A stretch of 63,235 nucleotides of DNA, the filler included, from Rozella allomycis CSF55 (Eukaryota), in assembly GCA_000442015.1 (NCBI GenBank). It is 9 parts of 9 records of this genome, joined end to end, with 100 filler letters (N's around TTAATTAATTAA, not from the genome) between each part and the next. Parts side by side here need not be neighbours in the genome. Positions count along the whole stretch, not along the records: positions 29,800 to 46,737 come from KE561084.1; 8 more parts are not named here. One strand, written 5' to 3'. Below the pieces are notes generated by a model. The model was not told the origin of the DNA, searched no databases, and worked only from the letters and a program-made list of their open reading frames with translations. Positions 1-63,235 of the stretch are shown one piece after another. The translations under genes and the position numbers were made by a program. Numbering within the stretch: the stretch's first letter is position 1; each line of letters starts with the position of its first letter.

Positions 1-467
1 AAAAAAAATTTGCGAAACCGTTTGCGCGATTTTCGAAACAGGTCCAAAATTCACTTACATACGCGTAATACCAAAAGGGGATTTATAAGTCTTGCAGATT
101 TAGCCGAGAAAATATAAGTGGAAGTCGTAATCATCATAGATGAGATTTGCAATTATTGGATCAAAAATATTTATTGCTTATCCCTGGATGAGCATCACAG
201 AAAGGTTGACTCCGACCTATTAAATTCAATTGTAGATGGTATTTTGGAATTTTGAATTCAATGACATAATAGGAAATCGTTTGATGCTTTTTGGCGTTGG
301 TTTTTCATTCCAAGTTTCCAGCTTTTGAAATGCTGACTTTCAAAATCATCAAAAGTCATTCCCAGAAATCCCGTCTAACAAAAGGGTACTGCGAGCTTGT
401 TACCTTGAGATTTTAGATTTAAATCTACAACTAAATTTTTTTTCTATCAACCCTTGTAAGAATATCC

Positions 468-947
468 ATGCTTTCGTTGCTTTTTCTTTTACTTTCCGCC
501 ATGGATTTCTTTAGTTCGAAAAATGATTTTTATGCAACAGCGTCATCCCTCGAGGCATTTGGTATTCCTCTAGTAGGTCACGTCATGACACCTGTAATGA
601 ACTATGAGAGGTCCTCGGCGAACATTTTCAGAACCATGAGTCTTGCCTTTGAAAAACTGATTAATAACGTTGTTGAAGCATTGAAGAGAGCTATCGAAAT
701 CGGGAAAGCTATTGTAGATCTTATATGCAGGATACATCTTCTTCGTTTTCATGATATCAAATTTGACTTTTCTTGGAATGACAGAAAAAAATCAATCACG
801 TTAGATGTTTTATTTTCTTTTGACGGCCGGGATTTAAGATTTAATTTCCATTTTGATTTCAACAATATTCTGACAAGTATCTATAATTTCTTCAAAGCAT
901 CTGCTGAAAGTTTGATCGGGGGTACCACTAGTGATAATCACATGTAA
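468..947 (+). CDS. 3' part of an uncharacterised protein, probably the C-terminus of a large beta-rich protein family member (5' part not resolved)
   Basis: ORF with an amphipathic helix followed by alternating hydrophobic strands (DIKFDFSW, ITLDVLFSF, LRFNFHFDF). No clear start. Confidence 0.4.
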   Translation: MLSLLFLLLSAMDFFSSKNDFYATASSLEAFGIPLVGHVMTPVMNYERSSANIFRTMSLAFEKLINNVVEALKRAIEIGKAIVDLICRIHLLRFHDIKFDFSWNDRKKSITLDVLFSFDGRDLRFNFHFDFNNILTSIYNFFKASAESLIGGTTSDNHM

Positions 948-1028
948 TTTGAAATAAAAAAGTTCTTCCCGTTTATTCAGTTTATTCGGACCCTTATCAT
1001 CTATGGTAAGCCACGTTAAGTACCCTGG

Positions 1029-4000
1029 ATGAAAAAGTGCTTTTTTATTGTTTTGTTGTTTTCAGTTTTTTGTTGTAAAAATTTTGAGCAACTTAAGACA
1101 ATATTACCAACAAGTATAGATACTATTGAAAAAGTGTGTGGGAAAAAGTACACGGAGATAGATAGCAATGATCCGAGTGTTTGGAACCTCGCCTCTCAAT
1201 ATTCGAAGAGATTTAAAAACTTGGAGCATTTTTACGGAAGCTCCATGCGTGGTTGTGCTATTTCAAGCGTCTTGAACGAAGATCTTGTATTTTACAAAGA
1301 CTGGATTTTACTAGGCCAAGAGGTGGTTAATGGAATTTTATATAATACATTATCATCTCCGATGTTTTTTTGGGTTGGAAATATAGTCAAGGATAACGTC
1401 AAGTTCCCTGTGTCAATTTTAGAATTTTCGGAAAATGAGAGCTACTTTCGGATTGAGATTATGAAAAGCATGTTAGAGTGTTTTGATTTGTTTTTTGATT
1501 GGGCGCCCAAATATTTTTTTCCTCAAGATGTCAATGATCTTTTGTCTCATCTCGTAATCAATGAAGTTGAAGGTATTTTGAGAACAAAGAGTGATGGTAG
1601 CGCATTAGGGTATTTGAGGCTTAATTCTGACGAGGTTACTGCTTTTAAAATTCGAGCGAATGACTTTTTGACCCTATTAATTTCGAATTTTAGAGTTAGT
1701 ATCAGTTATGACTTTGACAGAAGATCATTTGGATTTCAGATTAAGGGGATTTTATGTAAAGGGGAAGCGAGGTGGAAATTAGGTCTTACGCACGGCCAAG
1801 ATCATTTGGCCTGGAATGAATCTGAGTTCATGTTAACAATGGAGCCCGTAAATCAAAGCTTGAACCTGTTTAAAGTGATTGGATGGTTTTTACCTCAAAG
1901 GTTGTTGCGTGAATTTGAGAGTAAACTTAAGGGAGTTTTGCCAAAAGCGACTTTTAGTAGTATATCTATTAGAATATTGAGTTCTTTGACGAGCGGAGGC
2001 AACTTTTTGGATTTCAAAAAGATGAAGTTGGTGATTTCTATCGCGGAAGCTCGAATTTCCTTGTCTCCTTTAATGGTTCTAAAACCGGCTAATTTAATAC
2101 TTGAGCTTTATAGGGAGTGTGATACTTGTAAAAGAACTTGGCATGCAAGTTTAATTGGGCGAATTGATGGTGCAAAGGACAAGGATGAGTTTAAAGGTGA
2201 GGCTTGGGTAAATTTTGGTCCTGGATCTTCTGGGAGAACATCAAGTTTTAAAATGGAATACAGTGTTAAAAATAAAGAGGTATTTGAGTTGATCGAGGAA
2301 TGGAATGTTGCGAGTCATGCGAACAACATTAAGGGGGTCGAATTCAATGGTTCAAAATATGATTTTAGGGTTCAACTGAATGGGATTTTGGCTTGGGATC
2401 CAGCTAAGAAGGCAATTAGTTACCGAGAAGTGTATTTTAGTCTTAATACTGGACCGAGGAGTATCATGAAAGTTTTTGAGTGGAATGTTTCAAACTTGGA
2501 ATTTCGTTTCTTTTGTTCGAAAAAGAAAAACTATATTGAAGGCAATGTGAAAGGTAAAGTAGATGATAAGCGAATCGAGCTTAATATTCAAAACCAGGAT
2601 AAAAGGTTAATAGGGGAGTGGAATGGAATTGGGCATCAATTTACATTCTCCAAGGCAAGAATCAATGACACTACTGTTGACTACTCCATATTTTTTAATG
2701 AAGACCTTCAACCGATTCGGGCACTACAAGGCATATTTCCGTTAATACAAGACGATGTCACGTATTTTCCAAAGTTTATTACAGAAGCGATTAGTTCTAT
2801 ATTTGTAAATGGTGCCATTGTCCGTCTTGTAAACAATAAGGTCGCACTTTGTGACGTATCCCTTGGTGCGTTTACAAAACCATTAACATTTGATTTTGGA
2901 GAAAGCCGGATTTCTGTGCAAAATTTAAAGTTGAATTTAACGTACAATGCAGTTGAAAAAGAAAAGTGGGGATTTGCTGGTAGTGCTGAAGGGAGGTTTG
3001 GAGGTGTTGGTGGATCCACGAATCTTTGGTATCAAAGGGGTTTGTTGTATCTTAAAATGCAACTAAATTCTGGCAATGATTTTGAACTTGAAGCTCTTCA
3101 ATATGATCGATCCGTTTTGAGTTTTCAAATGCCCAAGGTTAGTGCCAATTTAAAGTTCAACTTTACCACGAAATCTGTCGAGTATTTTAGTTTCCAGGGA
3201 GAAACGAATGTTACACTGAACATGTTTGAGAAGCAATATGAATGGCAGATGCCCCTTGAAATAGAACACAGGTCGGGATCTGATGCGAAGCGATCGTTTA
3301 AGCTAGGGCCAATCAAAGCTGTGAAATTGGCAAACGTGGACGCGTTCGTGGAGATTGGATGTAAACATGGCGATTCAGATACCGATGGCACCTATGTTGA
3401 AGCTAAAGTAATGAATGTGCACCTGCTGAAGTTTGTTGCAGAACTTACTGGAAAGCCGACCGTTACGCTTGATGATTACAATGAGGAGCTGTGGATTGAA
3501 AGAGCTGTTATTGGAATATACATTTACAAAGAAGGCGCGATACTTTCCATTCAGTCTGATATGCGAGTTCAAAAAGGTAACGGACATGTGGATGGTAAAC
3601 GTAGGATCGATTAGAGCTGTTTTTATCGGCCAAGTGGATAAAGAAAACTCCGTGCAGCTAGCGATCGCAGGCCGTGTGCAGAACGTGGATCCGTTTAAAC
3701 TGCTTCATATTGGTGGCTTTGGAAGAGAGATGAATATTTTCCAGTTGAATATCCACAATCTGATTATATATGCGTCTAATGCAAACATTGTGGTATCCAA
3801 AGTCCACGAATTAATGTTGAAGGATCGATATGTGCTGATTCAGGATAACGAGGTGATTAAGCAAGGGGTTGGGATGAGAGCCAATGTTACAATTCCAGGG
3901 GAAAGTTTTTTTAATAAAGTTCTTGATATCTTTCTGGGAGGAACTGGTGAAGCTAGAAATTTGGCATTTCACGGGTTTGGGAACAAAGATGAGATTGAAT

Positions 4001-6996
4001 TGGCCTTGGACATTAAGGTAACTATGAATGTCACGTAAATATATTAGAATGAAGATAAAGACAAAAGAGAATTGGAAAATTTTAATGGAATCGCAATACG
4101 AAAGGTGAATGCTTTTTTCCGATACTACAAGTCTGATTTGGCGATTGGGATGGGTATCAATTTGATATTTACAATTAAAAATGAAGAATTCGACTATGGG
4201 GACTTTATTCTTGAAGGAACTAAGGATATTAAAAGCTATATTGATTTGGATTTGAATGGGGCGATCGAGAAGAGAAGTGCTGCATTGAGTTTTCTCGTTA
4301 GTGTATCTGTGAATGGTGAGTGGAAAAGAACATTGGGTATTGAGCGTTTGACAACCAAGGATTTGAAGTTTGAAGTTGGCATTACAACGGGCCCTCCTTT
4401 TACATTAGAATTTCTGATTCAACTTGAAGCGAAATATGGCACTGCAAGATATAATTTCGGCGGTCGCGGATTAGTTGTGCGCAGGGCTGACATGTCGCTG
4501 GTGGATTTATCATTGCATGGCATATCATTGAAGAACTTTGTCGGCGCTTTACTTGACGATTGCATAGCTGATTCCGTTCCAGATTTGTTAAACAACCTGT
4601 TTAGACTAGATCACTTTAGTTTCATATTTTCCACAAAAGAAATAAAATTAGGCAAGAAAGTTTACAAACAAGGCTATTCCATAAAGACAAAGCTGACTCT
4701 TTTGGGAGTTACCACAAGTGCTGTATTTGATTTTGACACAGAAAGATTATATTCAAAGATTGAAGTTGGTCCAATCAATATTTTTGGTCTTGAGATTTTA
4801 AGATTTAAGAACAGTGACCTAGGCCCAACGTTTGAGATTGATATATCGAGGAAAGCTAGAAAATTCCCCACCTTAGATTTCCAAGGTTATGGCAATCTTG
4901 GGTTCGTTTCAGCAGAGGTTAAAGTCGCCTTGAATAAAGACCATTTTCTGCTATCGTGCCAAGGCAATTTATTTAACTTGCTTTACTCTCAATTTAAGAT
5001 TGAGGCTGGTCCAGATTTGATTCATGTAAGCGGAAACATAACAACAGATGCGGTAACCTCTTCATACCACTGAATAATATAGTTTTCAACCCTTTTGGAC
5101 TCCAACAAAGATGGCGTCAACAAATCGGCAAAAGAAGAATTGAAATCCAAACAACGCAACCTTGATAATACAGAGAAACGCGCTAAGCAGTTTAAAGATG
5201 ATTTGAACAAACGGAAGAAATCGAATGTCAAATTTGAGATTGAGAGTATTAATGAGTTCATAAAAAGATATAACACGGTTGTCGGTATTCTTAACAAAGG
5301 AAATAGTGCAACTGATGATGCTGCCAAACAAAAACATCTTGAACAAGCAGAAAAAATAGCAAGGGAAATGAAGTCAATAGCCGAAAAATCTCAAATGTCA
5401 TCAGACCACAGTAATGCGAATAGTAATAGAAACAGACACGGCGATGTCAACAGGGATGTCAGTGTCCATGAAAGCCGTAACAGGGAAGATTGTGATTTGA
5501 ATGTTGAAAGAAATGTTGAAAGAAATGTTGAAGAGATAAATAATAATGAAGAGATAAATGGTGAAAGAAATGTTCTTAGCAGTGTAGCTAGAAATGTTCT
5601 AGGCAGTGTTCTAAGCAGATTTGTTAGAAATGATCAAAGAAATGATCAAGGAAATGATCAAAGAAATGATCAAGGAAATGATCAAAGAAATGAGCAGAGA
5701 AATGATCAAAGAAATGAGCAGAGAAATGGTCAAAGAAATGATCAAAGAAATGATCAAAGAAATGAGCAGAGAAATGATCAAAGAAATGATCAAAGAAATG
5801 AGCAGAGAAATGATCAAAGAAATGATCAAAGAAATGCTGATATTGATATTAGAAATGAACAAAGAAACGAGCAAGGAAATGTCAATATTGTTGTTAGATT
5901 CTTGTATCGAATTTTCTCGGAATTTTTCTCTCTCTTCAAAGACGTAAACATTAAGAAGGAATATGTTTTCATCATACTTACATTTGCACTTTTCGCAATT
6001 CTTAAAAATGTAGTTATGATTCCACGCGATTTTGATTTTCTATCCTTTGTGATTCCTTTGTGTTCATTGATTTTCTTTATTTTTCTATTCTTTTATGTCG
6101 TTCTTTCTTTTTCCCGTTTTGTTGTGTCTACCATTGAGAGACTATACTATTATTTCGAAGACTTTGCCATCAAGTCAGGCTATGTTTCCTCATACTTTGG
6201 TTTTATCATTCATAGAGTTTTTGTTTTATTGATCAACATGCTGCCATATGTGTTTGTACCACTTGCTAGAACTGGCGTTATTAGTGGTGAATTCGAAGAC
6301 TTATTTCCAATCGAGGCGTTATTTTGGTACTTTTTGTATCAAATCGGTCCAGAGATAACAAATCATTTAGATATTGCATTAAAACCACATTACAGCAAGA
6401 TTCGAGGCATAATTGTATCCAAATACAATTCAATGAAATCGACTCTTCTAAATAAATTAAAACCGTATTTGGATAAGATTCGAGACATGACTTCACCAAA
6501 GTCATTCGACAAGGTTAGAACTGAAGGTGACACCATTCCATATCCACAACATCATTTTCATAACAGCTTCCATCTATTTGAATTCGACTTGATTGATAAA
6601 AAAAATTTAAAACGTTTGGAATATCTAGCTTATGCAGTTATGGCTTCTCTTTTAATGACTTTCTTGGTTAGCTATATTAGGTCATGCCAAAATTGTGTCT
6701 CTTTGGATAGTTTTATTGATATTTTTCCTTCAAATAAAATAATCCCTGAAGTCTTTAATAATCGTTTTCTCACAAATCAAAATTCAATAAATCAAAATTT
6801 AATAGGTGAACATGTACAACCCTGGTTAAATTTAAATAAGGAAAATTATGAAATTGTTACGGGAAAAGACACAAACATAAAGGAATTAAAAGGAAACAGG
6901 GAAAGTAATAAAATAACCGAAATCCTCTCGTCAAATGGCCCAGATATCAATAATACGAAATTCGATGATCTTTGCAATTTTTTAAAGCCTTTATAA
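1029..6996 (+). CDS. Giant (~1960 aa) uncharacterised protein: signal peptide, long beta-strand-rich region, coiled coil, N(D/E)QR repeat, multi-TM C-terminal region
   Basis: Four ORFs join in frame through GT-AG introns at 3577-3604 (28 nt), 4018-4047 (30 nt) and 5053-5082 (30 nt). N-terminus MKKCFFIVLLFSVFC is hydrophobic; several hydrophobic segments follow 5950. Confidence 0.7.
5626..5836 (+). repeat. Coding 12-bp tandem repeat (AGAAATGATCAA/AGAAATGAGCAG) encoding RND(E)Q
   Basis: About 17 directly visible 12-nt units inside ORF 5095-6996. Confidence 0.95.
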
Positions 6997-7880
6997 AGCC
7001 ATTCTATTTTGCGTTGATAATTTTCACGGCTTGGCTTTATCACGTCTGCAATGAAATGAACAAAAAGTTGGCCTTATTTGATACACGTAAAAAAGAAATT
7101 AATAATGAACTGGGCGTTATGACTGGAAGAGTTGAAATTAATACAAATTCTATTGAAATCATTCATTCAAATGGGGCAATTGTAACAGCGATGCCCACTT
7201 TTAATAATTTAAACTCTGACTTAAACCCCAGTAGAATTGAATCCATAAAATTCTCAGTTCAGAAGAATGGTACAAAAATCAAACTCTTATCTTTTCTTGC
7301 TCTTGCTCTGGCTGCATTAATCTTTCTTTCCCAAAACATCGACTCTACTCTTATCTATCTCAATGAAATGAAAGAAGTGTTTGTACAATCAGTTCATCTA
7401 GACTTTCACATGATTTTCTCTACGGTAATTTCTACAATCAAATTTCCAATTATTCCGTACCTGATAATCTCCTGTTTCCTTAATTTCTTATTTCTTTCCA
7501 AAAAATTGAAGACCGAAAGAGCCGACGTTATTCCAATTATAATACGTTCCTTTGACGTTGTAAATTATTTCAAAGAAACCGATATTATTCCAGTACAGAC
7601 TTCAACACCTTTTGGTTGTCTAATTTTTGAACCTATCGTTCCTCTCTATAATTGTATGCCTCTTTCTGTTATTGACCCGTCTCCGTTCACTTTAAAACAC
7701 TCACCCGTTGCACTGCAATTTTCCCATCATTATAGCATTGCTGAAAACTCTCTTGATGCTCATCAATTCACAAGATCCACCTCTTTTACAAGTTTAATGA
7801 CGCAGTTAACGGAATCTCTAGCAAATTTCCATCAACAAAATGAATACGTCCCTGCCGTCATTAATTCAGCAAAAAAATAA
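6972..7880 (+). CDS. Hypothetical membrane protein, possibly the -1 frame continuation of the 1029-6996 gene
   Basis: 302-codon open frame with about 3 hydrophobic segments; overlaps the upstream stop in the -1 frame. Confidence 0.45.
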   Translation: MQFFKAFIKPFYFALIIFTAWLYHVCNEMNKKLALFDTRKKEINNELGVMTGRVEINTNSIEIIHSNGAIVTAMPTFNNLNSDLNPSRIESIKFSVQKNGTKIKLLSFLALALAALIFLSQNIDSTLIYLNEMKEVFVQSVHLDFHMIFSTVISTIKFPIIPYLIISCFLNFLFLSKKLKTERADVIPIIIRSFDVVNYFKETDIIPVQTSTPFGCLIFEPIVPLYNCMPLSVIDPSPFTLKHSPVALQFSHHYSIAENSLDAHQFTRSTSFTSLMTQLTESLANFHQQNEYVPAVINSAKK

Positions 7881-8448
7881 ATCTTTGTGATTGTTATCGT
7901 TATTTTATCAGCCAGACACCTATTATTTAATAATTTGATTGTTCTTTAAAACCTCAATATTTCTTCCTTCGAAGGCTTCCCTAAGTTTATCGTTTCAAAG
8001 AACATAATATATACTGACGGACTCGATTCTTGCAATTGACTACCGATTTTTGTATACATAAACTGGACCCAGTAGGCGGGGCATTCAAAAAACATTGCGA
8101 CCACACAAAACAACTCTTTTCTATCTTTATCATTTTTTTATTTTACATTAGTTTGAAGTTGCTATGGAAATTTAAATTTGTTTATTTGATTTATGCAAAG
8201 CCACGAAGGATCATAGCCGCTGTAATCTTGTTCGCTACAAAAGAGATTTTCGTAATGGACGATTTAGCACTACATGGAAATTGTTTAAATCGATATCTAC
8301 TTTCAAAAACAATTCAGGAATTCATTTTAGCGCTTTCTTCTATCCGTAATCTTCATTTACCGTTTCCCTCCTGCAAATCCCGAATCACCATTATCTTGTT
8401 CTAATTAAGAAATGTCAAAAAAATTTACCTTTTAATTAATATAACTAT

Positions 8449-8492
8449 ACAAGTCTCGCAGTGCTCGTTAACTGGACGGGGAGGTATTCTAG
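8449..8492 (+). repeat. Dispersed repeat family A (ACAAGTCTCGCAGTGCTCGTTAA..GGACGGGGAG..CTAG), candidate Helitron 3' end
   Basis: Near-identical copies at 60107, 60801, 61216 (truncated) and 61305; upstream flank 8100-8170 also matches 60160-60220 and 61370-61430. Confidence 0.7.
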
Positions 8493-8939
8493 TAAANAAT
8501 CCTATTGCATTAAATATGCAGCCAGAGGGAAAAAGTTTTAAAATTAATAAATTGGTTTTATTTAGGTGGATTGATTTGTTATTTCTGATTATTATTAATT
8601 GATTCCTAAAGAAACTTGATAAAAACTTAATAAACATTGAGATTAGTAACGATTTCAGATTTGTTTTGGATGATTTGAATTAGTTGCAGAGGCTTATGGA
8701 AGAAGTGTGATGAAAGATTGGTGTATTAACTTGCTAAAAATAAAATGCCTTTCGGTAAGGTTAAACCAATAAGCTAGTAATGAACCAGTAATGAACCGGG
8801 GTTTATTCAATGTTTGCGTCCTTTTTATAAGGTTGGTTTCCATGGTAATTTGATAAGATTTCTTCCATAAGCTTCTGTAGTGTTCCATTGAGATTTCAAG
8901 CTCGTAAATTTTGATTCTTTGGATTTTCATGTCAACNGT

Positions 8940-10115
8940 GATGAAGGAGGACGAAGTTCGAAGAAGGCACTTAGATGATGAAGGAGAAGTTGAAGCCCAG
9001 GAGGGGTGAAGGAACTTGNGAGTTATGAGCCCGGCGCGCAGAAGTGTTGATTCGATACTCAGATTTGGGTCCTCCGGTATGTGAGAACTGGAGTAGGGAG
9101 AAGTTCGAAGAAGGAACTTAGATGATGAAGGAGAAGTTGAAGCCCAGGAGGGGTGAAGGAACTTGATGAAGGAGGAAGAAATTCGAGGAAGGAACTTAGA
9201 TCTTAGATGATGAAGAAGAAGTTTGAAGGAACTTAAATGACGAAGAAGTTCGGTGAGGGAACGTGATGAGGAAAGGAGAGAGAAAGAAAGAAGTAGAGAG
9301 AGAAGATGGAGCGACAGAGGGGACAGAGAAAGGGAGAGAGTAGATGGAGCCACAGAGGGGAAAGAGAAAGGGAGAGAGTAGATGTAAAAAGGGAAAAGAG
9401 AAAGGGAGAGAGTAGATGGAGAGAAGGAGGGAAAAGAGAAATGGACGAGAGTGAAAGGAAGTAGACGAAAGAGAAGAATAGATAGGTAAAATGATAGACG
9501 AGAAAAAGAGGGAGAAAAAGAGTGGCGAGAGAGGGAGAGAAAGAGTGGAGAGAGAAGGAGCGAAAGAGTGGAGAGAGAAGGAGAGAAAGAGTGGAGAGAG
9601 AAAGAAGTGGAAAGAGTGGAGAGAGAAAGAAGTGGCGAGAGGACATGGCGAGAGAAAGAGTGGAGAGAGCAGGAGTAGAAAGGAGAAGGAAAGACAGAAG
9701 ATACAAGTAGGGGAGAAAGAGAAAGAGAGTAGATCGAAGAAAAAGGGAGAGAGTAGAAAAAAGCGAGGAGATGAAAAGAGAGAGGGAGATAAAACGTGGA
9801 GCGAGAGGGAGGGAGAGAGAAAGAGGGGAGAGAGAGGCATAGCATGCGTGGAGAGAGAGGGAGGCAGAGAAAGAGTGGAGAGCAGAAGAAAGATGAACTA
9901 TAGAAAACGGGAAGAAAGGAAGAGGCAGGACAGACGGATGAGTGAAAAGGAGAGAGAGGGAAAGAGAATGTAGATATATGGAAAAACTGAAGGAATGACA
10001 AAGGTGAAATTGAGGAAAGAACGACAATAGGAGAGAGGAAGATGGATAAAGATAAAGAGAAGATGTTGGCAGAAGAGGAGATGAAGTATAGAAAAAGAAG
10101 GAACGAAGAGAAGCT
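8940..10115 (+). repeat. Purine-rich (GA) low-complexity tract with internal duplicated segments
   Basis: + strand is almost only G/A from about 9240 to 10115. The segment GATGATGAAGGAGAAGTTGAAGCCCAGGAGGGGTGAAGGAACTTG is duplicated at ~8974 and ~9121. Confidence 0.85.
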
Positions 10116-10146
10116 TCATCCGCAACAAACAAACAAACACAAATAC

Positions 10147-10870
10147 TAGGGTGGACAAATGTTTGTAGAACAAATACCTTCGGTATTTGTTTGTTTTCAG
10201 CGTTTGTCAAATAGTTTGACAAATAGTTTGCTAATACTTTCGATTTTCATTGGCTTGTATTTTTAGCTCTTCCTCCCGTACTATGATTGGTTCAAATTAC
10301 GTTTTCCTATGTATATATACTAAATGGTCGACGTTAAGGGGAAACACCAAGTGAACATGGAAAACCAACCCACGAACAACATAGCCGCCCCCGCTGACAC
10401 CCCAATCATCATTGATTGCGACCTTGAGAATGATATCATTGAAGTAACTGACTTGGTCAGCAATAGCGCATCTAATTCTGCATCTGCCGCTGCATCTGCC
10501 CATGGCAAGCAAGCATCAGACGTCTGGAAGATGTGCAAAATGGCGCCAAGGCCAAATGCAAGATCTGCGGTAAGATGCAAAGACAACGTCGAATTTCCTT
10601 ACGCATGCACGGGGACACCGCTGCCATTGGGAAAGAGTACAAGCTGGTGACGACGACGCTGTTTTTGCGCCACAAAATGCACAGAATGCGTGCGGTGTTC
10701 ACGCAAGAATCCTTGCTGAGCACATCGTCAAATGTGTGGTGACACAGGACCAGTCGTCTGCCATGATTGAATCCAAAGAGTTCCGAGAGCTAGTCCATAT
10801 TCTAAATCCAAAAGCCACAATCTTCAAGGCTGACACTCTTAAGCGGGATATTGAGAAAAGCGAAAGCAGA
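10147..10870 (+). mobile_element. Degenerate hAT (Ac-like) DNA transposon, 5' end
   Basis: TAGGGTGGAC terminus at 10147 with ACAAAT/ATTTGT subterminal repeats; BED-finger remnant (SDVWK...AKCKICGK); at 10730-10860 the hAT-type segment VTQDQSSAMIESKEFRELVHILNPKATIFKADTLKRDI; frameshifted. Confidence 0.7.
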
Positions 10871-12390
10871 CGAAATATGAAACCACAATGAACATGACGA
10901 GAAGACACAAATGATGAGGCAGCGGGAATGGAAGATTGGTTGGTTTCAGGGAGAGAAAACGCGACGGTACAAGGAGACTGTAGTGAGAGAATGGCTAGTC
11001 ATGACTCAAAGGAGCAAAAAATACTTGCTGCAAGAACATAAGCGAGAGAGAAATGACGCAAATAGAGGACATAACAGAAGGTCAAAGATCTCGTATGGGC
11101 AAAGAAGTACTTAGTAATGACATTCGGAAAACGTGTGAACGCAAAGAACATGGGGAATATTTGAGATGAAAATATGAAGGTTTGAAGTTAAGGATTGTCG
11201 TTGATTTGATACAAACTATCGGGAAACTACGATATTAAGACATTGAACGGAGTAGACGAGATTTATTGCAAATGGGAGTATTTAGATCAAAAATTTAAAT
11301 CATTGTGGAAACGATATCTAACCATCAGATAGTTCATTAACTGTTATGTTAACATAAGCTTACTAAAGATTGCAAAATATGACGACTTTCGGACCTATTC
11401 TTTACAATCGATATCCGCCACATGTGGTGTTAAACGTTTTGAGAAATTGCGCTTTCCTGTCGCATTCATTTCCAAAATATAAATGACGTTGCGCTAACGA
11501 AGTTTGTTTTTTCAATTCGAGAGAAAGAATTTGTACTATGTTAAACATAATGTATTATTTATTCCCGGTAAACCTAGTTATTGTTAAATTAATGAACTCG
11601 TGGAATTCGTAACTGATAATAAAGATTTGAACCGTTGTCGTGTATTGTTGTGATTGCCAAAAACAAAGATAGTTTTATGTTTTGCTATTCACATGGATGG
11701 AACGTTTTACAAATTCAGAACAAGCTTTAGCAGGCACCGTTGGATGAATCAGCAAAAGAAAATGTAATAATGTCGCGCATGAAGTCTTAAAAAATTCTTA
11801 ACCAGTTAACCTTTATGTTCACGAGCATGGTTGCGGAATGTCTATCTATATGCCAAATTATTTGTAGCCGCATCTTACTTGAAAATAGGACGTCATGGAA
11901 AGAAAATGACAACATTTTAAAAAGAACGCTCGAGAAGAGGGCAAATACTTTTATAACAAACTTTTTTTGTTTTTCCGTTAGTTGATCACGCGAATTGCAA
12001 TGCAGAGGAGTTAAATCAACTTGAAGCGTATTATGAAAGTCCTGGTTCGACAACAAGCTCCGCATTCGATAACATGAGTCAATCATTCAAACGCAAGAGT
12101 TGATTAAATAAATAATTTTTCATGGTACATTCAGTCAGTTCCTTTAATGTTTACGTGAATCAAAATTGCTCTCCAAAAGGTATTAAGCGTAGAGATATGA
12201 GATAACGTAGCGCGGTTGATTGAAAGAATATTGACATCATAAACAGAGTACGGCGCGCCGTTCATTAAAAACAGAGTAGGGCACACAGATCATCAACCAA
12301 TTAATAGGGTGAGTAATGAGTTTCAACTTAGTTATAGATTTTCACTAATGAATGTCAGATTTAAATATTTTTTATTGAAAGTAAAGGAAG

Positions 12391-12550
12391 GGGAAACCAT
12401 TCGTCAAAATCACCTTGGGATCGAACCAAGCCCTCCTGAAAATTCCAAAAAAATTAAACTTTAAAAACCGCATCCACTGGGAATTGAACACGGGGGTTTT
12501 AAGTCAAAAAGACTTCAAAAGTCCAGCGCCCTCGTCAATAACAGCCATCA
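12391..12550 (-). repeat. tRNA-derived (SINE-like) repeat, copy 1
   Basis: Minus strand reads ..GGCGCTGGACT..CCGTGTTCAATTCCCAGTGGATGCGG-TTTTT..GGTTCGATCCC..GATTTTGACGAATGG; related copies at 13146-13290 (-) and 37071-37205 (+). Confidence 0.55.
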
Positions 12551-13045
12551 TATCAATTTTATTTAAAAGCAGGAACTGATTCAAAGAAAAGTGCCGGAAG
12601 TTTTTCATATCTTTTTTTTACAGACATATAATTTGCAGAACCAAATGCTGAACATAGATGAAACTCTCANGAACAAACAATTTGAGCGATGAATTTGGAA
12701 CACGGTTTTATCTTTGTGCTAACTAGCGCGCGAACCCGGATATCTGTAATACTAAAAGCGGAGTTGCCATGGTAACTGGTTGTCAAGAATANGTAAATTG
12801 TAATATGAATAGTCATTTTTTATGTTGAACCGAAAGGCTTCTTCTTAGCTTAATATTTACCCTTCCCCTATTTCATGAAAAATGGATCAATTCTCAATTC
12901 GCTTAATTGAAATTGATCTTATAAGAACAAACANATGTTAGTGGCCTTGGTTCGACAATGGACCCAAGTTCTTACCGAGTGCTTTGATGGCGTAGACTTG
13001 GGCTCAATTACTTTAATCATCATGGTTCATGTCTTGAATGTGCAA

Positions 13046-13145
13046 NNNNNNNNNNNNNNNNNNNNNNNNNNNNNNNNNNNNNNNNNNNNTTAATTAATTA
13101 ANNNNNNNNNNNNNNNNNNNNNNNNNNNNNNNNNNNNNNNNNNNN
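13046..13145. other. Artificial contig linker (44 N + TTAATTAATTAA + 44 N); identical linkers at 22682, 25030, 29700, 46738, 53319, 55042 and 57692
   Basis: Eight identical 100-nt spacers containing a six-frame stop sequence. Confidence 0.97.
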
Positions 13146-13290
13146 GGGAAACCACTCGTCAAAATCACCGTGGAATCGAACCCTCCATTAAATTTCCAAG
13201 AAATTAAGCTGGATAAACCGCATCCGCTGGAATGAAACACGGGATTACATGACCAAAAGTTTTTAAAATGCCAGATTACAATTACATCAC
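13146..13290 (-). repeat. tRNA-derived (SINE-like) repeat, copy 2
   Basis: GGGAAACCACTCGTCAAAATCACC...ATCGAACC...AAACCGCATCCGCTGGAAT aligns with 12391-12490. Confidence 0.55.
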
Positions 13291-13764
13291 CCGATCCTAT
13301 TTTTTAAATTACATAAACGTTTTTGTAAAATAGAAAAAAAGTTGAATAAGTAGTTTATCTGGTCTTACAATTGTATTTCCAAAATAAATTTTCTTTAGAG
13401 TAGTTTATGTTTTTTAAAAACGTTAACATATATTATTTAAGTGTTTATGCCAGTCTTCTCAGAATCATTGATGAATTCCTTTGCTAATGTAAAACTTATC
13501 GTTAATCTGAGCCTGCTGTAGCCTCTATACCACATTAGTTTCGATATTTTGCACGTTGGACACTGCATGCGCGATACTTTTAAGGAAAGCCAAAGAATCT
13601 AAGTCCATTCCTCCAGTTGATTCCCTACAGAAAGGGAAAAATATCAAACCTCTGGCCTCACACTTGTCAAATATATCTTCAAATGTTTGTAATTCCCCTA
13701 GCCCCCAATTAAAATAGAAATCGAAATTTCATTCAATTCAATTCAAATCCATATTTAATTTAGT

Positions 13765-14055
13765 TTATTTAATTTGATTAGTAAATCCAAAAATATATGT
13801 TCTGAAAAACTTGGCAACGACATAAAAGCCAAGGCCCTGGAAAATTCCTTTAACCATGTTCTTGAATGTTATTGTAGAAAGCTCCTTTAATACGCGCGTC
13901 CATGGAACTTCATCTACATGAGAAAGTTTTGAAACATCGAAATAATCTTCAGTATCATTTTTGAGGCTGGGTGTATTTAAAGGATTGTTTTCAACTTCCT
14001 CTGGATAGGTTTCTGAAATTTCTTCAAAGTGTTCATCTTCTCCGAATATAGCCAT
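13765..14055 (-). CDS. Small acidic protein with a C-terminal Gly-containing hydrophobic helix (possibly Mim1/Tom13-like)
   Basis: 96-aa ORF from ATG 14055; segment NMVKGIFQGLGFYVVAKFF loosely resembles Mim1. Confidence 0.35.
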   Translation of the reverse strand: MAIFGEDEHFEEISETYPEEVENNPLNTPSLKNDTEDYFDVSKLSHVDEVPWTRVLKELSTITFKNMVKGIFQGLGFYVVAKFFRTYIFGFTNQIK

Positions 14056-14557
14056 TCTATATGAATGAGGGAGGGCTCTTTTTATGCTTTGCATAGGAAA
14101 GTTTACGGCGAAGCCACTTACAAACTTGGTCTTAGGTAGCAATAGCATCAATTCAGTTAATACAAGATCTGCTTAGTAAGATGAAATGGACAAAAGCAAT
14201 AAAGATTAATGAATTTTTGAGACTCTTAAATTCAAACTCGATTACAAAAGGTATCAAAGATAGAAATGACAAAGAATGTAAAAGAGATGTGAACAAATCA
14301 AGCTATCAAATAATGAAATTGATTAATATAATGAGGTTAGATAGCGTGCCTACAAGAAACTTGAAGAGTTGTACAATGTAAATTAAGGGGATCATTGTCA
14401 ACTGGCCTCTGCCTCTGACTCTTTTAATAGCGTAAAAGTGATTAAGTAAAGAAATTAATATAAAATTTCAAATAACCCGGTTTAGTCTATTGTTTATGAA
14501 TATCATGTAACAATAGATTTAAAAATGAAGTTTAAGGAATTAAATATAGCATTGAAT

Positions 14558-16729
14558 TTATTTTCTATCAATGACTTTTCTTTTATGCTCAAATTCTTTC
14601 TTTACGTATTCTTGTCCTGGTTTCTTAGACGACATTGTTCGCTGTTCCATTTGCTGCTCCCAGACTAGAGCTTGACTTTCAACTTGATGAAGCTTTATGC
14701 TTTCATAGTCATTGTCTACAGTGATATATTTTTTCTTTTGTTCTGTTTTAACATTTTTCAAAGAAGGATGAAGTTTCCTCACTGTGGATTCTTTAAACGG
14801 AGGGCTTGATTTATTTTTATTTTCTTTAGACTTTTCTTTTACTTTTTTATTATTTTCAATTGTTATTTTGCTGTTAATGTTTGATAAAGAGCTTTGGGAT
14901 GAGAGAATAACCTTTTTAGATGCTTCAAGGTTTAATTGAGGGAGTTTCTTTTTTAATTTGCGTTCATTGTTTTTTATTTTCATTTCATCGTAAAATGGTA
15001 ATTCATCAAAGGGAATAAAATTCTTATTTTCTTTTTCTGATTTCTTTTTCACGACTTGTAAGAGAAATGCAGATGAATGTTGACATTTATCAGAGAGCTT
15101 AAATTCATCGTTATTTAATTTTAATATTTTGTTTGCTTCTTGTTCAATATGGGCGGGCAGTTCATTCTTCTTGGGTTCAAACCCTGGTAATTGAGAAAGG
15201 TTAATTTCCCTATTTAAAAGATCTGAAATGTTTTTCAAATGCCTTAATTCTACTAATTTAGTTTTCACGAATCCAATTTTCTCCATGATTGGTTCTTTAT
15301 TGACAAATGTAATAGACATGCCAGGTTTTCCAAGTCTTCCACATCTACCTATGGAACATTAACACATCGATTGATTACCTACTTGATGAATGTATTCTTC
15401 ACCAAGGTAATGAGGATCTAAAATTACAGAATGAGTTAAATTTGGGATGTCCACACCTCTAGACAAAAGATCTGTGCCAATTAAGACCTGTGAGATTTCT
15501 TTAAATTATTTTACATCCAGTTTTCCTTGTCTCATTTGATCGACTAGATAATTTCTTCTTTTCAATGGAACGTTTTTATGATGGCTAGCTGCTTTAACTT
15601 TCATCTTTTTCAATGTAGAGGCTAAATAGTCAGCCTTCGTCGAAGAACGCACAAAAATAACAACTTTTTTATTCTCGAAATCAAATAAACTATTTTTTAC
15701 TTTTAATGAAAATTTTTCTTCTTCATTTAAAGAAAAAAGAAATTTCAACGCCTCAAATTTATTGTCTTCGGTGATGCTGAAGAAATGTTGTTGTATGTTC
15801 TTTGGAATCTCCATTTTAGCATTCAAATCAAGCAAAACGTGCGATGGCGATAAATTTATAACAAAATCGTGGACTGATTGAACTAATGTGGCACTCACAG
15901 ACACAGTAACGTAATCCTTTTTAGATTTGCCTATAGAATTCATCAAACTAGTCAAATTTCTAACAAGAGGCAAAAACCCTAGATTGAGCATTCTGTCACA
16001 CTCATCCACAACAAAATATCGGAGATTCATGCTATTTAGGACAGCGTGCCTCTTTATGTCAAATTTAATGTCAATCTCATCTTCAATGTTTTTGCTTGCT
16101 TCCATGCTATTCATTATTTGATACGTTAATAGGAAATGCTGATACAATTTCACGGGTGTTCCAATCACAACTCTATGATCCTTGAATTTTGCAAAATTTA
16201 ACAACTAAGAATTCAAAAAATATAATTAAGGTACGTCAGTTCTCATAGATGAATCTTTAGTCAACACTATAGATCTCAACCATTCATTCCCAACCGTCAA
16301 CTTTTGAAATTCATTGTGCACTTGTTTGCACAAATCATTGGTAGGAACTAATAAAATAGCATCGGGATTATATATTTTTAATTTTTCTTTGCTAATTTCT
16401 TCTTCAGTCACTAACTCTGGTAATGTTTGTTTCGCCTCGACCAGTTTTTGAATCGTGGGAATCAGATATGCCCCCGTCTTACCAGTCCCTGCAGCAGCAG
16501 ATACTATGCAATTATGGTTACATAAAACTGAAGGAATCAAATTTAATTGGACTTCTGTAGGCTTTCTCCAACCCATGCTACTAATGGCTTCATTCAATTT
16601 GGACTCCAACTCAAACTGGCAAAATCCTTTCTTTGGATCCAAGTTATACTTTGAAAGTACATCCTGAGTGAGAAGTCCTTCATGTACTATTGAATAGCTT
16701 CTTCTAAACACTCTAGTGAACTTTAACAT
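14558..16729 (-). CDS. DEAD-box RNA helicase, probably mitochondrial (multi-exon)
   Basis: Q motif (GWRKPTEVQ), AAGTGKT, PTNDL, GTP, DECD, SAT, TDLLSRGVD and YIHQVGRCGR; Arg-rich N-terminus MLKFTRVFRRSYS; basic C-terminal tail; short introns. Confidence 0.9.
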
Positions 16730-16884
16730 CAACTGTGGCTCAACAGCACAAAATAACCTTATTTGGAACAAATAAAGGACAAAAATTGTATTATAAAATA
16801 TGGCTTAAAATTAAATTGTTGTGACGGTTAAATTGTACCCCGTATCAAAAAATTTGAACGTTGCTAAGATCAACCACACACCAA

Positions 16885-17877
16885 ATGCCAGAATCTCCAA
16901 TTAACAAAAATGCTTATTGGTTCGACAACGATCAAAAAGCCCAAAAGAAAGGACCACACTCAACATATTATTGTATTAATGGTGACAAATACATCGGTGA
17001 ATGGAACGACAACTTAAAGCATGGTAATATTCGCCTCACAAGGAAATAGGGCGCGGGGTTTATTATAATATTAAAAATGGATGTGTTTATCAAGGAGAAT
17101 GGAAATTCGATCATCGTGATGGCTTTGGAACTCTATCAACAACTATAAAGAACAATTCCACTATAGTTGGCGAAGATCCAGTTCTTGAAATGTTTGAAAA
17201 ACTTAAAAAAGATATAGGAACAGACATATCTGCAGCAACATTGAAAAAAGTCTACGCGGGGCAATGGAAAGCCGGAAAAAGAAATGGCTACGGAACATCA
17301 TTTGAAGATGATGGAAGCACTTATGAAGGGCAATGGGTGCAAAATAAGAAGTGCGGATGGGGTGTTGCATACTACGCAGATGGTAGCCGGTATGAAGGTG
17401 AATGGTCCAATAGCCTTCGTCAAGGCCAAGGCGTATTAATTTTACGTAAAAAGAACAAATTGATAAGATAGCTAATGGCGATAGATATGAAGGAATGTGG
17501 TTTAATGATGTTAAAGAAGGACCAGGAAAGTTTATTTACAAGGATAAGAGACGCATAATGCAAGGCGAATGGGCAAAGGGTATGCCAAAATGCGGAACTA
17601 TTATTGACTTACCGCCATCCAAGCGCCAAGATTCAGATTTAGATGAAGATATTTACTATATTCCAAAGGTAAACCGAGAACTGCACATTCAAAGATTGGC
17701 CTAAAGTATCCTGATAAGATACTAGCGGATAGGAGAAGTGAAGTAATTCAAGACAGAATAGAGCGCATATGGAAATCAAAGAACGAAAACGCGGATGAAA
17801 ATAACAAAGTGATAGACAGCATTGATAGCCACAAAATGCACAAAAAAATATATCACTTCCATAGCCTTGAAGCCTAA
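16885..17877 (+). CDS. MORN3: MORN repeat-containing protein 3 (flagellar/axonemal), multi-exon
   Basis: KAQKKG..NGDKYIGEW..NLKHG start, repeated YEGxW MORN units and GEWAKGMPKCG; short introns (e.g. 17669-17694). Confidence 0.8.
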
Positions 17878-17908
17878 GATATAAATAAACAAAAGTCATT
17901 TAATTATT

Positions 17909-18804
17909 TCAGCGGCGTCTAATTGGACTTCTTGATCTTCCACGACGAGGAGAACGATCTCTTGCAGGAGAACGAGAAATTGAGCGACCCCTAGAGCGTG
18001 AGCGTGAACGTGAAGATGAATATTTTCTTTTATATGGAGATCTTGATCTAGATCGATATCTTGTTCCAGGTGAACTTGAGCGTCTTCTTTTAACAGGGCT
18101 GCGCGATCTGCGACGAACGGGAGATCTGCTTCGACTTCTAGAATATCGGCGTCCACTGCCGATATATCTATCCGCACCTCTTCTCACAATAGTTGGGCGA
18201 CGAGTATTTGGCTTTGAATAAGAACCACGTACATCACGGCGTTCAATGTTCTTAGTAAATGGGACCGCTACCTTGCACTCTAATACGTTACCATCGAGTT
18301 GTCCCTTTCTAGCACACACACAATTTTTTACCCCATTCATATATTTAATAGCCTTATCAACTTCATCTTGTGATGAAAATTCAATGTATGCTGACCCTCT
18401 TGAAATACCAGCTTCATAAATACAGTCAAAATCTATTACATTCTTTATAAACAGGAATAAAAACGGACGCAATAGTGCCATAAACTCCGAATATTTCTTT
18501 AAGATGGTCTTGAGTGACGTTCCTAGAAAGGCAATAAACGGCAAGCTTGTATGAGGGTGGAGGAACCGGAGATTTGCTTCGTTCACGCTTACGATACCTA
18601 GGTGACCTACTTCTTGATCTAGATGTAGAGTATGAGGAGGAACGTGAATAACTACGATTGCGGCGTCTACTTCTAGAAACTGAACGTCCTCGACTAACTG
18701 AGCGAGAATACGCACTGAATAAAGCAAAAAATATTTTTTCACCTGCTAGAACTTGAGAGAGAGCGACGACGACTTCGGTGTCTTGAAATAGAACGGTTAG
18801 GCAT
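17909..18804 (-). CDS. RNPS1: RNPS1-like SR/RRM splicing-EJC protein (multi-exon)
   Basis: RS-rich N- and C-termini around an RRM (RNVTQDHLKEIF..YG; SRGSAYIEF; AIKYMNG..QLDGN). Confidence 0.75.
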
Positions 18805-19043
18805 AATGTTTAAGGAAATTTCATCAATTCAAATAAAGAAAAATAACAATTTTTTTAAAAGTACTGCAAATTTGAGCTATTATTCATTAATTATTTAATG
18901 GAAACAGAAACATCAAATAGGATTGATTGGCAAAAGTTAAATGCAAGAACTCATGTTCAAGAAATGTCATTATCGGTAACAGTGAATGTGCTTAAACTAT
19001 AATGCTTTAATTTATTTTTTGACTAGAAGTATCCTCTATATGT

Positions 19044-19928
19044 CTAGTTATATAGTGGTTTGGAGTAGAATGTTTTTGGGTAGTTTAATTGAACTTCATG
19101 TTGTAGCAGTTCAATGTTCACGGCTCTGAAGAATTCTTTTGTTAAGGAATCCATTCCATAAGATACTGAATAAACAACCCTTTTAATACCAACTTGAGCA
19201 ATCTTTTTAGCACAACCGATACATGGGCATGTGTTGCAATAAATGGTCCCACCATTCGCTCTGTCTCTTCCAGCTTCGAGTAAAGCATTTTCTTCTGCGT
19301 GAAGGCAAAAGCATTCATCAAGTTTCTGACCACATTTTACATCTGCATCGTTGCATCTTGCACAATAACCATCCAAGCAATTGGGATAATATCTTGGCGT
19401 ACCATTGTAACCAGTGGCCATAATGATCGAATTTTTGACAAGAACAGCACCTACTCTTCTTTTCATACAATTAGATCTATGTGAGGCTAACTCAGCCAAT
19501 TGCATGAAGTAAGAATCCCATGGTGGCCTAATCCATTTTGGATCCAAAATGTCAATACTATCAATACATGTCCATAGATCTTCTAAACTTCCATTATTCA
19601 CTACGATAACTTGACAAGAAGACAAAATGGATCCCCAAGGTGTTTCATCATTCAGGATGTTATTCGCATTGTGCTCCACTCTTTTCATCCTTAAATTTAA
19701 AGGAGATTCAACGCCCAAGGACACAAAGAAAGGTCTTTTCTTAAACTTTGGTATTTGTTCGATTGGGTTATCTATTCTAAACGCCATGTTTCTTTGCCAG
19801 TTTCGGGTTACATATTCTAAATTTATTTTCTCTTTGGAAATAATATTAAATGATAACTTATCCTCCAAATATTCAAGAACCGTATTTTTTCCTGAATGTG
19901 AAGGGCCACACACCCCGATTAAAACCAT
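19044..19928 (-). CDS. DCD1: dCMP deaminase (fungal type with N-terminal P-loop-like domain)
   Basis: RPPWDSYFM..A..RSNCMKRRVGA, TGYNG, HAEENA and PCxxC zinc motifs; N-terminal GVCGPSHSGK. Confidence 0.95.
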   Translation of the reverse strand: MVLIGVCGPSHSGKNTVLEYLEDKLSFNIISKEKINLEYVTRNWQRNMAFRIDNPIEQIPKFKKRPFFVSLGVESPLNLRMKRVEHNANNILNDETPWGSILSSCQVIVVNNGSLEDLWTCIDSIDILDPKWIRPPWDSYFMQLAELASHRSNCMKRRVGAVLVKNSIIMATGYNGTPRYYPNCLDGYCARCNDADVKCGQKLDECFCLHAEENALLEAGRDRANGGTIYCNTCPCIGCAKKIAQVGIKRVVYSVSYGMDSLTKEFFRAVNIELLQHEVQLNYPKTFYSKPLYN

Positions 19929-19988
19929 TCAGTAAAATTGGGGAAACAAGGGCATGGAGAAGGAAAAATAAATGATTTATTCAAATGC

Positions 19989-21173
19989 TTATTTGGATCT
20001 TTTATATATTCGATCTGCAAACTTTGTAAAAATTTCTTTAGGGATCCCATTCTCTTCATTGACCAATGTTTGAATTTTCTCCTTTATGAATTGAAAAGAC
20101 TTTTCTTCGAACTCTTTAAATATAGTTGGAACATTGAGGTCTCTATAAATTTGTTTAACTTTTGCTACTTTATCAACATCCTGACTGCCATAGTTTTCCT
20201 ATAACAATAAATTTGCAATAGTTACGAAAAGAATGCTCTTTTGCTTTTCATTCGCCACCTCCAGCGCTTTGACAATAAGCCAAGAACATTTATTCTCTTG
20301 AATGTCTGTTCCAACTTTCCCAATAACTTTTGGATCACCAAAACAATCCAAATAGTCGTCCTTGGAAAATAATAAAACGATAAACTACTTGAATTTGAAA
20401 ATATTCGCCAAGAGGGAGAAGAATCGCTTTCGCCACAGAGTCATTTGTTTCGTTAATCAAACCGGCCTAATTTAATCTCTGTCGTAAATTTACATAAATT
20501 AAAGCCAACTTTATTGGCAAATAGAACGAATAATATGAGGTCTTATAAGTCACAATATCCGTGTAACGTTTCATATCAAAATTCTCAAATTTCTTGGAAT
20601 TCAACGATGTCTGCATGTCGAGAAGTTGTCCCAGGATTGTTGAATACGAAATACCATCGAAAATTTCAAAAAGGTCGATGTATTTTGGATGATTTCTGAA
20701 TCTTTTTCTTAAAATGAGTTTAATGCTTGTGTATAAAAGATATGAATCATTTATAGCAGTCAGTCCTACTCCGTCTACTTTATACCAGCAAGGTTGCCCT
20801 CTCCTCGTCTCTGAAGAGTCCATTACATCGTCTGCAACCAAAAAACTTGCTTGCATCTTTGTCAAGACATTGAAAATTGTTACGATTTCAATTAACCATC
20901 CTAATATGCACGCTTCAACAAGCTCGTCTTGTGAAGCATGGGGCCTAAGCTGGGAAAAAACATTTAGCACTGAAAGGCCCCTATTCATTTTACCTAGATT
21001 TTATATATGCGCTGAAAAGAATACCTCCCAATACCGTATAATCAAATAGCTAGATTGACATGTCACAATTTGGTTACTTTTTCAACCCAGATGTTTACAA
21101 ACTCGGGGAGTTCCTTGGAATATTCTAATATATCCTCTTTTATTAAAGGATAAACTGACATAAACAAATCCAT
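19989..21173 (-). CDS. ERG20: Farnesyl pyrophosphate synthase (multi-exon)
   Basis: [54 protein letters not shown]-terminus IYKRSK. Confidence 0.95.
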
Positions 21174-21374
21174 TCTTGATTTCTTAATAAGGCTTATTCA
21201 GAAATTTGCTAATCATGATGATCTTTTAAATATTTTACAGTAAATAATTACGCTTTAATATTTATTAAAAAAAAAAAATATTCAAAAAGATCTATTAAAT
21301 TGAATTCTACTCATGATCCGAAAACAATTCTGGTGATGAATCTAGTAGCATTAGAAAAATTCGGAAACCTTAAA

Positions 21375-22419
21375 ATGGAAGAGACGAAAGGTATTTTGAA
21401 AGAGATGGGATTTGATGATTTTCTAATGTAAGAACTTAAGAATTATTCAGAAATAGTGATAAAGCTATTGAATCTAATGGTCCTAGCGTGTCTATTGAGG
21501 CTGCTGTACAATGGATTGAAGTCAATCAAGAAAAGCTGGCTGAAGGTGACACAAATGAACAAAAGGATAGTATTGACGATTCACAAGCCAAATCCATCAG
21601 ATGTGATGAATGTGGAAAACATTTTAAGAATCAAGACCACGCAGAATTCCATGCCGCAAAATCAGGACACTCTAATTTTTCCATGTCTACTGACGAAGTA
21701 AAACCAATGTCAGAAGAGGAAAAATCAGAGAAATTAAAAGAATTGCAAGAGAAATTGGCGTTAAAAAGAGAAAAACAAAGACTGTTAGACTTGGAGGCAA
21801 AGAAGCAAAATGAGCAAATAAGGCGAAAAGCTGGCAAAGAAATGACAGAGTTTAAAGAAAAGCAAGCTTTAAAAGACATGGAGAAGTTAGCAGAGGAAAA
21901 GAAAAAGGAAAAGAATGAGGACAAATTGCAAAGGGAGCGAATAAAAGCACAAATTGAAGCTGACAGGTTGGAAAGAAAGAGAAAAGTAATTTTAGTTATT
22001 TAGATTGTTAGGATGAAGAAAGAAAAGCTATTCTTGCAGGGAAGCCTACTGAATCATCTTCCTCTAAAAGTAAGGTTGATCTGTCAGGGTTTGCATCATC
22101 AAAGACTTTGAGTGATACAGTGAGAATTCAAGTAAAGTAGTAATCCTTCAGTGACGCTTAGGTTCGATTTATGGATGGTGTAGCCCCATTAACTATTTCA
22201 TTAAACAAGAATTCGTTGCTGCAAGAAATATTTGAAGCTGTTCAAGTTCACAGAACTAAAAATGGAAAACTACCCAACGTAGATTACAAATTGAGCACTG
22301 CACTACCAAAGTAACATCTATTCCATTCTTAATAAAGACGCACTTTCGATCATTCACAAACTAGAAGCACTTTGTTCGATGTTGGTTTTCCTTCGTCAAT
22401 TGTTTTATTCTATTCGTAG
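21375..22419 (+). CDS. UBA - C2H2 zinc finger - coiled coil - UBX protein (UBXN1-like Cdc48 cofactor)
   Basis: EMGF UBA motif, CDECGK..AEFHAAKSGH..F finger, ERIKAQIEADRLER coil, C-terminal RIQVR..DG ... VGFPSS UBX-like region. Confidence 0.8.
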
Positions 22420-22781
22420 AATTCAAAAATAATTCAATTTAAAAATAAAAGTTTAATTCTTTATTTCTTTTGTAGCTCCTTCCGTTTTGGTTTTCAAGTT
22501 AACGGTGGNCGTAGAATTCAAAAATAATTCAATTTAAAAATAAAAGGTTAATTCTTTATTTCTTTTGTAGCTCCTTCCGTTTTGGTTTTCAAGTTAACGG
22601 TGGTTCTTGAGTTAAGTAAAGAACTTCCGAGTTTAGATGACTTATTGACGTTCTGTAACGCAAGTTAATAATAATTACCTTNNNNNNNNNNNNNNNNNNN
22701 NNNNNNNNNNNNNNNNNNNNNNNNNTTAATTAATTAANNNNNNNNNNNNNNNNNNNNNNNNNNNNNNNNNNNNNNNNNNNN

Positions 22782-25009
22782 CCAGTTTGTCTCCCTCTTG
22801 AGTTTCTACATTTAGCAATTTCCAACTCAGATGCGGATAAAGATGAATGTTGAAGAGGAGCCAAGGAATCTTCCAAATTTGAAAGTAAAGGCTGATTCTG
22901 GGAAAAAACATCGATTTTCAAAGGTAGATTCAATTCAACTTTTGATTTAGATATAGATGTAGATGTCTGTTGAAGAGGAGCCATGGAATCTTCCAAATTT
23001 GAAAGGATAGGTTGATTCTGAGAAGGAACATCGATTTCCAAAGGTAGATTCAATTCAATTTTGGATTTAGATAAAGATTTATATGGATGTTGAAAAGCAG
23101 CCATAGAATTTCTGGAGTGTTTATGAATAGATTGATTCTGGGATTGATCATCGTTTGCTTCATACGATTCCCGACATAAATCGACCACAGGTAAGTTCAT
23201 ATTTGAAATTAATTTAGATTGAAATACATTTAAAGGAGTCTCTTTAGAGTGAGATAAATGTTGAAGAGGATCCACAAAATTTTCCAAACTTGTATAGACG
23301 GGTTGACTTCGGGAACCATCGTTTGTCAAAGGTAGATTCATTTCAATATTTGATTTAGATGAGTATAAAGATGGATTGATAAGAGGAGCCAAGGAATCTT
23401 CCAAATTTGAGAGGACTGGTTGATTCTCGGAAAAGACATCGTTTTGTAAAGGTAGATTCATTCCAATTTTTGATTTGGATATAGATTTCGATGGAAGTTG
23501 AAGAGGAGCCATGGAATCTTCCAAAATTGAAAGGATAGATTGATTCTGATTATTAACAACTTTCGCAACAGATGATGATTGAGTGCAGTCGACCATAGGT
23601 AAGTTCATTTTTGGAATTAATTTAGATTTAGATAGATGCGAAAGAGTTTCATAAGAGTGAAATGGATGTTGAAGAGGATCCATGTAATTTTCCAAATTTG
23701 TTTGAGAAACAAAAAGTTCTTCTCCTGGAGAGTAATCATTTTCCAACTCGTGTTTGTAGTCATCTTGTATCTCGTTGCCAGAAAGCTTCTGTCCAGGAAT
23801 ATTAAAGCACATATTTCCATTGTTTCCATCCCTTTCAATTTGCATTGAAAATATTTTATTTTTAAATAAATTTGTTTGTTCGAGGTTCATTTTATTCTCT
23901 TTGCCTGTCGTGTTGAGTCCAAAAGGAAATTGGCTGAGCCATTTGTTTTGGTTGTCATGATTAAGAGAAGATTGAAGTAAGACCCTTTCATCCTTTAATT
24001 TAGGTTCACGATGTAACATTTTTGAGATTAAAGAACATGGAATTTCTTCCAGCTCGAGACGATCATTTTTGGTGTCTCCAGGGATCAAGGGGGAAAAACA
24101 TGAGGAGAAACCCGAAGATGGTACTTCCAACTTATTCTCTGATTTAGATATAGATTTTCCAGAAGGTATGCCAGAAGATTTTGATGGATTCGATATGTAA
24201 CCTGTTAAAGTATCCGGTTTTGTGATGGATTTGGAATCCATATAAGAGAAAGTATGAGACGGCTCGTAAGAGTTGTTTCTTTCCTTTTGTTTACCCGGTA
24301 AGTTCAAGTCATGTTTATTATTAGTAGACGAAAGGTTAGAGTGAGAAGATTGAAACTTCTTGGAAGGGGTAAGAACATTACAAGACTTTCCTTTTGAGGT
24401 GTTCTCATCCGAAATAGAAATAGGTAAGTCTTTGTTGGATTTAAAAACATTTTTGAAATAGTTTAAAATAGATTTAGAAGAGTTAGAAGATTTAGACTTA
24501 AAATTCTTTTTGCGTATAGACCGAAGAGGTTTCTGTTTTATAGGCTTAGAAGATGAAGAAAGTTTGGAAATTGATGTTAAACTTATTAAAGATGATGTTG
24601 AAGTTGAAGCATCGACTTGATAAGGTAATAATTGATTATTAGTTAGTTTTAAATTAGATATAGATGTGGAATTAGAAATAGAAGATGGACAAGGAAGATC
24701 AATCAACATTACCCCATCAAGATCCGATGAAGATAGAGATGAAGGACAAAGAATTGGTGAGTCTGAAGCTCGTAAGTTAGAAATTTTAGAATTAACATTA
24801 GATTGATTTAAATTAATAGAAGGAAGAGAAGAAACAGAAGGACTATGCAAGACATCTTTTTCCCCAAGTAAGTTTATATCATTATCATCATTTAGATTAA
24901 CATTATCACTTAATAAATTTTCATTCTCATCGACAAATTCATCATTTTCAACATCTTCGACAAAGTTTCCCAATGGATCAGAACCAAACGTGGACTTGAA
25001 GTAGTCCAT
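22782..25009 (-). CDS. Intronless Ser-rich hypothetical protein with ~40-aa degenerate tandem repeats; 3' end truncated by gap
   Basis: More than 740 open codons; repeated SKSKxxxNLP...NQPILSNLEDSMAPLQ with ~120-bp periodicity (22860-23700). Confidence 0.65.
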
Positions 25010-25129
25010 ATGTTGGTTAATGTTTCTATNNNNNNNNNNNNNNNNNNNNNNNNNNNNNNNNNNNNNNNNNNNNTTAATTAATTAANNNNNNNNNNNNNNN
25101 NNNNNNNNNNNNNNNNNNNNNNNNNNNNN

Positions 25130-26520
25130 GTGAGAGCAGCCGGATTGCTAACTCTTTCACTTCCAACAGGGTCAACATTTTTAATTTTTAATATATTTTG
25201 ATATTGGGTAGCTTTATCAAAACGGTCGATTGTTTCTATTATCGCCCGTACAGGCATGTCAATACGATCTCGGGTATGATACGGTAACCGAAAAGTGCCT
25301 CGTAACGGTGCCTCCTCTTTGAAGGGAAGAAGGCGGCCTCTTTGTCGATTTTATCTGCGCGTTCATTAAGTTCAATACCGGCGTGTGCATTTACTTTGAC
25401 CAATTTTGTCGCTGCCTGGCGTTCTGCTAGTAGTTTACGGAGTAGCAGTCGGATGCACAAATTGTTGGTTTGCAACAGTTCCCGGTTAGTTTGGGGCTGT
25501 TGTAGGCGTTCTATAATTGCAATAGTTGCCTCCGGATCAGTGTGGATTGTGAGGGGCCAGTTGATTGTGGTATTAGTGAGAGTTTCCTTGATACCCCATT
25601 ATTCAGCGTATGTTGAAGCATCAAGTGTCCTCTAAGGGCCACGTTTTATATTTAAAGGTCCTTATATTTTAGGTAAATGAGAATGGCTACAACCCCCATT
25701 TATTTAGTTGCGAAATAAGCTGAACCGTCGGTATAGGCTAATGTGTCCACCACCGGAAGTTTGGCAGGTGCACACGACGTAATTGAAGGGCATAGTTCTT
25801 GCAGGCGTTTAGGTACCGGTCTTGCGATCATACTGTGCTGTAGCCTTGAGGAACGATGTCCCTTGTTTGGAGTAATAAATTCTGGTTCTAATTGATTGTA
25901 GTCTGACCATAGAGGGTTGGAGCTCTCCCTTAGGGCCGTTCTTAGTTTTTTGTAGGTTGAATGTATACAAGTATTTGATGTGCGTTTACGTGGCCTTTTT
26001 GGGAAGAGGTAGGACGCTGTTTTAAGATCCTGCCAGTGCTGGCCTTTACATCTTCCAGCCGATACATTTTATTACGTTAAAGTTCGTTATGAATCTTTCG
26101 GTAGATTGAGGGGTTGGTGTCCGGAGCGGAACCTCATACCTGTTTAAGGCATTACACCATGCAGCCGCCATGGAGTTATTTTAATGTCGCATGAAAGGGG
26201 GTTCCGCTTCCGTAGGCAACAGGTTCCCCATCTGATATAAGGATAGATTTAAATGTGTTGTTACTCCTGGCAGTAAGCGCTCCGCTAAACATACCTGTAG
26301 GTTTGTTAGCATTTGCCGATGGTAGATGTCGACAAGATTGTCTAGCTTAGTTATATCATGGTTAAGTACCACGGCGTTAGGAGTGCAGCCAGGCATGCCA
26401 AAACGATTTTTGACACGTGTGAGCCAAATTGCGTTTACCTGTTGTAAATGCGTTTCATTTACAGGTATTATCTGTCGGCGGTAGAGAGCCAACACTCTAT
26501 TTATTAGGTAGATCAGTATA
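25130..26520 (-). mobile_element. Degenerate non-LTR retrotransposon fragment (post-RT region + RNase H)
   Basis: RNase H motifs in order on the minus strand: AYTDGS (~25730), STYAE, TIHTD and KVNAHAGIELNERAD; stops and frameshifts; higher GC than flanks. Confidence 0.75.
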
Positions 26521-26750
26521 CAGAGAATCCTAAAAAATTTTCCGTAGTACGGGCGCTAGGGTTCCGCCTTGGGGTAATCCTCTTTCAGGGGTGATGCTAT
26601 CCGTGTTACTGTAGTTAGTGATTACAGATAATCGCCGCCCCGTGTCCATGTTTATAATGAGATCAATTTTTTGACTCGGTAGTTTGAGTCTTTCAAGGGC
26701 CAGCCGCATGGAGGTTGCGCTGAAGTGAGCGTACTGTGTATATGCGAAGT

Positions 26751-26813
26751 GAAAATGGTATTAACTGCCAATAATCGTTTCTGAAGTCCGGGTCGTAAAC
26801 TCCCCGTCCTATA
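26751..26813 (-). repeat. Dispersed repeat family B (GGACGGGGAGTTTACGACCCGGACTTCAGAAACGATTATTGGCA)
   Basis: Near-identical copies at 48979-49046 (+) and 50443-50477 (-). Confidence 0.85.
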
Positions 26814-26880
26814 AACTTTTAAACGTAAATGACTAAGAACATCAAAAAGCGTTAACGATACTCATCATTTTGTATGAAAT

Positions 26881-29318
26881 ATGTTACTACTAATCTATAA
26901 ATAAACAAGTATTGAGAGTCTTTTTAAGGGATTGACACTCGACGATTTAAAGAAAATTTTTATAAGTTTGTTCAAGAGAACCAGTTGATATTTGAGGACT
27001 ACTATTCTTTCACCAAAGAGGATTGGGTTGCAGAGCTTGGATCAGCAGGACGTGCTATCTACAATAAGATCAATTCAGCAAGTAAACATTAAATTTTGAA
27101 TAATAAGTAGACACTCAGGTAGTGGTGCCTTCTGTAGGCACTCAGAATCTTCAAAGTGTTACCGATGTTGTGCTGGAGAACCCCCATTTTATTACACCGA
27201 TTAATACTAGTATTAAAAGTGGCATTGAACTTGGAGCAAAATTTAAGTTTGTTAACCGTGAAAGTCAAAGTGCAAAGTTCCTGCAACTGGTTAAGGAAGC
27301 TGTTCACAACACCCGCCAAGAGGCTGCTGTATTTGAGAAGCAATTCAAGGTTATTGTTTTAACTGGATCTCCAGGTATATTTTTAGCTTTTGTCGTTAGA
27401 TTGTAGGCATTGGCAAAACAACATTTGGAAGNTGCTGGAGAACACCCACTATATTACATCTCCTATAAATATTAATATCATAAGTGGCATTGAACTTGGA
27501 GCAACATTTAAGTTTGTAAATCGTGAAAGTCAAAGTGCTAAGTTTCTGCAACTGGTTGCTGATGCTGTTCATAACTGCCGCTAAGAGTATACTGTATTTG
27601 AGAAGCAGTTCAAGGTCATTGTTTTAGCTGGATCCCCAGGTATATTGTTTAGCTTTTGTCGTTAGATTGTAGGCATTGGCAAAACAACATTTGGAAGGAA
27701 ATGCTTGTACGCAGGGGACTTGAACGGTTTTGAAGAGGAGATAAAGAGTATGATTATAAGAAGCAGGCAGAAAGAATTAGTGTTTCATGTTTCCGTGGCC
27801 AATCTTGGCAACTGGGATGGATCTGTGGCAGAATTGATGATGTTTGCATTTCTGCATGGCCGAAGATCAGGATTTGAATGGCCAAATTTTAAATCTCAGG
27901 TTGTTGGGATTTTTTCTGCTGCTGATGTTTGCACAGTGATCAGGAAGACGCTTGACATCTCAGAAGAAGTTGTTATTGTATTTGTTCTTGATGAAACCAA
28001 CACAGTACTCACAAATAAAGAAACTTCTTTGCATCGCTTCATGAAGTATTGTCCTTCTGCTACTATCGCATGTGCTGGACATGGGATTTACCCGATATTC
28101 ATGTTGGCAGGGACTAGATAACAAGAAGTGATGGACCTCAGTAACGTTACTGGCACAGAAATCTTTGTGATATCACTGCCTCTTTTGAACACATCTAATT
28201 TTAAGGAGATCACAATTGATTTACTAATGAAAGAAAACAAATCCGTTGATATTTGTGAAAAAATGATACAGGCATTTGATTTGTTGACAGGGCAGATAAG
28301 ATTCTTTTCCCATTTTCTTTTTCAAGTTGGGAAACAGAATGATGCATTTGACATTAACGTGTTTGCTCAACGTTTGTCTAATGTTGGGAATGATGATTTA
28401 TTGAATCAGCTTTTGACAAATGCATACAATTCATCAATGTCAGGTTTCTTTAATAAACTGACTGGTGTTTACAAGAATGATGATTTTATGACGTCTATTC
28501 TTCCAAGGCTTGTTGCCGCACAAATTCTCAAGGCTCCTGCACTTTGTCAAGGAGAAGCGTTCTCTGGTGAGTTCTCTATTAACCATCTACAGAACAATGG
28601 AATCATAATGGCAGAGTATTCTTCTGGAGGAACTATCACTTCAATTAGAATTCCTTTCTTCTTGTTGAAAAGATATCTTGAAGGTGAAAGTGCTGTTCCT
28701 AGCGTGTCTTGGCTTGCTTCGTTTTCGGCCTTTTTGAGTCCAGATGACAATGAGAGAAATGATATCGCCATTATCCTGCTTAAATTGTATCTTTTGAAAA
28801 AAGTGTCTGACAAGCCAACCTTCAAAATCTCTGATTTGTTTCCCTGGGTCAAAAACAATGGATATTGCTACTATTTCCCAACATCTTATAGATACAAGCA
28901 CCTGAATAAGCAAGTTATTAGCTGCGACGAAATAAGAAACGTCAAAGCAAACTTTTGTGCCTTTATCAATGCTGCTCATGCCCCTCACGCGGATTCGTAT
29001 CTTCAATTCAGAGCTTTCTTAGAACATCAACCCTCAGCTATATTCACTTCAGTTTGGTGCGTTCAGTCCGAGCGTAGCAAAGCGGCAAAGAAAATGAAAT
29101 TCTTACAACTCGTGCCCGAGAAATCTAGCTTCTCTACAGAAAAAGCAAAAATCAATCCTGGACCTCACGATCTTTTTATTTACATGACTTATTTTTGCTC
29201 AAGAATTGAAGACGAGTCGAAGATTGAAAACGGCTATGATATTTTTGTTGATTCCACTAATATGAAAGAATTTCTCGATGCTTTAAGCCATACGCGCAGA
29301 TTGCAAGCTAATCAATAA
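26881..29318 (+). pseudogene. Crinkler-type effector gene (SAM-like header, P-loop NTPase, restriction-endonuclease-like C-terminus); disrupted and probably a chimera of two paralogs
   Basis: Walker A GSPG|IGKTT split by a short intron; Walker B VIVFVLDE; C-terminal NAAHAPHAD...VQS; in-frame stops at 27582 and 28119; 27170-27431 repeated in diverged form after the N at 27432. Confidence 0.6.
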
Positions 29319-29863
29319 ATCTCATAATTGTCAATAACAAATATTGTTTAACTGCCTTATTTTGGAAACTGAAATGTTGGAGAATCAAAACTTGTCATAA
29401 AACCACATTTCGAAAACACAGTTCCCATTCCCAGAAAATTGCACTGATTTAACACTTGAGATTGTCTTGGAAATGATTAAAATTTTCAGTGGGTTTAGTT
29501 GGATAGACTGACACATTTCATCTGTGAATTAAAGATGTCAAGTTGTCAACAATGAAGAAAAGGAACCTTTACAAAGACAGGAGGGGAGAGAGTTCCAAGA
29601 CAGGTAGTATTCACTGTGAGTTATTTGGATGACACTGTGATATCTATTGATGAGCAGTCAACAATGTGAAATCTATTGCAAAAGATAATAGATTGGTGGN
29701 NNNNNNNNNNNNNNNNNNNNNNNNNNNNNNNNNNNNNNNNNNNTTAATTAATTAANNNNNNNNNNNNNNNNNNNNNNNNNNNNNNNNNNNNNNNNNNNNC
29801 AATTAATATGATTATGTATTAACTATTAACTATTAAGTATCAACATTATAACATATAATTTAT

Positions 29864-32086
29864 TTAAAATGGCGAATTAACAATTTCATCTCTTAAGTTG
29901 CGTAATTTTTTGGGAGTTGAAAATGACGATTTAGCCGCCATTGTGACATTATGAGGAAGAGTAACAATTATAGAACGATCATTATTGTATTTAAATTGAT
30001 CTGAAACAATTACATCGGAATATTCTTTGATTTGGTAGTCGGTAGTTTTCCCAGCCTTTACTCTGCGAAAATTCCAAGTAATGACAAATCTTCCTGTGCT
30101 AAATAAGGTTAGATAATTCTAAATACCTAGTAACTATTGTTTTTTCTTCTTTTTCACCAACATTGAACTTTGCAGGGGTAAAACATACTTTACCCATGTG
30201 AATAGCATGCTCAGGTTTCAATTGAAGTCTAATGGGTTTGTTCTAAGTTTTGGAGAATTTAAAGGGTTACCTTATTTTTTCCAAGTGATTTTGAATAACC
30301 AGAAACTCCGGTCTCTTGATTAAGAGTGTCAACGACTAAGAGAAAAGAACTACAAGTAGCCAAGAGGTACCTGCCATTTTCAGTGGAATCAATTGCAATT
30401 ATTTCATCACCAAGACCAGGGAAGGCTGTTTTAGCACGTTTGTCTAGTTTATTGTAAAGACGAATTTCCCCTTTGTCGTTAGCCATCGCCAACTCTCCAC
30501 TTCCAGTGGTAGTAGCAGCAGAAAAATTAACTTTGGAAGAATAATTCATTCTGATAAAATTGTAGAAGGAAAATTACGATTCCGCCTTTTTGGATGGCGT
30601 GGAAAGGCGAGGATCAACGCGAAATAGCGAGCCTTTATTAAACCCAACAAAAGTTTTTGAGGGTGTCATTTGTGCGTATTTAGACTCTGGGAGAATGTTG
30701 TTGACGGGAATATCTTCGCCTACAGTCCATTCTTCGATAACTTTCCCTCTTTCGATATCCATTTTGAATATTTTATCATTTTCATTTGGATTTAACAATA
30801 AAAAGGAAGAATCTTCTTCGTGGAGCATAAGTTTGCTTGGATCAAAACTTTTTCCTGAAATTGTTTGAATATTCTTTATCGTTGTTTGAAATTCAAGCTT
30901 ATCATCGTTGTGCTTAAAGACCCCCACTTGATTTCCACGAACAACAAAAGAACGATCGTGCTTGTATCCAACTTCTAATATTTTATTGCTACTTTCAGTT
31001 GCTTCTGTCTCTCCTTCGTCTGCAGAAACAAAGCTCTCATCTTTTTCTTCCTCTTCACCTTTTTCTTCGTCATCTTCAGACTCTGTTTCCCTTTCCGAGT
31101 TAGATTCATCCATTGATACATCCTCTGCATATCCTTTCATTAAATAATCTTTATCTTCCTCTTTCGTCTTTGAAAATAGTTCTTTATTTCGATTTTCATA
31201 CATTGAAACACTAAATTTATTCAAAAACTCCTCAAAATCATCGTCAAATTTTAAGCTCAATGACCAAAATTTGCCATCTAACGATTAGAGAAATTTGCGG
31301 AATTTACTGATTTCTTTGTTCCATATAAAAGATCGTTCTTTATTAATAATATTACTATTCAGCGATGAATTAATTTCAGCATCTTCATAAATTGTTTGAT
31401 TTTCAACTTTTAAACAAAATGAAAACTCACTCTTTTCGTATATAGTAACATTGACATTATCATCCTGGAGTTTAAACAAAGCATCCGAGGGATCAAAATA
31501 AAACAACTTTGCTTTTCCCTTAAATGTAACTTTTGTCACTTGCGGAAGCGCTGGAGATTTAACCAAAGTCTTTGTTGTAGTTTCATACCAGCTAAAAAGT
31601 TCATCGACGGATACATCCACATCTTTTTGAAATTGTCTTTCAAAACAACACCTGACACATCTTTCAAAAAAGTTTTTGTCCTGTTGAATGTCTGATTCTT
31701 CTATTTCAAACCTATATTGCATATCATCCTATATATGAACATCCTGTATAATACCTTATTGAATACAAATCCTTTTTGTGTAAATTGTAAATTCAATATA
31801 GCGTCAATTAGAAATCTATATTCGTTATCATCAAAGTCTGCAATATTTAACGTAAAAAACATACCTTCCTCCTCGCCTTCTTCATAAACTCTTTGTATGC
31901 AGAGCTCGGAATTATACTGGATTGTCGTTTTCTCAATAGAAATACTAGAATTGTTGAATCTGTAATCACAGAGGTTATATCGATTTACATGCATATATCC
32001 ATTCTTGGGTGTATTTTATAAAACTTTCCTTTTAAATCTTTCGGCTTTTCAGTTGAACCAAGAAAAGATGTCAAAAAGTTAATCAT
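29864..32086 (-). CDS. VID27: Vacuolar import and degradation protein 27 (multi-exon)
   Basis: HDRSFVVRG..GVFK, MLHEEDSS, MDIERGKVIEEW, FRVDPRL, GEIRLY, AKTAFPGLG, IKKYSDVIVSDQFKY. Confidence 0.9.
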
Positions 32087-32114
32087 AACAATGTGGCTTA
32101 AGCACAAAGGGAAC

Positions 32115-33245
32115 TTATTTTTTATTGGATGTTAATGCCTTAAGGACCAAAGGAGCATTTGTTTTTGGTATGCTCGCTGTATTTCGAAAATCAAAAACCG
32201 CGGATGTTGATAATCTTGGNTCGAAAACTGCGGATGTTGATAATTTTGGATTTAGTTGTAGCGACGCAAGGCCTTTGGAAGATGATGGCTTGTCAAATAT
32301 GGAAGACATTGCTAAATCTAGCCTTTTCTTTTTTGTTGATTCAGTTAAACAATATCGAATGTTTTACCTCTTTGATGACCGTAAAGGTTTCTCTTGGCCA
32401 GCTGAACATCACGAGGTGTCTCTTTAGCAATCGGACAATTTAAACCTGTTCTGTTCCTGAATGACTCTTCATCTGCTTGTTTAGCTTTTTCGTCTTTTTT
32501 CTGGGACCTTAAATTAGATCGAAGCATTTTAGAAATAGAGTAATCGTCGCGCCATTGGCTTTTCTTATTTTGAAGTTCCAAAATAACAGGGGCTGCCTGT
32601 TCAGCTTTTCTTTCATCTTCAACTTGATGCTCTAATCTGTAGAATGCATTTTCATTTAGTTTCTTTGATTCCTCAAGATCTATTTCAGCAAAATAAAATT
32701 TGTTACTTGTTAACTCTATGGCCTCACTGTCTTCTCTTTCCCAAGTTTCTATTTTCTTCCTACAGCCACTTTTGCAGACGTATACTGCATTCTAAGATTC
32801 AATTAGATGCCAATAGATATACCTTTGGATCAGATTCCATCTCTAACCAACCTAGACATGTTGGACAATGAAACTTGAAATGCCAGATAGGCGTAGAGAA
32901 ATAGTAGCCCACTTTAGTCTTTTCTGAATTAAATCGAACTCCTTGCCCAATGTGAGTATCACAATGAAGACACCAAATATTAAAGGGATTCTCGAATCTC
33001 TCTATAATCTTTTACAATATTACCTAAACGTTAGATTTGCTTCACGGGGTTCTTGTCGTCGTTTCTTTCTATGTGTCTTGTTGTAAAATTTGTTTAGCGA
33101 TTCCTATTTCGATAACAAAAAAGTGTATACTTTATGAGGATCGTAATCAGGATGGTAATATTTTTGTTGTGCTTTTCTTTCAGCCTGAAGAAATACTTGC
33201 TTTAAAGANCAGCCTGAATAACATACTTGCTTTAAAGATTACCAT
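32115..33245 (-). CDS. CCDC130: CWC16/YJU2-family splicing factor (CCDC130/YJU2B type)
   Basis: M|AERKAQQKYYHPDYDP, RFENPFNIWCLHC..IGQGVRFNSEK..VG.Y.STPIW.F...C..C, W.DDYSISKMLR. Confidence 0.85.
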
Positions 33246-33318
33246 GAGTTTTCGAAATTTCTAAAATGAAAGAAGTGAAAAGAAATTGAAAGTGGAAGGT
33301 TAAAAGGTTTATTGTTTT

Positions 33319-36300
33319 TTAGCTTACCGATTTTCTACCAGAGAGATTTGAATCTTTGATTATGGATCCGTCACCGGCTGTAGCGAGCACAGCAGTCAGC
33401 ATACCAAGAAATTGTTCAAATTTTTCAGGCTACAGTGATTACAATTGCATACAGTTACTTGTAAGCAAATTGTTCCAGAATTTGTCTTTATTTCAATGAC
33501 TTTAGAGTCTTTATCAGAAAGTACAGTAGCGTTTATTAGTTTTATTTCGTATGCATTCTAATTGAATAAGAGAATGTAATTTCCTTTACTATTGAATTTT
33601 CTTGAGACCCAATGAATATGGCGGGAGGTCTTGATTCAACCAAATAAACTGAGCAATATTCCCACCTTGAGAAAAACCTTGTAACTGGATTTTTGCTTTC
33701 AATCAAGACGGGCATTTCTGATATTGCCAATTTGGCGACCTTCATTGCAGCGATGGATTGCTAGATTGTTTCGGAGTTGAGACGTTACTTTTAATGTGCC
33801 GTACCCTATGTTTTCATCAATTTTGGATGTTTCAGGTGCCATTGTAGTTGATTGCTTCTTGCCCTTATCTTTGAAGACAGCCAAAACTTTTGGAATGAAG
33901 AGGATTGCGATAACAGAACAGTCTGAGAATATGATTACAGCTGAGGAAATGATAAAAGTAGTTTCAATGGAGCTATTTGAAGTCAATTCAATCATCAAAA
34001 CAAGAGCGGAAGACAAGAGAACGTTGTAGAGGGAGAGGGCAATGGATTGACTTTCATTGTAACGAGCATAAGCAGATCTAGACCCATAAGCTAGAAGTGC
34101 GCCCATAATCATTAAAATTGAATTGTAGCATAAAAGTAAACCAAGCATTGTCCATTCAAATGTTTTGTTAACTGAAGAACAAGTGTATCGATTGTTGATC
34201 AACACTTCACGAGGCGGATCAACAAGAGTCCAGATCAAACAAAGCAACTAAATTTTAGTTTTTAATCATAAATTACAATTTCCCCTAAAAGCACCGAAGC
34301 TGCAAACATCATCACAGTGCCATTCATGACGGATCGTTTAATTGCTTTGCGCATGTTGAATATTTTGTAAATTCTCCAAGTCTTGGCTAATAAATTTCTT
34401 TTTAGCTTTAAATATTAAGGATTACCCCATGATTAAGCCGAGCCCAATTGGTAACAACCAAATCTTTGCAATACAATTTGAATCACTTGTAACTGAAGAT
34501 ATGAAGACATGAGAAAACACAAAAATAGATCCAATTAGAATTAAAATGCAAAACACTGGTGATGATGAGAGAATCACTGGATGGCTTTTATATTTCAAAA
34601 TGAAGATTATCAATCCAAGAATCAAAAAAATACCTTTGAAAAATAAAGAAACTATTTTACCAAATGAATTTACAGATGAAACAACAACAAATGAAGAATC
34701 CTGAAATGTCATTTTTTCTGGCTTAAAATCTTTAAAAAAAATTATCAATTAAAATACTTGTAGAACAATCTGAACCATAATATCCAGACTTACATGTACA
34801 CGTGCCATCATCATTACAAACCCCATTGCTAGAACAATTCGATGGGCAAGCAGCTTAAATAAATAAAACAGAATAAAATTTACGACAAATGCTTCCAATA
34901 TTTCTGGTTAAATCAGTTTCACACCAATAGTTTAAAATATTCGTTTGATTGACTATTATTGGTCCAGTTTTAATCAAACTGCTTTGAGGCAAGTATCGAT
35001 TTGTTTTATCAAACAATGCAAGAAAATAAACTGATAAATACCCTTGCAAATATGGCTGATCAAATATCGTAAAAGATATTTTTCCTAAAGAAATTCCCTT
35101 TGCCAGCGTTGATGACAAGCCAATCCCTGCGATTGTTTTACCATTCATTACAGAAGAATAACTGCTCAGTGTTAACAACGCTTCTCCAACAATTATAGAT
35201 TGAAAAAATATGCCAGTAATTGCAGGATCACCCACCAGTGTATTTGTCACATCCAACGACAATTGATCTGCATTTCTTGCCGTCACTAGAAGATAGTTAT
35301 TAGATCCAGAAATATAAACACTTCTATTGCGTAAAATAAATGCATTTTCAAATCCATTGCATCTTTCAATTGTCGTGTCTTGGCCAAGCTGATGATTCAA
35401 ACAAAGTCCTTTCATAACACCCTTGTCCATCAATTCATTTGCAATCTTAAAACCAACATCATAATCATTCGTTCCAATATGCGTTTTCACAAATCCAAGC
35501 GATGAAGAAGCATTAGATCCCGTTGCGACTGATATTATTGTTATGTTTCTGCTGTTCATAGACGACAGCGATGTTTGAAGAGCACTTAGATTGGGAATGG
35601 TTGTCACAACACCCATTGCTGAACTAATAGAGTCTAATAAAGTTTGAAGCTGAAATGTATCATATAAAGTAATATTGTGCAGAACAATATCAACACCAAA
35701 ATCTTTAGCTGCTTGATTGGCTCCATTGACAAGCATTTTCCAATACGCATCTACTTGTGGATTCCCATGGATAACAACATGAATAGGATCATTGGATCTA
35801 GTAAGAGTACAGTTTCCAGATAAAATGCATCTAACCTTGCCAATGTTATTCCTATTATACAAAGCAGGACCTTTGATTCAGTTTAATACTGTTTACCAGT
35901 GAACAAATATGTATCAACGATGCTTTGATTCAAATACGATAAGTATTGCATCAAAAATGGAAAGTAACCTTGCAAATATTCTTGTTGGTCTATAACAAGA
36001 GTCAAATTGTTATTGTATATTTGATTCGATATATCTAAATTTACATTAACCACTCCAAGCCCTATGTTGCTAATGTTTAAATTCAAATATCTAATAGCGT
36101 TTCTTGTAGGCGTTAAATGCTGACTAGACAGGAAAATACAATCTGTTTGAGAATAATTAGAGAGCAACTGAACCATCTTTGCGTATATTAAATTGTTGTC
36201 TCCAGTTTCTGCCACATCTTCCACTTGGTAATCCATTCCTGCTTCAAGTACAGCAGTCTTAAATCCTAAACATCTTGAATTCAAACCAGCATTGCCATAT

Positions 36301-36815
36301 TGTCCTTTTATACACATTGTCTTGTTCTTTCCTAATGACGCAAAATACTTTCCTGCTTTATATCCAGAATTAAACTCTATCTGCCCTATATGTAAAGACG
36401 ACCCGACTGATGCTGCAAACTGATCACCACTGTTAAATGTAAACACTTTAACGCCTTTCCTAGTAGTCCTATTAATCGCAGCGCCTACATTAGCTAGATC
36501 ATATATTGTTGATGACAGTGATGAGTATTGACCAGATGCCGCAGCGTTTTCGATATTCTGCGCTTGTTGCACAGCATTAACTCCATTAGTAGCTGATATC
36601 ACGACTCCATTTATCCCAGTAAAAGAATTCTTCGCTGCCGTCCAGCCTGTTTGTGCGCTAGCCCAAAAGGGACTTGTGATGGGATTGTCATGAATAATCC
36701 ATGCAAACTTCATGTTTTCACGTCTAACACATTTTTTACACACAGAATAATCTGATTGAATAATCAAGTCAGCATAAACGGTGGCGAGCAGAAGGAAGTA
36801 ATGGAAGGGTCGCAT
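33319..36815 (-). CDS. Class C (GABA-B-like) GPCR: signal peptide, two periplasmic sugar-binding (PBP type I) domains, EGF domain, 7TM, PH-like tail
   Basis: Signal MRPFHYFLLLATVYA; two repeats of H..(P/A)(F/Y)W...G...A ... HIG....(S/V)G ... RC.GF ... DQ..YLQGY; EGF CPSNCSSNGVCNDDGTCTCKSGYYGSDC; class C motifs SSSPVFC, AKTWRIYKIF and YNESQSIALSLYN, FIPK. Joined in frame by 26-32 nt introns (e.g. 35871-35896, 34854-34883, 33761-33788). Confidence 0.85.
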
Positions 36816-37070
36816 TATTTGTTTACAAAACGGGACGTTCCAGAACACTAAAAAATCATCGTAATTGAGGCAAAGAATATTATTCCATCGATTATTACCA
36901 AATTTAAAGAAAAGGGTCAATAGTACTACGCACAGCTTGGGTTTTGATTAATGCTTTAATCGTGAAATGTTCAAACTTGTAAATCATTTGGAATTTTCTA
37001 GTTTTCTATGCTTCTCTCTTCATTCAGCGATTTGGAATTTACGAATACGGAAATGGAATTTTGATAGGGT

Positions 37071-37205
37071 AATTGGAAAGGGCGCTGGCTTTTAAAGACT
37101 TTATCTTGAAGTACCTTGTTCAATTTCAATGGATTCGGTTTTTAAAGTCTAATTTCTTTGAAATTTTCAGGAGAGTTTGGTTCGATCCTGATTTTGACGA
37201 ATGGA
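37071..37205 (+). repeat. tRNA-derived (SINE-like) repeat, copy 3
   Basis: GGGCGCTGG..GTTCAATTTCAATGGATTCGGTTTTT..GGTTCGATCC..GATTTTGACGAATGG matches the reverse complement of 12391-12530. Confidence 0.55.
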
Positions 37206-37616
37206 ACCGGGAACCCCCTTCCTTAACTTTAAATAAAAATATTTAAAGTATAAAAAAGATCAATTTATTTAATTAGATTGCAAAAAAATGAACACTCATT
37301 AGAATCTTTCAGAAAAAGATTAAAGAAATGAATTAGATCCGTTCAAATAAAGAAATATTGTTTTATTCTTGCGATTTATTTAAATATTTTATTTAAGAGT
37401 TACTAAATGCGCTCTATTTATAATAGTTGATTACTAATGCATGACTGGGGTCTGAGAATGTTTACAGGCCCACTTAAATTATCAATATGCCTTAAATTAT
37501 CGGGAGAGAATCGAGAGATTGATATGTGAAAATTTAAAATAAGTTTTTTGAAAAAATGATTAATTATATTAATTAAACTGCCAAATTTTGCGGAGGCACA
37601 AACAAGTAAGCCACCA

Positions 37617-38694
37617 ATGGAAGACCTTCCTTTTCCCCAAACTTTGCCCTCCTTCCCAAGTACACATTAAAATCACTTTCATATAACTATTAGTGCTAAA
37701 CAAGACATGTTTTAATGAATTAAAACATCAAAACGCTGATTGCAAACTTGAAAACATTGACGCCATACCAAGACAATCACCAAACAGCATACCCAATACT
37801 GAACATAAAACATTCTTTGGTAAAGAAACACAAATTTCCAAACGAGCCACTTTTGTTTATGAACCCGACCTCACATTTCCCTGTTTCCGACATCACATAA
37901 ATCATGTGTTTAAAGTGCAAATCGACAAAAAATATCTCACTTTAGCAAATCCTAAAGTTGAGAACACTCACATATGGGGGACAGACATTTACACAGACGA
38001 TTCGGATATCGTTGCTAGTAAAAGTTTACATAGCGTCAAATAGTTTTATATCACAGTGGATATCTAAAAGCAAATGGATCAGAAAAATATGATGTTATTG
38101 TACATATTCAGGTTTTACCAGAATTAAGAGATGGGTACATCGGTTCCGAAAAATCTGGATTGCAATCTCGAAGCTGGATTGCAGAAAAGCACGATGGTGT
38201 TTCTTGGAAAATTTTGAAAGTGGAAAAATTAAGTGTAATAAAACATTATAGGTTTAAAACAGAATAAAAGAGTTCGTGATTCATATAAATCCAGAAAGTC
38301 GAGACTAAAAGAAATTGTAAGTACCAGAAACGAGATAGTAAAGGCCTCATATAACAATTATAGATGAAGAACAATAGTAGATTTCAATCATTAACTTTTG
38401 ATCAAAAAGGGAAGCCTTGGATTCAATACCGCCAAGAAACATTTAAAAATTTATTTGCAAAAAGCAAAACCAAGATCTTTCGCTTTTTGATGAATGACTC
38501 GAATGTGTAACGTAGAATCACCTATTTTATTCAGATTTATTTTCAACGCAAGTAAAGGCTACCACGAAATGTCATGTGAAACAGACAAAACAATTACGAT
38601 ACCTAGATTTACAGCGAAAGAATTGTCTTGGGATTCTCAAGGCTGTACAATAAAACAGTTGTCTTTTGCTATTAAAGGAGTCGAATGTATGTAA
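37617..38694 (+). CDS. RXT3: Rxt3-like histone deacetylase (Rpd3L) complex subunit (multi-exon)
   Basis: IWGTDIYTDDSDIVA..HSG motif and downstream SRSW....HDG.S. Confidence 0.8.
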
Positions 38695-38737
38695 AACAAT
38701 AAAATCGCATTCTAATATTCTATTTGGTAAATTTCCG

Positions 38738-39493
38738 ATGACTGTTTTGAATGTGTTTCGGTTTACAGGAGGTTAGAGAATCAAATTTTTGTTTTAGATA
38801 TATTACATTTTGTATCTATTGTTATATTGCTTTTAAAGATAACAAAATCAAGGTCTTGTAGCGGTAAGAAGTAGTTGTAAATGCAAAAAAGGTTTATCAT
38901 TGTCCAGCCAGCTTTTGTTTATGACTGTCTATGCAACGCGTTATCTTCATTTATTTCAATTTGCTAAATTTGATTTCCTTCATGTTTACAACTTTTTCAT
39001 GAAGGTCTTCTTTCTTTCTGCTCAGGGTTACGTTTTGTATTTGATGATTGTTCGTTTCAAGTCATCTTTGCAGCGTGAGAATGATATAACAAAATTAGAG
39101 TATTTTATTGTACCGTGCGCAATACTTGCTCTTTTGTTTAAAGTGCCCTCGAGTTCCTTCTTTGCGTGGACCATTGAATATTTATGGGCTTTCTCAATAT
39201 TCTTAGAGTCTGTCGCTATATTTCCTCAGTTACATATGCTTCAGAAAACAGGAGAAGCTGAGACTATAACTGTGCACTTTCTGTTTTGTTTGGGCGGCTA
39301 TCGCTTTTTCTATGTTCTGAATTGGATCTACCGATGGGCTTACGGAAATCCTGTAGAATCAGTTGTGATCTTACCTGGATTGATTCAAACCTTACTCTAT
39401 TCAGACTTTTTTTACATTTATTATGAAAAGTAACTTTATTTATTGGCTTCGATTTATAGAGTTATCAAGCGCAAGTTTTTTATTCCAGTTTAA
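38738..39493 (+). CDS. ERD2: ER lumen protein-retaining (HDEL/KDEL) receptor
   Basis: NVFRFTG|D..H, SCS|GLS..SQ, TRYL, WAFSIFLESVAIFPQL, GEAETIT.H, LGGYR..Y..NWIYR, QTLLYSDFFY; introns 38772-38797 and 38864-38891. Confidence 0.95.
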
Positions 39494-39507
39494 TAAATTT
39501 TAAACGT

Positions 39508-39999
39508 TTATAGCAACTTGGAATTTGTTTTTTCATAGATCGCATCAAGGCATCCTAGAATTGGGGGTGCCACATTGTGGCAGTTGAGAAAATCTTTTAA
39601 CCATTTGGTTAATGATTCATCACATGAAGACTATTACAAGATCTTTACAGTATTTACTTTTACTACTATGCATGACGGAATTTTGTCCCTTTGATTAAGC
39701 TTAATTTCTGAAACATCTGGCAACACCAACAGAGAAATTTTATTAGCTGAGCAAGCTAGGACTAAAGGTACTATAACAGAAGTCGCTATTTCACTTTCAA
39801 AGACTATGCAGAGGGCACATCTATCTATGCGTCAACCTAAGTGACTTTGATTACCAAGATTTTTAAAAAATGAGTTAATTCCAAGCAAAATATCGTTTGG
39901 ATAATCATTGATTATATTTATATTGACATTCTTTCGTTTATGAGATTCGAATATTTTATGATAAGGATACTTCAAGACAGTTTTTTGCGTTTTGCCCAT
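39508..39999 (-). CDS. L7Ae-fold protein, probably RNase P/MRP subunit Pop3/Rpp38 (absent from the ORF track; spliced)
   Basis: Manual splicing gives MGKTQKTVLKYPY...ILLGINSFFKNL|DRCALCIVF..SVIVPLVLACSANKISLLVLP..CIVVK|..., matching the L7Ae pattern GxNxxxKxL...LxxxCxxxxIP. Confidence 0.5.
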
Positions 40000-40015
40000 T
40001 TCTGAAAAATACGAA

Positions 40016-40992
40016 ATGAATCTAAGTGAAGACGAAACAAAACTGTATGATAGACAGTTAAGATTATTCGGAATAGAATCTCAGCAAAAGTATGTATTAA
40101 ATTTTATAGATATAGGATTCGCAATGCGAGAGTTGTGATAGTTGGGAAACTCAACTCTACAATGCAAGAAGTATTGAAAAATCTTGTTTTAGTTGGTGTT
40201 GGATCATTCCTGTTTTATAAAGTTACAGAAATTGAGGATGAACATCTAACTTTGTTTGGAGCCTCACTTGAAAGTACCCTCGAACACATGAGAACATTAA
40301 ATCATTCTGTTAAGGTGGAAAAAGTCCTCCATATGGATGATATCGACTATAAAATAATGCTTGCATTTGGTTTGGAAAAAAACGAAGTCATAAATTTAAA
40401 TAACCTATGCAGACAACGAGATGCCCAGTTTGTTGCATGCGATGTTAAAGGGACCTACGCTGCAATTCTAATTGACGGACTAAACCACCAATTTGTCACG
40501 TAAGGAAAAATATTAGCTTATGAAAGAGAATATAAGAGAAAGTCAGAATCAAATAAGGATGTTGAAGTTGATGTTATAGAGACAAGAAAAGAGATTTACG
40601 AACATGTTAAAAAAATATTCAATCTAAAACCTCTCGGTGCGGAAATTTTGAAAAAGTTGAAACGATCAACTAACTTATTTTCACCTTTAGTTCCTCTTTT
40701 CATTGGTAATGAAATATTATCTACTAGATCAGCATATTGGAATGATTCTGATAATTTAGTGTTATCAACATCTTCAGAGTGTTTGAAAATTGGATTACCA
40801 GGTGACTTTGTGCCCAAAGAACTCGCTGAACATTTCCAAAGTAGCGAAGGATTAGATATCCCCTTTGTTGGTGCTTTAGTAGGTGGTTTACTTTCTCAGG
40901 AAGTAATAAAATTGATTTCTGAGAGAGATCCTCCAGCAAATTACGGCATATTTATCAATTCCATGGAACCTTCTGCATTCATTCTACAATAA
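40016..40992 (+). CDS. AOS1: SUMO-activating enzyme E1 subunit (ThiF fold)
   Basis: LSEDE..LYDRQLRLFG.ESQ, EVLKNLVLVGVG, ALVGGLLSQEVIK.IS.RD.P.N. Confidence 0.8.
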
Positions 40993-41187
40993 CATTTATG
41001 TAATAAAACGTTATTTATTTTGTTTCTTTTGCCGAATATAATTCAAATCCATGATTTCAAAATACCATGGTATCAATTTGTATATCTTTGTTTTTACTTT
41101 CGCATGCTTCAGGCTTTTTTTGGTCATTTAATACAACTTCAAATTCTTGTTCATTTTTAACAGATGTAAGATAATACTAAATGTGCA

Positions 41188-42661
41188 TTGAAGAATGTTG
41201 GATTGGACCTTGAAACCTTTTATCTAGTAGAGAAAAGAATGCCAACCACTAGATTTAATGTTTTGGCATTCAATTTGTCAAACTACTATGTTCATTTCCG
41301 AGGATCTAATCTCTACCCAAGAACCACTTACATCCTCAAACAAGAAAACAGCGATATCGAGTTGGGGCAATGTACAACTTTGCCCTTGGCATCATTAGCA
41401 TCATCTTATAGAATAGCGATCATCGGAAACTATATAGAAGCTACAGAGGGCATCTTCGCGAAATATGAAAATGTTTACAATACACATGAAGATATTTTGG
41501 CTAGCATAAGCATTGGGAACATACTCTTGAAGGCAGAAATTGAGGCATCCCCACAAAGAAGTTGGAACAATCTATTCAGCACTATGCAGTCATCCAAAGC
41601 TCTGAACTCTGGATTGGTAAGACAACAACTTGTTGGTTTGACTTGTAGTGGCTCTTTGGAACAGGTGCGTCAGAATCGTCGAATTCAGTTTACAAAATCA
41701 CTAATACGTCTATATTTTCATATAATTCTTTTATAGTAGGGCGCGTAAAGTTTATTCAAACGGATGAATTTTCATACTCCAATGCTCTGACTAATGAATG
41801 CCTAGGAAGTATACAGCTATCTTGGTTTTTAAATCAATTACAAAGTTATCAATCTTATGCGGCAGTAAAACTTTTCCTATTGTTAGAGAGATTATCTGGT
41901 TGAGTACACGGAATTTAAGAGGGTCATCCTTATCATTTGACAAGTCATGTCCTGATGAGCACAGATCTATTAAAAACAATATCTATTCATTAAATATGAC
42001 TAACCTTTTAATAATCTCGGGTGAACTACCCCTAATTGGTGCGGATGATGGAAAAAACTTTGAAGGCATTCCCACTATATTTGGATCATTATTTTCTTCG
42101 AGAGCACAAAAGCCCGGTGAGAATTTAGATTTAAGTGAAGGATGCCAGGGATACGAACGTGAGAAAAACAACTATTACGGTATTTTAACAGTTAGAAATG
42201 CTGAAAATGGCTTTATGGAAGACATATGCGTTAGTTTCACTGCTTATTCGACAGACGATCCAGATCCTCGCTTTGAATTTTCAAAATGTCGATCCATCCG
42301 TAAATCTGGGCAGATGCCTTTAGACTATTCCCCCTCTTGGATACGATCCCCAGAACCCACATCGGGGTTTTGCAGAATATCATGGTACTCTCCGGCCCTA
42401 ATGGCTTCCATATATACTGGATTTATATTTTGTGCATTGACCCCAATCCTCTTTATAGCTTTTCTGATTCAAAGGCACAAAAAAGAGAAGCAGAGAAAAA
42501 GAGAGATGGAATTTAATCCTCACCGAACAATGAATTCTACAAGACACTTGATTAAAGTTCGTGCCTCAATGTACTCAACAAATGCAGTCAAGAGAGTTTC
42601 ACGTTTTGGAATGATAAAATCAAACTCTTCTCAATCACTAATACGACCGGACCACAGGTAA
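41188..42661 (+). CDS. Hypothetical single-pass membrane protein (multi-exon; start uncertain)
   Basis: Two long ORFs with Cys-containing regions; TM helix SIYTGFIFCALTPILFIAFLI followed by a basic stop-transfer QRHKKEK. Confidence 0.5.
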
Positions 42662-42751
42662 AATAAACGATTTCTTCTTTCATTACTTCTTTAAAGCAAA
42701 AATAGGTTAAATTTTAATATATCGATTTAATTGATTTGCAAATGGAGCACT

Positions 42752-43795
42752 TTATTGATTATTTATAGTACTAGCGCTCTTTTTTGTCTCATCAAAGGTT
42801 TTGGACCCGTTAGCTTTTCTCATCAATGCATTAATTGACGATGTCAATGATTTTCCGATGCTGGATTCGATATTTTCAGTAGTTCTGCCTTTTCTATTTA
42901 GCCTACTTTCATTATTGGCTTTGATGGCTCCCTTAACGTCGACGAACGTCGAATTGTAAAAAAACAAACTAAACAATACGAAAGTTATAGTAGTAGAATG
43001 AACGTATGATTTTGTTATGCTGATAGTTTCTGTATACGCTAATGCCATCGTGATTATTTGTATCAGCTGTTCTATTGAAATTATCAACCCGAGTTTTGCT
43101 GTATCTGATCTTGTCAAGTACGCAAAGTATCCAGATCTTTCATAGACCTTGTGCCCAATGTAAAACAATACTAATAGAGTGTTGCCTATCACCATAAGTG
43201 ATGTAAAAATGGTCTGTATCATATTGGATGATGATAAGGCGCTAAAATATGCCTTCTTTAAAGCAGGATCTGTTTCAAACTCTCTGTAAAAATGAGTGTA
43301 TACAACTGAAATTGAAAAACCTACAATCAATCCACTGAGCACAAAGTTAATCCCTAGCATAATATGACGTCTCCTTTCTTCTGTAATAATCATATGTGAG
43401 CGCACGCTAACAATAATACATAGCATGATCTTAGCTAATAAATAAATCACCACAAAGCCAACAATGAACTGAGAGCGTCCAATTTTATCAGTACGATCTC
43501 GATAAGGAGGATAATCATTGAATACAAATCCCATGATAATTAGAGAAAATACCAAAACGTTAAAAAACCTGTAGAAAAACACGAGAAGTTTGTTATTGCT
43601 TTCGATTGGTTTAAATGAAACATTCAATAGTAAGAGTAAATTAATAAGGCATATGTTCAGAATAAGCGGATAGTTATAGTCGACGCTATATGTGGGGAAA
43701 GTTGCATGGCTTGGTGCTGCCGTAGTAGGTACCGCATTGGTCGTTGAAGTTATTAATGTAGATGCATTGATAATCGTTGACGTTACTTGACTCAT
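42752..43795 (-). CDS. Putative 7TM receptor-like protein, paralog A
   Basis: Intronless; Thr-rich N-terminus, about 7 hydrophobic segments, polar tail; paralogous to 43849-44784. Confidence 0.75.
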   Translation of the reverse strand: MSQVTSTIINASTLITSTTNAVPTTAAPSHATFPTYSVDYNYPLILNICLINLLLLLNVSFKPIESNNKLLVFFYRFFNVLVFSLIIMGFVFNDYPPYRDRTDKIGRSQFIVGFVVIYLLAKIMLCIIVSVRSHMIITEERRRHIMLGINFVLSGLIVGFSISVVYTHFYREFETDPALKKAYFSALSSSNMIQTIFTSLMVIGNTLLVLFYIGHKVYERSGYFAYLTRSDTAKLGLIISIEQLIQIITMALAYTETISITKSYVHSTTITFVLFSLFFYNSTFVDVKGAIKANNESRLNRKGRTTENIESSIGKSLTSSINALMRKANGSKTFDETKKSASTINNQ

Positions 43796-43848
43796 TTTGT
43801 AAATGCGATTGTGATTTGGTAACCAGGGAAAACAAAAACTCAATTTTC

Positions 43849-44784
43849 ATGAGCACGATCACGTCAAAAACTACAACAAGCACACTTCCTACAACAGGAA
43901 GCACAACATCTTCGACTCCCATCTTCCCCAAATACAAGGTAGATTTTAATTACCCTATTGTCTTAACAATGTTGCTGTTTTGTTTACTTACAACTGTCAA
44001 TCTCTTACGTAAAAGGCTTTCACATGAAAATCTAAAGTACAAAATTGCTTTTAGAATCATGAACATGCTCACACTACTGGTGATCGTATTAGGCTATTTT
44101 CTAAACGACTATCCAGATTTCAGAGATAAGATTGATAAAAAGGGTCGCTCAATATTGATAATGTCTTTCATAGGAGTCCACATGGTAACCCGCCTGATCG
44201 ATTGCTGCATGATATGCATCCAGAGTTTCAATCGTATTGCAGACAAGCCTTTTAAATTTCGTTGTTCAATATATCTTATTAACATATCATTGACACTAGG
44301 GATCACATATTTTGCTAGCGTCATTTTTTACAACCACTACTTCCGTGAATTCGAAACAGATACGGAAAAAAGAAAGGCATACACAGAGAGTCTACCCACT
44401 TATGCATTTCCAATAATGTTTCTGTATTCATTACTGTGCGTACCCAACCTTTTTCTAGTCCTTCAATACGTCGACAAGAACTTGTTCAACTCTCCACTTT
44501 TGTTTTTCAAGAACCCCGTTACTAGACTTGTAGTGTTTCGCATAATAGAACAGCTATTTCATGTTATATATATGGGAATGCTTTTGACGAAATCCGCCCC
44601 ATTTGCCAGGTCTTGTGTTCAATCTACTACTGTGACTTTAACTATTTCGATTGCCATTTTGTATAGAACAATGTTCTTTGATGATAAGAAGCAAGAAAAG
44701 GCGCTTGCATTAAATAGCACCAAATTGAAAAGCACAAACAGCGTCATTGTTTCAAAAGTCAGCGAATCAACAAATGTCCAATAA
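43849..44784 (+). CDS. Putative 7TM receptor-like protein, paralog B
   Basis: Shares FPxYxVD(Y/F)NYP, NDYPx(Y/F)RDxxDKxGRS, REFETD and SxVxSTT(I/V)T with paralog A. Confidence 0.75.
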   Translation: MSTITSKTTTSTLPTTGSTTSSTPIFPKYKVDFNYPIVLTMLLFCLLTTVNLLRKRLSHENLKYKIAFRIMNMLTLLVIVLGYFLNDYPDFRDKIDKKGRSILIMSFIGVHMVTRLIDCCMICIQSFNRIADKPFKFRCSIYLINISLTLGITYFASVIFYNHYFREFETDTEKRKAYTESLPTYAFPIMFLYSLLCVPNLFLVLQYVDKNLFNSPLLFFKNPVTRLVVFRIIEQLFHVIYMGMLLTKSAPFARSCVQSTTVTLTISIAILYRTMFFDDKKQEKALALNSTKLKSTNSVIVSKVSESTNVQ

Positions 44785-44887
44785 ATTTCACGCCACTCGA
44801 CATTTATAACAGCTAAATTTATCTCCGTGGGATGCACATCATTCTTTTTTGATCCCTGTTCAGTTTTCTCGAAATTTTGCTTTTCTC

Positions 44888-45749
44888 ATGATAGGAGAAG
44901 ATCGATCAAAAGCAGCGCCTATGGACTTTGATCAGGGTAATTCTATTTTATTAGTTAATATTTCAAAGATCCTTTAGCGAAGAAATGGAACCTGAAGGGA
45001 GGTATGACCGATCCTTTTATTTTTCAGTCTCCCAGCAGTTCAGATAATGGTAGAAAGAAAAGGAAGCTATCTACTATAAATTTTAGTAGCTTAAAAATCG
45101 ATGAAGAAAAAAAGCCTCAAAATATGTCCAGGTTTGGATGGATTCTTGATACTTTGAATCATCGCCACCTTCCATACATCATAATTGGATATCTTCAAGT
45201 TTTGTTAAATTCCACTTTGGTTGGTGTTATCATATACTTGATTTATCTCTTTATTAGCGCTATTCAGCGCGATGTTGAGATTAAGGTCAATGAGTACCTT
45301 GTAGAAATTATGAATGAAATCGCTTCTTGCTCTAAAAATTATGTCGAAAATAAATGCGATCCCATGAATCGTGTGCCGGCTATGGAAAAGTCATGTGTTA
45401 TTTGGGAAACTTGTATGAATAGAGACCCAGCAGTGATTGGTCGTGCCAAAGTATCAGCGGAAACATTTGCGGAGATCATTAATAGTTTTGTTGAACCAAT
45501 ATCTTACAAGACTATGGTAATCATTCTAAAATCTTTTAAAAGTAGTTATTTTTTGTGATTGTTCTGTGCGGATCGTTTTTTGTCTCCAATATGGCCTTTT
45601 CATACGCGAAACAAAAGTTTTCAGATGAAGCTCCCAAAAATAATAAAAGGAGAGATATATCGCCGTCCAATTCTATTGTAATACATCATACAACCGACCG
45701 AACCCCTGTTTTTTCCCCTCCTAAACTGTTAAGAAATCGAGATGATTAA
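44888..45749 (+). CDS. BRL1: Brl1/Brr6 nuclear envelope protein
   Basis: GYLQVLLN..TM, C..NY.ENKC....VPAM...C..WE.CM.RDP..GRAKVSAETFAEIINSFVEPISYKT. Confidence 0.9.
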
Positions 45750-45812
45750 TAGAGATATGATCAATTCATTAAAAATTTAAATATATAAATCTATTTTTAT
45801 TTTACATGAATT

Positions 45813-46737
<925 letters not shown>

Positions 46738-47284
46738 NNNNNNNNNNNNNNNNNNNNNNNNNNNNNNNNNNNNNNNNNNNNTTAATTAATTAANNNNNNN
46801 NNNNNNNNNNNNNNNNNNNNNNNNNNNNNNNNNNNNNTAGCCAGAACATTTCTGAATCTATTTTTGGATGTGTCAGTTTATAGAAACCATTTTTCTTCAA
46901 GAATTGCCTTCTGCACTCTTTAATTGTTAAATTATTGAATTTGAAATTAAATGAAATGAAGTTTATTTAACGAGATGATTCCGGTTACATCGAGTTTGCA
47001 GCTGTAAGCTTCTATGATTCTATCGTGTGCGGTGTAAACAAGACCATGGCTAATGTTGTTATGTGTTAATTTATTAACGTGTTAATTAACTTCTGGGGTT
47101 AGGCACTTAGGCTTGTCGTTTCCTTTGGACCGTCTCGGTCGCAAAAAGAATTTCTTCCACTCGCATTTTTAAGACGTTATCCCTCCATTGTCCGCTTTTT
47201 CTTCCGTGGCGGGCAAAAGGTCACCTGGGTTTGTCTTAGAATTTGTGTTGGTTCAACATGTTCCATTTTGGCTATTTGGTGAGC

Positions 47285-48844
47285 ATGAAGCTGTCATGTT
47301 TTCAAAGAATGTTGTTCCTTTTGGCTTTCTTGGCCTCTCTCGCAGAGGCCATAAAACAATCTTTTAAGAGTAGAAGAAGTCGTTAATATTACTTTAAATA
47401 AAAAAATATTTGAAATATAGAAAAGAATAATTTTAGTTCAGGTATTAAGCTTTTGGGTGGCTAGGTTACTGGGTCGGCATATGTCATTGACAAAAATTAG
47501 AGTAGTTGCAAACCGTGCACATTCTATTTATGGTGAGATTGAAATAGGTCAAGTTTTTAACAAAAAAAATCTTGAAGATTTACTATTTTTCATAGACATC
47601 AACGTTAACTCATTACTTTCGGAATCTGATATGAGAGAAATGCATTTAATGGTATTCCGCAAAATTGACAGACTTCCGTTCAAACTATCAGATTCTATGA
47701 TACACGATCATGCCGTCTTCGCCTTAAAGACTTTTAATAAGCCTGAGGAAACTTGTATCTGTTGCCACTATGGGTACCCTCATATTCAAAAAGGGACATG
47801 TAAAATAATATTATTTATGTGGATATAGATTTTTATAAAGTCCTAATGGGGAAAAATGAATGCGACAGAAAAATTTACGTGTCCAAGGAATCGGACATAA
47901 CCGCTGCAGTTACATTTTGGTTGAGGGAAAACTTTCCAAGACCAACGAATAAAAGGTAAAAATTGTATTTTCATTTAATTAGAAAAGTGCATCATTGTAA
48001 GCTGCTTGACTTAAAGACCGCCGTAATATGGAAAACAGGTGCCACAAAAACGGACGAATTCTGCATATATTGTGCGTTTTCTAATGCCTACAACAGTGAG
48101 ACAATACCGTGGCATCAGTTGCAGCTGCCTGGGAAACTTAATATGACGCCAGAAAAAACATTACCCGAACACTCCATTACTACAAAAACGATAGGTCCCG
48201 ACAATACGACAGCGAGTTTAGATAATATGACTGATGAGTATGAGAGCTCTGTGGGCCAAATAGTATCAGATGAGGAAATTAGTTCTCTAAACTCAGATCG
48301 TGTGACACTACACATGGTATATTCTAAATTGTGTAGTTTAGAAAAGAAGTTTAGAAAGCTAGAAACACGCGTTGATTATATGTACGAAGAAAGTTTATTC
48401 GCGACAGTAATGAAGTTTAGCAAGCGTCAATGGATGCTCAACATCGTACATGATGTTGAGCCTTATGGACGATTGTATTCTTTAACTCGTAACTTTGATT
48501 CACATAAACAATATAGATCACAAACATGAATTTATAAAACTTCATAATCTGTTAAAGAGTTTTGGTGAACACTGGAAAGTTTTGCCGATAAAGCATCCCT
48601 CTCTGCGGCCATACCAAGTAGAGTTTAACATTTTGAGTTTCGCGAACACTGAAACTCAATCTTGTTCAAAAGCTAGACCCTTAAAAATGTCACCGGAAAA
48701 CAGCCCTTATGAAGAAAGAGGGTCCTTTTTGAGAATCTTCAGTCAAGAAAATTCCAGCATGATGGCGTTGAATGCATTAGTTATTTTCGAAGCCACAACT
48801 TCTCCGGTAGCATGGGATACGTCGGCGTTACAAAATCCAACAAA
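47285..48844 (+). CDS. Hypothetical, possibly secreted protein; fragmented or multi-exon
   Basis: ATG 47285 opens a signal-peptide-like MKLSCFQRMLFLLAFLASLAEA; downstream same-strand ORFs contain CxCC and CxxC motifs. Confidence 0.35.
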
Positions 48845-48978
48845 NATTAATTAATTGTGTCATTGTGTTTAAAAAAACTCTATATTTGACCCTAAGATTA
48901 AAATGAATGTAATTAAGAGCGAGAATATTTTTTATTAGTAAAAACATAAAGTCGGATATGCATATTAAAGAATTTTAT

Positions 48979-49046
48979 CGGACGGGGAGTTTACGACCCG
49001 GACTTCAGAAACGATTATTGGCATGTTGAGTTAATACCATTTTCAC
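48979..49046 (+). repeat. Dispersed repeat family B copy
   Basis: Matches the reverse complement of 26751-26813. Confidence 0.85.
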
Positions 49047-49589
49047 CTCGAATACTCACTTTAAGGGATTTACATCGTTGACCAGGGGTTGTCAAGTGGT
49101 GTGTGTATGTGTGTGATGTTAAAAATACCTTTAAATCTTAAAGATATTACTAATTGTCAATTAAAAAGATGAAATAATTATGGTTTTTATACATTTGACA
49201 AACGTCGGCGTTACAAAATCCAACAAATGCAATGGCAAGGTTTATGTATAAGCTCTGTCAGTTAGAAAGGCAAATACAACTTGCCTTGATTGTTTATGAA
49301 GGCGATGAAAAAAATGTATTCTGCGGGCTGTATTGTCATAGTCTACGTCACAATCTGCAAAGTACGAATAATTGGAAACATGAGATTTCGGCTTCTAATT
49401 TCGCCCACTGTATCCCAACACTTGTTAAATTAATGAAGCTGAATCAATTCGCAATAACTGCTTAAATAAAAACTAATTCTCTATGAACTTCAGTACACTT
49501 AATATTAGATACTTATAATCAACCGTTGAATCCATATTTAATTTAGTAAGTTAATAGCGAGAATGAAGATAAAAAGGCATGATATTATT

Positions 49590-52500
49590 TTATTTACTTT
49601 TAAATTGCTTTTCGAGATCAGACACATAAACCGCATTCTTGTTTAAAGAATTGAGAAACGATGAAGAGCTATTAGATTTCCTGTTAGATGATCCATTTAG
49701 TAATAAATCTTTTAAGCCAGCAGTTAGAGCTTCAATGTTGACATTTGAAGAGTTTGAATTGTGTAATTTTGGAGACACGATATTGTGATTCTCGTCGGTT
49801 GATGAATTTGAAAATGATGTGTTTGAGTTTGCTGGGTCGTTTGCATCAGTTTGGCTGAGTGCCTTGAATGGTTGAGTCAAGTTTAAAATGGAATTTGTTT
49901 TGACTATTAAGCATCTATTTGAAGAGCAAATATTGTCTAGATTAGAAGCTGCGTCGAATGGGATGTCAAAAAGAACTAGTACGGATGAAGATTGAATTTG
50001 TATGATTGTTCCTTGGTAGCCAAACGGAACATTGCCAGATTCTAAGCAATAAACAACCCTATCGCCGAGATTGAATTTTTGATTCCTCAAGTGAAAGGAT
50101 GCGTTTATTGACGATAAGAGGCACTAGGATTAATTTAATGAAAATTGAATACTTTTTTGTCGATCCAAATTGATGAATTTGCTTTGGCGTTTTTAGTATT
50201 TTCTTGTTGAATATTTACTATAAATCTTTCAATATTTTGGATTGATTCAGAATTCAATTGAAGGGAATCTAATGGAACAGTTTGAAAATCTTTTTTGACA
50301 TTTTTTAGAAAAAATAAAACTTTATCCAAATCTTGTTTTGAATTGAATAAATCGTTCCAATTTATAAATTTACTATTTTCTGAGATTTTGCTTTCCAGTT
50401 TATCAAAAAGAGTTGGAAAAGAGTTTTTGTAATTTGAAATTNCTCTGAAGTCCGTGTCGTAAACTCCCCGTCCGATAAAGTAATTATTCTCAGTACTAAA
50501 ACACCGAATATATATAATAGCCCAATTATCAGGTAAATACTTTCAGACCTTTTATTTTACAGGTAAAAGTCGAACCGTGTTTTTGATGTTTTCAACATAC
50601 AGAGCCAAGTCATTTTGAAATGTCATTTTGTCTTGATAATCTCTCACCAATCGATCAATTTCCAATTTTGTTTCTTCAATTTTTTGGATTAAATTCCACT
50701 CTTGCAGAGACTGTTTTAGAATGTTAAGCTTTTCACCTGGTGCCAAGGATGTTGCAGTTTTCATTAAACCAAGATAATTGAATTCACCATTTCCTTCATA
50801 AAATCCATTCAGGATATCTGGTTTAAAATATCCATTGGATTGTTTTTCAATACTAAAATCAATAATCATTGGTTTGTTATTAACTAGTCCACAATTGGAA
50901 CCATTGGTCGTGCAATCTCGAAGACATAAAATACGTGAAATTAAATCCAATTGAATCAAAGGTTTTGAATGAAAGGTTTTTTCTGTCAATTGAGAAAGTA
51001 ATTGGATAGAAACTTCTTTGGAGGCAATGTACAGTGTTCTTTTGGTACCGTGAAAAGGAATAATGACATGCACTTGAGGACCCATTCCAAGCGAATGTAA
51101 TAATTTGTAAATAAAGATTTCTTTGGTGTCTGGAGATTTGATACTTTTGATATTGTCTTCTGTAGGCCCATATTGATGTGTTTTAATGTAAAAACGAGTC
51201 CTTTGCGGTCNACTTTAAATCGTTCATCTTGATGAAGATTATCAAATATGATCAATTCAAGTGGAACTTTAATAGCGTTGGCTTCAAATTCTTTCACTAG
51301 AGAGCCATCAAGAGAAATTTTCATTCCTTTAACTTTCTTTACAATTCCTACATATTTTGATTTTATTCTAATTCCTTTGTTTATTAAATAGAATTTATTT
51401 AAGTTTGAATCTTTGTTATTTTCTATTCCCAATAAAATTCCTTGGAATAAAAACGGATAATCAATAAGAACATTTATATTGTTGGATGCAGTGGAAGAAA
51501 AGCTTATTGATTGTTCAAAATTGAAATCAAAATTCATTCCTGAAATTTCCTTAATTTTTACTAAATTTTCTTCGCTTGTTGAATCTTGAATTTCTAAAAT
51601 AATACTTTTATTTCTGGATGGATAATTAAACAATTCAATCTTGGCATATTCTATTTTTATTGAATGCTTAATTAATGTTAATGTTGGAAACCCTGGTAAT
51701 ATATTTCTTTTAACGAATTGTTCTTCTCTTAATTTATTTTCAAATGACAATTCTAAATCTAAAATTGGCAAATTATAAATTTCGTATTTATTATTTTCAA
51801 TCGTTAAAGTGGATCCAAATTCATTCATTCGATTTTCCTTTTCAGTCAAGAATTTGTATTTTTCATTGATGCATCTTAGTAATCTTTCTTGATCAATAAA
51901 TGGAATTAAAATTATCCCCTGCCAACTATTTTTATTCCCATTTAAATCAACTTGAAACTCTTCTGGATAGAAATCATAAATAGGCGACTCTTCTTCCATT
52001 AAATTTTGTAAACATTTTGGTATCAACTTTTTTGATCTACTTGGCAAAACTCCCATCAACTGCTCAAATGGCTTAAATGGCTCTCCCATCACAAAATCAA
52101 ACTTGAAACCTTTAATTTGTTTAACGTCACTTATAAACGGCGAATAATGATTCTCATAAAACCATCCCCACGATATCACACCTTGGTAATAATAATGAAT
52201 AATCCATTGTAATCCTTTAACATATTCATACACAAGACTCTTTATTTCTTCATTGCTATCAATTCCCATTTTCTCCTTGTAATATTCTTTTTTCCATTCT
52301 TCAAAATCTAAATTGTACATCTTTTTCAATTTAATAATTTTATTTCCTTCATCTTTTAAATCTTCTTCTATCATTTCTAAATTTTCATATTCTGAACAAA
52401 TTTTTCTTAAAAACTCTCGATCTTTTTCATCACATAAACTATAAAAGTCTCTAGGGAATTTATATTCCATTTCATAACTATTAACAAATTCATCCACTAC

Positions 52501-53318
52501 CACAATCAGTTGTTTTTCAATCTCACTCTTTCCTTTTGATCTCTTATTTTCTCCTTCATATCTCACCCTTTCTTTCTTCCCCATATTCCCAATAAACACC
52601 TCAAATCTATTCAAATTAATCTTCCCAAATTCATTCAAATATCCATCAATCTCAATCAAACTTTCTTTATAACTCTCAAATATTTCCTCTAACGCNGAAA
52701 AGGTGAAATGGGAAATAGGTTGCACCTATGATTTGTAAATTTGGTAACGTTGGGATAAAATCATTTCCCACCAACATCGATATCAAAATAAAATCATCAA
52801 TTATTCTCTCCAACGAATATTCAAACTTTATCACCTCTTTCAACTCTTCAAATTCAAAATTCAAATATTCTCGAACAAGGCACAAATGCATCAAATAAAA
52901 TTTTCTACTATTTTTCAAGCTATTTATTACACTTCATCGTCCTTTCTCTCTTTTTCTTTCCCAAAGTCTACTTGTTCTCTCAATAATGCAAAGTTTGGTT
53001 CGTGTGACAATAACCCAAGCATTATCAAGTCAGCATCTAGTCCATACAAACAATGCCTAGTATTAACGTCATGATCTTTCTTCGCTTTATTCAGTCGTAT
53101 ATATCTATATTGCTTTGCTGTTTCATTTACTCCATAATTTTATGTTCTCCTTCGCCAGGAACTTCAGGCCCAGAATATATAACTTTCACGTTTTTCCAGT
53201 TTACATCGTTTTTCTTCTTATCAGATAAATATTTCTTAAGCCGTTCACTCATATTGTACATAAATTCTGTCCCGGGCGTTATACAATTACTATCAAACTT
53301 TTCTTGCTTATTTATCAA
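49590..53318 (-). CDS. XRN1: 5'-3' exoribonuclease 1 (partial; interrupted by unrelated sequence at 50443-51210)
   Basis: FDSNCITPGTEFM, VPGEGEHKIM, CLYGLDADLIMLGL, GNDFIP, YYYQG..SW.W.Y..HYSP, PFEQLMGVLP, DFYP..F..DLNG, C-terminal LGDRV..VPFG..GT SH3-like region. Confidence 0.92.
50552..51208 (-). CDS. Atypical (PI3K/HipA-like fold) kinase fragment, 5'-truncated
   Basis: The frame extends upstream of the tracked ORF: FYIKTHQ (Lys), KEIFIYKLL (Glu), RILCLRDCTTNGSNCG (catalytic-loop-like) and IIDF. Confidence 0.55.
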   Translation of the reverse strand, partial: PQRTRFYIKTHQYGPTEDNIKSIKSPDTKEIFIYKLLHSLGMGPQVHVIIPFHGTKRTLYIASKEVSIQLLSQLTEKTFHSKPLIQLDLISRILCLRDCTTNGSNCGLVNNKPMIIDFSIEKQSNGYFKPDILNGFYEGNGEFNYLGLMKTATSLAPGEKLNILKQSLQEWNLIQKIEETKLEIDRLVRDYQDKMTFQNDLALYVENIKNTVRLLPVK

Positions 53319-56079
53319 NNNNNNNNNNNNNNNNNNNNNNNNNNNNNNNNNNNNNNNNNNNNTTAATTAATTAANNNNNNNNNNNNNNNNNNNNNNNNNN
53401 NNNNNNNNNNNNNNNNNNATCTTACCTGATTTCCGAAATTACTCAAACTGAAAAATAACTATTTTTAATGATAAATCCACCCTTTTCCCCACCAGCTTCA
53501 CCCGATTCCTTTAATTTTTTAGGTAATTTTTGAACCCGATTTTACCTACACTTTTTTTCGGAAAAATCCAAGTTCAAAAACAAAGGTTGGGCTAAAAAAA
53601 CTGAAACCTAGAGCCAAAAATATCAAAAACAGGATCAAAACAGAACCACCGAAATCCGAATGAGCAAATGCTTTACGACAATAACAATTTTGATTACTAG
53701 CGGTTGTACTCGCCTCGCTCGCATTAAAAAACTGGATTGTGTTCGTTATGTTTGTCAATTCTCGCATAGATAAAACCGATACTNACGACAATAACAATTT
53801 TGATTATGAGCTTCCTGAAGAAATATGTGATTATGAGGGTACTGAATGCGAGGAAGAGGCCTCATCCCATGATAAAAGGATAAAACCGATACTACAATCC
53901 AGATGGTAAGCAGAAGAATTATGTGATTATGAGAGTACTGAATGCGAGGAAGAGGCCTCATCCCATGATAAAAGGCAACAACTCAAGCGATTGCGTTCGA
54001 TATCAATCAAGCCAGACTTACTAAAAAACAATCATAAGAAGTAAAACATGCAGCGGTAAAGAATGTTCTGTCTCTGACTGTCATGAACCTGCATATTGCC
54101 GATGTACATCCTGCCTATTAAATCCCGTTTTCTGTAACAGTCATGGTTCATTGCATGCGAATAATATGATGACGTGCTTCGTAGTTAATAAAAAGCAAGA
54201 ATATCAATTGAAACCGTATGATACAATATGGAAGGTAATTGCAGATCAATTTGACATTCCCATACAATGCAAACTTCATANCGGAACGTAGCCTGTGAAG
54301 AATATACCTTTGGTTACCGTGAACGGTTGGAATTACGTGCTGCCGACGATGTCCATTAACGAATTACTATCTCAGAACTTCATACCAGCTTCTCCAGAGA
54401 ATCCTATAGTTGCATTTCATTTAGCATTGTTTAAATTGGGCGGTTCATGTACCTAACAGGGAACCTTTCGTATGAAACAATATGGAAGGTAATTGTCGAT
54501 CAATTTGACATTCCCATACAACGCAACTCTTATAACTTTTAATAATTTAAGTAATTACAAAGATATTGCGGCTGACATTTTAGCAACGCGCCGAGAATGC
54601 TTTAAGACAAGGATTATCTCAAGACATGGAAGAGCAAATAAGAATGACTGCATTCCGCATTAAATCGGCAAAAACTAAGATGGATACTAAATTAGGACCA
54701 GTAGCTTTAGAGTATTATAAAGACGACTTTAAGGACGCTAAATCAAATCTACACAAGCAAATGGTATCTTACAATTCAAGTAGAGCTTCGCCTGATCAAA
54801 TATGTGAATCGATTGTTTTGAATAACTAAGAATATGTAATTGAATGTGATGCTTTAAAATCAAAAGTGACTGCGTGGAAAAATCTGTAAGAAATTAAAAT
54901 TCGACTGGGTGATCTAAAAAGAATAGCTACCAATCCAAAAGCATGTTTAACTGTTCAAGATGAAGCTACAAAAGAGTTTTATGATCAATATTTGACATCA
55001 AAAGATCAATTCATGTTAGAAGCAAATGAGCACTTCACTAANNNNNNNNNNNNNNNNNNNNNNNNNNNNNNNNNNNNNNNNNNNNTTAATTAATTAANNN
55101 NNNNNNNNNNNNNNNNNNNNNNNNNNNNNNNNNNNNNNNNNACAAGCCAGTTATTAATATAATATAACTTTTCTGCCGAATTTCCTTAAATAGATTTTGT
55201 TTTTACCCCTTAAATTTTTAAACTCATTTTGTATCATAACTAATAATCATGTTATCTTTATTTACCTAAAATCAATTTGGAATTATCGTAAATAAAAACA
55301 AGCTGTTGCTTTAGTCAAAACATTGCTAAATTTATCGTCCCTCAAATTTTTAATTTTGGTTTATCTAACAAAAATATATTGTCAGCAATTTTTGAATCGG
55401 TGGTCCGCGTTTTTGAAAATAGAGTGAGATACTGCCAATGCTGGTAGCTTGGAGATAAGTTAAGTATTATAGTTTTAAGTAGTGACACGTCATAGCGTTA
55501 GTTTACTCGTCAGGATAGTCTCATAAAGTAGATGAAACATGGACTACCCCTTAATGTCTTTTTGGACCAGTTAAAAGCTCATCCAAGTCCATCTATATAT
55601 AGATAGATCCTTAACATTGTTCATAATAATAACCATCCATCAATAACAAAACTTGACAGGTAAATGTAGACAATTGATGCCTTTACTGGAGCGATACCCG
55701 GTTTGGGTAACGTATCAAAATCTATGAGATCATGTAAAAGCATAAAAAATGTAGTGAGATCAGACATATGAAATTGTTTTAGCCTGTCAAAGATTGAGGA
55801 GGTAAAGAATTACAAAAAGGTGCCTACACGGCACCTTTATCAAAAACGGTTAGTTTTATAGAGTCTAACAACTTGATCTAGTAAAAAATATATATTTTAA
55901 TATAATTTTTTTTAAAGATTAGTAAAAACCGGTGTCTAATGCCGACAAATCAACGTGTTCACGTTATGTGATCATTCGCCTACGTGAGAGTCACGCGTGG
56001 GTATCTGCTTAACATTTAAACCTACTAGCGATATTTTTACCGCTAGATATTAATATGACATGTTGTTTATAGTATAATA

Positions 56080-57570
56080 TGATCAATCCTTTATTCAGGG
56101 GTACAAAATGTTTTGTTTACAATAACCTGGTTACCACCGATGCCAGGCAAAATTAAAGGAGAGTCAAATTTAGCTTGTAGACGTCGCATTTTGTCATTTA
56201 AGAAGGCAATCTACTTACCTCCGAGCTATCAATGTGTACTTTGCAGTGCTATTCTGTATCCTGAAGAAACCAAATTTGTCAGTCCCAACACGTTAGCGGA
56301 TTGTCCAATTATGACAAAATGGCATATTATGCCTCAACTTGTGAATGGACAATATCCTGTATGCAAGAATCAATCAAACAGTTGTCAATTGATTCTCTAC
56401 CCTGGTCCAATTCCAAAGGAAATTGACATTTTAAGCAAAAAGGAGACATCATATCTATCACCTGTGAAGGTTTTTGTAAAGTTTAGTACATCCAGTGGTC
56501 ATCTTTACAACAACAGAGGCGCAATTCATCAAAACACGGTGTCTTGAAACTTTTGCCAAATAATGACCACAAGTCCGTAATCAAATTGCTTCATTCAACA
56601 CTTTGTGAAGACTCAGAGTCGGCATCCTTTCAGAATCATTTAAAATTGATGGACGCCGCACAATTGTTATACCGAAATAATACTATTCTCGCATCTCTCG
56701 ACGAAAACGATTTCTTAACTAATGTCATCAAAAAAGCTGAACTTAACGTNTAATACACGATCATAACTTGTAAAATTAGGTCACATGATCATAAGGCCTT
56801 TGCCGTTACAGGAACTTTGATTTTTGATCCTTTGATGCACAATATGCAATCATTGTGAAACAAGACATATGAAGATCAATGTGATCAATCCTTTATTCAA
56901 GGGTACAAAATGTTTTGTTTACAATAACCTAGTTACCACCGATGCCAGGCAAAATTAAAGGAGAGTCAAATTTAGCTTGTAGGCGTCGCATTTTGTCATT
57001 TAAGAAGGCAATCTACTTACCTCCTAGCTATCAATGTGTGCTTTGCAGTGCTATTCTGTATCCTGAAGAAACCAAATTCGTCAGTCCCAACACGTTAGCG
57101 GATTGTCCAATTATGACAAAATGGCATATTATGCCTCAACTTGTGAATGGACAATATCCTGTATGCAAGAATCAATCAAACAGTTGTCAATTGATTCTCT
57201 ACCCTGGTCCAATTNTTCTCTGCCCTGGGGCAATTACAAAGGAGATTGAAATTTTAAGCAAAAAAGAGAGATCGTATCTATCACCAGTGAAGGTTTATAT
57301 CAAGTTTAGTACATCCAGTGGTCATATTTACAACAACAGAGGCGCAATTCATCAACACGGTGTCTTGAAACTTTTGCCAAATAATGACCATAAGTCCGTC
57401 ATCAAATTGCTTCATTCAACACTTTGTGAAGACTCATATATAAGTGTGTTAAATGGAGGTAATATAATTTTGGTTATCTGTAAAGNATGAGTTGATATGG
57501 GCTCTCCTACGCTATTTATCACATTAAGATGTAACGCATATGGCTGGCCAGAAATAAAGCAATATATAAG
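56080..57570 (+). mobile_element. Helitron/Helentron Rep-helicase remnants (two near-identical N-terminal copies plus Rep motif)
   Basis: 56080-56612 is repeated at 56882-57435 (CxxC...IPKEI.IL...E); at 57497 MGSPTLFITLRCNAYGWPEIK resembles Helitron Rep motif 1 (G.PxxFxT.....WPE). Confidence 0.6.
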
Positions 57571-57975
57571 TGTGTTAANGTTTAACATTAGCCTCCCCCA
57601 CAGTCCATTCTGGACAATATTGAAAAAGTTTATATAGCGACTTTTGGTGATGGGGCATCTACAGAGTTTATAAGATTTTATGACGAGCCAANNNNNNNNN
57701 NNNNNNNNNNNNNNNNNNNNNNNNNNNNNNNNNNNTTAATTAATTAANNNNNNNNNNNNNNNNNNNNNNNNNNNNNNNNNNNNNNNNNNNNAATTTATAA
57801 ATAAATCTATTTTAATTTCTTAAAAAAAATAATTTATATTAATTATGATGTCTTAATGGTTATTGGTTAATATTAATTACTAATTACTTCATTCATACCC
57901 GAATTTTAGATTTTTGTGGCTGATTCGCCATCTTTTAGATTTCCAGATTTTCATAGGGATACCCTGGTTATCTCG

Positions 57976-59763
57976 ATGAAAATATTTCTCGCAGTGTTCC
58001 TCTATTGCTTAGACTTTCTAGTTGCTTCACCTACTGGTGCAAAGGTGTGTGACAGACCTCTGAATGTGCTTCTGCTTGGCTACATGGGTACTGGAAAGTC
58101 TAGTATAATAAATGTTCTACACGGTCTACTCGACTTGGAAGATGGAGATGAAAACGCAGTAGCGAAAACCTCTTACGGTGGCAAGTCGTGCACACGTGAA
58201 GTCTCAGCCTATTCCTGTAGTCATAACGGAATCTCTCTTCGCATTATTGATACTCCTGGATTTGAAGCTACCAAAGAAAGAAACAATGCTATATCATCTC
58301 AAATTCTTTCTGAAGTGCCTAATCTTTTCAGAGATGGATTTGACTCATTCTTTTTGGTAGTCAAAATGGACAGAACATCATATCCTAAACTCGCGAATAT
58401 CATGAATTCTTTACAGTCTTTAATTAATCAGGAAGGATACAATCATGGATTTATTGTTTTTACTTATGCTGACAACGTTTTGAAAGAGGAAACGGCAGAG
58501 AATGAAGTAATTGAAGAATTTAAAGTGGAAATGAAAAATTTGGCGCCCAGTGAATTCCTTGTATCGGTTAGATATCTGTTTTATCGCCATAACAAGCTTA
58601 CTTACTTTGTCAATAACAAAAGAGAAAAGCTAAATGACGAAAAGACGAGGGAAGTGTTTCTTGAGAATGCGTATGCTGCCATTTATCAAAAATGTATTGA
58701 AAATAATGGTCGAACTTTTAGTAATCTGGCCATGAAAAAGGCAAAGGAAAATTATGAATCTGAACAAGTCATCATTGAAGAGTATCGTAAGAAAAGACTT
58801 GAATTAAAACGATTGTATGAGAATCTTGTTGCTACAACTGGAACACTATCAGCGGATTTAAATCAGACGTCCATAGACGCCAAGAAGTTAGCACCATCAA
58901 CATTTGAAATTGTAAATCAAAATCAAAAGACCCAAAAACAAGTGTTACAAGATGAAAAAGATTTTGATGAAAAGACCAAAGAATTTGCCAAGAAAGTGCG
59001 AAGCTTTCATTTTACTCGTGACCAAATCGATCAAGCTGCAAAAAATGTGACGACTTTAAACAATGCCTGTCAACTCACTTTCGAAACTTACAACAATGCT
59101 ACAAAAAACTTTACAAACACATATAACTCAATGACGCCAGTGAAAATTTCTGACATTGCTTACACATCAACAAATTCGAAATCATTTTTTAACACTGTTT
59201 GGGAATCATTGATGATAGGAGTATTGGTTACCAGAAAGTCCGCCTTAAAAGCTTTGCAAGGAGAATTAAACAAGGCATTCATTTATTATAAAGATCACTT
59301 TAAGGTTATAGCAGAAGAAATAAAGAATAGCACCATTGTAATGCCTAAATTGAATGCCACCAATCCAACTTTCAGTAATTACACTTCACATATTGAAAAT
59401 CTAAAGAAGTTTAACAAGACAGTCTCATTCGAAGCAGCGAAAATCCGAAATAGTACGATCGAAATGGCGAAAGTTCCCTACGTTAGGCAATATCCTAATA
59501 ATACTTTACTTATCAGGATTGCGGAACATATAGATAGGTTTGAAGAATCTGAAGCATCGAAACCGAAAATTAATCGGGAGTCCGAGCTATTGGTTACTTT
59601 GCATATGTATGGTCAATTTGAACAACGCATCCCGTTCACCCCAGCTGTTGAGTCATTGCCGTTATATTACGTGAATTTAAATGAAACCGAGCGCGAAGGA
59701 GAGGATTTATATCATCGAAATCAGTTGTTACGTGATTGTTTCTCCTACATTTGTTTAGTTTAA
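57976..59763 (+). CDS. AIG1/GIMAP-family GTPase with signal peptide and long C-terminal coiled coil
   Basis: G1 VLLLGYMGTGKSS, G2 SCT, G3 IIDTPG, G4 IVFTYAD; N-terminus MKIFLAVFLYCLDFLVA; intronless. Confidence 0.8.
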   Translation: MKIFLAVFLYCLDFLVASPTGAKVCDRPLNVLLLGYMGTGKSSIINVLHGLLDLEDGDENAVAKTSYGGKSCTREVSAYSCSHNGISLRIIDTPGFEATKERNNAISSQILSEVPNLFRDGFDSFFLVVKMDRTSYPKLANIMNSLQSLINQEGYNHGFIVFTYADNVLKEETAENEVIEEFKVEMKNLAPSEFLVSVRYLFYRHNKLTYFVNNKREKLNDEKTREVFLENAYAAIYQKCIENNGRTFSNLAMKKAKENYESEQVIIEEYRKKRLELKRLYENLVATTGTLSADLNQTSIDAKKLAPSTFEIVNQNQKTQKQVLQDEKDFDEKTKEFAKKVRSFHFTRDQIDQAAKNVTTLNNACQLTFETYNNATKNFTNTYNSMTPVKISDIAYTSTNSKSFFNTVWESLMIGVLVTRKSALKALQGELNKAFIYYKDHFKVIAEEIKNSTIVMPKLNATNPTFSNYTSHIENLKKFNKTVSFEAAKIRNSTIEMAKVPYVRQYPNNTLLIRIAEHIDRFEESEASKPKINRESELLVTLHMYGQFEQRIPFTPAVESLPLYYVNLNETEREGEDLYHRNQLLRDCFSYICLV

Positions 59764-60106
59764 TAAAATATTTTTATCAATTAACCTAGACTTTTTTTAT
59801 CTTTGCATTATCTAGCAGATTTGAATTGAAGCCAAGATAAACAAAATTTCTTATCGAACAGTTCGAATGCTCATTCAATATTGAGTCCCCCATAATTCCC
59901 AGTATAGATAGAGGTGATTCTTCCCACAAAATCTCCCAATAAAAACCCTACTAAAAATTCTAACAGGATGGGTCACGAGTTTGTAAAAGAAGTAAGAATG
60001 GTAACACTAAAATAATATCTTTGTGGATAATTCATTTAAATAATAGCACCTTTGAAATGCCTAAATTAAATGCCGCGAATTCAAGTTTTAGTAATTACAC
60101 TTCTGA

Positions 60107-61347
60107 ACAAGTCTCGCAGTGCTCGTTAAATCGGACGGGGAGTTTATAATTAAAAACAAAAACAACTGTCTTCTATCCTTATCATTTTTTGACATTAGTT
60201 TGAAGATGCCATGGAAATTGTGATTTTTTCTAACATAAAATCGATATATATTTTCAAAAACAATTCAGCAATTCATTTTCCCAGAAACTCCTAATTCACA
60301 GGCATTTTACTTGTTTCTTATTAACTTTGCTTTAACTCCCTCATAGAAATCTTCATTTTTCTTTATTCACAAACAATCAACGGAAGATTTCATGAACCTT
60401 CGTGGAAAACGAATTTGGTACTATATTCATGAAGCTTTCAACAGAAATTTGTCGGAGAATCAGGTCATAGCCTTGATCAACTCAGAAAGTTTAATTAATC
60501 AATAAAAAATGTTGATATATTTAAAAAAATTTTACCGCTTTCTTCGGAAGAACGACTAACAGCTCCTACTTTGTAGACTGACAGCTCCCGTGGTGACTAA
60601 CAGCCCTTTTGGTTGTTTATCAGCTCCCGTGGAGGCTACCAGCCCCCACTTTGTTGTCTAGCAGCTCCCGGGTTGTCTGCCGCTTTCTTCTATCGCTTCT
60701 GAACTTCATTTATCGTTTTCATCCCGCGAATCCCGAATCTGAGTCTACATTATCTTGTTTTTAAACTATCAATGTCTAAATATTTTATCTTTTAATTAAT
60801 ACAAGTCTCGCAGTGCTCGTTAAATCGGACGGGGAGTTTATAANTTTTTAAAAATTTTAACAAATTGAGTTACCAAAGGCTTTAAAACTAGATTATTTCT
60901 TATTAGCTCATTCTTCTCATTTTTTTCCATTATATTTTCAAAAGTATAAAAACCATAATTATTTAATCTTTTTAAATGACAATTAGTAAAGAAAAAGGTC
61001 AGGAATCTTCACAATTCTAGATAAGTGTAAAATTTTTGAATAGATCATAGTGTTAATAAACAAGACCTTTTTACATCAGAGAGTATCATGAAACCAAATT
61101 GAACAAAATTAAGAAGTTAATAAATTTTAATAGAAATATATGTCTATCATTGGTAACTAACTTTGAAAGGAAACCCCAGATAATCCTTGATCAATTCTGA
61201 AAGTTTAATTTATCAACAAGTCTCGCAGTGNAAATAAATTTCGTCACACAAACCAATGTTTTCTATCTTTATCATGTTTTGACATTAATGTGATTTCGAC
61301 TAAAACAAGTCTCGCAGTGCTCGTTAAATCGGACGTGGAGTTTCTAA
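60107..61347 (+). repeat. Cluster of family A repeats (60107, 60801, 61216, 61305) with shared AT-rich flanking modules
   Basis: ACAAGTCTCGCAGTGCTCGTTAAATCGGACG(G/T)GGAG repeated; flanking module CTATC.TTATCATTTTTTGACATTAG also repeated. Confidence 0.85.
60555..60680 (+). repeat. Degenerate ~20-22 bp minisatellite (GACTAACAGCTCCC...)
   Basis: CAGCTCC/CAGCCC recurs at ~21-nt spacing about six times. Confidence 0.7.
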
Positions 61348-62480
61348 TTAATAATAAATTTCTTCACGCAAAACAACTGCTTTCTATCGTGGTCATTTTT
61401 TGACATTAGTTTGAAGATCCATGGAAATTGTGATTTCGTCTAAAATTAAATCTATCGTTCGTGACCTTCATTTACCGTCTTCAAATCCCGAATCTACAAA
61501 AAATTAACAATAAATTTCTTCACACATTTCTTAGCTTATTTAAAACAAATTTATTCACACAAAACAAGTTTTTCTATCTTTATCATTTTTTGACATNGAA
61601 TTGATACAAGAAAACTCATTTATCAATAAAAAGATTGAAATATTAAGAAGAAGTCTTTTTTTCTGATTGAATCCGGGAAAAATAACTCGAAAAATGCTCA
61701 TTCCTGTCGCACCGACACAATCTCAGATTGAAAAATATGAGTCGTTCAAAAAATGTTNATAATTAGACACAAATGTGCCATATAAATGAGCAATCCAACA
61801 TGCACCTTCCGCCACCTATATCTCAACAACTACCTTCACTATAGGGGTTGAAAATAANCTCTATCGCTCGTGACCTTTGCTACACTATGGGCTCAAACGT
61901 AGGTGTACAAGCGATTCTTATGGCTCTAAAACGCTAATAGAGTAGATAAAACAACANATCACAATCCTGTGAGATTGAAAATGAGTAATAAAATATCAAT
62001 TATCAATAATAAATTCATTTATATAATAAAGATTTATTTTTATTGTTCAAAAATCACATTCAAACTCCCTACCCCGCGTACACTACCATCTGGAATATNT
62101 GAAACACAGTCGTACTAATATTGTACAAGATCGTCCGTGACACTACCATCTGGAATATCTCGCCAACGACCTTTACAACGGGACCTGAAAAAGAATATTA
62201 CTTGGCATATTGGATGTTCTGAGATCATAGACCAAATTTGGGAGAAAACGGAAGCAAACAATGGTTACAGACACACATACACACAAACACACACACACCA
62301 CTCGACAACCACCCTGGTTNTTTGACAATTCCCTCTAATTGATTTATCGATTAAGCGAGATCTAACACAGTTCCGGCAAGCAGACTTGCTGATTATATTA
62401 TAAATAAATAACGTATTTACAAGACTTTAATCAGATCTATAAATGAATTAATTAGGTTTCGACTACGCCACAGTCTACCC

Positions 62481-63235
62481 ATGCAAAACAAAACACCACT
62501 CGTTAAACTTTTGGATCCCATCACCCAAAAAGTAAAGAAAGTTTCCCATCTTCAGTTTATGATGACTTGTAAAGGGCACAAAGTAAAATATTTCGCTGTG
62601 GAAGGTTCCGATCCTGATGACTACACCAACTGGTTTGTGTATGGTGTCGACCGACTCGATGAGCTCCGAACTGACTTAATCTACGTCCCACAAGTGATTG
62701 AAGAGGGTTTGAATGAAGATACGGTGATGGAAGAATTTCTTGCAGACAGGGCCGCACAACGAGCTTCAGCTTCAGCAATGTGGAACGGTCCATCGAGTTT
62801 TGGAACTTCATATTTGAGTGCATGGATCACATAAAAAGTTGTTGTGGAGCGTCTGTGCCTNGTAATTGTAAGACAAGGACAAGAAGAAATTAAAGTGGAA
62901 GAAGTTAATATAAAGAAGAAAAAGAAAAAGAAAAACAAGAAGAAATGTCAAGTTACTCAAGAAAACACATTGAATGATGTTGCTAAAGAAGAAAACCTTA
63001 CATTGAATGAAGTTGCTAAAGTTGTAGAAGAAAACGTCACATCAAATGAAGTTGCAGCTAAAGAAGGAAAAGTCACATTGAATGAAGTTGTAGAAGATAA
63101 AATTAACACTGTTCACGATGAAACTGACTTTGCTACTGCGCCAAAAATTTTAACAGATAGAAAGAGTTGTTTTCCAGAATTTCCAGACTCTATAATTAAA
63201 GAAACCAGGCGGAATGGGGTTGAAGTCGTTTCAGC
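62481..63235 (+). CDS. Hypothetical coding fragments; the distal part has 33-39 bp repeats encoding TLN(D/E)VAKEEN-like units
   Basis: 117-aa ORF, then after the N at 62861 a Lys/Glu-rich open frame with four ACAT(TG/CA)AATGA(A/T)GTTG units (62967-63100). Confidence 0.35.

What the first reader, a model, noticed from the sequence alone, without database searches (positions are those of the whole stretch)
33319..36815. Class C GPCR built from two tandem bacterial-type sugar-binding proteins plus EGF
Seen: five short ORFs splice in frame through micro-introns into one receptor with signal peptide, PBP1 (~36710-35900), PBP2 (~35790-34940), EGF (~34850-34765) and a 7TM carrying GABA-B-like motifs (AKTWRIYKIF, NESxxIxxxxYN). 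Established: the H...FW...G...AA / HIG..E..G / RC.GF / DQQxYLQGY pattern is typical of bacterial sugar-ABC periplasmic binding proteins (Peripla_BP_4), not of the ANF-type Venus flytrap of animal class C receptors; class C receptors with other bacterial-like binding domains are known in anaerobic gut fungi and Dictyostelium. Inference: this is a two-site sugar or metabolite sensor, plausibly for zoospore chemotaxis or host finding. The two PBPs are clearly diverged and may bind different ligands; the ectodomain may have been acquired from bacteria.
Basis: partly seen in the sequence, partly recalled or inferred. Interest (0 to 1): 0.88.

Follow-up and report, generated by a model that had tools for sequence, protein, structure and literature searches.

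The report
Class C receptor, tandem sugar-binding domains
A nine-exon gene of the fungal parasite Rozella allomycis encodes a G-protein-coupled receptor whose outer part is two bacterial-type sugar/inositol-binding domains plus an EGF module; the gene is real but wrongly split in the public annotation, and it belongs to a little-studied receptor family shared with zoosporic fungi and diatoms.

Summary
On the minus strand, 36815-33319, nine exons (not five ORFs) joined by eight GTA...AG introns of 26-32 nt give a 1088-aa protein. It has a signal peptide, two Peripla_BP_4 domains, one EGF, a GABA-B-like 7tm_3 domain and a 127-aa tail without relatives. Pfam confirms each domain exon by exon, and the three 7TM exons match consecutive parts of the profile.

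The organism is Rozella allomycis CSF55. Its public models split the gene into a 605-aa "periplasmic binding protein" ending in out-of-frame junk and a 385-aa chimera with the next gene, CWC16.

The same collinear architecture occurs in Allomyces, Blastocladiella, Irineochytrium, diatoms and others. Rozella PBP1 groups with fungal first domains and PBP2 with fungal second domains, each 99/98. This is old vertical inheritance, not a recent bacterial or host transfer.

The nearest characterised relatives are a myo-inositol binding protein (4RU1) and the rhizopine binding-protein family. PBP1 keeps the bacterial pocket signature; PBP2 keeps only part of it.

Class C receptors with ABC-sugar-type domains were already reported in diatoms (PMC3727952). 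Verdict: real, mis-annotated, a new member of a known kind. No RNA evidence was available.

The parts
35897..36815 (-). Exon 1: start codon, signal peptide (about residues 1-15) and PBP1
   Evidence: 100% identical to residues 1-306 of public protein P0001.
35958..36677 (-). PBP1, Peripla_BP_4 domain (residues 47-286)
   Evidence: Pfam 5.7e-17, 62.5 bits. Model pLDDT 91.8. Best fold match 4RU1, TMt 0.83.
34884..35870 (-). Exon 2: D1-D2 linker with a conserved cysteine pair, then PBP2
   Evidence: C321 and C327 each conserved in 10 of 11 aligned full-length proteins.
35017..35757 (-). PBP2, Peripla_BP_4 domain
   Evidence: Pfam 9.4e-15, 55.3 bits. Model pLDDT 89.2. Best fold match 4RU1, TMt 0.89-0.90.
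34758..34853 (-). Exon 3: EGF module with six cysteines
   Evidence: EGF_Teneurin 2.1e-8, EGF_2 and EGF above their cut-offs. The EGF cysteines are present in 4 of 4 fungal and 0 of 7 other aligned proteins.
34426..34729 (-). Exon 4: TM1 to TM3
   Evidence: 7tm_3 profile positions 12-86, 36.7 bits. TM3 cysteine C753 conserved in 11 of 11.
34277..34397 (-). Exon 5: end of TM3, intracellular loop 2, start of TM4
   Evidence: 7tm_3 profile positions 90-127. Gap-free alignment to homologues across both junctions. Weak match to GPR156, E 0.029.
33789..34247 (-). Exon 6: TM4 to TM7 and start of the cytoplasmic tail
   Evidence: 7tm_3 profile positions 132-251, 62.0 bits. GABA-B1 match 8.8e-10. ECL2 cysteine C832 conserved in 10 of 11.
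33590..33760 (-). Exon 7: cytoplasmic tail, 57 codons; skipped by public model P0002
   Evidence: Open frame, chance p=0.0165. Codon score +0.16 in frame, negative in both other frames. No homologue support.
33459..33557 (-). Exon 8: cytoplasmic tail
   Evidence: Also an exon of public model P0002. Codon score +0.30.
33319..33429 (-). Exon 9: end of the tail and stop codon TAA
   Evidence: The 29-nt intron before it is shared with P0002. Codon score +0.30. By eye, the CWC16/Yju2 gene starts about 74 nt further on.

Best explanation
One gene of Rozella allomycis encodes a 1088-aa class C (GABA-B-like) G-protein-coupled receptor. Its ectodomain is a signal peptide, two tandem type-I periplasmic-binding-protein domains of the CUT2 sugar/cyclitol subfamily, and one EGF module directly before TM1. 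It is the Rozella orthologue of an old eukaryotic receptor family found in zoosporic fungi and, without the EGF, in diatoms and other protists. It is not a recent bacterial or host gift.

Likely mechanism (inferred): a small polyol or sugar, most plausibly inositol-like, closes the hinge of the membrane-distal PBP1. PBP1 keeps nearly all positions that are invariant in the bacterial relatives. The movement passes through the disulfide-stapled linker, the remodelled PBP2 and the rigid EGF stalk to the 7TM domain, which activates a heterotrimeric G protein, probably as a dimer as in other class C receptors.

My odds:
- Gene structure and architecture: about 0.9.
- Vertical membership of the fungal family: about 0.85.
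- Small sugar or cyclitol as ligand: about 0.5.
- PBP1 as the main sensing site: about 0.45.
For: Shown:
- Per-exon Pfam domains in collinear order, with consecutive 7tm_3 profile ranges.
- All nine exons are open and codon-biased in the chosen frame.
- Five junctions are validated by gap-free alignment to homologues.
- 8 of 8 eukaryote-type homologues tested by Pfam carry two Peripla_BP_4 stretches plus 7tm_3 in one protein.
- 20 of the 149 best non-self hits of an exhaustive HMMER search with PBP1 carry a 7TM region that matches Rozella's.
- Named members come from Allomyces, Blastocladiella, Irineochytrium, Dinochytrium, Catenaria, Seminavis and Rhizosolenia.
- Careful tree of 63 of my 202 domain rows: eukaryote rows against bacterial-type rows 99/99; PBP1 with fungal first domains 99/98; PBP2 with fungal second domains 99/98.
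- Rozella's 7TM is closest to Allomyces AMAG_07598: 29.6% over 250 residues, E 3.6e-38.
- Nearest solved structure for both domains is 4RU1, called 'a verified myo-inositol transporter' in a passage of PMC10747050.
- Best NCBIfam model for both is the rhizopine binding protein.
- Signature positions: PBP1 keeps all but two; PBP2 and 5 of 5 fungal second domains have lost several.
- Conserved cysteine pairs lie in both linkers and at TM3/ECL2.

Inferred from general knowledge of class C receptors (recalled, not tested here): hinge closure, dimer, G-protein coupling.
Against: - No transcript evidence. No RNA run holding the stretch was listed, and the one RNA run laid gave nothing (a blank, not evidence either way).
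- The last three exons have no homologue, so the 3' end of the model is the weakest part.
- The public annotation models the locus differently.
- The ligand guess rests on relatives at 20-29% identity. Scores to the rhizopine model (88 and 128 bits) are far below its 420-bit cut-off.
- PBP1 itself has D266N at a position that is D in 62 of 70 single-domain relatives.
- Reading the signature positions as ligand contacts relies on my recalled mapping to E. coli ribose-binding protein.
- G proteins of Rozella could not be looked for, because no genome is held.
Confidence: 0.75

Rival explanations
1. One reading: both PBP domains are working ligand sites with different specificities, so the receptor integrates two chemical cues.
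For: - Both domains fold confidently as complete two-lobed binding proteins.
- Both keep the aromatic W, the R-C pair and the Q-Q/Q-G motifs.
- In the diatom-type receptors both domains keep the full signature in 12-13 of 13.
Against: - Rozella PBP2 has N138A, D266G and a shifted 285-286 pair.
- All 5 fungal second domains have D266G, N138G/A and R191K/Y.
- This points to a remodelled or lost site in the fungal clade. A remodelled site may still bind something else.
Confidence: 0.25
2. The public annotation is right: the locus holds a secreted tandem binding protein and, separately, a short membrane protein fused to CWC16. There is no single receptor.
For: These are the deposited models P0001 and P0002. 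No RNA data contradict them (blanks).
Against: - P0001 leaves the PBP2 frame after residue 549 and ends in 56 residues read out of frame across the EGF and TM exons, using false introns of 238 and about 300 nt.
- P0002 starts in the middle of TM5. Its Saf4_Yju2 match starts only at profile position 21, while a plausible CWC16 first exon lies unused at about 33107-33184 (by eye; no Pfam hit on 26 residues).
- Homologues in at least five fungal genera and in diatoms carry all the parts in one protein.
Confidence: 0.04
3. The ectodomain, or the whole gene, came recently by horizontal transfer, from bacteria or from the host Allomyces.
For: - The domains look bacterial at first sight.
- The nearest Atlas clusters are 100% bacterial.
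- The best full-length match is from the host genus.
Against: - Identity to any hit is at most about 30%.
- Rozella branches outside the chytrid plus blastoclad group for the first domain (99/92), and is not nested within Allomyces for either domain.
- Bacterial-type rows are separated at 99/99.
- The gene has eight spliceosomal micro-introns and the window's own codon usage.
Confidence: 0.04
4. The gene is a decaying or silent relic in a reduced parasite genome.
For: - Long terminal branches of both Rozella domains (1.43 and 1.55).
- D266N in PBP1.
- No expression data.
Against: - 1088 codons are open across nine exons, with intact splice signals.
- Conserved cysteines, the TM7 P-K pair and the TM3/ECL2 cysteines are retained.
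- Codon bias is present in every exon.
Confidence: 0.05

Closest known systems
Allomyces macrogynus AMAG_07598 (KNE62374.1, UniRef A0A0L0SIV5; P0027), with relatives in Blastocladiella britannica, Irineochytrium annulatum, Dinochytrium kinnereticum and Catenaria anguillulae
   Same: Collinear signal peptide, Peripla_BP_4 x2, EGF and 7tm_3. Positional orthology of both binding domains. Best 7TM match. Same cysteine pattern in the linkers and the EGF.
   Different: Only 25-30% identical. The cytoplasmic tails show no similarity to Rozella's (phmmer; hhalign probability 0.1%). None of these proteins has a studied function, and I found no paper describing them as a family.
[quoted passage not shown]
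   Same: Peripla_BP_4 x2 plus 7tm_3. Same wider clade of eukaryotic domains.
   Different: No EGF module (0 of 7 non-fungal proteins aligned). Both domains keep the bacterial signature. The AU test neither rejects nor shows that the duplication is shared with fungi (p 0.124). I read only passages of the paper; it does not mention a tandem arrangement in them.
Animal GABA-B receptor subunits and GPR156
   Same: Closest solved 7TM domains. No nine-cysteine NCD3G domain.
   Different: GABA-B has a single ANF-type flytrap and works as a GB1/GB2 heterodimer (recalled). Here there are two Peripla_BP_4 domains plus an EGF, and no ANF match.
Class C receptors of anaerobic gut fungi (PMC5168858) and of Allomyces, Spizellomyces and Dictyostelium (PMC3251606)
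   Same: Non-animal class C 7TM domains joined to bacterial-type binding domains, sometimes with an EGF (passages).
   Different: Those papers list type II binding proteins (SBP_bac_1, OpuAC, LysR_substrate, PBP_like_2), pectin-lyase folds, Bmp and ANF. Peripla_BP_4 and a tandem arrangement are not named in the passages I read. Their figures and supplements were not seen.
Bacterial CUT2 binding proteins: ACEI_1806 (PDB 4RU1, myo-inositol) and the rhizopine binding-protein family NF052284
   Same: Fold (TMt 0.83 and 0.90). Shared motif pattern. Closest named family.
   Different: Free periplasmic proteins encoded beside ABC permease and ATPase genes: 1 of 1 locus examined, L017. At least 591 bacterial loci hold the motif. 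The Rozella domains are fused in tandem to a 7TM domain and score far below the family cut-off.
Bacterial sensors that use a Peripla_BP_4-type domain for signalling: BT1754 fructose-binding sensor domain (2X7X) and the XylFII-LytS complex (5XSJ)
   Same: Both appear among the fold neighbours of PBP1. They show that this fold can drive a membrane signalling protein rather than a transporter.
   Different: Their output is a histidine kinase, not a GPCR. Bacterial, and a single domain.

Membership tests
Class C (glutamate-family) GPCR, Pfam 7tm_3 PF00003 | 7TM region matches the 7tm_3 model above its gathering score | tested here: met
   E4 36.7 bits and E6 62.0 bits against a 33.5-bit cut-off; consecutive profile ranges over three exons.
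Class C (glutamate-family) GPCR, Pfam 7tm_3 PF00003 | Seven membrane-spanning segments after a large extracellular N-terminus with a signal peptide | tested here: met
   Kyte-Doolittle scan gives seven segments, residues 693-925; 14 sequons in the ectodomain. Hydrophobic N-terminus. A crude method, not a topology predictor.
Class C (glutamate-family) GPCR, Pfam 7tm_3 PF00003 | Conserved TM3-ECL2 cysteine pair and the P-K pair at the end of TM7 | tested here: met
   C753 in 11 of 11, C832 in 10 of 11, P928/K929 in 9-10 of 10 aligned family members. Aligned to 'lfvpkm' of GABA-B1.
Class C (glutamate-family) GPCR, Pfam 7tm_3 PF00003 | Couples to heterotrimeric G proteins and acts as a dimer | not testable with these tools
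   No genome of the organism is held. No complex prediction was run.
GABA-B receptor subfamily | Single ANF_receptor-type Venus flytrap as ligand site | tested here: not met
   No ANF_receptor match at E<=1; both domains are Peripla_BP_4. No class C flytrap among the listed fold neighbours.
GABA-B receptor subfamily | 7TM domain closest to GABA-B among solved class C receptors | tested here: met
   GABA-B1 8.8e-10 and GABA-B2 2.9e-8, against mGluR2 2.5e-4.
CUT2 sugar ABC-transporter binding proteins (Peripla_BP_4, PF13407) | Domain matches PF13407 above its gathering score and has the two-lobed type I fold | tested here: met
   62.5 and 55.3 bits against 35.1. pLDDT 91.8 and 89.2; TMt 0.83 and 0.90 to 4RU1.
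CUT2 sugar ABC-transporter binding proteins (Peripla_BP_4, PF13407) | Free periplasmic or lipoprotein partner of an ABC permease and ATPase | tested here: not met
   Fused in tandem to an EGF and a 7TM domain in a eukaryote. The bacterial relative L017 has the operon.
Rhizopine-catabolism binding protein, NCBIfam NF052284 (equivalog) | Score at or above the curated cut-off of 420 bits | tested here: not met
   88.2 bits (PBP1) and 128.1 bits (PBP2). It is the best-scoring model, but only a lead to the ligand class.
Tandem Peripla_BP_4 class C receptors of zoosporic fungi (unnamed family) | Collinear PBP-PBP-EGF-7tm_3 in one protein | tested here: met
   for Rozella. for Allomyces, Blastocladiella and Irineochytrium. 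EGF cysteines in 4 of 4 fungal proteins.
Tandem Peripla_BP_4 class C receptors of zoosporic fungi (unnamed family) | First and second domains are each orthologous across members | tested here: met
   PBP1 with 7 fungal first domains and P0032, 99/98. PBP2 with 5 fungal second domains, 99/98 (63 of 202 rows, chosen by me).

The most novel reading that the evidence does not exclude
In the fungal branch of this family the two flytraps have divided the work. The distal domain still senses an inositol-like cyclitol. The proximal one has lost the canonical pocket and become a relay, or a docking partner for the closed distal domain, on a rigid EGF stalk. That would be a class C activation path with no animal counterpart. 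In Rozella, an obligate parasite whose host Allomyces carries the orthologue, the receptor would read a host-derived cyclitol or sugar, either for zoospore targeting or for life inside host cytoplasm.
Probability: 0.15. Interest if true: 0.65.

Novelty: new member of a known kind. Interest (0 to 1): 0.36.

Why it matters
The find has three uses.

1. It corrects the record. The Rozella proteome used in comparative GPCR surveys (for example the UniProt proteome listed in PMC12716839) holds this receptor only as two wrong fragments. Its ectodomain is therefore invisible to domain censuses.

2. It shows that a tandem sugar/cyclitol-binding ectodomain on a class C 7TM domain is an old, widespread eukaryotic design. 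It occurs in Rozellomycota, chytrids, blastoclads, diatoms and others. The same tandem module is also joined to kinases and to a TRP-like channel in other protists. I found almost nothing about it in print.

3. It gives a concrete and cheap ligand hypothesis (inositols, inosamines, simple sugars) for a receptor of an unculturable-without-host parasite that sits near the root of fungi and microsporidia.

It does not overturn anything. That non-animal class C receptors borrow assorted bacterial-type binding domains has been known since 2012-2016.

Tried and rejected
**Data that were not available**
- Whole genome of the window: none held. Paralogues and G-protein genes could therefore not be counted. 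tblastn of the model against the window found no second copy.
- RNA evidence: no RNA holder was listed. The one RNA run with the same species label laid 0 contigs on 33300-36900.

**Searches that gave little**
- Word-index searches for longer relatives of E1 and E6 returned only the window's own public models. The exhaustive HMMER search was needed to find the family.

**Cytoplasmic tail (exons 7-9)**
- By eye it looked PH-like, and I thought the Allomyces and Irineochytrium tails might be similar. No test supported this.
- Pfam found nothing. phmmer found nothing beyond P0002. hhalign probability was 0.1%. The Atlas gave no usable hit for the Irineochytrium tail.
- I drop the PH idea. The spliced tail could not be folded, because only unspliced window sequence is accepted by the folding tool.

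**Other points**
- CWC16 first exon: the 26-residue piece gives no Pfam hit on its own, so its identification rests on my reading.
- One duplication shared by all eukaryotic members: the AU test does not reject it and does not show it (p 0.124). The group was named after I had seen the tree.
- Complex prediction for a dimer was not run. The alignments consist of monomeric bacterial proteins and a blank would say nothing.
- Literature: searches for 'Peripla_BP_4' with '7tm_3' and with 'GPCR' found 0 papers. De Mendoza 2014 names ANF, OpuAC and Bmp only in its main text. Supplements and figures of all papers were not seen and may list this architecture.
Full report
**1. What is there**

The window is AT-rich eukaryotic DNA, about 30-40% GC. 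Between 36815 and 33319 the minus strand carries a chain of open frames separated by very short gaps. I joined them at GT...AG sites that keep the frame. The result is nine exons: 36815-35897, 35870-34884, 34853-34758, 34729-34426, 34397-34277, 34247-33789, 33760-33590, 33557-33459 and 33429-33319. The eight introns are 26, 30, 28, 28, 29, 28, 32 and 29 nt, all GTA...AG. The protein has 1088 residues.

**2. Domains**

I gave each exon to Pfam by reference.
- E1 is Peripla_BP_4 (5.7e-17) and E2 is Peripla_BP_4 (9.4e-15).
- E3 is an EGF: EGF_Teneurin 2.1e-8, with EGF_2 and EGF also above their cut-offs.
- E4, E5 and E6 match 7tm_3 at profile positions 12-86, 90-127 and 132-251.
- E7-E9 match nothing.
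- No ANF_receptor match was listed for E1 or E2.

The spliced protein has a hydrophobic N-terminus, seven hydrophobic segments at residues 693-925 and 14 glycosylation sequons in the ectodomain. PBP1 and PBP2 are 23% identical (E 4e-11).

**3. Organism and public models**

Exon 1 is identical to the start of a 605-aa NCBI protein, 'periplasmic binding protein-like I [Rozella allomycis CSF55]' (P0001). Exon 6 is identical to part of a 385-aa 'DUF572-domain-containing protein' of the same organism (P0002). The lineage is Rozellomycota.

I mapped both models onto the window.
- P0001 uses my first intron. It then jumps 238 nt out of PBP2 into a wrong frame over the EGF exon, and again about 300 nt into a wrong frame over TM3.
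- P0002 begins inside TM5, skips my exon 7 with a 231-nt intron, and uses my last intron. It then runs by a 319-nt intron into the neighbouring CWC16/Yju2 gene. Its Saf4_Yju2 match starts only at profile position 21.
- By eye, the missing CWC16 start lies at about 33245-33107, some 74 nt beyond my stop codon. A 26-residue test piece was too short for Pfam.

So the public record holds the receptor only as two faulty fragments.

**4. Is it one gene?**

There is no transcript evidence. No RNA run holding the stretch was listed, and the one RNA run laid gave nothing. The case rests on three things.

(a) Homologues. An exhaustive HMMER search with PBP1 found 739 proteins at E<=1e-3. The best hits are long proteins with two matched stretches. 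Local phmmer with the parts of my model showed that 20 of the 149 non-self hits also match the Rozella 7TM region. Of these, 16 have two binding domains in front of it. Pfam adds P0134. Pfam confirmed two Peripla_BP_4 stretches plus 7tm_3 in 8 of 8 such proteins tested.

(b) Junctions. In a MAFFT alignment of my spliced model with ten full-length homologues, the junctions E1/E2, E2/E3, E3/E4, E4/E5 and E5/E6 fall in gap-free conserved stretches. For E4/E5 this fixed the choice between two possible acceptors.

(c) The tail. Exons 7-9 have no relatives, but three points favour them:
- The 57 codons of exon 7 would be open by chance with p=0.0165.
- All nine exons score positive for the window's codon usage in the chosen frame and lower in the other two.
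- Two of my eight introns are also used by the public models.

**5. Family and history**

Named members come from these sources:
- Allomyces macrogynus, A. arbusculus and A. javanicus (AMAG_07598 and relatives).
- Blastocladiella britannica, Irineochytrium annulatum, Dinochytrium kinnereticum and Catenaria anguillulae.
- The diatoms Seminavis robusta and Rhizosolenia.
- A picozoan and prasinophyte algae.

One named bacterial tandem protein (a Tetrasphaera MAG) also appeared.

I cut 200 domain segments out of 144 hit proteins, dropping segments under 180 or over 380 residues. FastTree on these plus the two Rozella domains already separated a eukaryotic group from the single-domain rows. A careful IQ-TREE run followed, on 63 rows that I picked to represent all groups. 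It gave:
- Bacterial-type rows (12 singles and 8 halves of 4 tandems) against 43 eukaryote rows: 99/99.
- Rozella PBP1 with seven fungal first domains and one metagenomic receptor (P0032): 99/98.
- Rozella PBP2 with five fungal second domains: 99/98.
- Fungal first domains without Rozella: 99/92.

In the bacterial tandems the two halves pair with each other, so those duplications are independent.

The AU test does not reject a single duplication for all eukaryotes (p 0.124; the group was named after seeing the tree).

Only one 'bacterial-type' row carries a bacterial name. However, a scan of 185,579 prokaryote species genomes with the singles' motif found at least 591 loci in Chloroflexota, Actinomycetota, Alphaproteobacteria and others. 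The one locus I examined has LacI, the binding protein, an ABC permease, an ATPase and a xylose-isomerase-like gene.

The Rozella 7TM domain is closest to that of Allomyces (29.6%, E 3.6e-38).

Together this says vertical descent of the whole receptor within early fungi. It does not point to a Rozella-specific capture from bacteria or from the host.

**6. What might it bind?**

- By sequence, the best solved relative of both domains is 4RU1 (1.5e-11 and 1.3e-12). All other PDB hits are sugar-binding proteins.
- AlphaFold models are confident: pLDDT 91.8 and 89.2. Their best Foldseek hit is again 4RU1, with TMt 0.83 and 0.89-0.90. Glucose/galactose, ribose, arabinose and allose binders follow, and a Caulobacter myo-inositol binder appears at rank 50 for PBP2.
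- A passage of PMC10747050 calls 4RU1's protein ACEI_1806 'a verified myo-inositol transporter'.
- The best NCBIfam model for both domains is the rhizopine (an inosamine) binding protein. It scores far below its cut-off.

An inositol-like cyclitol is therefore the best single guess, within the wider class of small sugars and polyols.

**7. One site or two?**

Seventy single-domain relatives are nearly invariant at a set of positions (numbering of P0016): W64, N138, R191, C192, D266, D285, Q286, Q287. By my recalled mapping to E. coli ribose-binding protein, several of these are ligand contacts.
- Fungal first domains keep N138, R191, D266 and Q286 in 7 of 7.
- Fungal second domains have D266G in 5 of 5, N138G/A in 5 of 5, R191K/Y in 5 of 5 and Q286E/P in 5 of 5.
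- Rozella PBP1 differs only at F265V and D266N.
- Rozella PBP2 keeps W64, R191 and C192, but has N138A, D266G and a shifted 285-286 pair.
- In the diatom-type receptors both domains keep the signature in most of 13.

I read PBP1 as the main sensor and PBP2 as remodelled, either for another ligand or as a relay.

Cysteine pairs are conserved in the D1-D2 linker (10 of 11 each) and before the EGF (10 and 11 of 11). The EGF cysteines occur in 4 of 4 fungal members only. This suggests stiff connections, as the cysteine-rich domain provides in mGluR-type receptors (recalled).

**8. The 7TM part**

TM5-7 aligns best with GABA-B1 and GABA-B2 (8.8e-10 and 2.9e-8), against mGluR2 at 2.5e-4. The alignment includes the N-x-S...Y-N-V stretch of TM6 and the F-x-P-K end of TM7. 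The TM3 exon aligns weakly with GPR156 (E 0.029). The TM3 and ECL2 cysteines are conserved in the family.

**9. What is known**

- Krishnan et al. 2012 (PMC3251606, passages) found Glutamate-family receptors in Allomyces, Batrachochytrium and Spizellomyces with ANF, Bmp, LysR_substrate, PBP_like_2, OpuAC and SBP_bac_1 domains.
- Seppälä et al. 2016 (PMC5168858, passages) found type II binding domains, pectin-lyase folds and EGF in gut fungi.
- De Mendoza et al. 2014 (PMC3971589, passages) name ANF, OpuAC and Bmp.
- Port et al. [quoted passage not shown]
- Searches for 'Peripla_BP_4' with '7tm_3' or with 'GPCR' found no paper.

The kind is therefore known. The tandem arrangement, its orthology across early fungi and the Rozella member are not, as far as these searches and passages show. 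Figures and supplements were not seen.

**10. Verdict**

It is too bold about novelty, bacterial acquisition and two sites. This is a correctly spotted, mis-annotated member of an under-described but public receptor family. Interest is moderate.

Noticed in passing
window 32345-33245 (minus strand): The CWC16/Yju2 splicing-factor gene follows the receptor after about 74 nt. By eye, its ATG (33245-33243) is followed at once by an intron. The public model P0002 misses this start and fuses the gene to the receptor's tail.
   Followed up: partly
window 33181-33238: A 30-nt unit is repeated twice (93% match) around a single N at 33209, inside the likely first intron or exon of CWC16. It looks like an assembly join rather than biology.
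   Followed up: no
window 56076-57358: Tandem duplication with about 800-nt spacing (copies 98% and 88% alike). Each copy holds an ORF of 154-185 codons with no Pfam family.
   Followed up: partly
window 42752-43846 (minus) and 43774-44784 (plus): Two divergently oriented, clearly paralogous ORFs (364 and 336 codons) of multi-pass membrane proteins with Ser/Thr-rich N-termini and no Pfam family. Their stop-to-stop frames overlap head to head.
   Followed up: no
window 9296-9882: Purine-rich (AG) repeats of 23-72 nt units. GC skew is 0.735 and GC 46%, the strongest compositional outlier of the window.
   Followed up: no
window 5626-5898: A 12-nt unit repeated about 18 times inside a 637-codon ORF, coding for a run of N/D-Q/E-R-N repeats.
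   Followed up: no
window 1020-5073 (plus strand): A chain of very long open frames (864, 202 and 341 codons) with no Pfam family. Probably one large gene of unknown kind.
   Followed up: no
window 22730-25081 (minus strand): A 783-codon Ser/Asn-rich ORF with internal 120-nt and 408-nt repeats, flanked by runs of N.
   Followed up: no
related proteins P0145, P0104, P0084, P0033: The same tandem Peripla_BP_4 module is joined to other outputs: a TRP-like channel with EF hands (cluster with Pycnococcus and Pseudoscourfieldia), a protein kinase, a HisKA domain, and PA plus ephrin-receptor-like domains in a picozoan. It is a portable sensor module, not tied to GPCRs.
   Followed up: partly
related protein P0032 (metagenome, 571 aa): The nearest relative of Rozella PBP1 (97/92) has one Peripla_BP_4 domain directly before a 7tm_3 domain. 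Its N-terminus is cut by the contig end, so a second domain cannot be excluded. It may come from an unsampled relative of Rozella.
   Followed up: no
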